This document shows, piece by piece, positions 1 through 64,000 of a stretch of 64,000 nt of DNA. The translations under genes and the position numbers were made by a program. Origin of the DNA: Tricharina praecox (lineage: Eukaryota); assembly GCF_024521635.1 (NCBI RefSeq), contig NW_026250448.1, positions 62,001 through 126,000 of the forward strand. Direction: 5' to 3'. Numbering within the stretch: position 1 is the first letter of the stretch; each line of letters starts with the position of its first letter. Below the pieces are notes generated by a model that ran no database searches, was not told where the DNA came from, and saw only the letters and a program-made list of their open reading frames with translations.

Positions 1-2339
1 AACTCCGGACGGAAACGAAAAGCGGATACGAGAGGTATTTAAGTAAGTGGGCATCTGAGCAGGTAGTTATGTAGTTAGCTACATGTGCACATCGCGTCTG
101 TTGCGCGGCCACGGGTGAGACACGGCCTCTCGCTTTCTGATTCGTCTCCTTTCCATCGCAGCGCCGTCGTTCCTCTCTAGCTCAGCCTTGACATGGCCCG
201 AGGATGAGAACTAGTTTAACCCATCGTCCAATGGTACGCACTACCGTAAAGCGATCGCGGAGGTTCATCTCTAGTTTTGTAGGTCCTAATCGAACCAGCG
301 GCAGCGATGGGGTCTACGCGGGCCATTGAAATCAGGAATGCGAATCCATGCGCATCGAAAAGAAAAAGGAGAAGAAAAAAGGATGAATCTCCCCCCCGCG
401 TTCGAATGGTCGGCTGCCAAGAAAAACCCACGACTGCGGCGACCTGCCTTTGTATGATACGTTCCTTCGTGCGGTCGACCGAACCCATCCAGATTCCAAT
501 GTGAACATGTTCCAGTGCGGTCGGTGATCCTGGCGTGTATTCGCCGCCCTGCGAGACATGCCACTGCAGACCCTCGATGACATATTGGCGTTCATCCAAT
601 CTTGTCGACCTTGCAACTCCGTGGCGGTGCATTCAATTTGGAACCGTAAAGAGCCAGACGCGTGACCTGCTAGCTGGATGGCGAGGCTGTCAGCTCCGGT
701 AAGACAGATGGATCGGCACGGCGCGGACATCAGTGCCCACCGTAGTACTAGTTAGTAAATATCTACTAGTACTGTAGGAAGATAGCGTTCCAGCCACACG
801 GTATGCAGGTTTCTTCGGTTACTCAACTCCCCCGTCTCCGGATTCGGACCCATACTACCAGGTAGTAGTCAGCGATCTGTCTTTCAGCTCCGCCAATTTT
901 GGCTGCCATTGTGACCGACGTGCTCAAAGATCTCCACCGCCCTTCACACCGAGTCCTCTCATTGTTGGCCATGGGACTCCCGTGATCTTCTCTCCAACCA
1001 CTTGAGTAAACCAGTATGCGACCCTTCAGATTTATTTGGCCCGTTGGACGGGCGGAGATCTCCGATGCGAGCGGCGAGCCTGGGTGGGGGGGGAGGCGGG
1101 GCGGGGCACCACCACGGTGCTAGGTACTAGTTGGCCTCGGCTGCGATCTCGACGCCGCTGGGATGAGGCTGATGATGACGGTCGGCGGTTGCCTTTCCCG
1201 GCAACCCAACCACCATGATTTCCGTCACGAAACCGGGACTAGTGGTTGTGGCGATGATCGACCTGAGTGACCGGGTCGACCAGAGCTTGGGAAACTCACG
1301 AAAATCTCTGCAAGGTTGCATCCTTGCCAGCATCAATACCAACTCTACCCTATTTCAGCCGCATTTTACAGTATCTCGCCGCATCGTCGGACCCTGATCT
1401 CCGTCGCTCAATGAAGATGCGCGCGGCATGAAGGGCCGGAATGGAGTCCTTTCGTTTGCACTACGGTACGCAATCAACTGCAGTCGAATACCTACCTATG
1501 TGCTCTACATACATAGCCCGAAGAACGGTACGTATCTAGGCTGATAAAAGCTCAGATACGCGTACGTGAGTACTTACCAAGATACTGCTAAGGTAGGCGC
1601 CCTGCGCTTGCATATGTGCAGGATGTACATAGCCTGTCGCGCACCAATCGTTGCACGCGGCCAGTGCAAACTCGGCAATTCCGCCGTAGCCAAACCCATG
1701 CGGCTCGGCGTGAATCCTGATTGCGGGCTGGTGCAATGGTTCCTTTTCGTCTCTTCAGAGTCCAAGCTGGCAGCAATTTTCGCGATAAACTATTGCTGTC
1801 CTCCCTCGGCGGCCATTTGTCGAAGGCGGGGCAGCCGCAGCGGGGAAGTAATACGGTCACCGCCGCTGCAGATTCTTGTGCTCCGCTCAGTGGCAGTGGG
1901 ATGTAGATGGTTATCTGCTACGTACGGATGTAGAGTACATAGGTAGGTAGAGTACCTACCTGATGTACCGGTGTCAGTACCTAGCATCATCGGCACGCGA
2001 ACCCCCGGCGGCGATATGTAGCCCCCCAGACCGCGATCCCAAAATGGACGAATCGACAATCGAGTCACTCGGGAAGAGCAGCAGCAGCAGAGCGGCTCCG
2101 GGGCGATGAGCTGCGTCCCGACTACTTAGAAATTAAAGTGGAGAACGGGATTCCACTGCGGGTACCGGTCGTGTGGGGGGCGGGCGGAATCGGTAGCATG
2201 ACGTGTTCTGCGGGTTTTCCCATTGGCTCGGCTCACGCAGCTGATGCGGTTCGCCGGTTATCCTCGTTATCGTCTTGAATCTTGATATGATTCCCGACGC
2301 CGGGCCGGTGGTCGATCGTGGTGCTGACGATGCCCGTCG

Positions 2340-2830
2340 ACGCTAGATTGGCCCGCTCTTCTGACGGCGGATACGGGAGTCTCAAGAGCGGATGTGGTCA
2401 AAAAAAGGGATCAATTGAAAAGCAGTTCGATGATGATGATGATGATGATAATGATGATGGTGGTGATGAGAAGAAAAGCAGGACGAACAGGAAGAACATA
2501 AAGAGTGGCAACAGAAATAATTCCACGTTTAACGACCGGATCGGGTCTGCGTCGGGTCTCACCTCCATAACACACAGGTCCCACGAGGTCGCAGCAACGT
2601 CTCTCCTCCCAAATTCAAGGTTTCAACAAGGTCTCAACAAGGTCCCTCCCCTCCGGTACTCGTCGCATCACCAAGGCGCTCGGTTGCAGTGTCGTGAGTG
2701 ACACGTGAGCATCACGTGCGAGGAGCGTGACCAGCTTCTTGGCACTGTGGGCCGCCGATACCTTGTGGAGACCTGGGTGGGACCTTGTGCTTGGGGAGAG
2801 AGGCCTCGCAGAGACCTGGTGGGACCAGCT
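2340..2830. repeat. Dispersed non-coding repeat family R1, copy 1, with (GAT)n tract and GGTCYC/GRGACC motif arrays
   Basis: Shares 'acgtttaacgaccg(g/c)atcgggtctgcgtc(g/a)ggtc(t/c)cacctcca' and the upstream gatcaattg...gatgatgag block with 9270-9560. Confidence 0.7.
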
Positions 2831-5369
2831 GTTATTGAGGGGGAAACCAATGCAGCCGTTGAGCGTTTTCTTTTACTACTATTCTTCTCGTCTTGTCGAT
2901 CCATCTCTTGTTCAACATATCAGACATTATTCAACATAACAGATATTCCTAAAAGTTCATAGACCTCTTTTACTCAATTGAATCACGTTTCTACATCTCT
3001 CGTACCCGTCGAGGGTACTTCAGTACCAACCTGGGCTAAGAGCGAAATGGTGCATCTTTTTTGTCTTTGGTGTCAACTTTGTCTTTGGTATGAAGCTTCT
3101 TCTTGTCAAATACGACACGGCGGCCCAAGCCAGGCTTCGGGCGAATGATCGCCACTTCAGCCTGTGTTTGGCATTCCCAGTACTCGCTCAGCAGATACTG
3201 ACCAGTACTGACAGACCGCCTCGCGCAACATGAGATATGTCACGACTCACGACTTGTTCCTTCTCTTTGCCCTCGCCGCTACCGGCATTCCCGAATCTGT
3301 ACCCAACTCACTTCGATGAGAAACTGCGCCGCACCAGCCCGCGTTACTGACGAATACTCACGAAAGAAAACAAGACGTTCGAGGAGGCCTTGGGCGGACC
3401 ATCATCGCGGTGATCAAGAATTTTCGCAGTCCACCAGATTGGATCATGGCAGTTACATACACGCCCACATGTCCGTGCCCACCCCGCCGTTCCCGACCGC
3501 CGGCCGCGCGCTCAACTTGGGATTTCTCTGCTGCTCTCCGCCTATATACATAACCGTTCTCCACATCCCAGGGTTGGCGCCGGATATCTTCAGCAAGGGC
3601 TGGTAGGTATGTACTCTACATTGCCCGCAGAATGACGGGGTTCTGCATTTCCAAGATGCCGGGGCGCACTCATCAATCTCGATTGTCGAGCCCCGCTCGT
3701 CCACTGATTTACCGATTTACCGCATGGGCGCGATCATTGCACACACATGGTGGTCGGACGTATTACACGCTTTCCTACGGGTACATGGAGCAGCTAGGTA
3801 TGTATGTATGTTCGAGCATGGCTGCGATTCTGCGGCCGCAAAGCATCGGACCATCGCGTACATGGCTGTGTCCGGCACCAACATCCAATCATCATCCTTG
3901 GTGCGGGCGGCGGCCAGCAACAAAAACCTCATTGGCACCCCGTGCCACGCATCGCCATGCACGATTCCCCATCAGCGGTGGAATCGCGGCCGACACTCCC
4001 TGGGGGACCACAAGTCCAGACCAAACCTGCGGCGGGGAGGGGGGTGGGGCTTATCGCACGCAACTCGTAACCGAACCATCCCGCCCCCACCGCGGGGGGA
4101 TCAAAGTCCACGGCAACGATGGCAACCGCGGCCTTATCCACCGAATTAATTCCATGGTTATTATAGGTGCAGTGGGCCGCGCGCAGGCCGTGCAGGCCGT
4201 GCAGGCCGTCTGAGACAGCAGCGGCCACAGCTGGACTCAACTCCGCGCGCCGCACAGGATCCATGGCACCGCCCGCAATCGCATTTTCACCAGAGCGCGC
4301 TCGCGGTTAGCTACGGCAGAATTACCGAGTCGGCAGCATCATCGGCGTCTGCGGAGCGATTTGCATGGGTGATAGGCAACTACTATACGGTAGAGTAGGT
4401 AGCCAAGTATTTACCCATATTATTTCGTCCAAGCTCACCCAGTGCTATACTTTTCTCCACGGCCGAGTTACTATGATATAGTACTCCAGGCATGTGCGAA
4501 TGTGGGCCTATAGCAGCGTTTATATAATCGGCGTGTGCACTCGTCTTTACGCCACTTACCTACCGCCTGCATGCATCTTGAATTACTCAACGCACATATC
4601 CACTCTATGTACATACCTAGCCTAAACACCACCAAAACCCTAAAAGCACAACGTTAAAATGGCCGCATATGCGTGCGCGGCGCAAGCCTGCGCTGGTGCA
4701 TAAGTTGCACATCGGTGCAAGTCGCAATTTGTAGAGTACATATTCGTGCACTGGCACGTGGGCCCGGCAGAGGGTACTCGCGACTCTGGTACTAAAGGCG
4801 GGGCAAAGTCACGAACCGATGATACCTGAAGGTTGAAAGAGGCGCGTAGTTATGTGCTCCTATGTATCGAGCTGCACCCGCGTGGGTTGCCCCCGCCCGA
4901 CCGCTTGACAAATCGGCACGTGTTTTCGGCATCACCATATATGATTCGTATTTCTCGACGAGTACGAGGGGCGAGGGGCCAGTGGACCGGCCAAGCAATG
5001 GTCCAGCTCAATGCATAAAATGGTTGGCATAGGTATTAGATAACCACTCATTATAATCGTATAGGTAGTAACATGAAAACATGTATGTACAAGCAACATT
5101 GCCTCCGTTCCGCGTATCCTTCATCCTCCTTCTCGTTAGCTTCCTGATTCAAGCGGTGGTATTTTCGTCGCGTTTCCTTCTCCTCCTCAATTCCTCATCC
5201 CTTTCCCCCCAGGTTCTCCTTCGTTTTTCCCATAGCCATGTCCTCCGCGTCCTCCCCAATTCCTCGTCATCCTTGCCCTTCCTGATTCCTCTTCCTCCGA
5301 TTCCCCCTCCTCCATGTACTCCTCCTCCTTGTCTACCACCCATTTCCCCACAATTTGTCGTCCAACAAC

Positions 5370-7582
5370 CTAACCCCGCAAACTTCGCCGCCCACCCACC
5401 CCTCCGTCCTGTGTTTCAAACTCCATCGTTCCTTCCCCTCGCAACGCACCCGACCCTTGTAGCGCCATCTCCGGATCCGCCTGTGGCTCGGAGGAATGCG
5501 TCCATTTGAAAATCGATTTCAGCCACTGCACAACCTTGCGATCCTCGGTGTATTCACCACTCTTGTACTTCTTGAAGAGCACGATGTAGAGCGTGAAGAG
5601 GGCGAACACGACCGTGGGCGGGCCCGAATACTTCCAGAAGTCGAACTCGGTCTTGACGATTGCTTCGGCGGGGTTGAGGGCGAAGTACTGGACGAGTTGG
5701 GGTTAGCTGGGAGGGGGGAGGGGGTGGGGCGGGAATGGGAGGGGGGGTACCGAGGTGAAGAATGTTAGCGGAAGAAACACCGTCGTGACGATCGTGAACA
5801 GCGACATCGACTCGGCGCTCATCTTTGCATGCGCGGCGTGTTTTTCCGCAGCGAGGTGCATGTGTCTTCCGCCGAGCTACACACAATTGCACGAGTGATC
5901 AGCGGGGGCACAGGCGCACACGGAACAGTTCGGCTCAGCTCACGTATTGCTGTGTCTTCCTAGCCTCGCCCAGCAGTGGCAGGACGTGGTCTGCAAACGC
6001 CTTCCGCTCATCGATGACCATCTTTAGCGCGTCCGTGACGATGCGGTTGTGCTGAGCCTCCTGTAGGCGCAGCGGCAGCCGCACAATGTTCTGGTTGTAC
6101 CCTTTTGACGCGTCCAGTGCGTTGTTGGCGAATATACCGGCGAGCTCTGTGAGCGCCTCGAGCTGTGCACGGACTAGGTGTTGGATCGCGCACAGGTCCG
6201 CGATGTAGTAGGCGAGCGTCTCGCCGATATCCACGCCTTCCTTCATGTGCGTCTGCAGCACCTCGTCTTTGATGTCGTATAGGTTCCGCGAGATGTGCAT
6301 TTGTATTCGATCCTGCTGTTTGTTTGTTTTTGTATCAGTCACGACTTGTGTTCCGCTCGTGGAGTGTGGGGATCCAAACCAGGGTCAGAGATATTTCCCG
6401 CAGGTGGTCGAGGACTACTACGTTCGAGAATTGTAGCGCCGTTGCGATCATGTGCACTAGTAGGTGCACGGCACCAACGCGACACTGATACGGAAAGAAC
6501 GGAAGCGCGCTGGACTGCTCGTTGGGCGCCGTTCGCGAGAGCATGATCATGTCTGTGGAGTGCGCCGTGAGCAAAGCGGCGATGTGCAAAAATCGGTAAA
6601 CGACTTACCACTGTTGATCACCATGAACATCGACTGGTGTACGGAGATCTGGCCCTGTTGCGCCGCATCCTCGGGAATCCCGCCATGCACGCTCCCGCGC
6701 GCACTGCCCGAACCAGGAGCATTGCCATTGGGAGCAGTGCTGTTTTTGACTGGCGGCGGCAAGAGGGCCTGCGACCTGACTAAGCCGATATTCTTCCGGT
6801 ACTGCTCGAGGGTGAAATTCTTCGCCGCCGGGTCTTCATTTATGCCGAAAGTGAGGTGCGGGAGGGACAGCATCAGCCGAAACCGTTCCGGCGCAAATGT
6901 GGCGCGCAGGGAGATTTCGGGCTTGAATCTGTTTTTTGCCGAGAATGGGGGGGCCTTCTCGAGCCACTTCTGGATAGTAATATCCGTTGAGCGCACGGTA
7001 GATTCGGTATCCGGGACCGCCTCGGCGTCGAGAGAATTGATGCAGTTATACAAGGTAATGTGCGGTGGCTCCGCCGGTGAAGGATTTGGCGAAGGGACCC
7101 GTCCGGCCCCCTGACCTGTCTGCGATCCGTTCAAACCCTGTGCTGCTTCCACTGGGTTATGCCAGAACTCTCTGCCCGCCCCGTTAGTGTTCCACTGCGT
7201 CGGGGTTTTTAATCGTGAATAGTCACACATACAGAACGTGCACGGCTCCCAGCGAATCTGTCCACCCTTTGTTTGGTGGGTACACGGCTCTCGCCGTCTG
7301 CTCGGCCAGCACCAACCTCTCGGGCTCATGGACGGTGCGACTACTGGTATTTGCCGCACCGTGATGGCTTTCGCGGTCGAAGCCGGGGGGCTGTTGGTGG
7401 AGGAGATAGACATGGCGCACGAAGTCAGTCGGGGATGGTCTTACGTCTGCACCGTCGTGTTCCGACCAAACCGGGGCGCCGCCGTCGAACGCAATGAGAG
7501 GTGGCGGAGGTGGATTTCGGAACAATTCTTCGGGCGCCGTCGACGCGAGTAATGGCGGAGGAGTGACTTGTAAACCGGCCAT
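5370..7582 (-). CDS. CorA-like C-terminal membrane protein, subfamily 1 copy A (multi-exon)
   Basis: Spliced product runs MAGLQVTPPP..VRHVYLLHQQP..RFRLMLSLPHLTFG..PFFPYQCRV..MSLFTIVTTVFLPLTFFTS|YFALNP..FWKYSGPPTVVFALFTLYIV..stop at 5370. TxxFLPLTF plus a second TM helix is the CorA-type C-terminus. Collinear paralog at 23469-25618. Confidence 0.8.
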
Positions 7583-9269
7583 TTTGTAGTAGATGTTGGA
7601 AGAGTGGTTATTAGCTGTATCATAGCACCGACCGGAATTTCAAACTACTTATGCTGTTGTTACTCTAGTATGGGTTCACGTCGGTACGGCAACCGCGCTG
7701 ATTCCGCAGCCCAAGGTGAGACACTGCCTTTCTTCTTCCGGTTCGCCTCCTTTCCGCCCGTAGCTCGGTGGTTCGGCTTCCTCAATTCCAAGTCATCAGC
7801 CTCAACACGCACAAGATCAGTTGATAGTACGCATACTGTCCACCACTTGCACGCAACGGAGACAGCGCAAGTTCATTCCTCATCTAATAAGAGGGGCGTA
7901 GCCATACGTGCGATAGGCCTCCAGCGGGATATGTGAGGGCGAATTCTCACAGGCTACCGAAATGCAAACAATCAAATGCTCTTCCCGTCGTTCAGATGAC
8001 TCCCATACGAACGAACGAGGCATCCCTCTAAGCGGGCTGAGCCCGAGTAAAGCGGGAGCTCCGGTTCGTTCGATGGGCCGTGTGCCCGCCGAGTGAGACA
8101 TCCCAATCTGCGGCGTACTCCTTCGGCCCGGTGGGGTTCAACCAATAACGTCGAACGAGCCACGTAAGTATCGAGCGATCGATTCACGCATTCGATTTCG
8201 AATCTTGAAGGTGCAGTGACATTGCCAGGCAGTGCACGCCGGTAAACCGCGGCGGCGCCGCGGATAGGCAACCTGCGCATTTCGTTTTAGGCATGTATGT
8301 AGACTACTCGTTTGGACGGCCGTCGATCTCGATTCTCCAAGTATGTAGATTTTATACAGTCCCGGACGGATTCGTGCGGATTCGGACAGACCGCTAGCGC
8401 CACATCCCCAGTCAGTCCAACCACCTGTGAATCCGTCTAGTAATCCGGGGGCGGCACGGTTCAAAAATGCAAGCACAGGCATGGGCACAGAGAACCACCT
8501 ACCAGCACATGGGACTGAAGGTACTGGGTGGCTGGGTAGCTCAAAGTTTATCACCACTTCAACCTTATCGACGCGTCGCCCCCACCACACCACCATCTTT
8601 GAGTCTCGACCGCTTTGACATGCGAATGTACATAGCTTGTGCTTTTGTCTGCTACTCTTTGCGCTATGCTGGTGATTTAAATGCATATCGAAACTTCGAT
8701 TCTATCGCGATTGAACACCCGAACACGTTTCATAATCCGGTATACATGTTGTGCGCGCCGAGCTCCGGGCCACGTAGAGCTTCAGCCCCAAATCGGTCGG
8801 AATGTTTTGAGAGAGAATCTTGATGATGAAATAAAGATGATCCGCCGCGTCGCAGAGCAAGAGTTCCCAGTCTATGATACTGTTAGGTTGGTGTCAAGGA
8901 GCTGGTCTGTATTCGTGATACTCCTCACGACAATATCATGGTAAAGTAAAGTTATGTGTGGCGTACTGTGGCGCATGAGGGGGAGGCGCAGTCACAGTGA
9001 TGGTGGCTTATCGGTGTGTGCGTTGCTGAAACATCCACACATCGTTGCGTGCAGTGTCAGGTACTGAGAGGTTGGATGCCGTCAGCTGTATCTTCCTTCG
9101 TAGAGGTTCTTATGATCCTTCTCTGCCGTGCATGTCCTTCTCCGCCGTCTGTATCGTTTCACTTCGCCGTGTACTTTCTTCTTCGCCCTCTATATCGTTT
9201 TCACTCGAGAGTACTAATAGGAAATTGGGGCTTTTCGTCAACCAGCCTACACGTATCCGGGCTCGGCGC

Positions 9270-9560
9270 ACCAGCTGAGAGACCCAAAAACGGGTGCGAG
9301 AAACGTGATCAATTGGAAAGGTCTATGATGATGGGGATGATGATGAGAAGAACGGAAAACGGACAAGAAGAACAGAAACGGTGACAAAAGAAACAATTTA
9401 ACGTTTAACGACCGCATCGGGTCTGCGTCAGGTCCCACCTCCAGAACACATAGGTAGACCGTAGGTCCCATCAGGTCCCAGCAAGGTCTCCCCTCCCAAA
9501 CACAAGGCCTCAACTAGGTCTCCCCTCCTGAATAAAAGGTCCCAATAAGGTCTCCTCTCT
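9270..9560. repeat. Dispersed non-coding repeat family R1, copy 2
   Basis: Diverged copy of about 2370-2660, with repeated aggtccc/aggtctc motifs. Confidence 0.7.
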
Positions 9561-9677
9561 CCGGTGCTAACTGATAACACTAAGCCGCCTCTTCCTTCGC
9601 GCCTGTTGTCTGCCTCCACAATGCGAGGAGCGCTACGTAGGATAGAGAGGGGGGATGAGATCATAGCCATTGATGCG

Positions 9678-9845
9678 ATAAGATAAGGACGAGTGGCTAG
9701 CCGGACTGAGGTCCCCGGATGGTGGGGATCTGACTCTAGGCGCCGTTGGGTTAGTCTGTGGCAGCGGAGAAGGGCTACATGATGGCACTTCGAACCTCAA
9801 CTTCTCCATCATCCTTCAACCGTTACCCTTGCCGGGCTACGTCAG
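9678..9845 (+). repeat. Dispersed ~190-bp repeat family R2, copy 1
   Basis: GATAAG..ctagccgga..gatggc(a)cttcgaa..cctcaacttct..ctacgtca, shared with 12750, 16057 and 21226. Confidence 0.6.
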
Positions 9846-11640
9846 CCTCCCTTATTACTAACTCCGCTCTAGTTGAGCCCGAGACACTGTACTCCTGCAG
9901 GAAGTTAATTATCTTTTCTGTTTTCGCGGGGTTTTTTTTCGACGATTGTGTGGCGATGCCAATTTGTGGCGGTGGTGGCGCAGCGCCATCCTCTTCGATT
10001 CCGACCGTGAATGCTGTCTCGGACGATCCGACACTCTGCCAACCTCGGTGGATTGGCAACTACCAACGTACCTAGCAGTAGTATCGGCTGTAGCTTGTAA
10101 CTTGTGTGGTGCGTGCGATCAGCCTCGCAGGTTTTGTCTCGGCTATCGTCCGCGACTGTCTCTGCGACTCGACGGCTGGATTCCAAAACATCTGCACGGC
10201 GAAGATTCGCTGAGCGCACCGGCATGCAAGCTAAGGTCTTTATTTTCCGGATGCACGGGTGCATCCATGATCGTCGTACATACTCGTCACGGAGCCTGTC
10301 AGATACTACTCAGCCGCACCATGTCATTTTGTAGTTCGAGACAGAGGGGAGGCGAAACCATCGGACCGTCAACAACCAACCAACCGAACCGTGACTTCAT
10401 TCGGGTTGTATACGAGACTCGGGGAATGTTATCCGAGGCTAGTTGCGTGCACCGTGTTTGCCGTCTCGATAGTCCATCTGGGTAGATAAGAGCAATTGAT
10501 CTACTTGAGTACCGATGTGCGTACTTGCACGAAAGTCTCGATCGGCGGTACATAGCTCTCAACCTTGCGATCTCAAATGCAGACTATCGACATTGGCGCC
10601 ACCCGGTAGGCTACCTATCTGCTTAGTTATGGGGCGGACTAAGCTTGATGACTTGCGTCCCGTCCCGCTATCATGGGCTAAACGTGGAGAACCAAATCTC
10701 CGGCTGCTAGCTGGCACGGGTTGTGTTGGCGAATCCTGATGCAGTGGCGCTATCCTATTGGTCCTTCGCTACCGACGGGATTCGTTATCCTCGCAATGTA
10801 CTCGCATACCCGACATCGGTACCTACCACGTTTGTTCCCGGCCAGTTCGAATTTCTTCGAGGATCCGGTTTTCGATCGTGGCTAACCTGAAGCGAAGCAC
10901 CATGACGGCTGGCTGGCTGCCGGCGTTCCGGATGACGATGCTCGGCTTTAGTTGTCGATCTGTGGGGTTGGGCCCGTGTGAAGGAGTAGAGCTCCGGCCG
11001 AGGGGCAAGGCTGACCGCGGGTGAATGCGTACTGTACGGCGATAAGGGGGAAAGGACCAACGAAGGTCGGCCGAAGGAGAACGTTGTACCGGCACGTGTC
11101 GAACCGAGTCAAGATGACAGAGAGCGCCATAACCCACAAAAACTCTCTCTGAATATCCACTTTCAGACGAAGATACCAATCCTCAGGGCTCCACCTCCGC
11201 TGTAAATAGACAGTCGAATGGAAACTGACCGCTAAAAGTACAGCGTCACAGCGTATCACTCGCACTTGTTTTTCCGCCGGTGTTGAAATTGAGAGAAAAA
11301 CTTGACTTGATTGATGGATTGATACAAGAGAGATGAAAGAGAAGACTTCTTATAGAGGAAAAGAAGTCCGTGTAGACGACGAGGAAGCCGGGCCTCAGAC
11401 AGTGGATGCGGCAATAGTGGTCGCCGGACTGGGCTGAGGGCTTGAAGGCTTAAACAGAAGCCATGGACAATGCAAAGAACTACGAAGGAAATGAGAACAG
11501 TATGCAAAGGACTGTGGAAAGTAGCAATGACAGTGGAAAGTAGCAGTGATTCCGGAAAAGGCAATAAAATGCATAATATCAACAGCCGGGAACCCACTGT
11601 TGTGAGGATATCGCTGGATGAGTTTCGTCAGGTGAAACGT

Positions 11641-11808
11641 TAGAATCAACAGTTAACCCGACGTCAGCAGACCAAGGCCGGCCGAGCCTGGCAAGGTCTG
11701 GTCGGTCTGGATATATCCCGGCCTACTAACGCCTAAGTCGGGTCTACTAAGTTTTATCCCGACCGACCAGACCGGTCGGCCGACCGGTTTGGTCTATGTA
11801 GAGCACTG
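11641..11808 (-). mobile_element. Terminal segment of a non-autonomous DNA transposon (CAGTG-ended, hAT-like MITE)
   Basis: Ends in GGTCTATGTAGAGCACTG; is the reverse complement of 18270-18435; carries subterminal GACCG/GGTCG repeats. Confidence 0.65.
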
Positions 11809-12749
11809 CAGCTTACAGGCCGCCGTGGGAGCGGTAAAGGGGGACGGGGAGAAGCGAGGAGCGGAGGAGAGCATGGTTTCCTTGTACCTGCTTTTGCACT
11901 GATGGGTTATACATTAGAATGGATGCGCATCCATATATACAAGTATTCTCTACGAGCCATTTCGGAGTCCGATTCCTCGGCACTCGGGTGGCTACCCGCC
12001 TTGTCTACCACCGCAAGAGTTGCGATAAGATAAGAGTGGTTACCTAGATCAGATCGGATCAGATCAGATAAGATATCCGCTAGGGGTACAGGTTATGATG
12101 ATGGCTGAAGAAGGATCACCTTACATAGATGAAATAGGTTAGACTACTGTACTATACAGAGGTTTCGAGATGGAACTCTGATATTGTCTGCCACCGCTAT
12201 GCGTGCAGCGATGTGTACACACACCTCCGACAACCACACCAACCTTCCAAAAATGCCAAGACTATGCGTTGGCACACCAAATGCCCCGCTCACTTTGGCT
12301 TCAGGATTCATGTTGCGTGTGTGTCCACTCTTTCCGACCGCGGATTGAGTTCCCCGACCGACGAATTCGACGACGATGAGCATGAAGCGATAGAGATCAA
12401 TCGAGCCTCGCTCCCTGGCCGGAGAACTGCACCACCGCGGGTGGTACGTCCGAACCTTTGAAGAAGTCTCACCATCGCTTCCCCGCACATCATCATCGAT
12501 TTTATCACTCTAGGAGAGCCTGTTTAGTAGGCGATACGGCGACGGCGGGGAGGAGAGTGAACTCCAGGGGGAGAGCTCAGGGCTTGGCCCAGGACAACGT
12601 CGACCATGACAACCGGCATTTTGCCAATCCCGCCTTCGATCTAAATATCTTCGCTGCTATTCATCGGGCCCCGGCCTTGACAGCTACGCATCGATGTGTA
12701 GGATAGATTGGGGGCATCAGAAGATTAGCGATCGATAAGATAAGACATA

Positions 12750-12943
12750 TATGATAAGAAAAAGTGGCTAGTCGGATTGGGCGGACCCGAATGATTGTTA
12801 TAGCTGGACCAGCCAAATCGGGAGGCTCCGAACGTTGTATGCAGTGGAGGAAAGCCATATGAAATGGCTCTTCGAGGTTAAACAGAGCCTCAACTTCTCC
12901 GTCATTCTCAACTTCACCGTTCGCTTTGCCGAGCTACGTCACC
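12750..12943 (+). repeat. Dispersed repeat family R2, copy 2
   Basis: gataag..ctagtcggat..aacgttgta..atggctcttcgaggtt..cctcaacttct..gctacgtcacc. Confidence 0.65.
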
Positions 12944-13894
12944 TGAGCAGTAGCTAACTAGAACGCTAGCCTTTTCATTCTCCTCATTTTCTGCGCCCTC
13001 GGCTACGGAATATAAGAGCTATCAGAACGTAGGCTTCGATCGCGCCAAGTGGTACGTGTGCGCATCTACATCTTACTACCACTATTGGAGACCGCCGGTA
13101 GTTGTTCGGTACGATGATACAGGAAGACCAATGGGTATTCTGGATCCGTTGCCCAATTGAAGGTTCTAAACTAATCGCCGATCGAAGGGATACAACGAAT
13201 AGTTTTAGCGACCGAATGCAAATCTGCGAAAGCCTAGGCTTACAAGTCGCGTCACGATGCAGTTCATCCTTAAGAATGGAACTGAAACCTTGTGTCGTCG
13301 AAGAGGATGTCTTATGTCACCATGAAATTAGCTGGCACTACCTCTCCGTGACGCATCATGAGCACGCAACTACTCAGATCGTGTCGTGCGGGGTAGTCTG
13401 CAAGGCTCTGCGCTAGCTAGCTACGAAGTGGGGGTAAATTCCCCGCATATCCCTTGCCTGCAGGCGTTCTACCAATAGTGGGAAGCATGACTTCTGTACC
13501 GGAGTTCGGCTTCGGGGAAACCTGGACTTGCCTATGCAGACGTGTAACTGGAGTGCAACTTCTCGTTTTACACGAAATTGGCCATTCGACGTCTCGGCCA
13601 CTACTATCAAACAGAGCAATCAATACTAAATGAGACCATTGACGTGTCCTCCGCCGAAGCCCCATGGACCAACGCCTTACGAAGTGTGCTTCAATACCTG
13701 ACTGGTTGGAGATGAGCGACTCTGTCTCATACGATGCACATGAGGCTCGCATGTAAAGTGTAAGGGGTTTTTTCCTTTTCCCCCTATCGTTTACTTAGGA
13801 CAACACCACTCACAACGTCATAGTAAAGGCGGGGTATACCTAATGAGCGTCGAGCGGAGCCTCATATGAGACCTGGACACAGGTCCGACAACTG

Positions 13895-13906
13895 TACTTA
13901 AGTGGG
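13895..13906 (+). promoter_or_regulatory. TACTTAAGTGGG core-promoter-like motif of vWA1
   Basis: About 142 bp upstream of ATG 14037; recurs upstream of the paralogs. Confidence 0.6.
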
Positions 13907-14036
13907 ATCTGGCGGCAACTTGTTGTCGGGAGAATCGAACGAACTCATAGCCATCACCACGCCCAAGCGTATCCCACTTCTTCGAACTCATTTCACCCCA
14001 CTGGCTACAAGCGCAGATACCCACGAGCAGGCACAC

Positions 14037-15422
14037 ATGCCGACGCAATCCGAGACGGCTTCGATGGCCGAGATCTCCAGCGGGCCAGGAAACCCCCCAG
14101 CACCGCCGGTTCTACCCCTGACGGGCGAAATTCCGCCGCCGTCCCAGTCGGACGCGCCGAAATATGACCCGACGGTCAAGGCAGGATCCGCGGAGGAAAG
14201 ATGCAAATATACTCTCAATCAATTCGTCGACAGCAAACCAGGGTTGCGCGAATTCTTCCCGGACAAAATATTCGCCGGTTATGCGGCCAGAGCTGCGAGA
14301 CTGGTCGACGAGATAATCAAGCTGAAGTGTCCCAAAGAAACGGCGCAACAGTTCGCAATTTTGGTTCTGTATGATCTGGCTCTTTTGATTGGTGAGTGAG
14401 ATCGCAACACATTCCCTGGGAAACGGACTAACCGGCGGTCCCAATTCAGACGACAGTAGCTCCATGTACACCGACGACGACGGCGCGCGGGTGAAAACAT
14501 TACACACACTGTTAAAAGCGGTCGCGGAGGTCTACGAGCTTGCCCGCGAAGAGGGAATCATGTCCGTCCGATATCTCAATGGCCGACAGGGCCGGAAAAA
14601 CGTCACTAAGGCCAAGGTTGACGAGGTACACAAAGCAATTCGATACCATGGCCTCACCATGATCGGTACACAACTGCAGGAAAAGATCTTGAAACCATTC
14701 GTCGAGAAAAAAGTGATGACCAAGCCTTTACTGACGATGATTATAACCGACGGCGCTGTAAGCTCGTCCTTCTCTTCCCGGGACTGTACTGACAGGGTTT
14801 CAAGATCGAGGGTGAGAGTTCGGGGGTTCTGGAGAAAAATATCTACAATTGCCTTACTAGTCTACAAAGCGGCCCTAAGCCGAAGACGGAGGACGGTCAG
14901 TACTGCAATGATACCAAATCGTGAGCTTAATTTCTGACCTCGTTAGCTGTTGCGTTCATGTTCGCAAGAATCGGAGATGATCCAGGTGCTAAGGAGCTCA
15001 TAGAGAGCCTCGATAATCACAAGGATATGGACCAGTGGATTGACTGTCTACCCGGTAGGATCAGTTGGATTCGCTTCCAAATCTCTGCTAACTAGGGGAT
15101 TAGTGAACGAAAAAATAGAAGATGTCGGCAACGGTTCTGCCGAGCACTGGTCGGTGGTATGCATCTCTCATCCTCCCAGTTTCCAGTGTCATCCGACTAA
15201 CACTTGCCATCACCAGCTAAGAAAGCTTTTTCTCGGAGCTCTGGATGCAGACGTATGTCACATTATGATCTTAAAATGCTGGGAATTCATCTGACTGTGG
15301 ACTAGATTGACCGATTCGACGTCGTACAAGCCGAAACTCCCATAGACACCAGTGAAAAGGTGCTGAAGCTCAAAGATCATCATAAAGTACGGCCCCTTGG
15401 CGAAGAGGAAGAAGATGTGTAA
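14037..15422 (+). CDS. vWA-domain protein vWA1 (RfeF-like), 7 exons
   Basis: Exons 14037-14391, 14450-14757, 14805-14895, 14947-15054, 15104-15156, 15217-15252, 15306-15422 splice in frame. MIDAS DDSSS..GLTMIGT..ITDG; AVAFMFARIG; LRKLFLGALD. Alternative start at 14064. Confidence 0.88.
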
Positions 15423-16056
15423 ATATTCGGTGGAAGCAAAGGACAGATTTGGGAACCCTGTATTCGTTGGGGGAATACCGGGTGTGCGACTGGATCGCCG
15501 TGGGTGCGCTAGTTCCAAACAATACGTTTTATTGGAGTTGTTTGTCGGTCTGCGAAATGTAATTTCAAGTTTCTACGAGTGAATGTGTCTGGAATTGAGT
15601 GCGCCGGAAGGTCTGATGCATGGACGTGGTTGCCCCAAAGGGCCACCAGTGCTCACTGCTCAGAGATGGCGGATAAAGTAGACTTAATTATAACCTGTCA
15701 CTATTGGAACCGGCTTACCGTCCATCGCTGCGGAATTTCCTGTGCGGCCATACTCCTGTCGCCATCGCCTCTGGGTTCAGTCTCCAGCCTCCAGGCAAAT
15801 GCACCAGCAAAAATTGGATGGTTGCGGCCGACAAGTCAAAAGTGCCGCGATGCCCGCACCCAATGCTTTGTGCCAGCGAGTACCGTACATACAGCATTCC
15901 TGCAGAGCTACTATGGAGGCACGCATGAACAAGTAGTAGAAGGACTGTACATAGTATTACGCAGAAACCTTGACTCGCACCCTACACAGTTTGGCGGCGC
16001 AGATCGCAAGGTAGTTAGTTGGAGGAGCATATGTGCGCAGGATGGATGGAGGATCT

Positions 16057-16240
16057 GATAAGATAGGCGGAGGAGAGACTAGTCGTTGAGCCGAATGGTG
16101 GTCTCAGCTAGACTAGCCGGATGGGGCGACACCAAACGTTGTAGGCAGCGGAGGAGAGCCAGATAGGATGGCTCTTCAAAGTTCAATACAACCTCAACTT
16201 CTTCATCATCTACCTTCAACTTCTAGGGTTACGTCACCAT
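16057..16240 (+). repeat. Dispersed repeat family R2, copy 3
   Basis: gataagatag..ctagccggat..ccaaacgttgtagg..gatggctcttcaaagtt..acaacctcaacttct..ttacgtcacc. Confidence 0.65.
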
Positions 16241-16751
16241 ATCGGACGCCCCCCCCCACGATACCAGGTTTACGAGCGAGCAAGCGCAGCGTTAGCTGTG
16301 GGCACTAGGAATTCATCCACGTCGGGTGCGCAACAAACGATGAATGCGAGTCCCATGGATGCGGTGCGGTGTGCCAGGGTTCCCTCAGATCTCCCCCACT
16401 CGTTCGCAGAGTACATCCCTGAGGAAACAGCAGGGAAGGGTCCGCAGGGAAAGGCGGGGTACCACACTTCTTTGCCCGAATTGAGCCGCATACACTGCGA
16501 CACTGCTCCTGCGCGATTAGTGTTCGCTGGTGAGATAGGGCTGTTGTCTCTAGTTGGTACTTAACCCGTCGTTGCGGGACTTTTCGGCCCCCTGCCGGGT
16601 GCTCGTACACAGTACATACACGATCGCGAGAATCTTCAACTTCAACTCAAGACCAACTCGCGTGCAAAACCCTCCCTCCGCCGCCGTTGGAGTTAGCACG
16701 ACAACAAAACTGCAGAACGGAACACGACCACCACCCGTACCGGAGGCAACG

Positions 16752-18042
16752 ATGAGCACTACGGTGAGAGAGGGGCGATGCAAGAAACTTCTCCGACACT
16801 ACATCAAGACCGAAAAAGAGGGGTTAAGCACATTCTTTCCGGACGACTCGCTTGATGGGTACGCGGCTCGAGGCGATGCCATGATTAAGTCGCTGGTTGA
16901 GATTGGCTGCTCTCGGGAACGGGCGGAACAATTTTCGGTTCTCGTGCTCTTCGATCTGGTGATCCTGCTCGGTGAGTCGTGATGTCCGGGCCCGAACTGG
17001 TCCGTTGGTGAAAGTCCTAATTATTGAGTTGGGATTAGACGACAGTGGGTCGATGGAGTTGGCGGACGAGGGTAGGCGGAAATCGACGCTCCTGGAGGTC
17101 CTGAAGGCCGTCACCGATATCTACCAGCTGGCGCGCGACAAGGGCATCGTCTCCGTCCGGTTCTTCAACACCCGCAACGAATGGCAGGACGTCACGCGAG
17201 ACAAGGTCGAGGAGCTACACGCTGCCATCGAGTACTACGGCGTTACCATGATCGGCACACAGCTGCAGCAGAAGATCTTGAAACCGTTTGTCGAGGGCAA
17301 GAAGATGGAGAGGCCTCTATTGACCATGGTCATTACCGACGGCAATGTAAGCCTATTGTGTTCCGTTATGGACCGTGCCGCTGACGGCCGCGCACTCAGA
17401 TCGAGGGCGAGAAGAGAGGGCTGCTGAGGAAGAACATCCGGAATTGCATCACCAAGCTGCAGGCCGCATCCGAGAAAACTCACCACGGTCAGTAATACCA
17501 CGATGCCGCAACCTGGGCTGGACTGCATATCTGACCTACTCTTCAGCCGTCGCGTTCTACTTCGCACGCATTGGGCACGATCAAGGTGCAAAAGAGCTCA
17601 TAGAGGAGCTCGACAACGACACGGAACTGGGTTCATGGATCGATTGTTTACCAGGTATGTCGAATCGATCAATGATTATTGAGCTTCGTCACTGCTGACA
17701 TGTTCTGCGATCGAGTAACTTCGCGACTGGAAGACATCGGCAACAGGAGCCATCCCGATCACTGGGATGTGGTACGTATCTCCATTTCGGACTCCGAGTC
17801 CCACGCGGCATCGAGCTAACGATTCCCATCAGCTCCGGAAACTTCTGCTTGGTGCTCTATACAGGGATGTAGGCACCCCCCCTCCATGCGGTATCATTCT
17901 TGGAAAGCTGGGCGGATATTTATCTGACGGAGTGTACCAGATTGATAACATAGACGATTACGATAATGAAGTCGACACCGATGCACCGCAGATGTCACTG
18001 CAGGTACCAGCAGTGCCTACAGAGGAATCCGACCAAGAATAG
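16752..18042 (+). CDS. vWA-domain protein vWA2, 7 exons
   Basis: Exons 16752-16971, 17039-17346, 17400-17487, 17547-17654, 17716-17771, 17833-17868, 17941-18042. DDSGSM..GVTMIGT..ITDG; intron positions match vWA1. Confidence 0.88.
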
Positions 18043-18267
18043 TCGGAGGTGTCTGTGCGGAATGTATCCGACTGTCACTGGCAAAGTGGTGGGAGAGTAC
18101 CTCGATTTTTCATGTTGGAGCGTGTCATTGCGGCTTTTTGTCCGAAGGAAAGGATTAAATCTTGCAAGTAAACTGTTGAGACGAAAAGCAACAGGAAACG
18201 TGATGTCCGAAGGTGCCCACACTGTATGTATTCGAGTTGTGCCGGATCGATGTTTGGTTGCTCGGTC

Positions 18268-18614
18268 AAGAGCTACCACATAGACCAGACCGGTCGGCCG
18301 ACCGGTCTGGTCGGTCGGGATAAAATTAAGTAGACCCGACCGCGGCTTTATTTGGTCGGGATACATCCCGACCGACCCGACCTTACCAGGTGCGGTCGGC
18401 CTAGGTTGGCCGACGTCAGGTTAACTGTTGATTCTATCAGCCGCACGATTTTTCTTCGGTTTTTGGCGGTCGTTAAAGCATTTTCGACGTTAAATGTTGT
18501 TTCTTAGCCAGACTTATCCCGACCCGACCCGACCTAAAATATTTGATCGGGACATATCCCGACCCGACCAGACCATGCCCAAGTTTGGTTGGGACTGGTG
18601 TATGTAGAACACTG
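18268..18614 (+). mobile_element. ~350-bp hAT-like MITE with one intact and one degenerate terminal inverted repeat
   Basis: Right end GGTGTATGTAGAACACTG; left end degenerate (..CCACATAGACC); perfect 30-bp palindrome GACCAGACCGGTCGGCCGACCGGTCTGGTC at 18283-18312; homologous to 11641-11808 and 26005-26126. Confidence 0.7.
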
Positions 18615-19267
18615 TATTCAGTGCGAGACGGATTGTAGTCTGGTCAATGCGATCCTGATACACCGCTTACGAATATGGGATCATGAGTCGAATTGCGTTG
18701 CGGTGCGGGGGTATTAAATGTCCTTCCTGCAAACATTAATACTGGACTACTTATGTAGACAGTAGCACAGTGCATACATACCACCGATACTATCGACTGG
18801 ACTCCAACGATCAAATTCCAGTCACTTCGATGCCGCAGCGATGCACCGGTGCACCGATGCACTGATGTAATGACGTAATGCCCTCTCCTCGAGTTGGTTG
18901 CACACCTCCGAGTCGAAGCCAATCACCCGCAGTCCACGGCAATGAGGGCTGCGGACTGCGGTCTACGGGCTGTGCTTCGGAATACTAGTAATTATTACAA
19001 TTGGATGATGAATTGCGATACATCCCGAGTACTATAGACTCTGCAGTGATTGAATTGCTTTTTCTCCCCCACTCGTGCGCTCAAGAGTCAAGAGTCAAGA
19101 CATGACCGACCACAGAGCCATTGTACGGCCGCGTAAACGCTGCGGCACTGCGCGCAGCTGACGAGTTTTGGGCTGGGCGCGTTTTCAAATCTCACGGCTT
19201 CTAGAATCGAGACGAGTGCGACAGTACGTAATCGCCTACTGGGTGGGACGGTGGGATGAATATACGA

Positions 19268-19279
19268 TACTTAAGTGGG
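19268..19279 (+). promoter_or_regulatory. TACTTAAGTGGG motif of vWA3
   Basis: 125 bp upstream of ATG 19393. Confidence 0.6.
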
Positions 19280-19392
19280 CGTTTAGATCTTCCGCTGCTC
19301 GCAAGAATTCAAGATCGAAATTTCCGCATCCTCTCTCCGCCGCGCAATTCTCAGCATTCCCGCACATACGGTAGACTACCCCGCCATCATCG

Positions 19393-20781
19393 ATGTCGAG
19401 CTCATCACGCTCCACCAATGCGAACACGTACACGCGCACATTCGGGCTACCGCCAGCAGAGCGATACGCGGCGAAGCTCCACTCGTTCATCAAGCGGGAA
19501 AATAAATCCGGGTTGAGAATACTCATTCCGGAGGCCAAAGTCCCCAAGTTCGGGCGCTATGGGGGGAAGGGCGCGGAGATGGTCGAGAACCTAGTTGCCG
19601 CGAGTTGCACAAGGGAACTCGCCGAACAGTTCGCTGTGTTGGTTTTGTATGATCTGGTTATACTCGTAGGTGAGTGGAGGTAGTGTTGTGAATCTTTGTG
19701 GCAAGGATGGGGATGACGGGCTGATCCGTCTCCGCTAGATGATAGTAGCTCGATGGAATACGGACAGGATCAGGAGCGGAGAGCGGCGCTGTCGAACGTC
19801 TTAACCGCCGTCGCGAAGGTCTATGAGCTGGCGCGCGATGAAGGAATCGTGGCGGTTAGGTTCCTGAATACGCAGGTGGTAGAAAAAGATATCCGATCGG
19901 CGGATGTTGCAGAGGTGCTCGAGTACCTCGAGTACAACGGCGTTACCATGATTGGTACACAGCTACAGGAAAAAGTCTTGCGCCCGTTCGTCGAGTACCC
20001 AAGGATACCCATGACCAAACCGGTACTGACTATCGTCATCACCGAGGGCAGTGTGAGCACCCCCGAAATCTAGACTCCAGTGCGTTTGGCCACACAGTTT
20101 TCTGACAGTGTGGAAAGATTGAGGGCGAGAAAGATGGGCTGCTGAGGAGAACCATCAGCGATTGTCATGCGAGATTGAAAGCCGATCGCAACAAGACTGT
20201 CGACGGTAAGTCCAATCTCGCGGAACCCTAATGAGCCGCAGCTCTCCTTGCTAACCCCGCGCGCTTCAATAGCCGCTGCTTTCATGTTCGCACGTCTCGG
20301 AACGGATCCGGGTGCCAGGAAGCTCCTCGAGGATCTGGACAACGACAAAAATCTGAGCCGCTGGATTGACTGCCTACCGGGTGAGTCGAGAAGGGTACCT
20401 TCGTTTTGAAAGTTTGCACAGCTGACTCGGCATTCAAGTTGACTCTCGTTTGGAAGCTATCTGTAGCCAAGGAACGGCACGCTGGGGTGTGGTATGTATA
20501 CGTCTCAACAAACTCTACTGTAAAGTAATGCTAATCACGTCTGCTAGCTACGGAAGCTCATGCTTGGAGCTCTATACGAATCAGTAGGTTCTCCATATGC
20601 TTTCAAGTACCAAAACTGACCGCAGGTCCGCAACCAGATTGACAAGATGGATGAAGACTCTGAGATTGAGGACACGCTCTTACCATTCAAGCCGGATAAA
20701 TCGAGGTTCAACGGTGAATCGCCGGACTCCTTCAGTTCTGGCTCCGACGAAGATGAATCCGATGACGATGAAGAGAGATAG
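19393..20781 (+). CDS. vWA-domain protein vWA3, 7 exons
   Basis: Exons 19393-19669, 19739-20052, 20118-20205, 20273-20380, 20439-20491, 20548-20583, 20638-20781. DDSSSM..GVTMIGT..ITEG (last MIDAS Asp replaced by Glu); acidic tail. Confidence 0.88.
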
Positions 20782-21015
20782 TTTGAATACAACAGGCACA
20801 CGCAAAGTAAGGTGGGATCTAGGATTAGGCCGTGATCAGTGTGGGGTCGTGAGGAAAGCCCGACGAGATTTCTTTCCCGGCAGTAACAACGGCAGTGGCA
20901 GTCAAGCCATACATATCCGCTCACGCCAACTGAATATAACCGCTGTCGCGCGCGTATTTACGAACTTTGATGCCGGCGGGCGTGCGGGCATCGCGTTCAT
21001 CTCCTGAGAACGGCC

Positions 21016-21038
21016 GGGGGGGGGGGGGGGGGGGGGGG
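21016..21038. repeat. poly-G tract (G23)
   Basis: Direct reading. Confidence 0.95.
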
Positions 21039-21225
21039 TAGTGAAAATTCGGTCATAGTAGCGCTTCTACGTAGAGTACACCACAATACCGTTGGCGACG
21101 AAAGAATAGAGAACGGCTAAGTACTTACTTATTTATACTATAGCGAGCTTGAAAAAGGTGAATTGGATGCTGTGATGTATGTGCGTGATTGCCTTCGTCA
21201 GGACGATGATGGTTTCGAGAATCCG

Positions 21226-21510
21226 ATAAGATAAAGAAGGAGGAGCTAGTCGGATCAGTGGATCCGAGTGGTGGTGATGGCCGGACTAGCCGGATCGGGT
21301 GGCGCCAAACGTTGTAGGTAACGGGGGAGAGTCATATAAGATGGCTCTTCGAAGTTGAGTACAACCTTAACTTCTTCATCACCTTTCGCTTCCGCCGTCT
21401 TCCCTAACTCTTCTCCCTTCTTGGGTGTTCTCCTCCTCTCGACCCGCTTCTCGGCCTGGAGAGGCATTTGCGAAAGAAGTGCCGTAACTGTTAGACACAC
21501 ATCGTTGCGT
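21226..21510 (+). repeat. Dispersed repeat family R2, copy 4, plus an extension shared with ~52040-52110
   Basis: R2 core followed by 'ctctcgac(c/t)cgctt..ggc(c/g)tggagaggcatt(t/g)gcgaaaga', also seen near 52060-52105. Confidence 0.6.
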
Positions 21511-23468
21511 ATCCACAGTTTCAGTCTGCTTGACTTTGCGGTGACAGCGATGGTGGCAGTAACCGAGCAGCATCCAGAGAGGTTGCCAGGTAGTTAAGTC
21601 AAGTTTTCGTTTTTTTATTCAAACTTGACAGATGATGGCAGATATACAAGTACATAAGGGACCTATCCGTTTCCACTCGGCTGTCACCAACCGCTGGCTG
21701 CTCGATACCGGTTTTCTATTGCTCTCCACCCAGCCTCATCGTGAGACAAGGAAGATTGGCGGGAAAGAAAGCAGAAGAAGTGTTGAATGAAGATGGATAG
21801 ATGATCAATAATACTAACAATATAATCAGCAGAAGAGACATCTATCTATACAAGCTATCCAAATGTCCTGTCGGCACCGAGAGTCCTCCCGCGCCGGTAG
21901 TCTTCCTACCCGCTGGTGGTCTTCCCGCTAGCCGTTAGTCTTCCGGCTCTCCACTAGTCTTCCGCCAGCCGGCGGTCTTCCGACCTGGTTCTCTGGGCGC
22001 CTAGAATCTCACAAGAAGAAAGACAGCAAAAAGCCGAGCGCCGATAAGTATTCCAAGATATGATATTTTTTTCTCCACACGAGTGATGGTCTGTGAGTAT
22101 TCACTGCCATCTCCAGATTGACCGATCGCTCCCAGCTAAATGTGTCTTACCCAGATGCGCCACACATATGCTCGGGTTCCTTTTGAAAATGGATGGTCGC
22201 ACGTCTTTGCTCTTTTTCTGAGTTGAAGCTCCTCGTTCCTCGGAAAAAGAGATGAACCTCGAAAAAGAAAAGCCAACTATCCGCCTAGAATCCCCTAGCG
22301 CCTCGGCGGTCCATCATAGGGGGGGCTTGAACACCGGTCAGCCCCTCCCACCATGGAAAGAACCCAGCTTTGCCCTCGGACTCTCTGTAACTACCGATTT
22401 ACTATCAATCTAACCTACCCGGCGAACTAGTAAAGCTACATGTCAAGTTACAGCCGGGGACAATAGGAGAGTGCGATTATTGTCATGCCTCGTTCACATG
22501 ATTGGTACGCCGGAGGATCTAGGTTCTCTACGCAGCTCATGACTCCGGAGCTACTCCTCCACAATGTACTCTGCCGGCTCGATCGGCGATCGTCTGAAAT
22601 AAGGATGTGCCGCTGGTGACATCCGCTGTTGATTCCAGCCTTAGTAATCGATGGGATTCGCTAATAGGCGAGTTGTCTGAACCGTGTGGACAGTTAGTTA
22701 TCTCACACACAAGCTTCGATAAAAATAATACACAGGTGCTCCAGCCTCCTTGAGCAGACGTCAGCAGTCAATCAGAACAAAGATCACGCACTGCTATGGA
22801 GGTTTGAAGAGAGCTGAGCAGACATATGTATTCGCAGTCCGAACAGGCAGTGCATCCCGCCAATTCCCTCGTAGGCGTTCTGACAGGTATGTAGTTACAG
22901 TACAGTACGCCTCGCTACGACTACCCCAGCGGCGGATCACCGCTTAGCCCCATCTGCCCCCACCGCCACAGGCCTATGTATTCATGAAGGCGGTGAGTGT
23001 GTACCTTCCGAGACAATGGCCACAGCTGGACTCAATCACGTTTAATTCAAAATCGCCTGGAAAAATCCATGAGAAGCACGATGCCGGGACGTTTGTCCAT
23101 GTCATGGTGGACGATAAAGTCCGAGATTTGCCATTGTCTCGAGACCGTTCGTGGATTCGGCCTCGAATCTCGGTTTGGACTCACTCAGAGATGAACTTTC
23201 GCGATCCCGCATCATTGGATGCAGGCGGCCGACGCGAAACTTGCTTTTCCAGCCATGTCGAGCCTGGTGACTCAACTAGAAAGTCGAACCATCAAGCTGC
23301 AGGAAAAAAAAGGAGGTGGACTGAACAGACGGCGCGGTCTATCAGCTGCGGCTGAGCAACGCGTACCCGCCCCGAAACCGACAGAACGCGACCTCCCAAC
23401 GAGATGCATAAGTAATTCGACAGTCCTTTTTATTTTCGACATGACGTTCATCCATCATCCACCGCAAA

Positions 23469-25618
23469 ATGGCTGATCAACAACCGGGCCCCCAACCACC
23501 TCCCCCCGCGGCTGGCGCCACATCGTTTCGGAATCCCGATCTGCACCCTCTCGTAAAGATCGAAGGCGGCAAACCGGTTCGGTTCTATCATCGCTATTCG
23601 CCTATATTACCAACCGAGACGGACTGCGTGCGCCATGTCTATCTACTCCACCAACAGCCCGCCGACTCCGAAACTGATATAAACGCCAATTCGCTCGGCG
23701 AGCGTACTCCAGCGCCGGAGCCTGAGATCTTACCACCTGATAGGCAGACACCGGAGGACGTATACATCTCCAAGGATGAAGCTATTCTCGATTTGTTGGC
23801 TCCTGTGCACGTCCTGTATGTATTCCTGCCACCAAGGGCATGGAAGATGGCACGAAGTGGAGACTAATGAGACGGTAGAGAGTTCAGGACAAATGAAGGG
23901 ATGCAGCACGCGACACTTACCGATGGCATCAACCGGCTCCCATCCGAGATGGTACCCACAAAGCAGCTGGTAGACGACATCTCCGACGACGAGTCCCCAG
24001 CTCCAGTCCCTGGTCCTGGTTGGATTACGGGCAATGGAACCAGGCCTACCCTCTCCCTCCTCGCCATAAGAAATCCGCGGCGATTTCGTCTGATGGTATC
24101 AATTCCACACCTCACCTTCGGAGGCAATGTTGCGACAAACCCTACGCTCGAGGAGTACCGCAACAGTATCGCGGAGTTGAGGTCACACGCGTTTACACAT
24201 GTTGGCACGAGCGGAGATGCTCGGAATGGTCCAATCTTCGTCCATCGGTCGGAATTCATGGTGATAAACAGTGGTATGTGGAATTTACCTTCCCCCCGAT
24301 CACTACTTTGCTGACGCTGCGCTCGGTAGACATGATCGTGATGGCCCGTACGGCGAGTAACGAGCAGTCCAGTCCATTGCCATTCTTTCCATATCAACAT
24401 CGCGTGAGCGCACTGCACCTGCTCGTCCATATGATCGGCACGGCCCTGCAATTCTCGAGTGGAGATGTCCTCGACAACCTCCGGAGAACGTCATGGGACC
24501 TGGTACACATCACTCACAGCCACGCCCGAAACGCTGCCATCGCCGTTGCTAATAGAACCAAGAGCGATAGGGTCCACATCCACGTCTCGGAAGCGCCCTA
24601 CTACCAGGATGCCGTGGAGGCACTGGACGTAATGAAAGCACACTTGACGGCAGGTGAAAGGCTAGGCATCGAGCTCGCCTCATACATCTCCAACCTGTGT
24701 GCCATCCAACACCTTACTCAAGCACAACTGCAGGTCCTCGCGGATTTGGCAGAGATAATTAGTAACAACGCGCCGGACGTATACGACAAGGGTTACAACC
24801 AGAATATTATTCGGCTACCATTTGTGTTGCAGAAGGGCAAACATAATATCATTCTTATGGATGCAATCAAGATGGTGATTGGGGAGCGGAAGGAGTTTGA
24901 GGAGCAGGTTAAGTGGTTACTAGAGGTGGCGAAGCAGGCGCAGAAGTCTGTGAGTATCCCATCTAGTAGTCGGTCAGGAGATGGCAGTGATTGATGAGCC
25001 CCTGTACTAGCTGTTATGTGACCTCGAGGGACTTACGAATAGGTTACACGCAAGAATAACTCTCCAGATAACCGAGTGAGTGGATTTCTTGCTCTGTAGA
25101 GGTATTGCAGCCGCTGACCAGCATGTTAGAAAGAAATCCATTGTGATTCATCACGTTAAGGAGTTGTTGTCCAGCGGTGGCACTATTGCCCGAGATGATT
25201 CGAGAACTATTCAGGGTCACCTTGCGAATTTGTTTAAGACCCAAACCGAAGTCCAGGACACTACGAAGCGCCATGCTGAGGAGGCCAAGATGAACGCACG
25301 AACGATGTCGATGTTTACTTTGGTTACCACGATCTTTCTGCCTTTGACTTTCTTTACTTCGGTATGCAATCTGCCCGCTCCCCAGCACACTTGGGTAGTA
25401 CACGCTAACATGAGATCCAGTACTTTGCACTTAACCCGGGTGACAAAACTGTCAAGTCACATGCCGACTTTTGGAAAATTGCTACGGTACCGACGTTTGC
25501 GTTTGCGGCGACTACGTTGTACATAATCCTGCGCAAGAAGTATCACAGTGGTGAATACGACGATGATACTCGTTGGTTTGTACGGCTGCTGCAAAAGCTA
25601 CACAAAAGAAATCCCTGA
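23469..25618 (+). CDS. CorA-like C-terminal membrane protein, subfamily 1 copy B (multi-exon)
   Basis: MADQQPGP..VRHVYLLHQQP..RFRLMVSIPHLTFG..PFFPYQHRV..MSMFTLVTTIFLPLTFFTS|YFALNP..FWKIATVPTFAFAATTLYII..TGA at 25616-25618. Intron positions shared with copy A. Confidence 0.8.
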
Positions 25619-26004
25619 GCGATAGACTTGGAGGTATGATGACGGTTAACGATACTCGATAGTCCGGGCACTGGGTGGTCTTTATTTGATGGATGGTGAA
25701 TGATCTCTAGATTTAGAGGAATAATCCGAGAGAGTGCTATCCTGGAGAACGCCATCGTGAAGGGAGGAGATTGAGGCGAGGGCAGGGGAGGGGAGGGGGG
25801 AGGGGGCGTCGACTGTGGACATGGAGGGAAAGGAAGAAACGAAGAACGAGAGTAAAGAGGGAAAGAGTGGCCCCTTGATTACGGCCATATATCGGCGATA
25901 ACTGTATACTAGATAGTACGTCTAAAGAACAGTAATTTATAAAATAGTTATTTATTCTATTAGCCGAAAACATTTCCTTAGTTTCTAGCGGTTGTTAGAG
26001 AATT

Positions 26005-26126
26005 TACGACGTCGTATGTTGTTTATCAGCCAGACTTATCCCGACCTATGGATGGTCGGTCGGGATATATCTCGACCGACCCTACCATACCCAAATCTGG
26101 TCGGGACTGGTCTATGTAGAACACTG
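26005..26126 (+). mobile_element. hAT-like MITE right end (same family as 18268-18614)
   Basis: agccagacttatcccgacc..GGTCTATGTAGAACACTG matches 18506-18614. Confidence 0.65.
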
Positions 26127-27019
26127 AAATTTTCAGCACCGAATTGAATCAAGACGTCGCTGGAACTAACGGCGAGGGTAGAAGCACGAAGATGAGAGGA
26201 GTCGGCGAGGCCGGGAATAAACCACCGCCGGAGATGGCGGTGAGGGTGTCGGCCTGGGCCAAGGTGGGAAAGACAGAAATATACGCGGACACGGAGAAGG
26301 ATTCGGATTTAGATTTGTGGACGGAGTCTGGAAGAGTACGGACAAATGAAACGTGAAAGTCAAGGACGAAGTGCATCACGTCTATCATTTTTAGGTAAGT
26401 TCCTTAGCTTTCTACTCCTGCGGGACAGTTCTGGACGGAAGGGGAGGCCCACAGCATAACACCTAGGACTGCACGATTTCGGGGTGGACAGTGAACTCTG
26501 GAGAGGAGTGTCGATGGCTATGGTCAAATAGGTAGCCAGCCTCAAAGCTCCTCACATACCGTGCACCAATACTGTAAAAACGTCGTCTGGGACCAGCATA
26601 TGTGCTCCTTAGTTTGCAGAATGCATGGAATATGTGCCATGAGGTACCAATGGGAACTTTGATGCGCTTCACGAACAAATGATACTTCGTGATGGTACTG
26701 ATTCACTGCAGGCCGGAGTGAAACCTGAATCATTTTATCGCCGATGTTATCCATAAGTGTAATCGTTAATGTGCGCGGACGTTGACGTTCGCCTCTTGCA
26801 GATTAGGACGCCAATTGACCGACCGTGTGCTTCTGTATTTAACTGATTAAATGTGCGAGCTAGTGTACCATGCACGATGCACCATGGCCTCACTGCCACT
26901 AGAGTGCAGACTACTTGTATTTTCTTTTTTCTTTCCCCACGCGTTTACTCGAAAGACGGCAACCCTGAGCGCAGAGCAGAGGCGGGGTAGTTACAGCTGC
27001 AAGGTCGTGCGGCTGGTCT

Positions 27020-27030
27020 TACTTAAGTGA
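27020..27030 (+). promoter_or_regulatory. TACTTAAGTGA motif of vWA4
   Basis: 120 bp upstream of ATG 27140. Confidence 0.55.
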
Positions 27031-27139
27031 CCTTCAAGAATTCCGAGTGCTCGAAGATCAAGCGGATCCCTATTTTCCACGAAGGCCTGCTTACCACCTC
27101 GCTCCAAGAAGTTGTCCCTTCCCGCACAGCACCGTCATA

Positions 27140-28466
27140 ATGGCCAACGTCGACGAGAAACCGTTCGCCAAAAAGCTCAAGTCTTTCATAAAGCAGGAAA
27201 AACCAGAGCTGGTCGGCTTCGGGAGTTTGGACGAGAAGATACCCATTGAGTATGCAGACAGAGCTGCCGAAATGGTGGAAAGCCTAGTCGGCATGGGGTG
27301 TCACCGAGAGATAGCGGAACAGTTTGCGGTTTTGGTGCTCTATGACCTGGTGATCCTGCTAGGTGAGGGAAGTCGTCGCCCATCTAGACTTGAATGAACA
27401 GCTAAATCCGTCCCCAAATCAGACGATAGTAGCTCAATGGAATACGAGGAGGATGGCAACAGAATCAAGACGTTATCAAAAATTCTGAGAGCAATCGTTG
27501 ATATCTATGGGCTGGCCCGGGACGAGGGAGTTGTGGCGGTTCGGTTCTTCAACAATTCGAGGCCGGCAAAGAACCTCACGCGAGCAAATGTTGAGACGGT
27601 CATCAAGAATATTGAGTACAACGGCGTCACCATGATCGGTACACAGCTACAGGACAAGATCTTGAAACGATTCGTCCTGAAAAAAAAAGACATGGTCAGG
27701 CCAGTACTGGCTATCATCATAACCGACGGACATGTAGGTTACTACAACAACCGTGGTCTGACCCTGGTTGTGCTGACTACGTTTCCAGATCGAGGGCGAG
27801 AAGGATGGGCTTCTGAAGAAAAACATCAACAATTGCCTTGCCAAATTAGCCCTTGACACCACGAAGACGGTGGACGGTTCGTTCGATGTTCCTCGGTTCG
27901 GTCCTCCTTAATTAGGATTCCGTTTCTGACCCGTTCAGCTGTCGCTTTCATGTTTGCACGAATCGGAAATGATGCAGGCGCCCAGAATCTCCTAGAGGAG
28001 CTAGACGACCACGAGACATTGGGCCGGTGGATAGATTGCCTACCAGGTACTTCGCGATTGCTTTGTTTGCGGACTCTGCTGACTGCTTGATTAAGTGGAT
28101 TATGCCCTAGAGAAGATTGGCAACCTGACAGAGTTCCGCAAATCTGGCGATGGAGGCGAACAAAGCGAGGAAGAAATCAAGAAACTGAAGGAGCGTTGGA
28201 ATGTGGCAGGTGACCTCCTGGCGACCCCCAGTGTCAATGATCTAACGATTCGTGTTAGATCCGAAAGCTTTTGCTTGGAGCTCTATATGCAGACGTATGT
28301 CCTTCTCATGATTCGAAAGTAATCAGTCTGACCGCCACTAGATTGACAAAATGGATCGAAAGAAGGAGGAGGCCAAGGAAGAGGTGGAGCTAAAATTCGA
28401 GCCGAAGACTGTGAGGCCTGAAGACTTTATGGACGCCGAATACGCACTCGTCTACGACCCCGACCC

Positions 28467-28505
<39 letters not shown>

Positions 28506-28524
28506 TCGTCGTCGTCAAGTGTGA
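27140..28524 (+). CDS. vWA-domain protein vWA4, 7 exons, poly-Asp tail
   Basis: Exons 27140-27362, 27423-27733, 27789-27876, 27939-28046, 28096-28205, 28259-28294, 28342-28524. Intron 5 needs a GC donor. (GAC)n at ~28468-28503 encodes poly-D. Confidence 0.83.
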
Positions 28525-29346
28525 AGAAGAACTCAAGGTGTAAATTACTGGGAGCCAAGGAAACAACATCATTGGTGTGGGATCACACGGTGGCCTAGGT
28601 TACTTCGTTATTGATCGCTGTTTGCAGAAATCTGGTTGTCTTGAGTGTTTCCGGTGAGAATTGAAAATTAGACTCTTTTCGATAATTCGAATGTGCTAAA
28701 TGCGCCGTGAGATCCGCTCTTCCAGAAGCCACACCAATACTGGGCACATGGTTGGCGCACCACAGGCCCGCTCCGTAGACCTGGTGTCACCTCCCGCCGG
28801 AGAGGATATCGCTGTGTAGAGTAGATTGTTTCATGTGATCTGGAGGCGCCATCGGGATGCCACGGCACAACTGACAGTGCACATAGCCGTGCAACATCGC
28901 GTGCGGAGGTGCTGTAGGAATCGATAGGGAGGGGAAATCGAGCCGCGTGATGTCAGTATCTCAGACCCATTCCGTTACTCATCACCTGAATAGCAAGGAC
29001 CAACATCGCCAATTGCAGCAGTTCCGACCCCATAGACACAGTCTGCTATCAGCCAGTCGTGGCGATTTATTTTATCGGCGCCCTGGTTACCGACTTGTAC
29101 TGGGGCATTCCTCGGGCCTGTTAGCTGCATCAATCCAGTCATCGACCGTCCGGTATTTTGGCTAGCTTATGATTGACCTGAAGAATGGTGTCAGTGGGGA
29201 AACTCTATTGCGGTCCAAGCGGATCACGAGAAGATCTGGAATGATCTGCAGATGTCATCACGCAGATTTTTGAAAATACACCGAGTCATGTGAATGTACA
29301 CATCACCGTGCTGAGTCTCCGTCCTGCAGCCGCCTAGAATCCCCTT

Positions 29347-29381
29347 CCCCCCCCCCCCCCCCCTCCCCCCCCCCCCCCCCC
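29347..29381. repeat. poly-C tract (C17-T-C17)
   Basis: Direct reading. Confidence 0.95.
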
Positions 29382-30213
29382 ACCCTGGAGCTTTTTAGGC
29401 TGCTGAAACAATATCTACCAATCTCGTGGTGTCCGTCATGGAGTTTACGCGAAACTTGGCGTGAGTTGAGCTGTAAGGCCATGCGCCAATCGTTAAAGTT
29501 GATTGCGATGTTCCACACCACTTCCTACCTGCACTAGTAGTATTAGTAGTACCCAAGCTAGCCGCTGTCGAATGTAAGGACAGGACAGTAAACCATGCAA
29601 CAGTCTGGAAACTTGGAGGCGCTTGATAGTTTTGACGGTGCTGACGTACCTGGCACTATAGCACAGCTCGTATTACGGACGACCGTTGTCGACCATTGAT
29701 ATTGACCGGAGCGTTCGATTTCACGCCGTGCACCGAGCAAAGTTGACGTGTCCTCGTAACTACCGTGTCTGTCTCGAAGCTAATCCACCGAAAGCCGTAG
29801 GAGAAGTGTGGTTCGGCATTTACGCGTGACATAAATCCAACATCCACAACCCTGAAAGTTGCTAAATCTAGGCTTGAATGAGTAGGTTTGAAAAGGGGGG
29901 TTAGAGAGTGCATTCAGTGTCCCGATGTCCGGTGATGCCGTTAGTAGTAGCGGGACACGAATTCTCCACTGTTGTCGGATGTGAAATGACAGAGCCTCTG
30001 TGGACTCCGAGTCTTGAGAGTCTGTTCTCTGAAGTATGAGATTTCATTCTCTGAGGCGTGCGATTTTATTCTCAAACTGTTCGGAAAATGGCAGCAATTG
30101 CAACCACAACCTCATGGAATCGGAAGTGTGGGTAGGGAAGCCCGCAGCTGAGGAAGGTTCTCCTGGAGCTGCATGCTCGGCCTCAACGCAGGTTTGATGG
30201 TAGCAATTTCATC

Positions 30214-30225
30214 TACTTAAGCGGG
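30214..30225 (+). promoter_or_regulatory. TACTTAAGCGGG motif of vWA5-6
   Basis: 100 bp upstream of ATG 30314. Confidence 0.55.
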
Positions 30226-30313
30226 CCCTGTTGCTGGCGGAGGAATCGAAAGACCTCCCAATTATCACTTCGTCGAAGCACATCCCACTTTCCTCAGACG
30301 TCCTTCCACTCCA

Positions 30314-33197
30314 ATGGATAACACCAGAGTTTCTTCCGACAGGGCGCGGTACGTGCCACCGCCGTTGAAAGAATGCCAGCAAATCCTCAAACAGTTCATT
30401 GGGAGCAAGCCGGGCCTACTTAGTTTTTTCCCTGATTTCACGCTCGATGATTATGCGACCAGAGCAGCGGGGATGATCTCGAAGCTTGTCAGCGATGGCT
30501 GTTCTCCAGGGATGGCCGCTCAACTTGCGGTTCTGGTCCTGTACGATCTGGTACTTCTGGTTGGTAAGTTCACTACTACTAGTCGCCACTCGCGGCTCTT
30601 CCTGAAAGACGATCTGACCAGTCCTCCCCCGCCATTCTCTAATCAGACGACAGTAGCTCCATGGTAACCGATGACAGTGGCCAACGGCCAGCGACGTTGT
30701 TCCGGGTGTTGGAGACGGTCGCCAAAATCTATGGGCTAGCGCGAGAGGCGGGAATTGTGTCGATCCGATATCTCAATGGACGGCGGTCGCACTCAAACAT
30801 CACAAGTGACAAGATTGAAACGGTTTGTGACGAGATTAAGTTCAAAGGTCTCACGAAGATTGGTACACAGCTGCAAGAAAAGATCCTAGAGCCATTTGTG
30901 AAGTCCACTATGACCAAGCCTTTACTGGTGATGGTCATAACTGACGGCAATGTAAATCTATTATTTTTCGTTCCGGGTTAAGGCTGTGCTGACTGTATTG
31001 CGAGATTGATGGCGAGAATGAAGGGCTTCTAGAGAAAAATATTGAAAAGTGCTTCTTGGGGTTAGAGCAGGATCTTGAACAGACGACAGATGGTCAGTAC
31101 ATGTACGATGGTCGTGGGAGGAGATGGGGCTGACATGTGATGTCCTTAGCCGTCACATTCATGTTCGCACGAATTGGTGAAGATCAGGGCGCTCAGGACC
31201 TCCTAGATTCACTAGTCAACAGCCCGAATATAGCCAGGTGGATCGAGTGTCTGCCAGGTAGGGGCTGAAAAGAAGTTAGTTCCAATTTTTCTGACTTCTA
31301 GTTGAAGTCACGTATCGCCTGGAACAAATCGGCTATCGTACCCTAACCCAATGGACGGTTGTGCGTGTTCTTTTCTCCACTGAGATCACTGCCATGTTGT
31401 CTAACTGACACTTTGTAAAGCTCAGAAGGTTTCTGCTTAGTGCTTTATATAGAGATCCAGTCACGGTCTTCGATACACCTCCAGTTAAAGTTTTACGGGA
31501 TATCCCCACACCTTCTGCCCCCGTAGTTTCCGATCCAGAATCCGCTCATCCGAGTGCATTGGCAGGAGGTTCGGCCGGATCCATTAACCTGGACGGATTG
31601 GAAAATTCAACCGGATCCGCAGAGTCGAACGCACTCGGAAGAGCGAACACCGAGCCCGGAAGCGCAAACGGACGTCCGGATTCGAATGGATCCGCAATCT
31701 CAACCGGATCCGCAGAGTCGAACGCAGTTGGAAGCGCGAACGCCGAGCCTAGAAGCGCAAACGGACGTCCGGATTCGAATGGATCCGCAGTCTTGAACGG
31801 ATCTGCAGATTCGAAGATACCAGCTAGTTCGAACGGCCAATCGGAGAAACCGTGGACGGTGGTTCGGATGACGGCGGAAAAATGCGCTGTGAAACTCAAA
31901 CTATTCATCCAACGTGAAAAGCCGGGGCTGCTTACATTCTTTCCGGATTACGACGTCAAAAAATATGCCCTAAAAGGTGCGGAGATGGTTGAAGGGCTGG
32001 TCCGCTATGGATGTCCTCGGGAAATGGCGGAACAGTTTGCAGTTTTGGTGCTGTATGATCTTGTGATTTTGCTTGGTACGGTATTCCCTTTAACCGGCTC
32101 TGTCAAGATAGTTTCTAATCAGTGTGGCCATTATCAGACGATAGCAGTTCGATGGGTTCCGGCGCTGATAGAAAGCGGGAGAATATGTTGTTGGAGGTGT
32201 TGATCGCGGTTGCGAGTGTCTATGGGCTTGCCAGGGATCAGGGAATTGTGACCGTTCGGTTCTTCAATGCGCCGCGGGGGCGGAAGGACGTCACTCGTGG
32301 AAAGGTCGAGAAGTTACATGGAAATATTCAGTACAACGGTGTCAGCATGATCGGTACACAGCTGCAGGAGAAGATCCTGACCAAACTCGTCCAAGCGCCG
32401 AAAGCAATAATGGCCAAGCCATTACTGACTATCATCATGACCGACGGCAATGTAGGTTACTACTACTACCCTGGTCTTAACTTCGCTGTGCTGACTAGAT
32501 TTCGAGATCGAGGGTGAGAAGGATGGGCTTCTGAAGAAATATATCAACAACTGCCTTGCCAAATTAGATGCTGACAAAACGAAGACGGTAGACGGTTCGT
32601 TCAATCATTTTCCTTGGTTCGGATTCCGTTTCTGACCTCTTTAGCTGTCGCTTTCATGTTTGCAAGAATCGGAGAGGATCAAGGTGGTAGGAAGCTTATA
32701 GAGGAACTCGACAACGACCAGAAGTTGGGCCCTTGGATCGATTGCTTACCGGGTGTGTCGAAATATTTTCCCCTGTCCAGAGAATCTGCTGACTCTTCAC
32801 CTAAGTGGATTCTAGCCTGGAAGATATTGGTGATCTGAGAGTTTTTGACGGCCTGGAAGAAAACAGTAGCCAGAAAGGTATCGACAGCCAGGAACTTGAG
32901 AAGCGACGCATACGTAGGCTCACGCGTTGGGGAGTAGTAGGTGTCTCCGACTCCTGAAATCAAGTTATCCGAGTCATTCAGTTAACACTTTCCATCAGGT
33001 CCGAAAACTTCTGCTTGGCGCTCTGTATGCGGAAGTAAGTTTTTATACCTCCGTGCAGACTATCAATGCTCATTACCGGTGACTAGATTGACAAGATGGA
33101 CGAAGACGAGGGAGTCAGGGATGAGGACTTTATGAAATTCCAGCCGGAGGTGAAGGACGGCAACGAGTCGGACGGCAACGAGTCGGATGACTATTAA
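30314..33197 (+). CDS. Tandem double-vWA protein (vWA5 + G/S/N/A-rich linker + vWA6), ~12 exons
   Basis: vWA5 exons 30314-30563, 30647-30951, 31005-31092, 31150-31257, ~31302-31360. Exon 31421-32075 (LRRFLLSALYRD...) reads open and in frame into the 31559 ORF. vWA6 exons 32138-32451, 32507-32594, 32645-32752, 32806-32936, 32999-33034, 33087-33197. Confidence 0.8.
31607..31792 (+). repeat. Coding tandem repeat, 93 bp (31 aa) x2
   Basis: STGSAESNALGRANTEPGSANGRPDSNGSAI / STGSAESNAVGSANAEPRSANGRPDSNGSAV; units start at 31607 and 31700. Confidence 0.9.
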
Positions 33198-34121
33198 TAG
33201 ACGGCTTTTAATGGGCTTGGTGGTCCTCTATTGAGTGCGCTTTGCGAGCGGATCGAACGTCAACGTCCGAAGTACATAAGAATGAAATGAATTGGAGGTT
33301 GAGCGGCTTGATCTGCACATTTAGTTGACCTCATCTTCTGCGTCCGATAGTTGTGCAGCTTCTCGAAACGCCATTGACGAGGTCACCGGATATGCGCACA
33401 GTCTGACTCCGATGCGCAACTATATGAACCGGCGACCAGAAATTACGAATGAAAATGTGAGGGGGTTGCGTGCACAGTGCGGAGGTGTACGCCCGCATGG
33501 TGGCACACTGGCCGAGAATATTTTCAGTTTTAATCCGACTAGGTCCATCTGATGCATTCAATTTGTGGGGGTATATATCACTCGTTGTAGGGGAACATTT
33601 CAGTCTTGAATATTCCCAGGTTCGCCGCGTCATAAAATGGCAACAGGCCCGGTTCCGACCCTAGTCTGGACCGTCTCGGTGGGGAAATTAAAGCTACTTC
33701 GGCCTCTTCGCTAACACGGTAGCCAAATAATTGGTGCGGCATGTTAGTACTGAACACTGGTGGACTGTGGACGGCCGCGGCAGCAGTAAGTTTAAAATCC
33801 AGAGGGAATGTAAATACCGCACCCTTTAGCTACTTGTTCTAGGTTCAATGGTTTCAGCTATGAACGATACCTCAAACTGCAGCCTGACGTCGTGAGGTAT
33901 CTGGGCACCTGTCCGTATGAACGTCCGAGCACAGCTACGACTCCTCCGGCAGTGCCGATCTTGGCCCACCCGTGTCCGCCCAATACGCAGTGCCGAAATG
34001 AAACAAAGGCCTCATGCACACCCGTGCACTCATCACTGTGCAGATGGGCCCTTCTCCCACCCGTAAAAAAGGCGGTGGATCATGACCGACCTTTCACGGT
34101 CGAAAGTCCAGACCTACCATT

Positions 34122-34141
34122 GGGGGGGGGGGGGGGGGGGG
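34122..34141. repeat. poly-G tract (G20)
   Basis: Direct reading. Confidence 0.95.
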
Positions 34142-35672
34142 TTATCGCATGCAGCTCATAGCTCAACCTTCGTCGCTGGTACGTGGGCTCCGGGCAGCTG
34201 CGATGTAGCAACTTGCTGATCGCGATCATGAGGTCAGACTTTCTGAGGCGAGTTGCTGCAGCTGGACGCAAGCGTAAGTTAAAGCTGTCATCGCACAGAC
34301 AATGTCAGGATCCCGCAATCGGGACTCTCGCCGTCCCCGCTGCCCCGCACGGTTGACTGCGGCTGAACTACCAGATACGCAATGCCGATATGTGCTAAAT
34401 ATATAACAATTAGAGACGTATAAGACAAAGTCCGTTGCCAATTATCATCTCTCTTCAAAGAGCAATATGTATTAGCAAATAGGACCGAGTATCTGTTCCT
34501 GTAGTGCTAAATACGCGAGACATGGACCGACTCATGATTTATTACTCAATCATCATAGCTTGAGGAACCCCGCGCAAAAGCACAAGGCTATCATGTATGC
34601 ACGTTGATTAGTTCTTACCGGACAACCAGACGGAGTGCATGGACAATCCCTCTCCTGCGTTAGTTATCCGGTGCGAAACCCGTAGTCACGCGGTAACAGT
34701 CGTCAAGGGTTTGTGGTTCTTGGCGGCGGCTCAACAGCTGTGGCGCGGTCTCTTCGCCACAACACTAACGATCCTACTACAGATGTCTTTCGTGTCCGGA
34801 GCATTCGTCTAGCGTAGATTGATACGTATAGATCTTGAAGTCCTTGTGCACGCATCGTTTGTATGTCTCCCATAGGCTAATGATATGACGTGGACACGGA
34901 TGGCACTTGATACAGCTCTCGTGCAGGTGAATCTGGAGTTCAGGAGTAACAATCAGAAGCAGGCATGGCTCTGACAGAACCTAGGACAGCCTTGACAGAA
35001 CTCGCTCCCATCCATATATTTGAAGTTTACTCCCTCCCGCCCCCGTGGATTGCGTAAAGGCTTAGTTTTAGACGGACAACATCGGGAAGTACTCTACACT
35101 CCCGTGCCGACACCAATAAGGGAGTCGGGAGGATCTTGATTAGTAGGAGCACAAGCTGCAAATCTGGGACGTAATATCGCCTCATACTCTAAATAAGTCA
35201 TACAGGATATGCCCCGCAAAAACGCAATGCCTACAGCTGTTCCGGCACCACGAGCACAAAAGTATAGCTATAAGGGATGCTTAACACCGTATAATAGGTT
35301 GCGGTATAGCCCATGCCAATGCGTTCAACTCGCCGCTCCGGTTCCCGGTAACTGCAGAGCTGTCGGTCTCACGTGACTGAGCGAGCATTGACGTTTCAGA
35401 TTTCATTCGATTGAGTCCTTACGGACAATGATTCCATATTCACCTGGCTAGAACTTCATACCGTCATCGGATATGCGAATGGAGGATCATGCGTGATGCC
35501 GGTGAGGCTCACTTGCAGAGTAGTCTAAAGTTTTCTTTTTTTCCCCACTCTTTTGCTTAGAGGAACTGCAGCATGGACTCCGGCGTTACGGTAAATGTGG
35601 GGTACGGTTGGTGGGTATCAAACTCGCTCGCTCATACATCTTGTGTACAGGTCTAATGTAGGCGATTCTACC

Positions 35673-35684
35673 TACTTAAGTGGG
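35673..35684 (+). promoter_or_regulatory. TACTTAAGTGGG motif of vWA7
   Basis: 108 bp upstream of ATG 35781. Confidence 0.6.
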
Positions 35685-35780
35685 TCTGGAGACATGTCGC
35701 CGTCGAAATGATCAAGGAACTCACATCCATCACCTACGGGCCGAGTCGGATCCAACATCCTCACGAGATAGCTCATCACA

Positions 35781-38166
35781 ATGTCGGACGACGGAGGTAA
35801 CTATGATAGGGGATACTCGCGAAATTCATCCACACCTTCGGTACAAGCGTGGGAACCAGCAAACATGTCGGCGCATTCCATGGATTTACAACAGAAGGAG
35901 CAGGAATACATGACGACACATGGCACGGGGTTGCCAACGTCGCCCACGCCTTCACATCGCTGGGAGCCCGAGTTCATGATGGCGCAGAAAATGCGTGTAC
36001 AACAGCTGGAGACACAATACTTCCCGACGCAAACCACGCAGTTTCAACAGTCGGAGATAGTTTACGGGTCGGCGCAGGCCCAGCCGTTCCAACGGCCAGA
36101 GCAGCAACACAATCCGTTACAATCCCCGCGGTTAGCACAATCAGAGCAGTCATACGTATCTATGCTAGCCCGGCAGCCACAGCAGTTGGAGCAACCATAT
36201 GGTCGGACGCAATCACCACGGTCGCAAAATTTAGAATACCCTGACATACCGACCCAGTCCCCACGGTCATCGCAGTCGGAGCAGTCCAACGTACCGATGC
36301 CGTCCCGACTGCCACAGCAGTTGGAGCAGCGATTCGTTCGGACGCAATCCATATCGTCACAACAGTCGGATCAGCCTCACCCACCGATGCTGTCCCGACC
36401 ACCACAACAGTTGGAGCAGCGATTCGGTCGGACGCAATCCATATCGTCACAACGGTCGGATCAGTCTAACCCACCGATACTTCCCCGGCCGCCAAAGCAG
36501 TTAGAGCAGTCAACCAGTGGAATGCAATCCCCGCCATTAGAACAGTTGGATCCGCCAGTCGCACCGGTGCGGTCTCTGAAGCCACAGCAGTTGAAACAGC
36601 CATTCGTGCGGACGCAATCGCCAACGGCGTTACAACTTTCGGAGCAGCCGGACATATCGAAGCAGTTCCCGCAGTCACAGCTGTTGGCGCAGCCATACAT
36701 GCCGATGCAGTCACCGGGGTCAGACCAGTTGGAGAATATCGAATTGCGGACGCCGGCTCCACGGGCGGTACAACAGTCGGAGGAGCCAGCGTTGCGGACG
36801 CCGCTCCCGCTGCCACAACAGACGGAGCTGCCAGATTCGCCGGCGGAGTCTCGACGGCTACAACCATCGGAGCCGAAACCAACGACGCTGTCACAACAAC
36901 CAGAGATGCAGTGCGACGACACGAAGCACACACGAGAATCGGAACATATGCTGGTGCAGTTCCGACCGTTAACGCAGATCGAAATCTGCGAAGAAACCTT
37001 CTCGAATTTCGTCGACACGAAGCCCGGGCTGCGAAGATTTTTTCCGGATTACGATTTCGGCGAGTACGCGGCCAAAGGAGCAGATATGGTCGTGAAGTTG
37101 CGCAAGAAGGGCTGTCCACCGGAAACGGCGCAGGAGCTTGCGGTTCTGGTTTTGTACGACTTGGTTATTCTGCTTGGTGAGTGATGTCGCGGCGATCCTT
37201 CGTGCAGCATAGTCTAACCGAGGGTCCGGAATTAGACGATAGTCACTCGATGGTCACCGAAGCTGGTGGCACACGGATAGCGACATTGTTCAAAGTACTG
37301 AAAGCGGTCGTGGAAGTCTACCAGCTGGCCCGAGATGGGGGAGTTGTATCCGTCCGGTATCTCAACGGTCGGCAGGGGCACAAAGACATCACTAAAAATA
37401 AGATGGAGGTGGTACATGCCACCATTCGGTATACTGGTATCACCATGCTCGGCACACAGTTGCGGAAAAAGATCTTGAAACCGTTTGTCGAGCAGAAACA
37501 GATGCGGAAACCTTTACTATCTCTAATATTAACTGACGGCAATGTACGCTTTCCCTACTACCATCCTCCGAGATATGCTAACCATTTCAAGATCGAGGGT
37601 GAAAGGAAGGGACTTCTGGAGAAGAATATCTACAATTGCCTGGCTAGGCTGCAAAAGGATGCAGAAAAGACAGAGGACGGTTAGTACGAGGAACCCAACA
37701 TTCGAGCTTCACTTCTGACTTTTAAAGCGGTGGCTTTCATGTTCGCGAGGATCGGAGAAGATCCCGAAGGCAAGGAGCTCCTGGAGGAGCTGGATGACCA
37801 TCCAATAATGGGCAGCTGGATTGACTGTCTGCCTGGTGCGTTGTGATGAATTATCTTACACAAACGTAGCTAACGGGAGATGCAGTGGATCGAAATCTTG
37901 ACGATTTTAGCCATGGTGCTCCGTCGTATTGGTTGATGGTAAAATTTCACCCACCTCCGAAGTCGTCATGGGGCCTAGCTAAAATTTGCCATCAGATCAG
38001 AAAGCTTTTGTTAGGCGCTCTCGATGATGAAGTAAGTGTCGATAATATTCCTAAACACGGCAGATCGTTTACTAACTGTGACTGTTACTAGATCAATGGG
38101 CTGGAGGAAAGCGACTTCGACGACGACATCCCGTTGGTATTCAAGCCGCGTTGCCCGGTACGTTAG
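35781..38166 (+). CDS. vWA-domain protein vWA7 with a ~390-aa Q/P/S-rich repetitive N-terminus, 7 exons
   Basis: Exons 35781-37176, 37236-37543, 37592-37679, 37728-37835, 37886-37938, 37996-38031, 38092-38166. DDSHSM..GITMLGT..LTDG. Confidence 0.87.
36010..36900 (+). repeat. Degenerate coding tandem repeat, 45 bp (15 aa), with a 90-bp higher-order unit
   Basis: PMPSRLPQQLEQRFV/RTQSISSQQSDQPHP/PMLSRPPQQLEQRFG/RTQSISSQRSDQSNP and neighbouring units. Confidence 0.85.
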
Positions 38167-38804
38167 GTCTCCTGGAGCTTACAGGAGATGACAGGCAGCG
38201 GATGATGTTCTGAGGTCACAGAGAATTGGGGAGTGGCGGGGGTGCGGGGGTGCGGGGGGTTTTGGCAGAATTCGTTGCTTCGGGCTTGGACTTCTTAATG
38301 CTAGTCTTTTATGCTCTATCAGGACTCTCTAAACCTCTCTAAATAGATAACATTGTTGGTGTACCTAAACTCTCGTCACCGAACATACGCTGCGATTGAG
38401 TGGTCGGTTATCTCCAGATCCATTGGACTTTTTTTATTCTCGTGTGCGTTGCGACGCGTAGATCTGCGTTGACCTGTCCGTCCTGGCTCTTACGATAGAG
38501 TCTTTGCGGCTAATTCTCCGGCTGGCAGCTGGTATGCCCAACGGCGGTGGTGAGGTATCGTGAATGCACGCGGTCTTCCCTACACGTGAGGCGCCACACC
38601 AACGCCACAACTTCACGCCACCGATGAGATAGGTGACACATTATGACCGCGTGTGGGGAATTACTACACGAGATAGAATCGAGCACTTCCAATGTCCCTG
38701 AGTTCAATATTGTTTCGAATCTATGAAGTCACAAGCCACCAGTTTCAGGCGCATCCCTGAAGCCCTACTACCAACCCTCCTGGTCATCCGTCTACTAGCC
38801 GGAC

Positions 38805-40907
38805 CTACTTCAAGCCTCGCAATTGCATCCACTCATCGACAATTCTTCGATAATGACTGGCCTGATACGGTAGAAAGAAGTCCTTCAACACGCTCTTGAT
38901 CCGCCGCGGCTGCACACCCAACTGCATCAGCAGCGCATCAATCTTCTAATAATCACCGCATTAATTAGCTGGCTCGAACCCCGTCAGGTGCTCGCTTCGG
39001 AACATACCGGCAACCACTCAAAGAGAGCGTACGTTCCATACACACCCGCGACCGTGTATCGTCGCCGACCGAAGGCGACGCGTATCGCAATTTCCCATTC
39101 GATTTCTGCTTGGGATACCCCGAGCTCGTCGAGTGATAGGTTGTCGGTGAGCCATGCGACACCCCAGAGCGCCGACGGGCCGGAAAAACTGTCGCGGGTA
39201 TCAGCTGCGGAGTACTTGATCGGGCATGGGAGTGGGGTTAACTATGTACGTACATGGCAGTACTCGCGACTCCAACTGCGCCGGCAAACACCAGCGATCG
39301 GTCGTTTTTCCGCGCTAGCTCCGGCGGCAGGATATCCTTGTAGAGGCGGCACGGCGCGTTCTTCACCGGCTTATTATTCGGCATCGGCGGATTCGCGAGC
39401 CGCGGGAACAACCGAACGACCTCCTGGTCAGCCAACATGTCGAGATTATCCCACTTCTCCCTGAGATGCGGCGGATACGTCGCAAGATCCGTCACTACGC
39501 CGAGCTCGGCCGCGAGCTCGGGGGAGTATATCGGCTCGCTCTTATTGTATCCCGTCGCGAACACGACGGCGTCGGTGTGGAGTCGTTCACCGTCCGAAAG
39601 GACCACATACGTGCCCTCCAGTGCGGTGATCTCCGACCGGATCACTTTCACCTTCTCGCCGCTGTGGATGAAGGCGATACTTTCGGGCTGGTTGGTAATC
39701 GAGGCTAAGAAGACGCCGTTGGCAACATGTTAGCGGCTCCGACTATCCGTGATAATGGACCTGGTGATATGAAGTTGCACATACTCGGTACATTCACCCA
39801 GAAAGCACTGAAGAGGCTGCGTGTTAGAAACATGCGACCCTGTACATAGTCCGTGGGAAAAGATGTGAACGCACGCATGGTCGACGTTCTTCGGCCTAAG
39901 CCTAGCCATATTCTCGCTCTTATCATATCCCGCGTACGCCATGAGAATGCTGCTGAGCCAACCCCAGTACTTCCAGTGCAGCCAGTATCCAAGGCCACTC
40001 CCGGAATGCAAGAACCGATACCACCAGCCTTCGCAACTATCCAGCTGCGGCTGCAGCATCGCTCCCATGCGCGAGGAGATGACGTCGTTAGTGTTCCTTC
40101 CGAGAATGTCTGCCGCTAACTGCGGCGCCGCGCCGTTGCCGACCGAGTCCGGCCGGATGATCCAGTTCACCTGTTTCCCGTTCTTGACGCACATGTACAT
40201 GGCGTCAATCGCGGACTTTCCCCCGCCGTAGATGGTGATCGTGCTGACCTCCGGAGAGGTCAGCCACGCGTAGTGGGCGCCGAGCTCGCGCGTGTGAAAA
40301 GCCGGGGGCTCGAAGCCGGTTGTGTCGAGCTCGGGAAGCGACGGATTCGAAGTGAGTCCGGTTCCGACGATGACCTTGTCGAAGGTCGAGGGCGCAGTAT
40401 CCCCCTGAATCCATATATTCCATCCGCCCCCCGTGGCACGCTCGAGCTTAGTCACTTTGGCGTTGAACCGGATGCGCTCCTTGATGCCAAACCTTACGGC
40501 GTACTGCTCCATGTGCTCCTGCAGCTTTTCGGCGGGGATGAAGGTCGTGTGCGGATCGGCTACGCCGGTCGTGTCCATCGGGAAGTCGGAGTACTCATAC
40601 ACGCCGTATTTCTGCTGTGCCCGGAGTGTCGGATAGATTCGTCGCCGGCTCCAAGTCCCGCCGAGCGAATCTTCCGCTTCGAGGACCGTGAGTGAGATTG
40701 TAGGATCCACTTGGAGGTATCTAGGATAGGACGTTAGCCGTCGGGATATGAACCGCGGGAAGCTGTGCGATCTCACGTTTTGGCGGCCTCGAGGCCGTAG
40801 AAGCCTGTGTCCGACGGTTTTGTTAGCTACTGCTACTGACTTGGCTCGGGGTCGGTGTTACCTGCGCCAATCACGCAGACTCTGGTCGTCTTGTTGTCGA
40901 TTGCCAT
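38805..40907 (-). CDS. Flavin-containing monooxygenase (FMO-like, class B FAD/NADPH), multi-exon
   Basis: Spliced N-terminus MAIDNKTTRVCVIGAG|FYGLEAAKT|YLQ (FAD GxGxxG), LGGTW, FMO-like FEPPAFHTREL, YGGGKSAID (NADPH), FATGY; last exon ends LRGLK* at 38805. Confidence 0.88.
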
Positions 40908-42483
40908 CGCCGTCTGCTGGTAATAGTTATTTCTCACTCAACAGCGTAGACAAGGCGGATGGCCCGTTTATATATAATACCAGAGACGAAGACGGCCACA
41001 TCATACCTTCGAATCGGACATCCTTATCAGGCATCCCGTACGGGATTCAGGCTACCAACAAAGTACATCGCGTGGTACATACCTCGGAATAAATGCCAGT
41101 TTTGGTGGCTTTGTAACCAATGACGGGGCCACCCGACGACATATAGACTACTTACCTACTAGCGCACCGATCGACCGACGTCTGCAGTGCCAGCCCAGCG
41201 TACCGGGATGTCCGTTCCCAAGATGACGAGAAATACGAGTTGCCTCGCCCCGGTGAGCATAAATAAAACGAGCACTAAATTGATGATTCTTGCACCACAG
41301 GTGTCCAGGGACCGCGGCTGCCAATACGGTGTCCAGTAAGTCTTTGGGGTTCGCTAACACGGATGGTATTTCTCCGGCTGGCTGTGTGGGTTGCACGGTT
41401 GTATATAAGACCACGATGGCCGTGAGACACGGCTGCTTTTCATGACAGTGTCAAACGTACTCCAGCTAAGCTCTCACGGTACAAATCTTCCGATCTGCAC
41501 AGAACTCTCCAACACATCACTTTCCCCGGCGTGCTTACACCCACAAATTTCCATTCCCCGTGCCTAGTATTCCCACCACTGTCTCTTCCCCAGCTCCACC
41601 TTCACCCCATTTCCCGTGGACTGCATTCCATGCATTTACATATCACTTGTTTGTTTTTCCAAATCCCATGGCATAAACTGTCCTGGCTACGAGTATATAA
41701 AACTGTCTGTTCAACAAGGAAAACTCTAAACCAATGCCGGTGGCCACCGGGCTACCGTAATACCGGTAATCTAGGTAATCAGCACAGCACGCTGATGTTG
41801 GCAGGTGCCTATAGGCATCTGTGGGCACCAGAAAGCACCAGTAAGCACCTGTGGGCACCGTTGGGTATCCAGGCGTTTGATTCTCCCGACCGAACGGATG
41901 ATTAACAGTTACCTGTAGGGTATCCGGTCGCTTCATCCCCCCCTCTGACCAACGGACGATCCCCCACCCTACCCACCCTGACCGTGTCAGCAATCGCCGC
42001 AGGGCATCCAGTATCCGTAAGCCACCATGTGGAACGGCTTGATTAATAGTGGGGGCGGAGACTCGGTTTCTCCAGCATCTCTGGCAGGTTTGATGGGCAC
42101 TGGAGCGATGGAAGACCGTTTCTATTCTAAAGCTTTATTCACTCTAGCGGCGCGACATTTGTGGCAATGAACGCGGAACGAACCACGCAGGAAGTATGTA
42201 GGTTGGATTTGCCTTTCCAGGCGGGCGACGGGTCACAACTAGAATCGGTACTGGCCCGAACGATCAATGCCGGGTCGTTGTGGTAACTACTGGCAGATTG
42301 GATCGGCACTGGTGTTATCACGTGCACACGCGTGTATATTGTCTAGATGTATGTGGACTTGGCGGAGCTCTCCCGCCGCACGTAGGGGACGTTTAGCGGA
42401 AAGCGGGAGCTTTGTATAAATATCTGTTTCATGCGTGGTAGAAACCGATAGATATTGAATTCAGTCAACAGTAGTTCTATTCC

Positions 42484-43827
42484 TCACATAGCTATCCCAA
42501 TCTTACGCCGTCGCCACCCAGTGCCTTTCGGATTCCCATACCCATCACGAGGACGTCCTGCCTCACCGCTCGTCTCCAAAAACTTATCCGCCGTCTTAGT
42601 CAATGATTCCACCAAAACGCCGACACGAACACGCGGCCGTGACCTTTCTCTGCGGCTCCGCCCTCCTTGCTCGTATGAATGCCATTTCGGTTCCGGCCTT
42701 CGCAAGATGGCGATGGGCTCTTCCTCCACGCCACCCGAGTGCATGCGTCGCGAGCTACTGCGGTAGTTGCCGAGATCGCCGTCGTAGTGGTCGCCGTCGT
42801 TGCCGCCGTGCCAGTGCCTCGTTCTAGGCCCACGCAGGATCTCAACGCGCGGTTCATCGGCGGTGCCCGAGTGAAATCGTGCGGACGAGCTGCGGTGGGG
42901 ATGGCCGTCGTCGTACCGCTCGTCTCGGTAGTTCTGGCTGTCTGGACGGTACAGGTGGCTGTGGACCGGTGCGCGCAGGATCGCGACCGGCGTTTCGTCG
43001 ACGTCGCGGGAGTGCATGCGTCTCGAGTCGCTTCGGCGCGTGTGGGGATGGTGCGTCTCGCTCCCGCCATCCCTGTAACCGTGCGTCTGAGAGTAGTACG
43101 CGTCGCGCTGCGTGGGTGTTCGTAGGATCTCGACCCGTTCTGCATCGCGGTACTGCGAGGACCAGGGTCGTGAGTCCTGTGTGGGGTGGTGCGGGTCTAC
43201 TCCGTCGTCGTGGTCTTCATTGACATCTGTGAGCGGGTGGCGGCGAGATGTGTATGTATGATGGTGGTGCAGTGCCGGCCCCCGCTGGATCGCGATGGTC
43301 TCCCCGTCCGTGTAGTCCCAACGCCGACGAGCAGCCGAGGAAACGCGGTAGTGATGTTCGTCCAGCTCCACGTCGCGAGTGTGCGATGGCAACGGCCATT
43401 CCCGCCTCATGTGATCCGGCTGCCGGTAAGCGAGGTCGTCGCCGGTCCGCGCATACTCCCAAACGCTATCATTGTCGTCGTAGTCCTCATAGTCGTCGTC
43501 GTCGTCGTCCGAATATGAGCCCTCAGAGTATTCCTCCATATCCTCCCCGTCTACGGGATATCTCTGTCCGCCCGGTGTCCCAACCTGAATGGGCCGGCGA
43601 TCTGCGTATCTGTGTTCGGTGGCGGTAACGTTGTACGCGTACGGAACGGTGGATGCTGGCTGGCGCCGTCCCTCTTCTCTGTCCTGGTGCACTGGAAGCT
43701 CCTATTCCGGCGGGACTTGGGTGAGTACTGCAATCACATTTTCAAGCTAGTTGCGGGGCGTGAACGGACGACTTACTGGCTCGAAAACAGAGACGTACTG
43801 GACTTGCGGCGGCACTTGAGAAAACAT
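42484..43827 (-). CDS. His/Arg/Asp-rich low-complexity protein with five [VI]x[I][LQ]RxP repeats (P1), 2 exons
   Basis: Exon 1 43827-43777 (MFSQVPPQVQYVSVFEP|gtaagt), acceptor aatag, exon 2 43701-42484 open. Paralog at 45163-46487. Confidence 0.72.
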
Positions 43828-44272
43828 CGGAGCGGTTGGATTCACACTACCTACTATAGAAGATGCGAACTCGAGGGAGATGAAGGGTTTATGTCTATTT
43901 CCTCATCTAACTACCGATTCGTCAACCGGGCTGTGTTTCTGGGGTTATGTGTCTGCATGCAATACCCCCGCATCATCAGCCACGGCTGTACGGCTTCATG
44001 GCTGAGTGCTTTATACATATACGGGCGACTATTTTCAAGCGATAGCTGTCCTGTCGGCGGTTGCAGGGGGCTGTGTGTGCACTCGAGGCAGCTGTAAGGT
44101 GGTGCCGTGGGACACATCTTGAACTGACGTCTTGTGGGCACTTGTCGATCCTTGCCTGCGGACTTTGGACGGGATACTCTGCTAATTGGGAACGCTATCT
44201 AGTGCACACTAACCACTCAAAGGAATTAGCACTGCCACACCCTCACTCCCACCATACCATTTTAAGGCATCA

Positions 44273-44329
44273 CTTGGCGCGCTGACTGACTCTTGGCGCG
44301 CTGACTGACTCTTGGCGCGCTGACTGACT
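44273..44329. repeat. 19-bp tandem repeat x3 (CTTGGCGCGCTGACTGACT)
   Basis: Direct reading. Confidence 0.9.
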
Positions 44330-45162
44330 CCGCGCGCTGTGTGGCAATGGAACATCAGTTGATTAGGTTGGGGAGGCAGAAGCTCATGAAGAATCGTGGG
44401 AATGGTATATGCAGAGCTTTGCAGTGCACCATACAAATATCAAGTGAACCGAAATCACGAAAACCATAACGGAGAATAACAAGGAGTCTGATCGCTGGTC
44501 AAAGATATCCACACGGCATAGTGGGCGCGCTCTCGACAGACTCAGTTGACATGTCCTGAGCAGCAGACTTGGTGGACGCGGTCGTGGCAGACTTAGTGGG
44601 CGCATTCTTGCCAGGCTCGGCGGGCGCGCTCTCATCGCGCATTGAAAAAGATGCGTGTTCCAATTGAACCAGTAGTAGCCAGGAGAAGCAAGCGACTGGA
44701 AGCAGTAGGTAGGCAGCATGTGGTTGTAGAGGTGCTGCCTCACATTAGCAATACTGAGGATGATAACGTTATTGAAGTCTGTTGGAACGCATTGGTCTGA
44801 AGTTGGATGCTCTGCATGTGTAGAAACATTACGATGATTTTGCGCTAGTAACTTTTATACTGACCAAGCGCCAAGCGCCCGAAAAGCGGTATGTAACGGC
44901 ACAAGCCAGTTAGAAAGCGAGTCAAGACCGTATGTAGAGTAACAGCGCTCACTGTTCTCACTGGGCGGACGGTTACATATCCGAGATACGGTAGTTTGTA
45001 TGCTTGCGCACAACATAATGAGGCGAAATTCAAAAACTTCCTCACACAAAATGCTCGTCCAAAAGTCACTCATACTAATTAACCACGACCATTATTTTGA
45101 TTTGACACTAGGGTGACCTTGAAGGGCAGCTCTACCTTTCCCCAGCGCAATTTTAATTTTAG

Positions 45163-46487
45163 CTATTGATGTGGTGGAGAAAAGCCGGGAGTCAAAATGG
45201 GTCGCAAAGGTGTCGGTTTAAGGAGTCTCCAACCATGTGACTGCCATTTCGGTTCCGGCCGCCGCAGGATCGCGACGGGCTCTTCCCCCACGCAACCCGA
45301 GTGCGTGCGGTTGTTATGGTCGCCGTCGTTGCCACCGTGCCAATGCGTCGTTCTCGGCCCGCGCAGGATCTGAACGCGCGGTTCATCAGCGGTGCCCGAG
45401 TGATTTCGTGCGAACGAGCTGCGGTCGTCGTCGTACCGGTCGTCTCGGTAGTTCTGGCTGTTTGGACGGTACCGGTGGCTGTGCACCGGCACGCGTAGGA
45501 TCGCGACCGGCCCCTCGTTCACGTCACCGGAGTGCGTGCGTATCGAGTCGCTCCGGCGCGTGTGGGGATGATCCGTCTCACTCCCGCCTTCCCTGTAACC
45601 ATGCCTCCAAGAGTTGTACGCGTCGCGCGGCCAGGGCGTTCGCAGGATCTCGACCCGTTCTGCATCGCGGTGCCGCGAGGACCGTAGTCGCGAGTCCAGC
45701 GGGCGGTGGTGCGGGTCTGGTCCGTCGTTGTTGTCTTCATTGACATCTGGGAACGGGTGGTGGAGCAATGTGTATGCATGATGGTGGTGTTGTGTTGGCC
45801 CGCGCTGGATCGCGATCGTCTCTCCGTCGGCGTCCGCGTACTCCCCGCCATTCCGCGCAGCCGACGAAACTCGGTAGTGGCGTTCATCTGGGTCCACGTC
45901 GCGACTGTGCGATGGTGTCGGCATCAGCGTCGGCGTTCTCCGCGTCACGGGACGCGGCATCCAGTAAGAGAACTTGTCGCCGACCCGCACATACGCCCAA
46001 ACGCTATCATTGTCGTCGTAGTCCACATAATCGTCGTCGTCCTGAAAAAAAGTCCTCAGAGTATTCCTCCGTATTCTCCCTGTCTGCGGGATTTCTCTGC
46101 CCGCCCGGTGTCCAAACCCGACTGGGCCGGCGCTCATTCCAGCCTCGCCCCTCATGCGTCCCGTAGGGCGAGCCGTAACTCCGCACTCCGGGGTCGTATC
46201 CTGGAGGGCGGTAAGGATCCGGCCGTGAACCATCGCTGGTGTCGGGCAGTCGCTCTCCGTATCTGAGTTCGACGGCGGTATTGTCGTGTGGAACAGTGTG
46301 TGCAGGCTGGCGCCGTCGTACTCCTCCGTCGTGGCCAACAGGAAGTTCCTATTCCGACGGGGACTTGGTGAGTACTACTAGATCTCAACTTGGGCGTACG
46401 ATAGAACAGACGACTTACTGGCTCGAAAATAAGGATATACAGGACTTGCGGCGGCACTTGAGAAAAAATCGGAGCGGTTGGAATCAT
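45163..46487 (-). pseudogene. Tandem duplicate of P1 (P2), frameshifted or degenerating
   Basis: The ATG homologous to P1 is ATT (new in-frame ATG at 46487). The P1-homologous frame (ELPVGHD..TPGGQR..EEYSE) shifts by one base at or next to the T7 run (46045-46051) before DDDDY..VW; the C-terminus is diverged. Confidence 0.6.
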
Positions 46488-47001
46488 ACTTGTTACCTAG
46501 ACGATGCGGACTCGAAGGGCAGGATGGGTTTATGTATATTTCCTCTATCTATGGACACGTCAACCGGGCTGTGTGTCTGCATGCATTATCCTCGCTCATC
46601 AGCCACGGCTGTACGGACGACTATGTTTAAGCGATAACTGTCCTGTCGGTACAGGGAGCTGTGCGCACTCTAGGCAGCCGTGACTACCCACTAACTACCT
46701 AGTTGGAGCCAATAGGGAGGCAGTGTTCATATTATTCTTCACCCCCACACCATCAACTAACGTGCGTAGGATCACCGTGGCTGAGGGAAGGTTCCACTTG
46801 TATGTAGGTGCACTGCTAGTACGCTGAGACAGGGACACCCCGCTCGACTTCATCCCTGTCCCCAGCCTCCGTGGTCCCTGAGCCGGAGCCTCAAGTTCAT
46901 CACGTACATATAACGAAGCACCGCGCCTTGTGATTCGTCAATGGTTTCGGTCCGAGTCTGTAGCTTTAGGTGGCTAGATACAAACAAACGTCGCCGACAC
47001 G

Positions 47002-49366
47002 ATGCAAGCATCACAACAGCTTCAGGTACCAACCAACGTCGCCGACACGACGCAAGCCTCGCAACATCTCCGACCGCCGACGGCAACGGATGGTGAACCA
47101 GCTAGGCCGCACTCCCGCAATCGCTCGCGACGGTCTTCAGCATCATCGCCTGCTGGCGGTAGGCCCAGGTCGCGCAACCGGTCCCGCGACTCGAGATTGC
47201 CGCCTTCGTCGACGGCAACGCCGCCGTGGCCGACGTCTCGCAGTCGTGTACTGAGCCCAGCCGCGCGCAAATGGACTACCACTCGGATTTTGATCAAGGA
47301 GCCCCAGAATCGATGGCCGTTTGCGTTGAAGACGCACATGCCCGAATTGTGCGAGATATCTCTCCTTTTTTTTTCCCGCCTGGTGCTACTCGGAGGCTAA
47401 TTCGTCGTGCTCGTAGGGACGATGTTGATCAGTTAAGAAGCGCAATGCGGGGTCAGCAGGGACGCGGCCTCTGGTTGTTCGGAAAGGAGACTGGTGTTGC
47501 CGTCGTCCGAACCCTTCCGGACGATACTATCGAGGCCAGCTTCCGCGGAGCGCGGGGACTCATGAAATGTTTCGAGTCTGTGAGTGTCATGAATGTCTGG
47601 GAATCCTCCGATAACTATGGAGAGACTGACGGGCGGAGGGGGGCAATGATTAGACTGCACCAAAGTTCGAACTCTTGTACGCATTCCCCCACCCTCGAAA
47701 ACACCATAATCTTGGCGATCATTCGATTCGCCGCTCACCCGACGCTGTGAATGCTAAGATGTTGCCTTTCCCGCAGCTACATCACCATGACCGCGCAAGG
47801 AAGACTCCGTATAGAAGTCGATATCTTCAAGCGACTCGCATTGTGTTACGAGCTACCGGTGGCTTTCATCAAGATGCTGATCGGCCACAGCCGGCAGCCG
47901 CCTCATGCTGGCTTCGGAAGCAGGTTGCAGCCCGTCGGACCGGCAGGCGACCTGATACAAGGTATGTACCTACCTTGCCTGTGCGCGGAGAAAAAACAGC
48001 ACGAGTCGAGTGAAAATACCCCTCCCCTGGGGGAATTAACGTCTCTAGACTTCTGGTACACACTCCCGATCCGTCTTCCAATGGCGTGCACCGACCCGGA
48101 GAACGCGCACCGAGACTGGCACACGGGGATCTACCAGATCAACGCATTCAACCACCTGCACCTTCACAAGCAGAAATCCGACCTCCGTCACTTCGATCTC
48201 GTCATCCTCTCGCGGCACGACCTGGCCAACAAGAAGTCCACCGTCATCTGCGTCAACCTGCATTCGCGCACTCCCGGCCCGATCGAAGTCATACAGCAAC
48301 GCGTCCTCCGTGCCCTTGAAGACGGCGGTACACAGATGATCGACCGCAATCCGCTGTGGGCTAATGTCGTGTATATCGATCAGGTGCTGGAGTGGTGGAA
48401 GGTTACGTTCGAGTTCTACGCCGCGGAGCTGAATACCTATGTATGTGCGACCTAGAAAGACGCGCAATAGCGGGAGAAGCTGATGCTGCTGAGGTAAACA
48501 GGAGAAGCAGATCGAAGACAAGATGACTGCGCAAGCCAAGCCCAAGCCGCGACCGCCACCAACCGGCAAAACACCACAGATGCTGGCGGACGAGATGTTG
48601 GAAAAGACGCGGATATCGACGGAAATGCTGGAGACGAATCGCGCGCTGCACGCCATGGCATCCCACTGCTTGCGCTACAAGACGGAGCTCGTCACCGTCG
48701 CGACCGTCGTCGTGGCTGTCATGGAGCAGCATGAGGAGATATCCGAACAGCTAAAGCTTGGACAGTTCGAGAGGGATAGGGTCAGGAGGGCGTTGAAGCA
48801 ACAGCTCGCCGAGGTCACCGCCATCACACGGTCGCAGGAGGAGTTGGCGAAGAAGACGGAGAATACGCTAGCGTTGGTTAGTCATCAACTCACGCCCTCG
48901 CCGGTCTTTCTGTTTGTTGCGCGCTCATCAAGGTCTTGAAACCAGTTATTCCACTCCGTCCAAGCCGACTACGACCAGCAACAGATCGTCAACGGCGACG
49001 AGCTGCAAAAGATCTCTCTCGCCAGCCAGGACGAGGTGAAGCAGACGCGAAAGGACAGTCTCGCGATGAAGACCATTGCCGTGATGACAATGTTTTTTCT
49101 TCCGGGGACGAGTATCGCCGTAAGTCCTTCCACCGTTTCCGCCACCATCTTTCTTCGTACACCCGAGTGTTGACTGTTATGTAAAGGCTATTCTGGCGCT
49201 ACCGTACTTCCAGAGCACGGTAGCCCACAGGACGCTGTGGCTGTGGGCAGTGCTGGCAGCAGCGATGACTGGCATCGTCCTCGGTCTCTACCATCTGCTC
49301 TCGAAGGGCGCGTCTGAGCGGCACAGGAAGGAGAATGCGGTTGTGGATCCGGAGAAACAGGAGTGA
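47002..49366 (+). CDS. CorA-like C-terminal membrane protein, subfamily 2 copy C (multi-exon)
   Basis: Spliced ..WPFALKTHMPEL|DDVDQ..TAPKFELF|YITMT..FWYTLPIRL..MIDRNPLW..helical stalk..MKTIAVMTMFFLPGTSIA|AILALPYF..LWLWAVLAAAMTGIVLGLY..TGA at 49364-49366. Start codon uncertain. Confidence 0.8.
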
Positions 49367-49962
49367 TGCGTGTATTTGAGTGTACTACCTACATACTAGT
49401 CTAGTGGGATTTGACAAGTGGCATGTGGCGTGAATCTGCAACGTCCACGATTATGTGTTGCGCAGTTGTATGGAAACACTGTAGTCGCGCTTAGTAGTCG
49501 TCCCGACGGATCCGAGACTCGGGTGAGTCGAGAATACATACCCGCATTGAGTTTCACCGGTTGATGGATCTGAGAGATTGGGCCCAGCTATAGTAAACCT
49601 AACCCTCACAGACCTCGTACCAAATCTCCATCCTGATTCCGGAAACCCACATTCATGACTCAAAGTATGACGGTGGGCCGGCAAGGTGAGAACGCATACC
49701 CTTTAGGGCGCCTAATGGACTGGGACACTAGTGCGACGGTTCGATTGCGCGTGTTTTTCTTTATTATGTACCAGAAGTTCATGCTCTTCATGCTCTGTCA
49801 CCCGCTCCCAGTCCGTCGGCAACCAGTTCCACCCGAACCCGGATCGGACAGTGGCGAGGAAACGGAGTGTGTACTTATATTGCCATGATCTACTTAGGTC
49901 GCAAGCAATCACTGATCAAACAAAAACAAAGCTCCACCCGAACCCATGTCAAGCCGCCCTTC

Positions 49963-51296
49963 CTATACATCTACGCATGGGCCTTTCCCATGCGGTTCGA
50001 ATGGTAGCGACTCATCATAGATGTCGTCGTCTTCGTCCACCTGTCATGACGGTTACATGTATGAGCGTCGACGGGAACCCTCGGAGGATGTGAATTTCAA
50101 TGCGAACTTACGTCTTCATAGAGACCTCCGAGCATAAGTTTTCGCAGCTGTTTGACGTTATTAATATATGTCGACTTCAGAAGGAAAAAGATGCCGCTTA
50201 CCACGTCCCAGTGCGACCGTCCGTTAGTGCTGATATCGATATCGTCCAGGTGAGAGTCGACTAGATCCTGCAGTCAGCAGCGGTATGTTCACAAGGGTTT
50301 CACATCTGCTAATTCATCCTGTACCCGGAAGACAGTCGATCCACGCGCCCAGTTTGTCGTCATCGTCCAGGGCCTCGATCAGCGTCTTAGCCGCCGGATC
50401 GTCTCCGATGCGTGCAAACATGAATGCAACGGCTATTAAAGATGTCAGATTGGAGGAGACGCTAGACGGGAGAAAGAAAACCGGCGGCTCACAGTCAACC
50501 GTCCTTTCGGAATCGTTGTCCAACTTTGCGAGACAGTTGTTGATGTTCCTCTTCAGCACCCCCTGCTTCTCGCCCTCAATCTGGAAACCGAATCAGCATG
50601 ATGGCCGCAGGCCGCGCGGTAGTACAGCACCGTGGTTGTGAGGCTTACATCGCCGTCGGTAATGATCATTGTAAGCAGCGGCTTGCGCATGGGAGTTTGT
50701 GGTTCGAGGACGAACGGTTTCAAGATTTTGTTCTGCAGCTCCGTGCCCGTCATAGTGACTCCGTCGTACTGGATCTCTGCGTGAAGCCCAGCAACGTCTG
50801 CCTTCTTAATATCTTTGCGCCCCGTCGGGTTATTGAGAAATCGGACGGAGACGATGCCCTCCTCCCGTGCTAGCTCGTAGACATCGGCAATCGCCTCCAA
50901 AACCTTCTTCAGCATATCTTTTCGATTGCCGCCGTCTTCGTACTCCATCGAGCTGCTATCATCTATATTGGGGCACGGGGGATTAGGCCGATTTCCCTCC
51001 ATTCCACCAATCCACCAATCCAGCATTCCAGCATTCCAGCCTCGCCTGGCCGTGAGTCGGAGTCGTCACCCACCAAGGAGAATGACCAGATCATAGAGTG
51101 CCAGAACTGCAAACTGCTCGGCGATCTCCCGCGGACACGCCCGATCGACCAGCGTCTCGACCATGTCCGCCCCGCGCTGCGAATACTCGTCAAAATTGTA
51201 GTCTGGGAAGAACTGCACCAGTCCCGGCTTCTGCCGCTCGACGAACAGCTTCAGCTTCGACGAGAACTTGTCTGCGTGCATTCGAGAGGCTGCCAT
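49963..51296 (-). CDS. vWA-domain protein vWA8, 7 exons
   Basis: MAASRMHADKF..QFAVLALYDLVILL|DDSSSM..GVTMTGT..ITDGD|IEGEK..|AVAFMFARIG..WIDCLP|..|LRKLMLGGLYED|VDEDDDIYDE..stop at 49963. Confidence 0.86.
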
Positions 51297-51408
51297 CGCG
51301 TGGAATTGAATGTGTGGGAGCTTTGGGCTGCGAGATGCGGGACGGGGGGCGATGCGGCGTGTGGGGCGATCTTCTAGTATTAACTATTAGACAGGGCGGT
51401 CCGCTAAC

Positions 51409-51420
51409 CCCACTTAAGTA
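51409..51420 (-). promoter_or_regulatory. TACTTAAGTGGG motif of vWA8 (minus strand)
   Basis: Plus-strand CCCACTTAAGTA, 124 bp upstream of the minus-strand ATG 51296; it flips with gene orientation. Confidence 0.62.
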
Positions 51421-53489
51421 GATCGTCCTCCCCGCGTCGGAGTCTCCGTTGTGGGGAATAAGTTTGTGCGGCTCAGTCCGCTGTAGTACCATATGCATTA
51501 CCCCGCCCCTAGATTTGGGGGATAGGGTTACACCCAGAAGAACAACTTCATAGTATGGCGGCCATCAATATCGATTGGCTTTGAAGCCTTCTCCTGATGA
51601 TCCGCCGATTCCGTGCAGGTTGGGCTGATTGCTCCCATTACGCGAGGCCGCGAAAATGCGCACACACCATCCGTGTACTGGATACCGCATCACTCGTAGA
51701 TTCCACTGTTAGTCAAGTACTATGGCGCCGTCATCCGAATGAGAACCTGTGAATGTTACGATACGCAGCTGTGGCGGAGTGATGGAGGATAGGCTGTCGG
51801 CGAGAGGAGGACGTGAAGGCGGCCTCCTTTCGGCGGGAGTGAACGAATGTGGTTAGTAGTGCGTAATATCGTTAGTCCGAATTGGAGGGATTCAACGTTG
51901 GCGGGCATGGCAGCGTCTTCCTCCCCTTCTTCTTCATCTTCATCCTCTTCATCCTTCTTGATCATCATCTACGGGATAGACAATCAACCTCTATCCCCTC
52001 TCTCATCATCTGCAGAATAGACGATCAATATTTACATCCTGTTTCCCTTGTGTGTTCACCTTCTCTCGACTCGCTTCCCGGCGTGGAGAGGCATTGGCGA
52101 AAGAGCCGTCACAAAAGCTCCTCCATCGCTCGGGCACACGTCCATAGTACACCACCCTCCCGCCCAGCCCCTCAAGATGTGTCTTATCGCAGGTCGTGCG
52201 AGTGAGTCTCAGTGCCGCGGAGTTTGGGTACGCTGGTCCCGGCGGAGACCGGCGGTGGGAGAGGGTTCCGTCTCCTCATTACGAGAATACAGTCCTCTAG
52301 CCCCACGGTCACTCTGCACGCGCGATCATGAATCTACACTACTGAACAGCGCCAACATCTACGACAGCTATGAAACCTGATGGATAAGTCGGACATAGGT
52401 ACCCGAATCCGACCTTTGCTGCTGAGTTTGAATACATCTGACTGACTGGCAGGCTGATATGCCACTGCTAATCTTGAGTAGATTCGACTGCCTCTGAACT
52501 TGCCTATCGGAACCAGAAGCAAGGTGGCCCGCCCGTACTCCGCATGAGGGCCTTGTTCTGCGGTGCCGCCCTACGCTCGCTATTTTTTGTTAGCGGATAG
52601 GTGGATAGGAGTGAAACACTTTTACTTCACCGTTGTGCTTCTAGGCAACAGCCAGGCTGCGTAACGGATGTCTCCGCGGAATCGGGCAAGTGTCACTGAA
52701 AAGCAATGAGCACCGCCGATGAGAGCGGGTCGACTCGGCAAGAAGTTCTATGGACGCACGGAGAGATTACTGGTCTTGCGTGGTTGTTGTGGTTACGAGA
52801 TATGTGCTTCATGCGGGCGGGCACAGTCTGCACACGGACTCGCCGACAGATGAACGCAGCCATTCGTTGTATTCGTAACCGACAGCAGTCCTAAGTAGAA
52901 GCACATCGTGAGCCACCGGAGCTTCTTCCCTATTGATGCGCAGTGCATGATGCGCAGACCATACATTGCACGAGGTTGCATATGGACAGCCAACGATACT
53001 CAATCATGGAGTGCAATGTTTCACTCTTCGGCGAATCATTTCCCACCATGCAGTGACGTGGTGACAGCACTGAAGTACCATGTGACACCGAATCCAGAGG
53101 CCCCCTAAATCACGGGACGGACTTTCCCGGAAATGGTCCATCCGCCCAGTTATCTGCAGGAAACGCGCATCGGGTCAACGAGAATAGTTTTCAGCTGGCC
53201 AACCTCGAAAATCATGCGGGTGGGTGGAGTTTACGTATGGTTCTCGTTTTCATTTCCTACACTCGTTCGCCCTCCATCGTGCGCCGGCACGGCATCGGAA
53301 CTGCGCACTGGCGACCACATCGAGCCGTATACATCGTGTTCACCGTCCGGGTCCCACAACAGATGATATCGCTTAAATGGGGGGAGGGGACGGACTCCTT
53401 CCGACTGTTGGAAACGCGACATCATACTCCATCTCTCACATCGACCCTCTCCATCTGGCGGAGCATCCCCCACCTCACCATATTTTGCC

Positions 53490-56400
53490 ATGGCAACAGC
53501 AAACGGAAGCGCAACTCGCAAAGGAGCACTAACTCCGAGTTATCCGATATTGACAATATCACCGGAAAGATGCACAGAAAAGCTCAAGGCATTCAGCAGC
53601 CGTCAGAAGCCGGGGTTGCTCAATTTGTTTTCCGACAGCGACTTCAAAAATTACGGGGGCAAAGGTGCGGAACTCGTCAACAGCCTGATCTCGAGAGGCT
53701 GTCCCAGAGAAATGGCGGAACAATTCTCTGTTTTGGTGCTATATGATGTGGTCATCTTGATTGGTATGTGATGTCAAACTTGCCGCACGTGATGGGAAAG
53801 AGGCCTAATCGGATACGCGAATGATCAGATAACAGCGATTCACCGGAAGCCGAGAATGCTCGAAGAGAGACGTTAAAGACATTGTTGGATGCAATTGTCG
53901 ATGTTTACGAGCTAGCCAATGACAAAGGTGTGGTCTCTGTCCGGTGCTGCAATCTCCACGACCAATGTACAGATCATAAAGACGTCCGAAGATCAGAGGT
54001 CTCTGGAATCCTCGAGACAATTAAATACGGCGAATCCGCCGAAGTTGGTGGACAGCTGAAGAAACGCATTCTGAGGCCTTTTGTCGAGCACAAAACCATG
54101 ATCAGGCCTTTACTCACTATCGTCATTACGAACGGCAATGTAAGCCATTCCCAATTGTCAGCTACTCCGAGCCCTACTGATCTGAGTACAAGCCTGAGGC
54201 GGAAACTAAGGATGTTTTGAAGACGGCCATCAACAACTGTCTCGTGAAATTGTCCCAAGACCCTACCAAAACAGAAGATGGTCGGTTCAACGATTCTTCC
54301 TGGTTCGGAGTCAAGTCGCTAATATCTTCAGCTGTGGCTTTCATGTTTGCACGAGTCGGCGGAGATCAGGCTGGCAAGGAGCTCGTAAAAGATCTTGATA
54401 ACGATCAGATCTTGGGAGCGTGGATTGATTGCCTACCGGGTAAGTGGAGAAGCGTTTGGTTACCTAAAATCTCACTAACTGGGCAATCTAGTCGAATCTC
54501 GCCTGAAAGATTTCCGTCCGTATGGTCATCGGCCTTACTGGGATGTGGTAAATATCTGGATCCCTCATCCCTGCGCGATCATAAGTTTTCATGAGCTAAC
54601 GATTCTTATCATCAGCTCTGGAAGCTTATGCTTGGAGCTCTATACAAAGTTGTACGTCGCCGTATAGCATTCTCGGACACGCAGAGCTGACTGAATCTAG
54701 ATCGACGCCATGGACGATGACTCTGAGCTCGATGAGGACTTCCTGATGCCACTAGTTTCTAGTAGACCTAAGGCTCGCAACCAATCGCGAGATAACCGTA
54801 TAGCTGTTCCTTCGGCAGGTCCGCCCCCCAAACTTCCGATGCTGGACGCACCTCACGGAGTGCGACCTTCCGCCGAATCTCGTCGTCGAATACCTGCGCC
54901 AGTGGAGGCACCTTCCCCGGAGGTCGTTCCCTACCCTGTATCGGGGGAATTACATAACGGCAGTGCGTTGAAAGAAACTCATTCGAGCATGCGTGCATCC
55001 CAGGACTCGTCACACTCTATCAACCCTCCGAAAGACCGGGATTCCGAGTATGTATCAAAGGCGACCCAGGGCAATCCTTTGCTAGAATCGCCAATTCCAA
55101 TGCCTAATTGCGACAACGAACCAGACATAATACCTGACGCCAGCCACCCGTCAACCGAAAAAGGCTTCAAGCCCTCCACGACAGCGACAGGAATAATCCT
55201 AAACCGATGGTCTACCATTCGAGATGTGGTGGGCCCACACGCCGATCACTGGCCTTCCCGCTTGAAATTTCACATGCCTGAATTGTGGGAACCACATACA
55301 CCTTGCGTCGGGGTTTACTTGACGAGCAGCACCAAGGGCTAATCAGTCACGTTCTAATAGGGATGATACACGCTTGCTGCTAAAGGCTGAGCAGCGTCGC
55401 CAAGATCACGACCCACCACTGTTCGGAAAACTTACAGCTGTTGCGGTCATGAGAACCCAAGATAATGGTTTGATAGCGGCTAGCTTCTGCGGGAAGAAGA
55501 GACTGCAGAAGTGTATCGAGGCGGCCCGGGTAAGTGCACTTGATGCTGGGATGGTGAGACAAAGACTTATGGGTCGTAGGATGAATCGACAGCACCAAAG
55601 TTTCAACTATTGTACGCAATTCCCTTCCTATGCGCCAAAGAGCGACATGATGATCTCGGGATCCCATCAGCATCTTCAATTGTTGCCAATGCTGATATAC
55701 GTTTTCGGCAGCTACATTACTATGAGCGCCACCGGAACGCTTCACATTGCCGCCGACGTGTTCCAGGAACTCGCGTTGTGCTATGATATCCCGGTGGCAT
55801 TCATCAACTCAGTACTTGACTACGGGGGTGAACCTCGGTATACCGCCTTTGGAAGTAGGCCGCCGCGTGCTGAAAAAATACAAGGTATTCTTGACCGTCC
55901 AAGGCGTGTGAGAGAGCGCCAGAATACTAACGAAACATAGTTTTCTGGTACACACTCCCGATCCGACTTGCACTGGACTGTACTACAGAGGCTGGCGGAG
56001 AACAACTTGTCGCCGATCTCACACGGGACTGTACTACAAATCATCACGGAGAACACTCAGACGCCAATCCGGGTTCCGATTACCTACATCTTGACACACA
56101 GAAAACCGACATCGGACAGTTTGACTTGGCCGTATTTTGCAGACACAATCTTCTCGAAAAAACGACGGCCGTCATTTGCGTCTACTTGTGCTCTGGCTTA
56201 CTCGAGTCAGCGGAAGTCACCAAGCAGCGAGTGCTACATGCATTGGACGACGGTGGTATGGGAATGATTGATCGGAACCCCCTTTGGGTAAACATCGTCT
56301 ACATAAGCATGGCTGTGCATTTCTGGAAGGTGACATTTGAGTATGTCGCGTCGGAGTTAAATAGCGATGTACGTGCATCATCTTGGTCACCTGTGAGCCG

Positions 56401-56761
56401 AGGGAGGGGGCCCAGCGGAAACGCTGACTGACGGCATCCAGGAGAAAGAAGTCGCGCACATGTTAGTAAATCAAGCGCAGCTTCGCGTGGTAGAGGACAC
56501 GACGTCAGCGAAATACAAAAAGCTTCATACCATGGACGCGCATTGCCAACGCTACAAGATGGAGCTTGCAACGATCTCAGCAGTGATTGTTGGGATGATG
56601 CGGGAACACAAGGTCATGTCTGAGCAGTTAAAGTTGGATGTCCATGAAGCCCAACGTGTTGGGAGCGCGTTCAAACAACAGCTTGCCGAGACTACTGCCC
56701 TCACCATGGCACAGGAGGACATGGAGAGAAGGATACGGAATCTGTTGACCGTGGTAAGTGT

Positions 56762-56832
<71 letters not shown>

Positions 56833-57385
56833 CTTTCTCAACGGCATACTGATTACCAGAATAACAGTTATTCCATTCCATCCAAGCTGCAAATGACCGG
56901 CAACAGATCGCGAATGGCAAAGCACTCCAAAAGATCTCAGTCGCCAACCAAAACGAGGTCAAACAAACGACGAAGAACAGCCGAGTGATGAAAACGATTG
57001 CCATAATGACGATGACGTTTCTGCCTGGAACCAGTGTCGCGGTAATCTTTCCAAGCTCTTCGGATGTGCTGCGGTAACTGATCCATATATTCCTCAACAG
57101 GCTCTATTCGCTCTTCCATATTTCGAGCACACCGCTGTCCATTCAACATGGTGGATATGGGCCGTGGTCGCGATAGCCTTGACCGGGATAGTTCTTGTGC
57201 TCTACCATTTCATCACGTTCGTAGCGGAGCATCGAGCCGGCGCCGAAGAAAAGGATAGTATGCTCGGCGACGAAGAGGAAGCCGGAATGGCTGGCATGAA
57301 AAGGGATCCTTCTGTGGGCGTCACTAACATCCGGAAGTATATGAAAGATTATCTCCTGTTTTATGTATTTAGGAAGAGCCTTTAG
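53490..57385 (+). CDS. Fusion protein: degenerate-MIDAS vWA9 + Pro/Ser-rich linker + CorA-like subfamily 2 copy D
   Basis: vWA exons 53490-53763, 53829-54139, 54193-54280, 54332-54439, 54492-54547, 54616-54651. Exon 7 from 54701 (IDAMDDD..) has no stop and runs to WPSRLKFHMPEL, where intron 55285-55360 sits at the same site as in copy C. Ends MKTIAIMTMTFLPGTSVA|ALFALPYF..WWIWAVVAIALTGIVLVLY..stop at 57385. Confidence 0.78.
56766..56827. repeat. (CT)n microsatellite inside an intron
   Basis: About 31 CT units following the donor gtaagt. Confidence 0.95.
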
Positions 57386-57594
57386 CAGGGGAATAAACTG
57401 TTCTGATTGAATCAAATGACGGGAATGTTCTGAAAGCGAGGACACTGCTCCGTCTCCTTACTTACTGTCGCTACCGTGTAAAGCGTGCTCGCGAGTCTAG
57501 TCGACAGCTTTCTGGAGAGTGAGATACCTAGCTTGACCGATAACTAGGTGGCCGAAAGCCTGCTCGAGAGCCTTATCGAGGGCTAGCTGGCAGG

Positions 57595-58080
57595 GACGCC
57601 GAGAGCGTGCCGGCAAGCGTTCTCGCGAGCAAGAACAAGTGCATGGTTGAATGTCTAATCAAGAGCATGACGACGAGCAGACCGAGAGCAATACGGCGCG
57701 CAAGGCCGGGAGGTTGCCGCCGAGCGGCACCTGAATTCCAATAGCATGCCGAGTGGATGACCGAGATCACTCCCGAGACCATGACGACCAGCAGGCGGAG
57801 AGCCAGATGACCAGCAAGACCGTGAGGTTGCCGCCGAGCGAAACCCAGACGCCAAGAGCGTGCCAAATGCATGACCGAGAGCACGACCGAGAGCGTGCTC
57901 TCTAGCATGCCGACGAGCAGAGCGTGAGCATGACGGCTGGCCAGCAGTTCTGTAATCATCACTGAGGCAGAGACCGAGAGACTTGCCGAGTGTATCACCG
58001 GCAGAGTGTAGACGGGTATACCGTCGAGGGTGCCCGAGCGCGTGCCGGCGAGCGTGCCTGAGGGCGTGCTGGCAAGAGCA
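57595..58080. repeat. Degenerate short-period GC-rich repeat region (ccgagagc/gagcgtgc/gacgagcag units), probable TE relic
   Basis: Recurrent 8-12 bp units and a duplicated 'gaggttgccgccgagcg' block; no credible coding signal. Confidence 0.45.
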
Positions 58081-58350
58081 CCCTTCAATACTGCTCTGTA
58101 ACATAACTTTCTATGACAAAAAACATTCTACTATGCATGGTAATCGATTGTGTTGTGGTCCTGTGTCGATCTGTTCCATACTCGTGGCTACAATTGGTGG
58201 ATACGTCAACATGCGAGTGATAGATGGTGACCAATCATAAGCGTGACAGTTCACCATGCCTAGTGTACTGCATAATATTCCGTGATGGAGAATACATTGC
58301 ATGATATTCTATGAAGGAGTATGTCATATACCATATATGAGGGAACCAGG

Positions 58351-58672
58351 TGTGAGACTGGAACGGTTTCGGGACGCCGGAGTATTGGATAGATATCGAG
58401 TATAGAATAGAAGTCAGGGATTTCGATAATTCACAGCGGAATAATCTTAAGGGGTATCGCCGGCAGTGTTCAGTGTTCTGGTTCTGTGGTGTTAGGGTTT
58501 CCGGTGACGATAGTCGAGTGACTATATAGTCTACCCGTACACCTGAGCACGTGATCGGAAAACTGTGCCGTGGGGAACTTCGTTGCAAATGCCTTTTTGA
58601 GTCATGTTCTGGCGTAAGCCCTACGAAGAGTCACCCACTGAGTCTAGACCGTAGAGTCGTGTAAGCTGTTGC
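58351..58672 (-). mobile_element. Truncated LTR fragment related to LTR2
   Basis: Starts TGTGAGACTGGAACG; near-identical to 58743-59040 and similar to 59319-59420. Confidence 0.75.
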
Positions 58673-58742
58673 TGTCACGGCTCGGGATGGAATGACGAAG
58701 GAAGGGCAGATGCAAGGATCGAAAGCGTTGGGAGGCAGGATG
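58673..58742 (+). mobile_element. 5' fragment of an LTR1-family LTR in the opposite orientation
   Basis: TGTCACGGCTCGGGATGGAATGACGAAGG matches the reverse complement of 61237-61210. Confidence 0.7.
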
Positions 58743-59105
58743 TGTGAGACTGGAACGGTTTCAGGACGTCGACTCTTTGATACATATCGAGTATAGAATA
58801 AAAGTCAGGGATTTCGATAATTCACAGCGGAATAATCTTAAGGGGTATCGCCGGCAGTGTTCAGTGTTCTGATTGTGCTGGTGTTGGGATTTTCCGTGAC
58901 GATAGTCGAGTGACTATATAGTCTACTCGTACATCGAAGAACGTGATTGGAAAACTCTGTGGTGGGGAACTCCGTTACAAACGCCTTTCAAGTCATGCTG
59001 TGGCGTAAGTGCTACGGAGAGTCACCCATTGAGTCTAGGCAGTGGATTAGCCGTACGCTGTCGTAGGGATAGCCGCTTCCGACTAGGCAAGAAGTGCTTA
59101 CCACT
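58743..59105 (-). mobile_element. Second truncated LTR fragment related to LTR2
   Basis: Direct repeat of 58351-58650; similarity to LTR2 continues to gactaggca..accac. Confidence 0.72.
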
Positions 59106-59318
59106 GCCTACCCAAGCGTAGGTCAGAGTAAGCAGTACATATCTTCATCTCGGCACTGAAAACCAGCCCGGTTCTACAGACTGTCATTTGTCAATGTCGA
59201 TACATGGGTAATCGCGCGTCATAACAGGTTCCTAATCGGCGTTACCTTTGTACGCGGTTACATGGTGCACTGCCTCATGCGATCTCAGCTGTATTGGACT
59301 TTACCGTGCATCACCCGT

Positions 59319-60010
59319 TGTGATACTGGAACGAGTTTGTGTCGTCGGAGTCTATGGTAATATCGAGTGTACAATAAAAGTCAGGAATTTCGATAATTCA
59401 CAACGGAATAATCTTAAGAGTGTTTCTTCGATGGTTTGTTCGGTGCGATCATTGTGTTTTTTGGTTCAGTTGCCCGCTCGGTTCGACTTATAGTCGTCCC
59501 GATCCTCAGCACGGGATTCCTCTAGAGTGCGGCCTAACGTAGCTCCGTTGCTTCCTTTGCATCGGAGTTCCGCGGCCTAGCCTTGAGTCGTCGTCAGCTC
59601 TCTTCGGATAGTCTTCTTGACTAGGCAGGTGGTAAACACCACGTGCCCAAGATAGATCGGAGTTTCCGAGCAATTATCTCCCTCATGCGCCGGCAGAGTT
59701 CTTCGCTCGAAGTTCTCTGCCCCCATAGGTCGATGTTCGATTCTCTCGTCATAACAGTTTTTCCCTGGATCGGAGTTCCTACTGCGGGGCGCTATGAACA
59801 GAGATCTCAAAGTCCTCTGGACTGTTATCCCGATCACCCGCATCTCCGATCACTGTCTAGACTCTGGAATCCGTTTGCTTCCTCCTTCCTATCTTGTCCT
59901 TGATCGCTTCTAACTATCCTTTCGGCTCGCAACTCTATTCTAATCACCCGGACTATCTAATCACATCTCTTGCGACCGTGGTGACCTCCGATACCTATCG
60001 GGGTGTCACA
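59319..60010 (-). mobile_element. 3' LTR (LTR2, ~690 bp) of Ty3/Gypsy element 2
   Basis: Termini TGTGACAC...GTATCACA; preceded on the minus strand by the polypurine tract GGGAGGGGAGATGA (60011-60024). Confidence 0.82.
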
Positions 60011-60102
60011 TCATCTCCCCTCCCACGAGGCTTCAGCCCGAAGCACCCAAGTCCTCGCCTTTATCCTCACCTGATAACTGGGGATGAAGTCCTCCATCCC
60101 CT

Positions 60103-60627
60103 TCATCCTACTACCTGCCCGAGTTCGAGAAAACCACATGGGAAAAAACTCTTACTCATCTGTGAGCCGGTAGTCCCTCGGCGCATCGGGATTTGTGCGT
60201 GAAACTCACGTAGCTTTTCCCGACCGCCTACTGAGAAGTTGTCAAATGGCTCGTTCGTCCAGTCCCCTTGTTCGGGGTAGTTGAGCCATTTCACGAGGTA
60301 GAGCACTCGTCGACCTTTCTTCGAGCTGCCCATAACCTCATCGACGTCGTATTCTTCGTTGCCTTCCACATCATCGGCCTCTCGTAAGATCTGAGAGGGA
60401 TCCGGTGGTGCTCGGGTGCCGGCTCGGAATGGTTCAACGAGCGAGACGTGAAAGACATTATGTATCTTCCACTTCCTTGGCAGAGTGAGCTTGACAGCGA
60501 GCGGCGATACGATCTTCTTGATTTGGAAGGGACCATGGTTCTTGTGGTCCAACTTCCGCGATGGTCGGCGGGTTTGAATGTTCCGCCCGTTAAGCATTAT
60601 CAAGTCTCCTACTTGATGTGCCGGTGC
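60103..60627 (-). mobile_element. pol: Ty3/Gypsy element 2: integrase C-terminus (GPF/Y region) and chromodomain, interrupted at 60628
   Basis: RPSRKLDHKNHGPFQI..IHNVFHVSL..EYDVDEVMGS..YLVKWLNY..TNEPFDN. Confidence 0.85.
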
Positions 60628-61237
60628 TGTAACGGCACGGTCGGGCAAGGCTCCAGGTAGCGAAGTAGGGCTGGGGATCGGGTTCTGGGTTCGGTAGAGG
60701 CAAGACGGGTTCAGGAGACAAGGTGAGGCAGGGCTCAGTGCAGACGGCAACTGGGAACAGAGGCAGGGACAAGGACTACGGCGCAGACGGCAGCCGAGGC
60801 AAGGACAGAGGTAACAGTGGTTGAATTAACAAGTTGTTGCGTGAAGAACTAAATACAGAGGGGCAACGGCCCGTTTATATAGAAAATCCTCCACTTCTTC
60901 CCGCAACCTGACAATGACGGTGGGCGTGTGCCAGACCCTGAGAAATCCACCTTATCAGTACCCCACTTCCGTGACTCACACCCTGCGCAGCCGCACTACC
61001 CCTGCTTCCTGCACACAGCCCCAATCTCCTGCGACTCATTGCTGCGCTATCCCTGCTTCCTGCACACAGCCCCAATCTCCTGCGACTCATTGCTGCGCTA
61101 TCCCTGCTCCCTGCACACAGCCCCCAATCCTCTGCGACTCATCCTTGCACTGCCGGTGCACTGCCTCTGCACTGCCCCCCAACTCTCCCGATCCTTGTGC
61201 CGACCCTCCCTTCGTCATTCCGTCGCGAGCCGTGACA
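60628..61237 (-). mobile_element. 3' LTR (LTR1, 610 bp) of Ty3/Gypsy element 1, with an internal 51-bp tandem repeat (~x3, 61000-61140)
   Basis: Termini TGTCACGG...CCGTTACA; polypurine tract AGGAGGGACTAC immediately upstream on the minus strand. Confidence 0.85.
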
Positions 61238-64000
61238 GTAGTCCCTCCTAAGGCTCGAGTTCCCACGAGAGCAAGTTCGACTGGTCCAGGCTGCATGGGG
61301 TATCGTCGATGGAAGTCGTCCACAGCTTGTACTTCGGTAAGGTTCTCCTCTGGTTCCCATGATGGTGCCGCGTAGCCTCTCCATTTCACCAGGTACTGGA
61401 GTTTGCCCCTGAGGTTCCGGCTGTCGAGGACCTCTTCAACCTCCCATTCTTCCTGGTCGTCCACGATTACCGGCAGTGGGGGCAGTGGAATTTGTCCAGG
61501 GAAAGGATCATCGGAGGAGGCATGAAGGAGGGATACAGGAAATGTTCGGTGCTTCTGAACGGTGTCCGGGATGTCCAATTCGTAGGCGTGGGTTCCGATT
61601 GTCCGAATCACACGGTAGGGACCATGGTGTTTGTTTTCCAGCTTGCGACTGGGTCTCTCGGTGCGCCAGTTCCGACCATCCACCCATACCATGTCGCCTG
61701 GTTGGAAGGCTGGCGCAGGGGTTCGGTGTCGGTCGGAGTCGTCCTGTTGCCGTGCCTGGGCGTACCGCATTTCGCTGCGGGCGACGTCGTGGATTTGATG
61801 CAACCGTTCCGCCGCACTCTGAGCTTGATGTTCCTCCTTGGTGTCGACACGGATATCCAGCTCAAAGTCACACCGTGGGTGGTATCCTAGGTTAGCGAAG
61901 AATGGGGACAGGGTAGTCGTGTCGGAGACCTGGTTGTTGCCAGCGAATTCGGCCAAGAACAGGTAGTCGACCCAGTCATCCTGGAGGTAGCTGACGTACG
62001 CGCGGAGGTGCTGTTCCATGACGGCGTTCATCCGTTCGGTTTGGCCGTCAGTCTGGGGGTGGAAGGCAGTCGACAGGCGTGGCTCGATCTTGAGGCATGA
62101 GCATAGGTGTTTCCAGAATCTCGAGGCAAACTGGGGACCCCTATCCGAGACGATGGTTTCTGGCAACCCGTGGTACCTGAAAATCCGGTCGCAGAACAGC
62201 TCGGCCAGTCCTTCCGAGGTGATGGTCGTGGTACATGGTAGGAGATGGCGTTGCTTGGTCAGTCGGTCAACAAAAACACAGATGGCGTCAAACCCCTTTG
62301 AGGCCGGTAAGCCAGTGACAAAGTCGACTGAGATGTGTTGCCATGGCTTCTCGGGTACTGGGAGGGGGCGCAGGACACCATAGGGTGCGTGCCGGGTGGC
62401 CTTGGTTCGCCGGCAGGTGTGGCAGTTTCGGACAAACTGGTCGACGTCCTTTCGCATCTGTGGCCAGTAGTACCTTCGAGCAAGTAGTTCCAGGGTTTTC
62501 GCGCGCCCTGGGTGCCCCATGGTCGGTGGGTCGTGGTGGTCCTGGATCAGTCGTAGTCGGAGTCGGCCGTACTCTGGAACGTAGAGGCAGTCTCGGTAGA
62601 TCAGTTGCCCGTTGACTTCGCGGCATTCGGCCAAGGAGATCTCCTTTGAATGGCGTGTACCATTTCGGAGTAGCTCGAGGATTCGATTCGGGACGGGGTC
62701 TATGTCGTAGCCTTCCGTTATCAGTGACGTGAGGAGGGGACGGTGTTGTTCGGGTGTGTTGGTTGCTGCCAACCGGAGCTCTTCCGGTAGGTTGTCTGGT
62801 TTCAGAACTGCCTGCTGGTTGTCAAGCAATCTTTCATCCCCTTCTTTAGGGAGGTCTCCTGACCTCCTGGTCAGTGCATTCGGTTTTCCTCCCGCTTTGC
62901 CTGGTCGGTAGACAATCTTGAAATGGAAACGGGAAAGGAACTCTGACCATCGCGCCTGTCGTCGGTTGAGTAGTTTCGTTGTCATGAAATACTCCAGATT
63001 CTTGTGGTCGCTTAGGACTTGGATGGGGTGAGGAGCGCCCTCCAGATGTGGTCTTCACTCCTCAAAGGCGCGGACGATTGCGAGGAGTTCTTTGTCGTAG
63101 ATCTCGTAGTTGCATTCTGCCGGGGAGTGTTTCTTGGAATAGAATGCCACTGGGTGCAGAATTCCCTCGTCGTCGTACTGAGATAGGACGCCGGCAGAGA
63201 CGTAGTCGGAGGCGTCAGTTTCCACTACTATCTGCCGATCGTAGTCGAAGTGCCGGAGGATCGGGGCCGAGGTGAATGCTGTTTTTAGTTCGTCGAATGC
63301 TTTCTGCTGTTCCGGTCCCCACACGAAGGGAACATACTTTCCATCCTCCTTCTTGGTCAATGCTGTCAATGGGGATACCACCTTGGAATAGTCTTGGATG
63401 AATCGCCGGTAGAAGTTCGCAAATCCCAGAAAGCATTGCACATCGGTGACGGTACTCGGCTCCTCCCATTCCAGTATGCAGGAGACTTTCGCTGGGTCCA
63501 TCTTGATCCCGTTTGTTGTAATGATCAGTCCCAAATACTTGACTTCCGTCTGGTGGAAATGACATTTTTCGGGTTTGAGATGTAGACCGACTGCTGATAA
63601 GGCCTGAAGTACTTTCCTGACATGTTTCCGGTGTTCATCTAAGGATCCGCTGTAAATGAAGACGTCATCGATGAATGCGGTACAGAAGCCGTCGAGGAAC
63701 GGGCGTAGCACATCGTTGATCAGAGCTTGGAAGTCGGCAGGGGCGTTGGTGAGGTCGAAGGGCATGACGAGGGATTCGAAGAGCCCGTAGCGTGTCCGGA
63801 AGGCAGTTTTCCACTCTTCTCCTTCCGCCATCCGCACAAGGTTGTAGGCACCGCGGATATCCAGGGTGGTGAAGTATTTCGCCCCGGATAGCCGCATCAG
63901 AGTTTCTTGGAGGAGTGGGAGTGGGTACCTGTTCTTGATTGTTCCTTCGTTCAGGCCCCTGTAATCCACACACAGGCGTAGGGAGCCGTCCGATTTCTTG
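61087..64000 (-). mobile_element. pol: Ty3/Gypsy chromovirus element 1 pol (RT-RNaseH-IN-chromodomain) with one in-frame stop; runs off the window
   Basis: RT DYRGLN..KTAFRT..FIDDV; RNase[45 protein letters not shown]; chromodomain EWEVEEV..YLVKWRGY. Both ORFs are in the same frame, split by TGA at 63055-63057. Confidence 0.95.

What the first reader, a model, noticed from the sequence alone, without database searches (positions are those of the whole stretch)
53490..57385. Rosetta-stone fusion of a vWA module to a CorA-like membrane protein
Seen: vWA9 has all six family introns, but its exon 7 (from 54701) continues ~195 codons without a stop and ends RWSTIRDVVGPHADHWPSRLKFHMPEL, homologous to KWTTTRILIKEPQNRWPFALKTHMPEL of CorA-like C. 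It has the same phase-2 intron and continues collinearly to the two TM helices. Inference: direct evidence that the two expanded families work together, with a cytoplasmic vWA domain regulating a membrane pore. I do not recall this architecture being described.
Basis: partly seen in the sequence, partly recalled or inferred. Interest (0 to 1): 0.8.

Follow-up and report, generated by a model that had tools for sequence, protein, structure and literature searches.

The report
vWA–CorA-like chimeric gene with splice switch
In the fungus Tricharina praecox, one copy of a repeated vWA-type gene has lost its stop codon and runs in frame into the neighbouring CorA-type membrane protein gene, and RNA data show a spliced transcript in which one optional small intron decides between the fused protein and the vWA part alone.

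Summary
From ATG 53490 to TAG 57385 (+ strand), 14 exons give one open 1009-codon frame. It reads a vWA-like module (291 aa), a roughly 195-aa linker exon, then a CorA-fold protein with two C-terminal hydrophobic helices. Spliced RNA contigs from two runs of two studies remove 12 of the 13 predicted introns outright. The thirteenth is implied by the contig's length.

New here: a further alternative 77-nt intron (55048-55124) lies inside the linker exon.
- Retained, at about two thirds and one half of depth in the two runs, it gives the fusion.
- Removed, it shifts the frame to TGA 55135-55137 and gives exactly the 410-aa vWA-only protein of the public annotation.

That annotation splits the locus into two genes and mis-splices the CorA part.

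The functional reading is weaker.
- None of 54 detectable relatives of the CorA part is long enough to be fused.
- The vWA9 metal site is degenerate.
- The 64-codon bridge would stay open by chance about one time in eight.
- Short-read contigs cannot prove single molecules.

Verdict: a real, transcribed, lineage-restricted chimeric gene. It is suggestive of, but not proof of, a vWA/CorA-like partnership.

The parts
53422..53489 (+). 5' untranslated leader (minimum extent)
   Evidence: The RNA contig of run X2 starts at 53422 and that of X1 at 53479 (table 8). The ATG is at 53490.
53490..54651 (+). vWA9 module, exons 1-6: 53490-53763, 53829-54139, 54193-54280, 54332-54439, 54492-54547, 54616-54651. 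Together 291 codons.
   Evidence: Splice model. All five internal junctions are seen in RNA contigs of X1 and X2. The translation equals residues 1-291 of public protein P0001. Pfam gives weak hits: VWA_3 E 0.0059 and VWA E 0.11, both below cut-off. The ESM Atlas places it with VWFA clusters (score 0.94, 207 of 256 features).
53828..53845 (+). Degenerate metal-site (MIDAS) start motif D-N-S-D-S-P. The Asp codon is split by intron 1. Paralogs read D-D-S-S-S-M.
   Evidence: Alignment A1 and exon translations. Further downstream, the Thr of G-T-Q-L is Gly, and the Asp of T-D-G-N is Asn, in vWA9 only.
53928..53996 (+). 69-nt in-frame stretch (GT..AG) missing from the single X2 contig and present in the X1 contig. 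It removes 23 residues (GVVSVRCCNLHDQCTDHKDVRRS) of the vWA core.
   Evidence: table 5 (joint 53925>53995, cut +2, X2 only) and contig lengths of 1219 against 1232. Translation.
54652..54700 (+). Intron 6 (49 nt, GTACGT..TAG), the junction that joins the vWA body to exon 7. If retained it would give stop TGA at about 54688.
   Evidence: The joint 54651>54701 is in one contig each of X1 (depth 28) and X2 (depth 9.14). Bin 54540-54713 leaves no depth for intron cover (hand arithmetic table 2).
54701..55284 (+). Exon 7, the fusion exon (584 nt). Three parts: 54701-54796 is the conserved start of the vWA family tail; 54797-54988 is a 64-codon bridge with no paralog counterpart; 54989-55284 is the CorA-like N-terminal region, from a likely ancestral ATG to the conserved HMPEL motif.
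   Evidence: (paralog tails end in acidic runs and a stop after 33-60 codons).
55048..55124 (+). Alternative 77-nt intron inside exon 7 (GTATGT..CAG, CTAAT 22 nt before the acceptor). Retained, it gives the fused 1009-codon frame. Removed, it gives a frameshift.
   Evidence: table 5: joint 55047>55125, depth 9.9 (X1) and 5.1 (X2). The long contigs break exactly here (table 8). The retained form is estimated at about 19.6 and 4.8 by hand from table 2. Sequence.
55135..55137 (+). TGA stop used when the 77-nt intron is removed. It ends the 410-aa vWA-only protein.
   Evidence: the translation of that isoform is identical to P0001 (BZA05DRAFT_211362, 410 aa).
55361..56753 (+). CorA-fold cytoplasmic domain, exons 8-12: 55361-55529, 55580-55611 (a 32-nt micro-exon), 55712-55884, 55941-56368, 56442-56753.
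   Evidence: Splice model. All junctions are in RNA contigs. It equals residues 3-372 of P0002. The AlphaFold model has pLDDT 80.4. Foldseek best matches, and all matches listed, are Thermotoga maritima CorA: best E 1.1e-06, probability 1.00, TM 0.52/0.62.
56754..56867 (+). Intron 12 (114 nt) holding a (CT)n microsatellite. The public model uses a different acceptor here and loses the frame.
   Evidence: RNA record 2 has 174 nt between 56752 and 57100, which equals exon 56868-57041 (table 8). The tail of P0002 is out of frame from here on.
56868..57385 (+). Membrane part, exons 13-14: 56868-57041 and 57101-57385 including the TAG stop. TM1 lies at about 56994-57041 plus 57101-57118 with an F-L-P-G-T motif. 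A-L-P-Y-F stands where canonical CorA has G-M-N. TM2 lies at about 57143-57229.
   Evidence: Hydropathy. The joint 57040>57100 is in RNA. The relatives' consensus keeps MKT..LTM.FLP.TSFAA...MPFF.
47002..49366 (+). Stand-alone CorA-like paralog ('C') used as comparator. It has its own ATG, a basic N-terminal region (net charge +11 over 89 residues), and the same phase-2 first intron.
   Evidence: Its spliced mRNA appears as loose ends table 7.

Best explanation
This is a chimeric gene. An old vWA-family paralog (vWA9) lost the acidic end and stop codon of its last exon, together with the spacer to the next gene. Its frame now runs through a 64-codon bridge into the N-terminal region of a CorA-fold two-helix membrane protein.

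The locus is transcribed as one unit from upstream of 53422. An alternative 77-nt intron in the linker exon acts as a switch.
- Retained, the mRNA encodes a 1009-aa protein. It has a cytosolic vWA-like module, about 200 disordered residues, a CorA-type cytoplasmic funnel domain and two transmembrane helices.
- Removed, the frame shifts to a stop 11 nt later and the product is a 410-aa soluble vWA protein. That mRNA carries seven downstream introns and should be a target of nonsense-mediated decay.

**Shown:** the open frame, the splice junctions, both isoforms, the CorA fold, the loss of GMN, and the degenerate vWA metal site.

**Inferred:** that single molecules span the whole unit; that the fusion protein is made; that it assembles like CorA (a pentamer), displaying five tethered vWA modules under the membrane; and that the vWA module acts as a protein-binding or sensing head for a non-Mg2+-selective CorA-type membrane part.
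For: **Sequence**
- There is one open frame of 1009 codons over 14 exons with GT..AG introns of 49-114 nt.
- Exon 7 opens with the family's own tail motif. The in-frame ATG 54710 therefore belongs to vWA9.
- The paralog tails stop after 33-60 codons.

**RNA**
- Runs X1 and X2, from two studies, hold contigs without introns, so they are cDNA. 12 of 13 predicted junctions are listed as GT..AG joints.
- The 13th junction is implied by a 174-nt stretch of the record.
- One contig runs 53479-55047 (X1, 1232 nt) or 53422-55047 (X2, 1219 nt), with introns 1-6 removed.
- One contig runs 55125-57379 (1727 nt in both runs).
- The break between them is a two-way bubble: joint depth 9.9 and 5.1, retained form about 19.6 and 4.8 by hand arithmetic. 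In each run that solution fits the two affected bins (33.68 against 33.7, and 10.59 against 10.6).
- The depths of the two halves keep the same ratio in both runs: 28 to 33.7 and 9.14 to 11.2.
- Bins holding other introns fit zero intron cover. This speaks against DNA or pre-mRNA as the source of the retained form.

**Isoforms and domains**
- The spliced isoform's product is letter for letter the public 410-aa protein.
- The CorA fold is shown. CorA-like clusters appear.
- vWA-type clusters appear. Sub-threshold vWA-type Pfam hits occur in 4 of 5 family proteins.
- vWA9 keeps an intact frame and all family introns at about 49% identity to its paralogs. It has therefore been kept as a coding gene.
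- No signal peptide-like stretch is visible at its N-terminus, so the vWA module would lie in the cytosol, on the same side as the N-terminal domain of solved CorA (orientation recalled, not checked in a call).
Against: - Contigs are assembled from short reads. A contig or bubble across two genes does not prove one molecule, as one search's own caution states.
- The CorA half is about 20% deeper than the vWA half in both runs. This leaves room for an internal start.
- ATG 54989 (MRASQD) resembles the paralog's start (MQASQQ), so a stand-alone CorA-like protein could still be made.
- If the spliced form is degraded by NMD, its share of splicing is underestimated.
- No fused relative was found. 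Of 55 proteins matched by P0002 (itself included), the longest is 561 aa, and none has more than about 130 residues before the matched part. The same database, however, holds this very locus split in two, so predicted proteomes may hide fusions.
- The bridge of 64 codons stays open by chance with P about 0.12-0.14, before a further one-in-three for frame.
- vWA9 has the lowest mean identity of the nine paralogs (48.8%) and the longest terminal branch (0.536, level with vWA5 at 0.534). It carries 4 unique changes at otherwise invariant columns, including the metal-site Thr.
- The X2 contig lacks 23 core residues of the vWA domain.
- Both runs' contigs stop at 57379, four bases before the stop codon. 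No 3' UTR cover was laid.
- My own AlphaFold model of the vWA part was poor (pLDDT 40.3).
Confidence: 0.6

Rival explanations
1. Two genes with overlapping transcripts, much as annotated. vWA9 is expressed as the 410-aa protein from the isoform that removes the 77-nt intron. The CorA-like protein is made on its own from transcripts that start inside exon 7 and use ATG 54989, keeping the 77 nt as coding sequence. The long fused frame is then a by-product of read-through and is rarely or never translated end to end.
For: - The public models are two adjacent genes of 410 and 417 aa.
- ATG 54989 opens with M-R-A-S-Q, like the M-Q-A-S-Q of the stand-alone paralog.
- The CorA half has about 20% more depth than the vWA half in both runs.
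- Every retained-form molecule would be a valid CorA-only mRNA.
- No fused relatives were found.
Against: - The vWA-half contig has depth 28 (X1) and 9.14 (X2), but the intron-removed joint has only 9.9 and 5.1. Roughly half or more of the RNA reaching 55047 from the vWA side would have to end there or go on unspliced, which is the fusion form (hand arithmetic).
- No loose ends or contig ends other than the bubble were reported between 54701 and 55125 (tables 7 and 8).
- The annotated CorA model starts at ATG 55274, cutting off the conserved motif. It is also mis-spliced at its 3' end, so the annotation is not independent evidence for two units.
- No room is left for a promoter outside coding sequence.
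Confidence: 0.25
2. A neutral or decaying accident. A deletion fused a diverging, functionally weakened vWA paralog to its neighbour. The chimera is transcribed and perhaps translated, but the vWA part adds nothing to the CorA-like protein. The 77-nt intron is a cryptic site tolerated because of nonsense-mediated decay. On this reading the fusion says nothing about a partnership of the two families.
For: - The metal site is degenerate in vWA9 alone.
- vWA9 has the lowest identity and the longest branch among nine paralogs.
- The X2 contig lacks a core strand of the domain.
- Chance openness of the bridge is not small.
- Other run-on frames occur in the same cluster. One is vWA5 into vWA6, which the public record models as a 660-aa protein. 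Another is a 470-codon open frame running into vWA7.
- No recurrence elsewhere.
- The vWA array in another fungus has no CorA-like neighbour.
Against: - vWA9 keeps 291 codons and six introns intact at about 49% identity to any paralog. This is not expected of a dead gene.
- The D-x-S-x-S start of the metal site and most invariant family residues are kept.
- The window holds nine vWA genes and three CorA-type genes together. One vWA gene (vWA8) lies tail to tail with the stand-alone CorA-like paralog. This is more association than a random neighbour would show.
- Both halves are expressed at similar depth in two studies.
Confidence: 0.15

Closest known systems
CorA Mg2+ channel of Thermotoga maritima (PDB 8tmc, 8tmd, 4eeb, 4i0u, 2iub, 3jcf and others)
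   Same: The predicted cytoplasmic domain of the CorA-like part superposes on it over 350-370 columns (Foldseek E 1.1e-06 to 1.8e-04, probability 1.00, TM 0.50-0.53 by query and 0.59-0.66 by target). Both have an alpha/beta N-domain, then very long helices, then two C-terminal hydrophobic helices.
   Different: Sequence identity is 12-14%. There is no Pfam PF01544 hit for its exons, or for 14 long relatives at E 0.01. There is no profile hit to any PDB sequence. The G-M-N signature after TM1 is replaced by L-P-Y-F. It has a long disordered N-terminal extension and here a vWA module in front. Mg2+ transport is therefore not implied.
Fungal 'CorA-like transporter domain' proteins (Pfam PF26616, as named in ESM Atlas clusters)
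   Same: Nearest clusters by language-model features (score 0.95, 198 of 256 features) and by predicted structure (TM 0.70-0.76 by query). All are Ascomycota, 375-657 aa. The 54 relatives found by phmmer are 65-561 aa and share the H.MAAHL.RY and FLP.TS motifs.
   Different: None of those relatives carries an N-terminal domain of the size of vWA9. PF26616 is not in the local Pfam copy, so membership could not be scored here. No function of this family is known to me (recall).
vWA domains, closest to vWA-TerF-like (PF10138) and VWA (PF00092)
   Same: The D-x-S-x-S motif follows a hydrophobic strand. The helix and strand pattern alternates. Sub-threshold Pfam hits occur in 4 of 5 family proteins. 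ESM Atlas neighbours are VWFA clusters, with aligned parts named VWA or vWA-TerF-like.
   Different: No hit reaches a Pfam gathering score. A 60-residue helical N-terminal region and an acidic tail are family-specific. In vWA9 the metal-site Thr and second Asp are replaced.
Exitrons: alternatively spliced introns inside protein-coding exons (concept recalled; only search listings seen)
   Same: A GT..AG intron lies wholly inside a coding exon, is partly retained in mature mRNA, and is coding when retained.
   Different: The length is not a multiple of three, so removal truncates rather than deletes. Here the choice also decides whether two ancestral genes are read as one.
Prokaryotic vWA-based conflict systems (vWA-MoxR-VMAP ternary systems) and CorA-type membrane effectors next to type III CRISPR loci
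   Same: A vWA module is coupled to varied effectors including transmembrane proteins. CorA is listed among putative CRISPR auxiliary genes (passages and a figure legend of PMC10910872). That CorA-fold proteins can act as membrane effectors is recalled, not checked.
   Different: No MoxR ATPase or VMAP was looked for or seen here. The organism is a eukaryote. There is no evidence of a defence role. The resemblance is an analogy only.

Membership tests
vWA domain superfamily (VWA PF00092 / VWA_3 PF13768 / vWA-TerF-like PF10138) | Match to a family profile at or above the curated score | tested here: not met
   P0001 scores VWA_3 17.1 bits (cut-off 27, E 0.0059) and VWA 13.1 bits (cut-off 23.8). 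Paralogs: vWA-TerF-like 20.5 bits (cut-off 29.4) and VWA 17.4 and 13.7 bits. One of five has no vWA hit. Single exons gave nothing.
vWA domain superfamily | Rossmann-like alpha/beta fold of the A domain | tested here: inconclusive
   My AlphaFold model from 5 sequences was poor (pLDDT 40.3) and was not searched. The ESM Atlas's own model (pTM 0.67) aligns to vWA clusters with TM 0.78-0.85 by target. The aligned parts are named VWA or vWA-TerF-like in 4 of 10 rows. This is a lead, not a test of mine.
vWA domain superfamily | Complete metal-ion-dependent adhesion site (D-x-S-x-S, a Thr, a later Asp) | tested here: not met
   vWA9 reads D-N-S-D-S, with Gly for the Thr (invariant in the 11 other copies compared) and Asn for the Asp. 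The paralogs keep D-D-S-S-S, G-T-Q and T-D-G (one has T-E-G).
CorA / MIT superfamily (PF01544, 2-TM-GxN channels) | Cytoplasmic alpha/beta domain plus long helical funnel with the CorA fold | tested here: met
   Model pLDDT 80.4 and pTM 0.81. 51 Foldseek matches have E at or below 0.001, and the best and all those listed are T. maritima CorA.
CorA / MIT superfamily | Two transmembrane helices at the C-terminus | tested here: met
   Kyte-Doolittle windows above 1.5 lie at residues 43-63 and 70-102 of the last two exons. RNA supports that splice form.
CorA / MIT superfamily | G-M-N (GxN) signature at the end of TM1 | tested here: not met
   The sequence reads ..F-L-P-G-T-S-V-A-A-L-F-A-L-P-Y-F... 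The relatives' consensus reads M-P-F-F.
CorA / MIT superfamily | Match to PF01544 at the curated score | tested here: not met
   There was no hit for the exons or for P0002. 0 of 14 long relatives hit at E 0.01. By contrast, the third CorA-type gene in the window (25080-25523) scores 22.7 bits, E 7e-05, cut-off 27.
CorA / MIT superfamily | Homopentamer conducting divalent cations | not testable with these tools
   No multimer model was made and no assay is possible.
Fungal CorA-like family PF26616 | Match to the family profile | not testable with these tools
   The model is absent from the local Pfam copy. Only the ESM Atlas lead is available: clusters where 58-100% of members carry PF26616.
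Rosetta-stone (fusion) pair | Both parts in one reading frame and one mature transcript | tested here: inconclusive
   The frame test is met. For the transcript, junctions and contig continuity are met in two runs, but single molecules are not shown and an alternative intron breaks the frame in a third to a half of the RNA.
Rosetta-stone (fusion) pair | The two parts occur as separate genes elsewhere, and the fusion recurs or the parts co-occur across genomes | tested here: not met
   Separate copies exist: eight other vWA genes and a stand-alone CorA-like paralog. Recurrence was not found among 54 relatives. Co-occurrence was not seen in the one other fungal locus available. Fungal genomes could not be searched.

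The most novel reading that the evidence does not exclude
The vWA family and the GMN-less CorA-like family of this cluster form a two-part system. A soluble vWA sensor or adaptor, whose acidic tail (net charge -11 to -16) docks on the basic N-terminal arm of the membrane protein (+11 in the stand-alone paralog), controls a CorA-fold pore.

In vWA9 this non-covalent link has been replaced by a covalent one. A regulated exitron sets the ratio of free vWA protein to membrane-tethered vWA-pore. This would be a splice-controlled switch for a membrane-permeabilising or signalling device, perhaps of the allorecognition or defence type seen in other expanded fungal gene clusters.
Probability: 0.15. 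Interest if true: 0.75.

Novelty: new variant of a known kind. Interest (0 to 1): 0.5.

Why it matters
The GMN-less 'CorA-like' proteins are a large family in Ascomycota. I recall no known function for them and found none in print. The vWA family clustered with them here is equally uncharacterised.

A transcribed fusion of the two, in a window holding nine vWA and three CorA-type genes, is the first concrete hint of what either might work with. It also gives a simple construct set for testing: full length, vWA-only, and CorA-only.

The locus also shows how an alternative intron whose length is not a multiple of three can decide whether two ancestral genes are read as one. Automatic annotation picked the split form and mis-spliced the membrane part, so architecture searches in predicted proteomes would miss such fusions.

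If the fusion is only a recent accident, the locus is still a clean example of chimeric gene birth by loss of a stop codon and spacer.

Tried and rejected
- **Whole genome.** None is held, so no genome-wide count of either family was possible.
- **Pfam on single exons.** No relevant hit.
- **RNA runs.** No listed holder is on record as RNA. X1 and X2 proved to be spliced cDNA only after laying them. The soil metatranscriptome runs X3 and X4 laid nothing. No cover was laid beyond 57379 or in 57498-58000. I draw nothing from that.
- **Word-index protein searches.** Searches with vWA exon 2 and with the CorA central exon ('longer') returned only the window's own annotated proteins. The 'near' search with P0001 found four relatives: three from this contig and one from a read assembly.
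- **AlphaFold of the vWA protein.** pLDDT was 40.3 from a 5-sequence alignment, so it was not used for fold search.
- **Profiles against PDB sequences.** The vWA family and CorA-like family profiles matched nothing meaningful.
- **Complex prediction.** The CorA-like cytoplasmic domain with the vWA module gave no verdict (score 0.02, mark 0.34). This is no evidence either way.
- **Metagenome scan.** The vWA alignment was used instead.
- **Earlier findings of this scan.** Nothing by place, words or sequence.
- **Literature.**
  - 'CorA-like' + 'von Willebrand' + 'fungal' gave 0 papers.
  - 'CorA' + 'vWA' + 'fusion' gave 1 paper, on CRISPR, with no such fusion in the passages read.
  - 'CorA-like' / 'Ascomycota' / 'gene family expansion' gave nothing relevant in the 12 listed.
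  - 'Tricharina praecox' returned 16 papers. None of the 10 listed deals with this locus, judging by title and abstract start.
- **Rejected reading 1.** ATG 54710 as the CorA start is rejected, because it lies in the conserved vWA tail motif.
- **Rejected reading 2.** Termination of vWA9 by retention of intron 6 is rejected, because there is no cover of that intron in either run.

Full report
**What the sequence shows**

The window is fungal, with short GT..AG introns. Protein searches name the organism as Tricharina praecox (Pezizomycetes, Pyronemataceae).

On the + strand a frame opens at ATG 53490. With 13 introns of 49-114 nt removed, it stays open for 1009 codons to TAG 57383-57385.

- Exons 1-6 (53490-54651, 291 codons) are the ninth copy in this window of a repeated family. 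tblastn finds the other eight at about 14196, 16761, 19459, 27167, 30368, 31787, 36981 and 51272 (the last on the minus strand).
- Exon 7 (54701-55284) is the critical piece. It begins I-D-A-M-D-D-D-S-E-L-D-E-D-F, which is the family's own last-exon opening (I-D-K-M-D-E-D-S-E in copy 3, I-D-K-M-D-E-D-E-G in copy 6).
- In the paralogs this tail runs on for 33-60 codons, turns strongly acidic (net charge -11 to -16) and stops.
- In copy 9 the similarity to the tails ends near 54796, the acidic end and the stop are missing, and the frame continues.
- After a 64-codon bridge with no counterpart (54797-54988) comes an in-frame ATG (54989, M-R-A-S-Q-D). It resembles the start of the stand-alone CorA-like paralog at 47002 (M-Q-A-S-Q-Q).
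- That block is followed by an intron in the same phase 2 as in the paralog.
- The remaining seven exons are collinear with the paralog (tblastn chains of E 4e-53 and 1e-45).
- They end in two hydrophobic helices.

**What the RNA shows**

One search found two runs of two studies (X1, X2) that hold about 0.7 of the stretch's words. Laid on 52800-58000, their contigs lack the introns, so they are cDNA whatever the record says.

- Twelve of my 13 junctions are listed as GT..AG joints in both runs. These include 54651>54701 (the fusion junction) and 55284>55361.
- The thirteenth (56753>56868) lies at a (CT)n repeat where rows were dropped. It is implied by 174 nt of the record between 56752 and 57100, exactly my exon 13.
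- In each run one contig carries the leader, exons 1-6 and exon 7 up to 55047 (1232 nt at depth 28 in X1; 1219 nt at depth 9.14 in X2).
- One contig carries 55125-57379 fully spliced (1727 nt; depth 33.7 and 11.2).
- The break between them is not a gap. It is a bubble caused by a fourteenth, alternative intron, 55048-55124 (77 nt, GTATGT..CAG, with a CTAAT 22 nt before the acceptor).
- The joint that removes this intron has depth 9.9 (X1) and 5.1 (X2).

By hand, from the bin depths of table 2 and allowing 30-nt overlaps of neighbouring contigs, the retained form comes out at about 19.6 (X1) and 4.8 (X2). Each value satisfies both affected bins (33.68 against 33.7, and 10.59 against 10.6). The ratio of retained to removed is therefore about 2:1 and 1:1.

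The same arithmetic fits zero cover for other introns (bins 53670-53843, 54540-54713, 55236-55409). The retained 77 nt is therefore not DNA or pre-mRNA carry-over, and intron 6 is not retained.

Removing the 77 nt shifts the frame to TGA 55135-55137, and the product is then a 410-aa vWA-only protein. In that isoform the CorA frame upstream of the joint is open only from 54972 and holds no ATG (read by hand). The next in-frame ATG is 55274.

**The public annotation**

The record holds two adjacent models.

- P0001 (BZA05DRAFT_211362, 410 aa) is letter for letter the intron-removed isoform.
- P0002 (BZA05DRAFT_211371, 417 aa) starts at ATG 55274 (M-P-E-L), cutting through the conserved block. 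It takes another acceptor at the (CT)n intron, so its last 45 residues are out of frame and the membrane helices are lost. The RNA contig contradicts that splice.

The fused reading is therefore not in the public record, and the annotated split is not independent evidence against it.

**What the two parts are**

*CorA-like part.*
- The local Pfam copy finds nothing, and profile searches of PDB sequences find nothing.
- An AlphaFold model of P0002 built on 46 sequences is good (pLDDT 80.4, pTM 0.81).
- The best Foldseek matches in the PDB, and all those listed, are Thermotoga maritima CorA (best E 1.1e-06, probability 1.00, 350-370 aligned columns, TM 0.52 by query and 0.62 by target, 12-14% identity).
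- The ESM Atlas puts it with Ascomycota clusters named CorA-like (PF26616), at 0.95 and 198 of 256 features.
- After TM1 the G-M-N signature is replaced by L-P-Y-F (M-P-F-F in the relatives' consensus).
- It therefore has the CorA fold but fails the sequence definition of the Mg2+ channel family. I file it as CorA-fold and make no claim of Mg2+ transport.

*vWA part.*
- Four of five family proteins give sub-threshold vWA-type Pfam hits (E 0.0006-0.076), and none reaches a cut-off.
- The Atlas's neighbours are VWFA clusters (0.94, 207 features), with aligned parts named VWA or vWA-TerF-like.
- My own model failed.
- The family shows D-D-S-S-S-M, G-T-Q-L and T-D-G-N, the three elements of a metal site. 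Copy 9 reads D-N-S-D-S-P, G-G-Q-L and T-N-G-N.

**Is the fusion more than a local accident?**

*Against.*
- phmmer of P0002 against 1.84 billion representatives finds 55 proteins (itself included). The longest is 561 aa, and none has more than about 130 residues ahead of the matched part, so none can hold a vWA module. The caveat is that the same collection holds this locus split.
- A metagenome scan with the vWA alignment found one other fungal locus (two samples, L001 and L002). It has three tandem vWA genes and no CorA-like match in 15.4 kb.
- Copy 9 is the most divergent of the nine. Its mean identity is 48.8% and its terminal branch is 0.536, level with copy 5. It has 4 unique changes at columns invariant in the other 11 copies compared (copy 5 has 5 such changes), among them the metal-site Thr.
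- The single X2 contig lacks 69 nt (53928-53996), which is 23 residues of the domain core.
- The 64-codon bridge stays open in 12-14% of composition-matched trials.
- Run-on frames are not rare in this cluster. Copy 5 runs into copy 6, which the public record models as a 660-aa protein. A 470-codon frame runs into copy 7.

*For.*
- Copy 9 has kept 291 codons and all six family introns intact at about 49% identity to any paralog.
- Its lineage is old, since a metagenome copy groups with copy 2 at 0.978 support.
- The window packs nine vWA genes with three CorA-type genes. These are the fused one, the paralog at 47002-49366 lying tail to tail with copy 8, and a more canonical one at about 23445-25523 with a PF01544 hit of E 7e-05.
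- The two halves of the locus keep the same depth ratio in two studies.

**How it most likely works**

*Shown.* There is one open frame. The RNA is spliced and links both halves. Two isoforms are set by a 77-nt intron. The membrane part has a CorA fold without GMN. The vWA-like head has a degenerate metal site.

*Inferred.*
- A deletion removed the acidic tail end, stop, spacer and promoter.
- The unit is now transcribed from the vWA9 promoter.
- The retained isoform is translated into a 1009-aa protein whose vWA head lies in the cytosol. There is no signal-like N-terminus. That the CorA N-terminal domain is cytoplasmic is recalled from the solved structures.
- The head is tethered by about 200 disordered residues to a CorA-type, presumably pentameric, two-helix membrane assembly.
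- The removed isoform gives a soluble 410-aa vWA protein or is degraded.

I put 0.6 on this. I put 0.25 on two overlapping units, with the CorA protein made from ATG 54989. I put 0.15 on a functionally empty accident.

The boldest reading the data allow starts from charge. The acidic vWA tails (-11 to -16) and the basic N-terminal arm of the stand-alone CorA-like paralog (+11 over 89 residues) could be the normal docking pair. The fusion would then hard-wire that pair, and the exitron would tune it.

**Comparison and verdict**

- The parts are known kinds: the vWA fold, and the CorA fold of the fungal CorA-like family.
- I did not find the combination in print or among relatives.
- The splice-dependent choice between split and fused products was not annotated.
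- This is a new variant of known kinds, restricted as far as can be seen to this species.
- It is a useful lead to the function of two uncharacterised fungal families, and a caution for architecture searches that rely on predicted proteomes.
- It is not yet 'direct evidence' that the families work together.

Interest is 0.5.

Noticed in passing
window 30368-32832 (+): vWA copy 5 runs without a stop into vWA copy 6. ORF 31409-32200 is open from copy 5's exon-6 motif, through Ser/Ala/Asn/Gly-rich repeats, into copy 6's exon 1. The public model P0003 (BZA05DRAFT_412948, 660 aa) is a partial copy 5 plus copy 6. This is a second candidate fusion in the same cluster.
   Followed up: partly
window 35772-37181 (+): A 470-codon open frame with no Pfam match runs straight into exon 1 of vWA copy 7. 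It may be a long N-terminal extension.
   Followed up: no
window 23445-25523 (+): A third CorA-type gene. Its last ORF (25080-25523) reads ..TIFLPLTFF.. and hits Pfam CorA PF01544 at E 7e-05 (22.7 bits, below the cut-off of 27). It lies between vWA copies 3 and 4.
   Followed up: partly
window 53928-53996 (+): The single contig of run X2 lacks these 69 nt (GT..AG, in frame, 23 residues of the vWA core), while run X1 keeps them. X2 also differs by T>C at 54843. This is either a strain deletion or a strain-specific intron.
   Followed up: partly
window 57379-57385 (+): The RNA contigs of both runs end at 57379, four bases before the TAG stop. Nothing was laid beyond. No loose end was reported. 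This is unexplained.
   Followed up: no
window 56773-56836 (+): A (CT)n microsatellite of about 32 units lies inside intron 12. The public gene model picks a different acceptor just after it and loses the frame.
   Followed up: yes
window 61090-63999 (-): Pol of a Ty3/Gypsy-type retroelement (RVT_1, RNase H, integrase zinc-binding and core domains, chromodomain), open over 655 + 314 codons.
   Followed up: partly
window 42487-43701 (-) and 45166-46374 (-): Two paralogous open frames of about 400 codons, rich in Arg, Pro, His and Asp. The one scanned (45166-46374) has no Pfam match. They lie just upstream of the stand-alone CorA-like paralog.
   Followed up: no
window 39241-40857 (-): A flavin-binding monooxygenase-like gene (FMO-like, E 7e-09) lies inside the vWA/CorA-like cluster.
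   Followed up: no
L001 4163-12068 (and the same in L002): Another fungus, represented by metagenome contigs from two samples, has three tandem vWA-family genes. One groups with window copy 2 (support 0.978), so the paralogs predate the split of the two fungi. No CorA-like match lies in the 15.4 kb held.
   Followed up: partly
window 55580-55611 (+): A 32-nt micro-exon (D-E-S-T-A-P-K-F-Q-L) in the CorA-like part, flanked by introns of 50 and 100 nt. It is confirmed by RNA joints and conserved in the paralog (47654-47685).
   Followed up: yes
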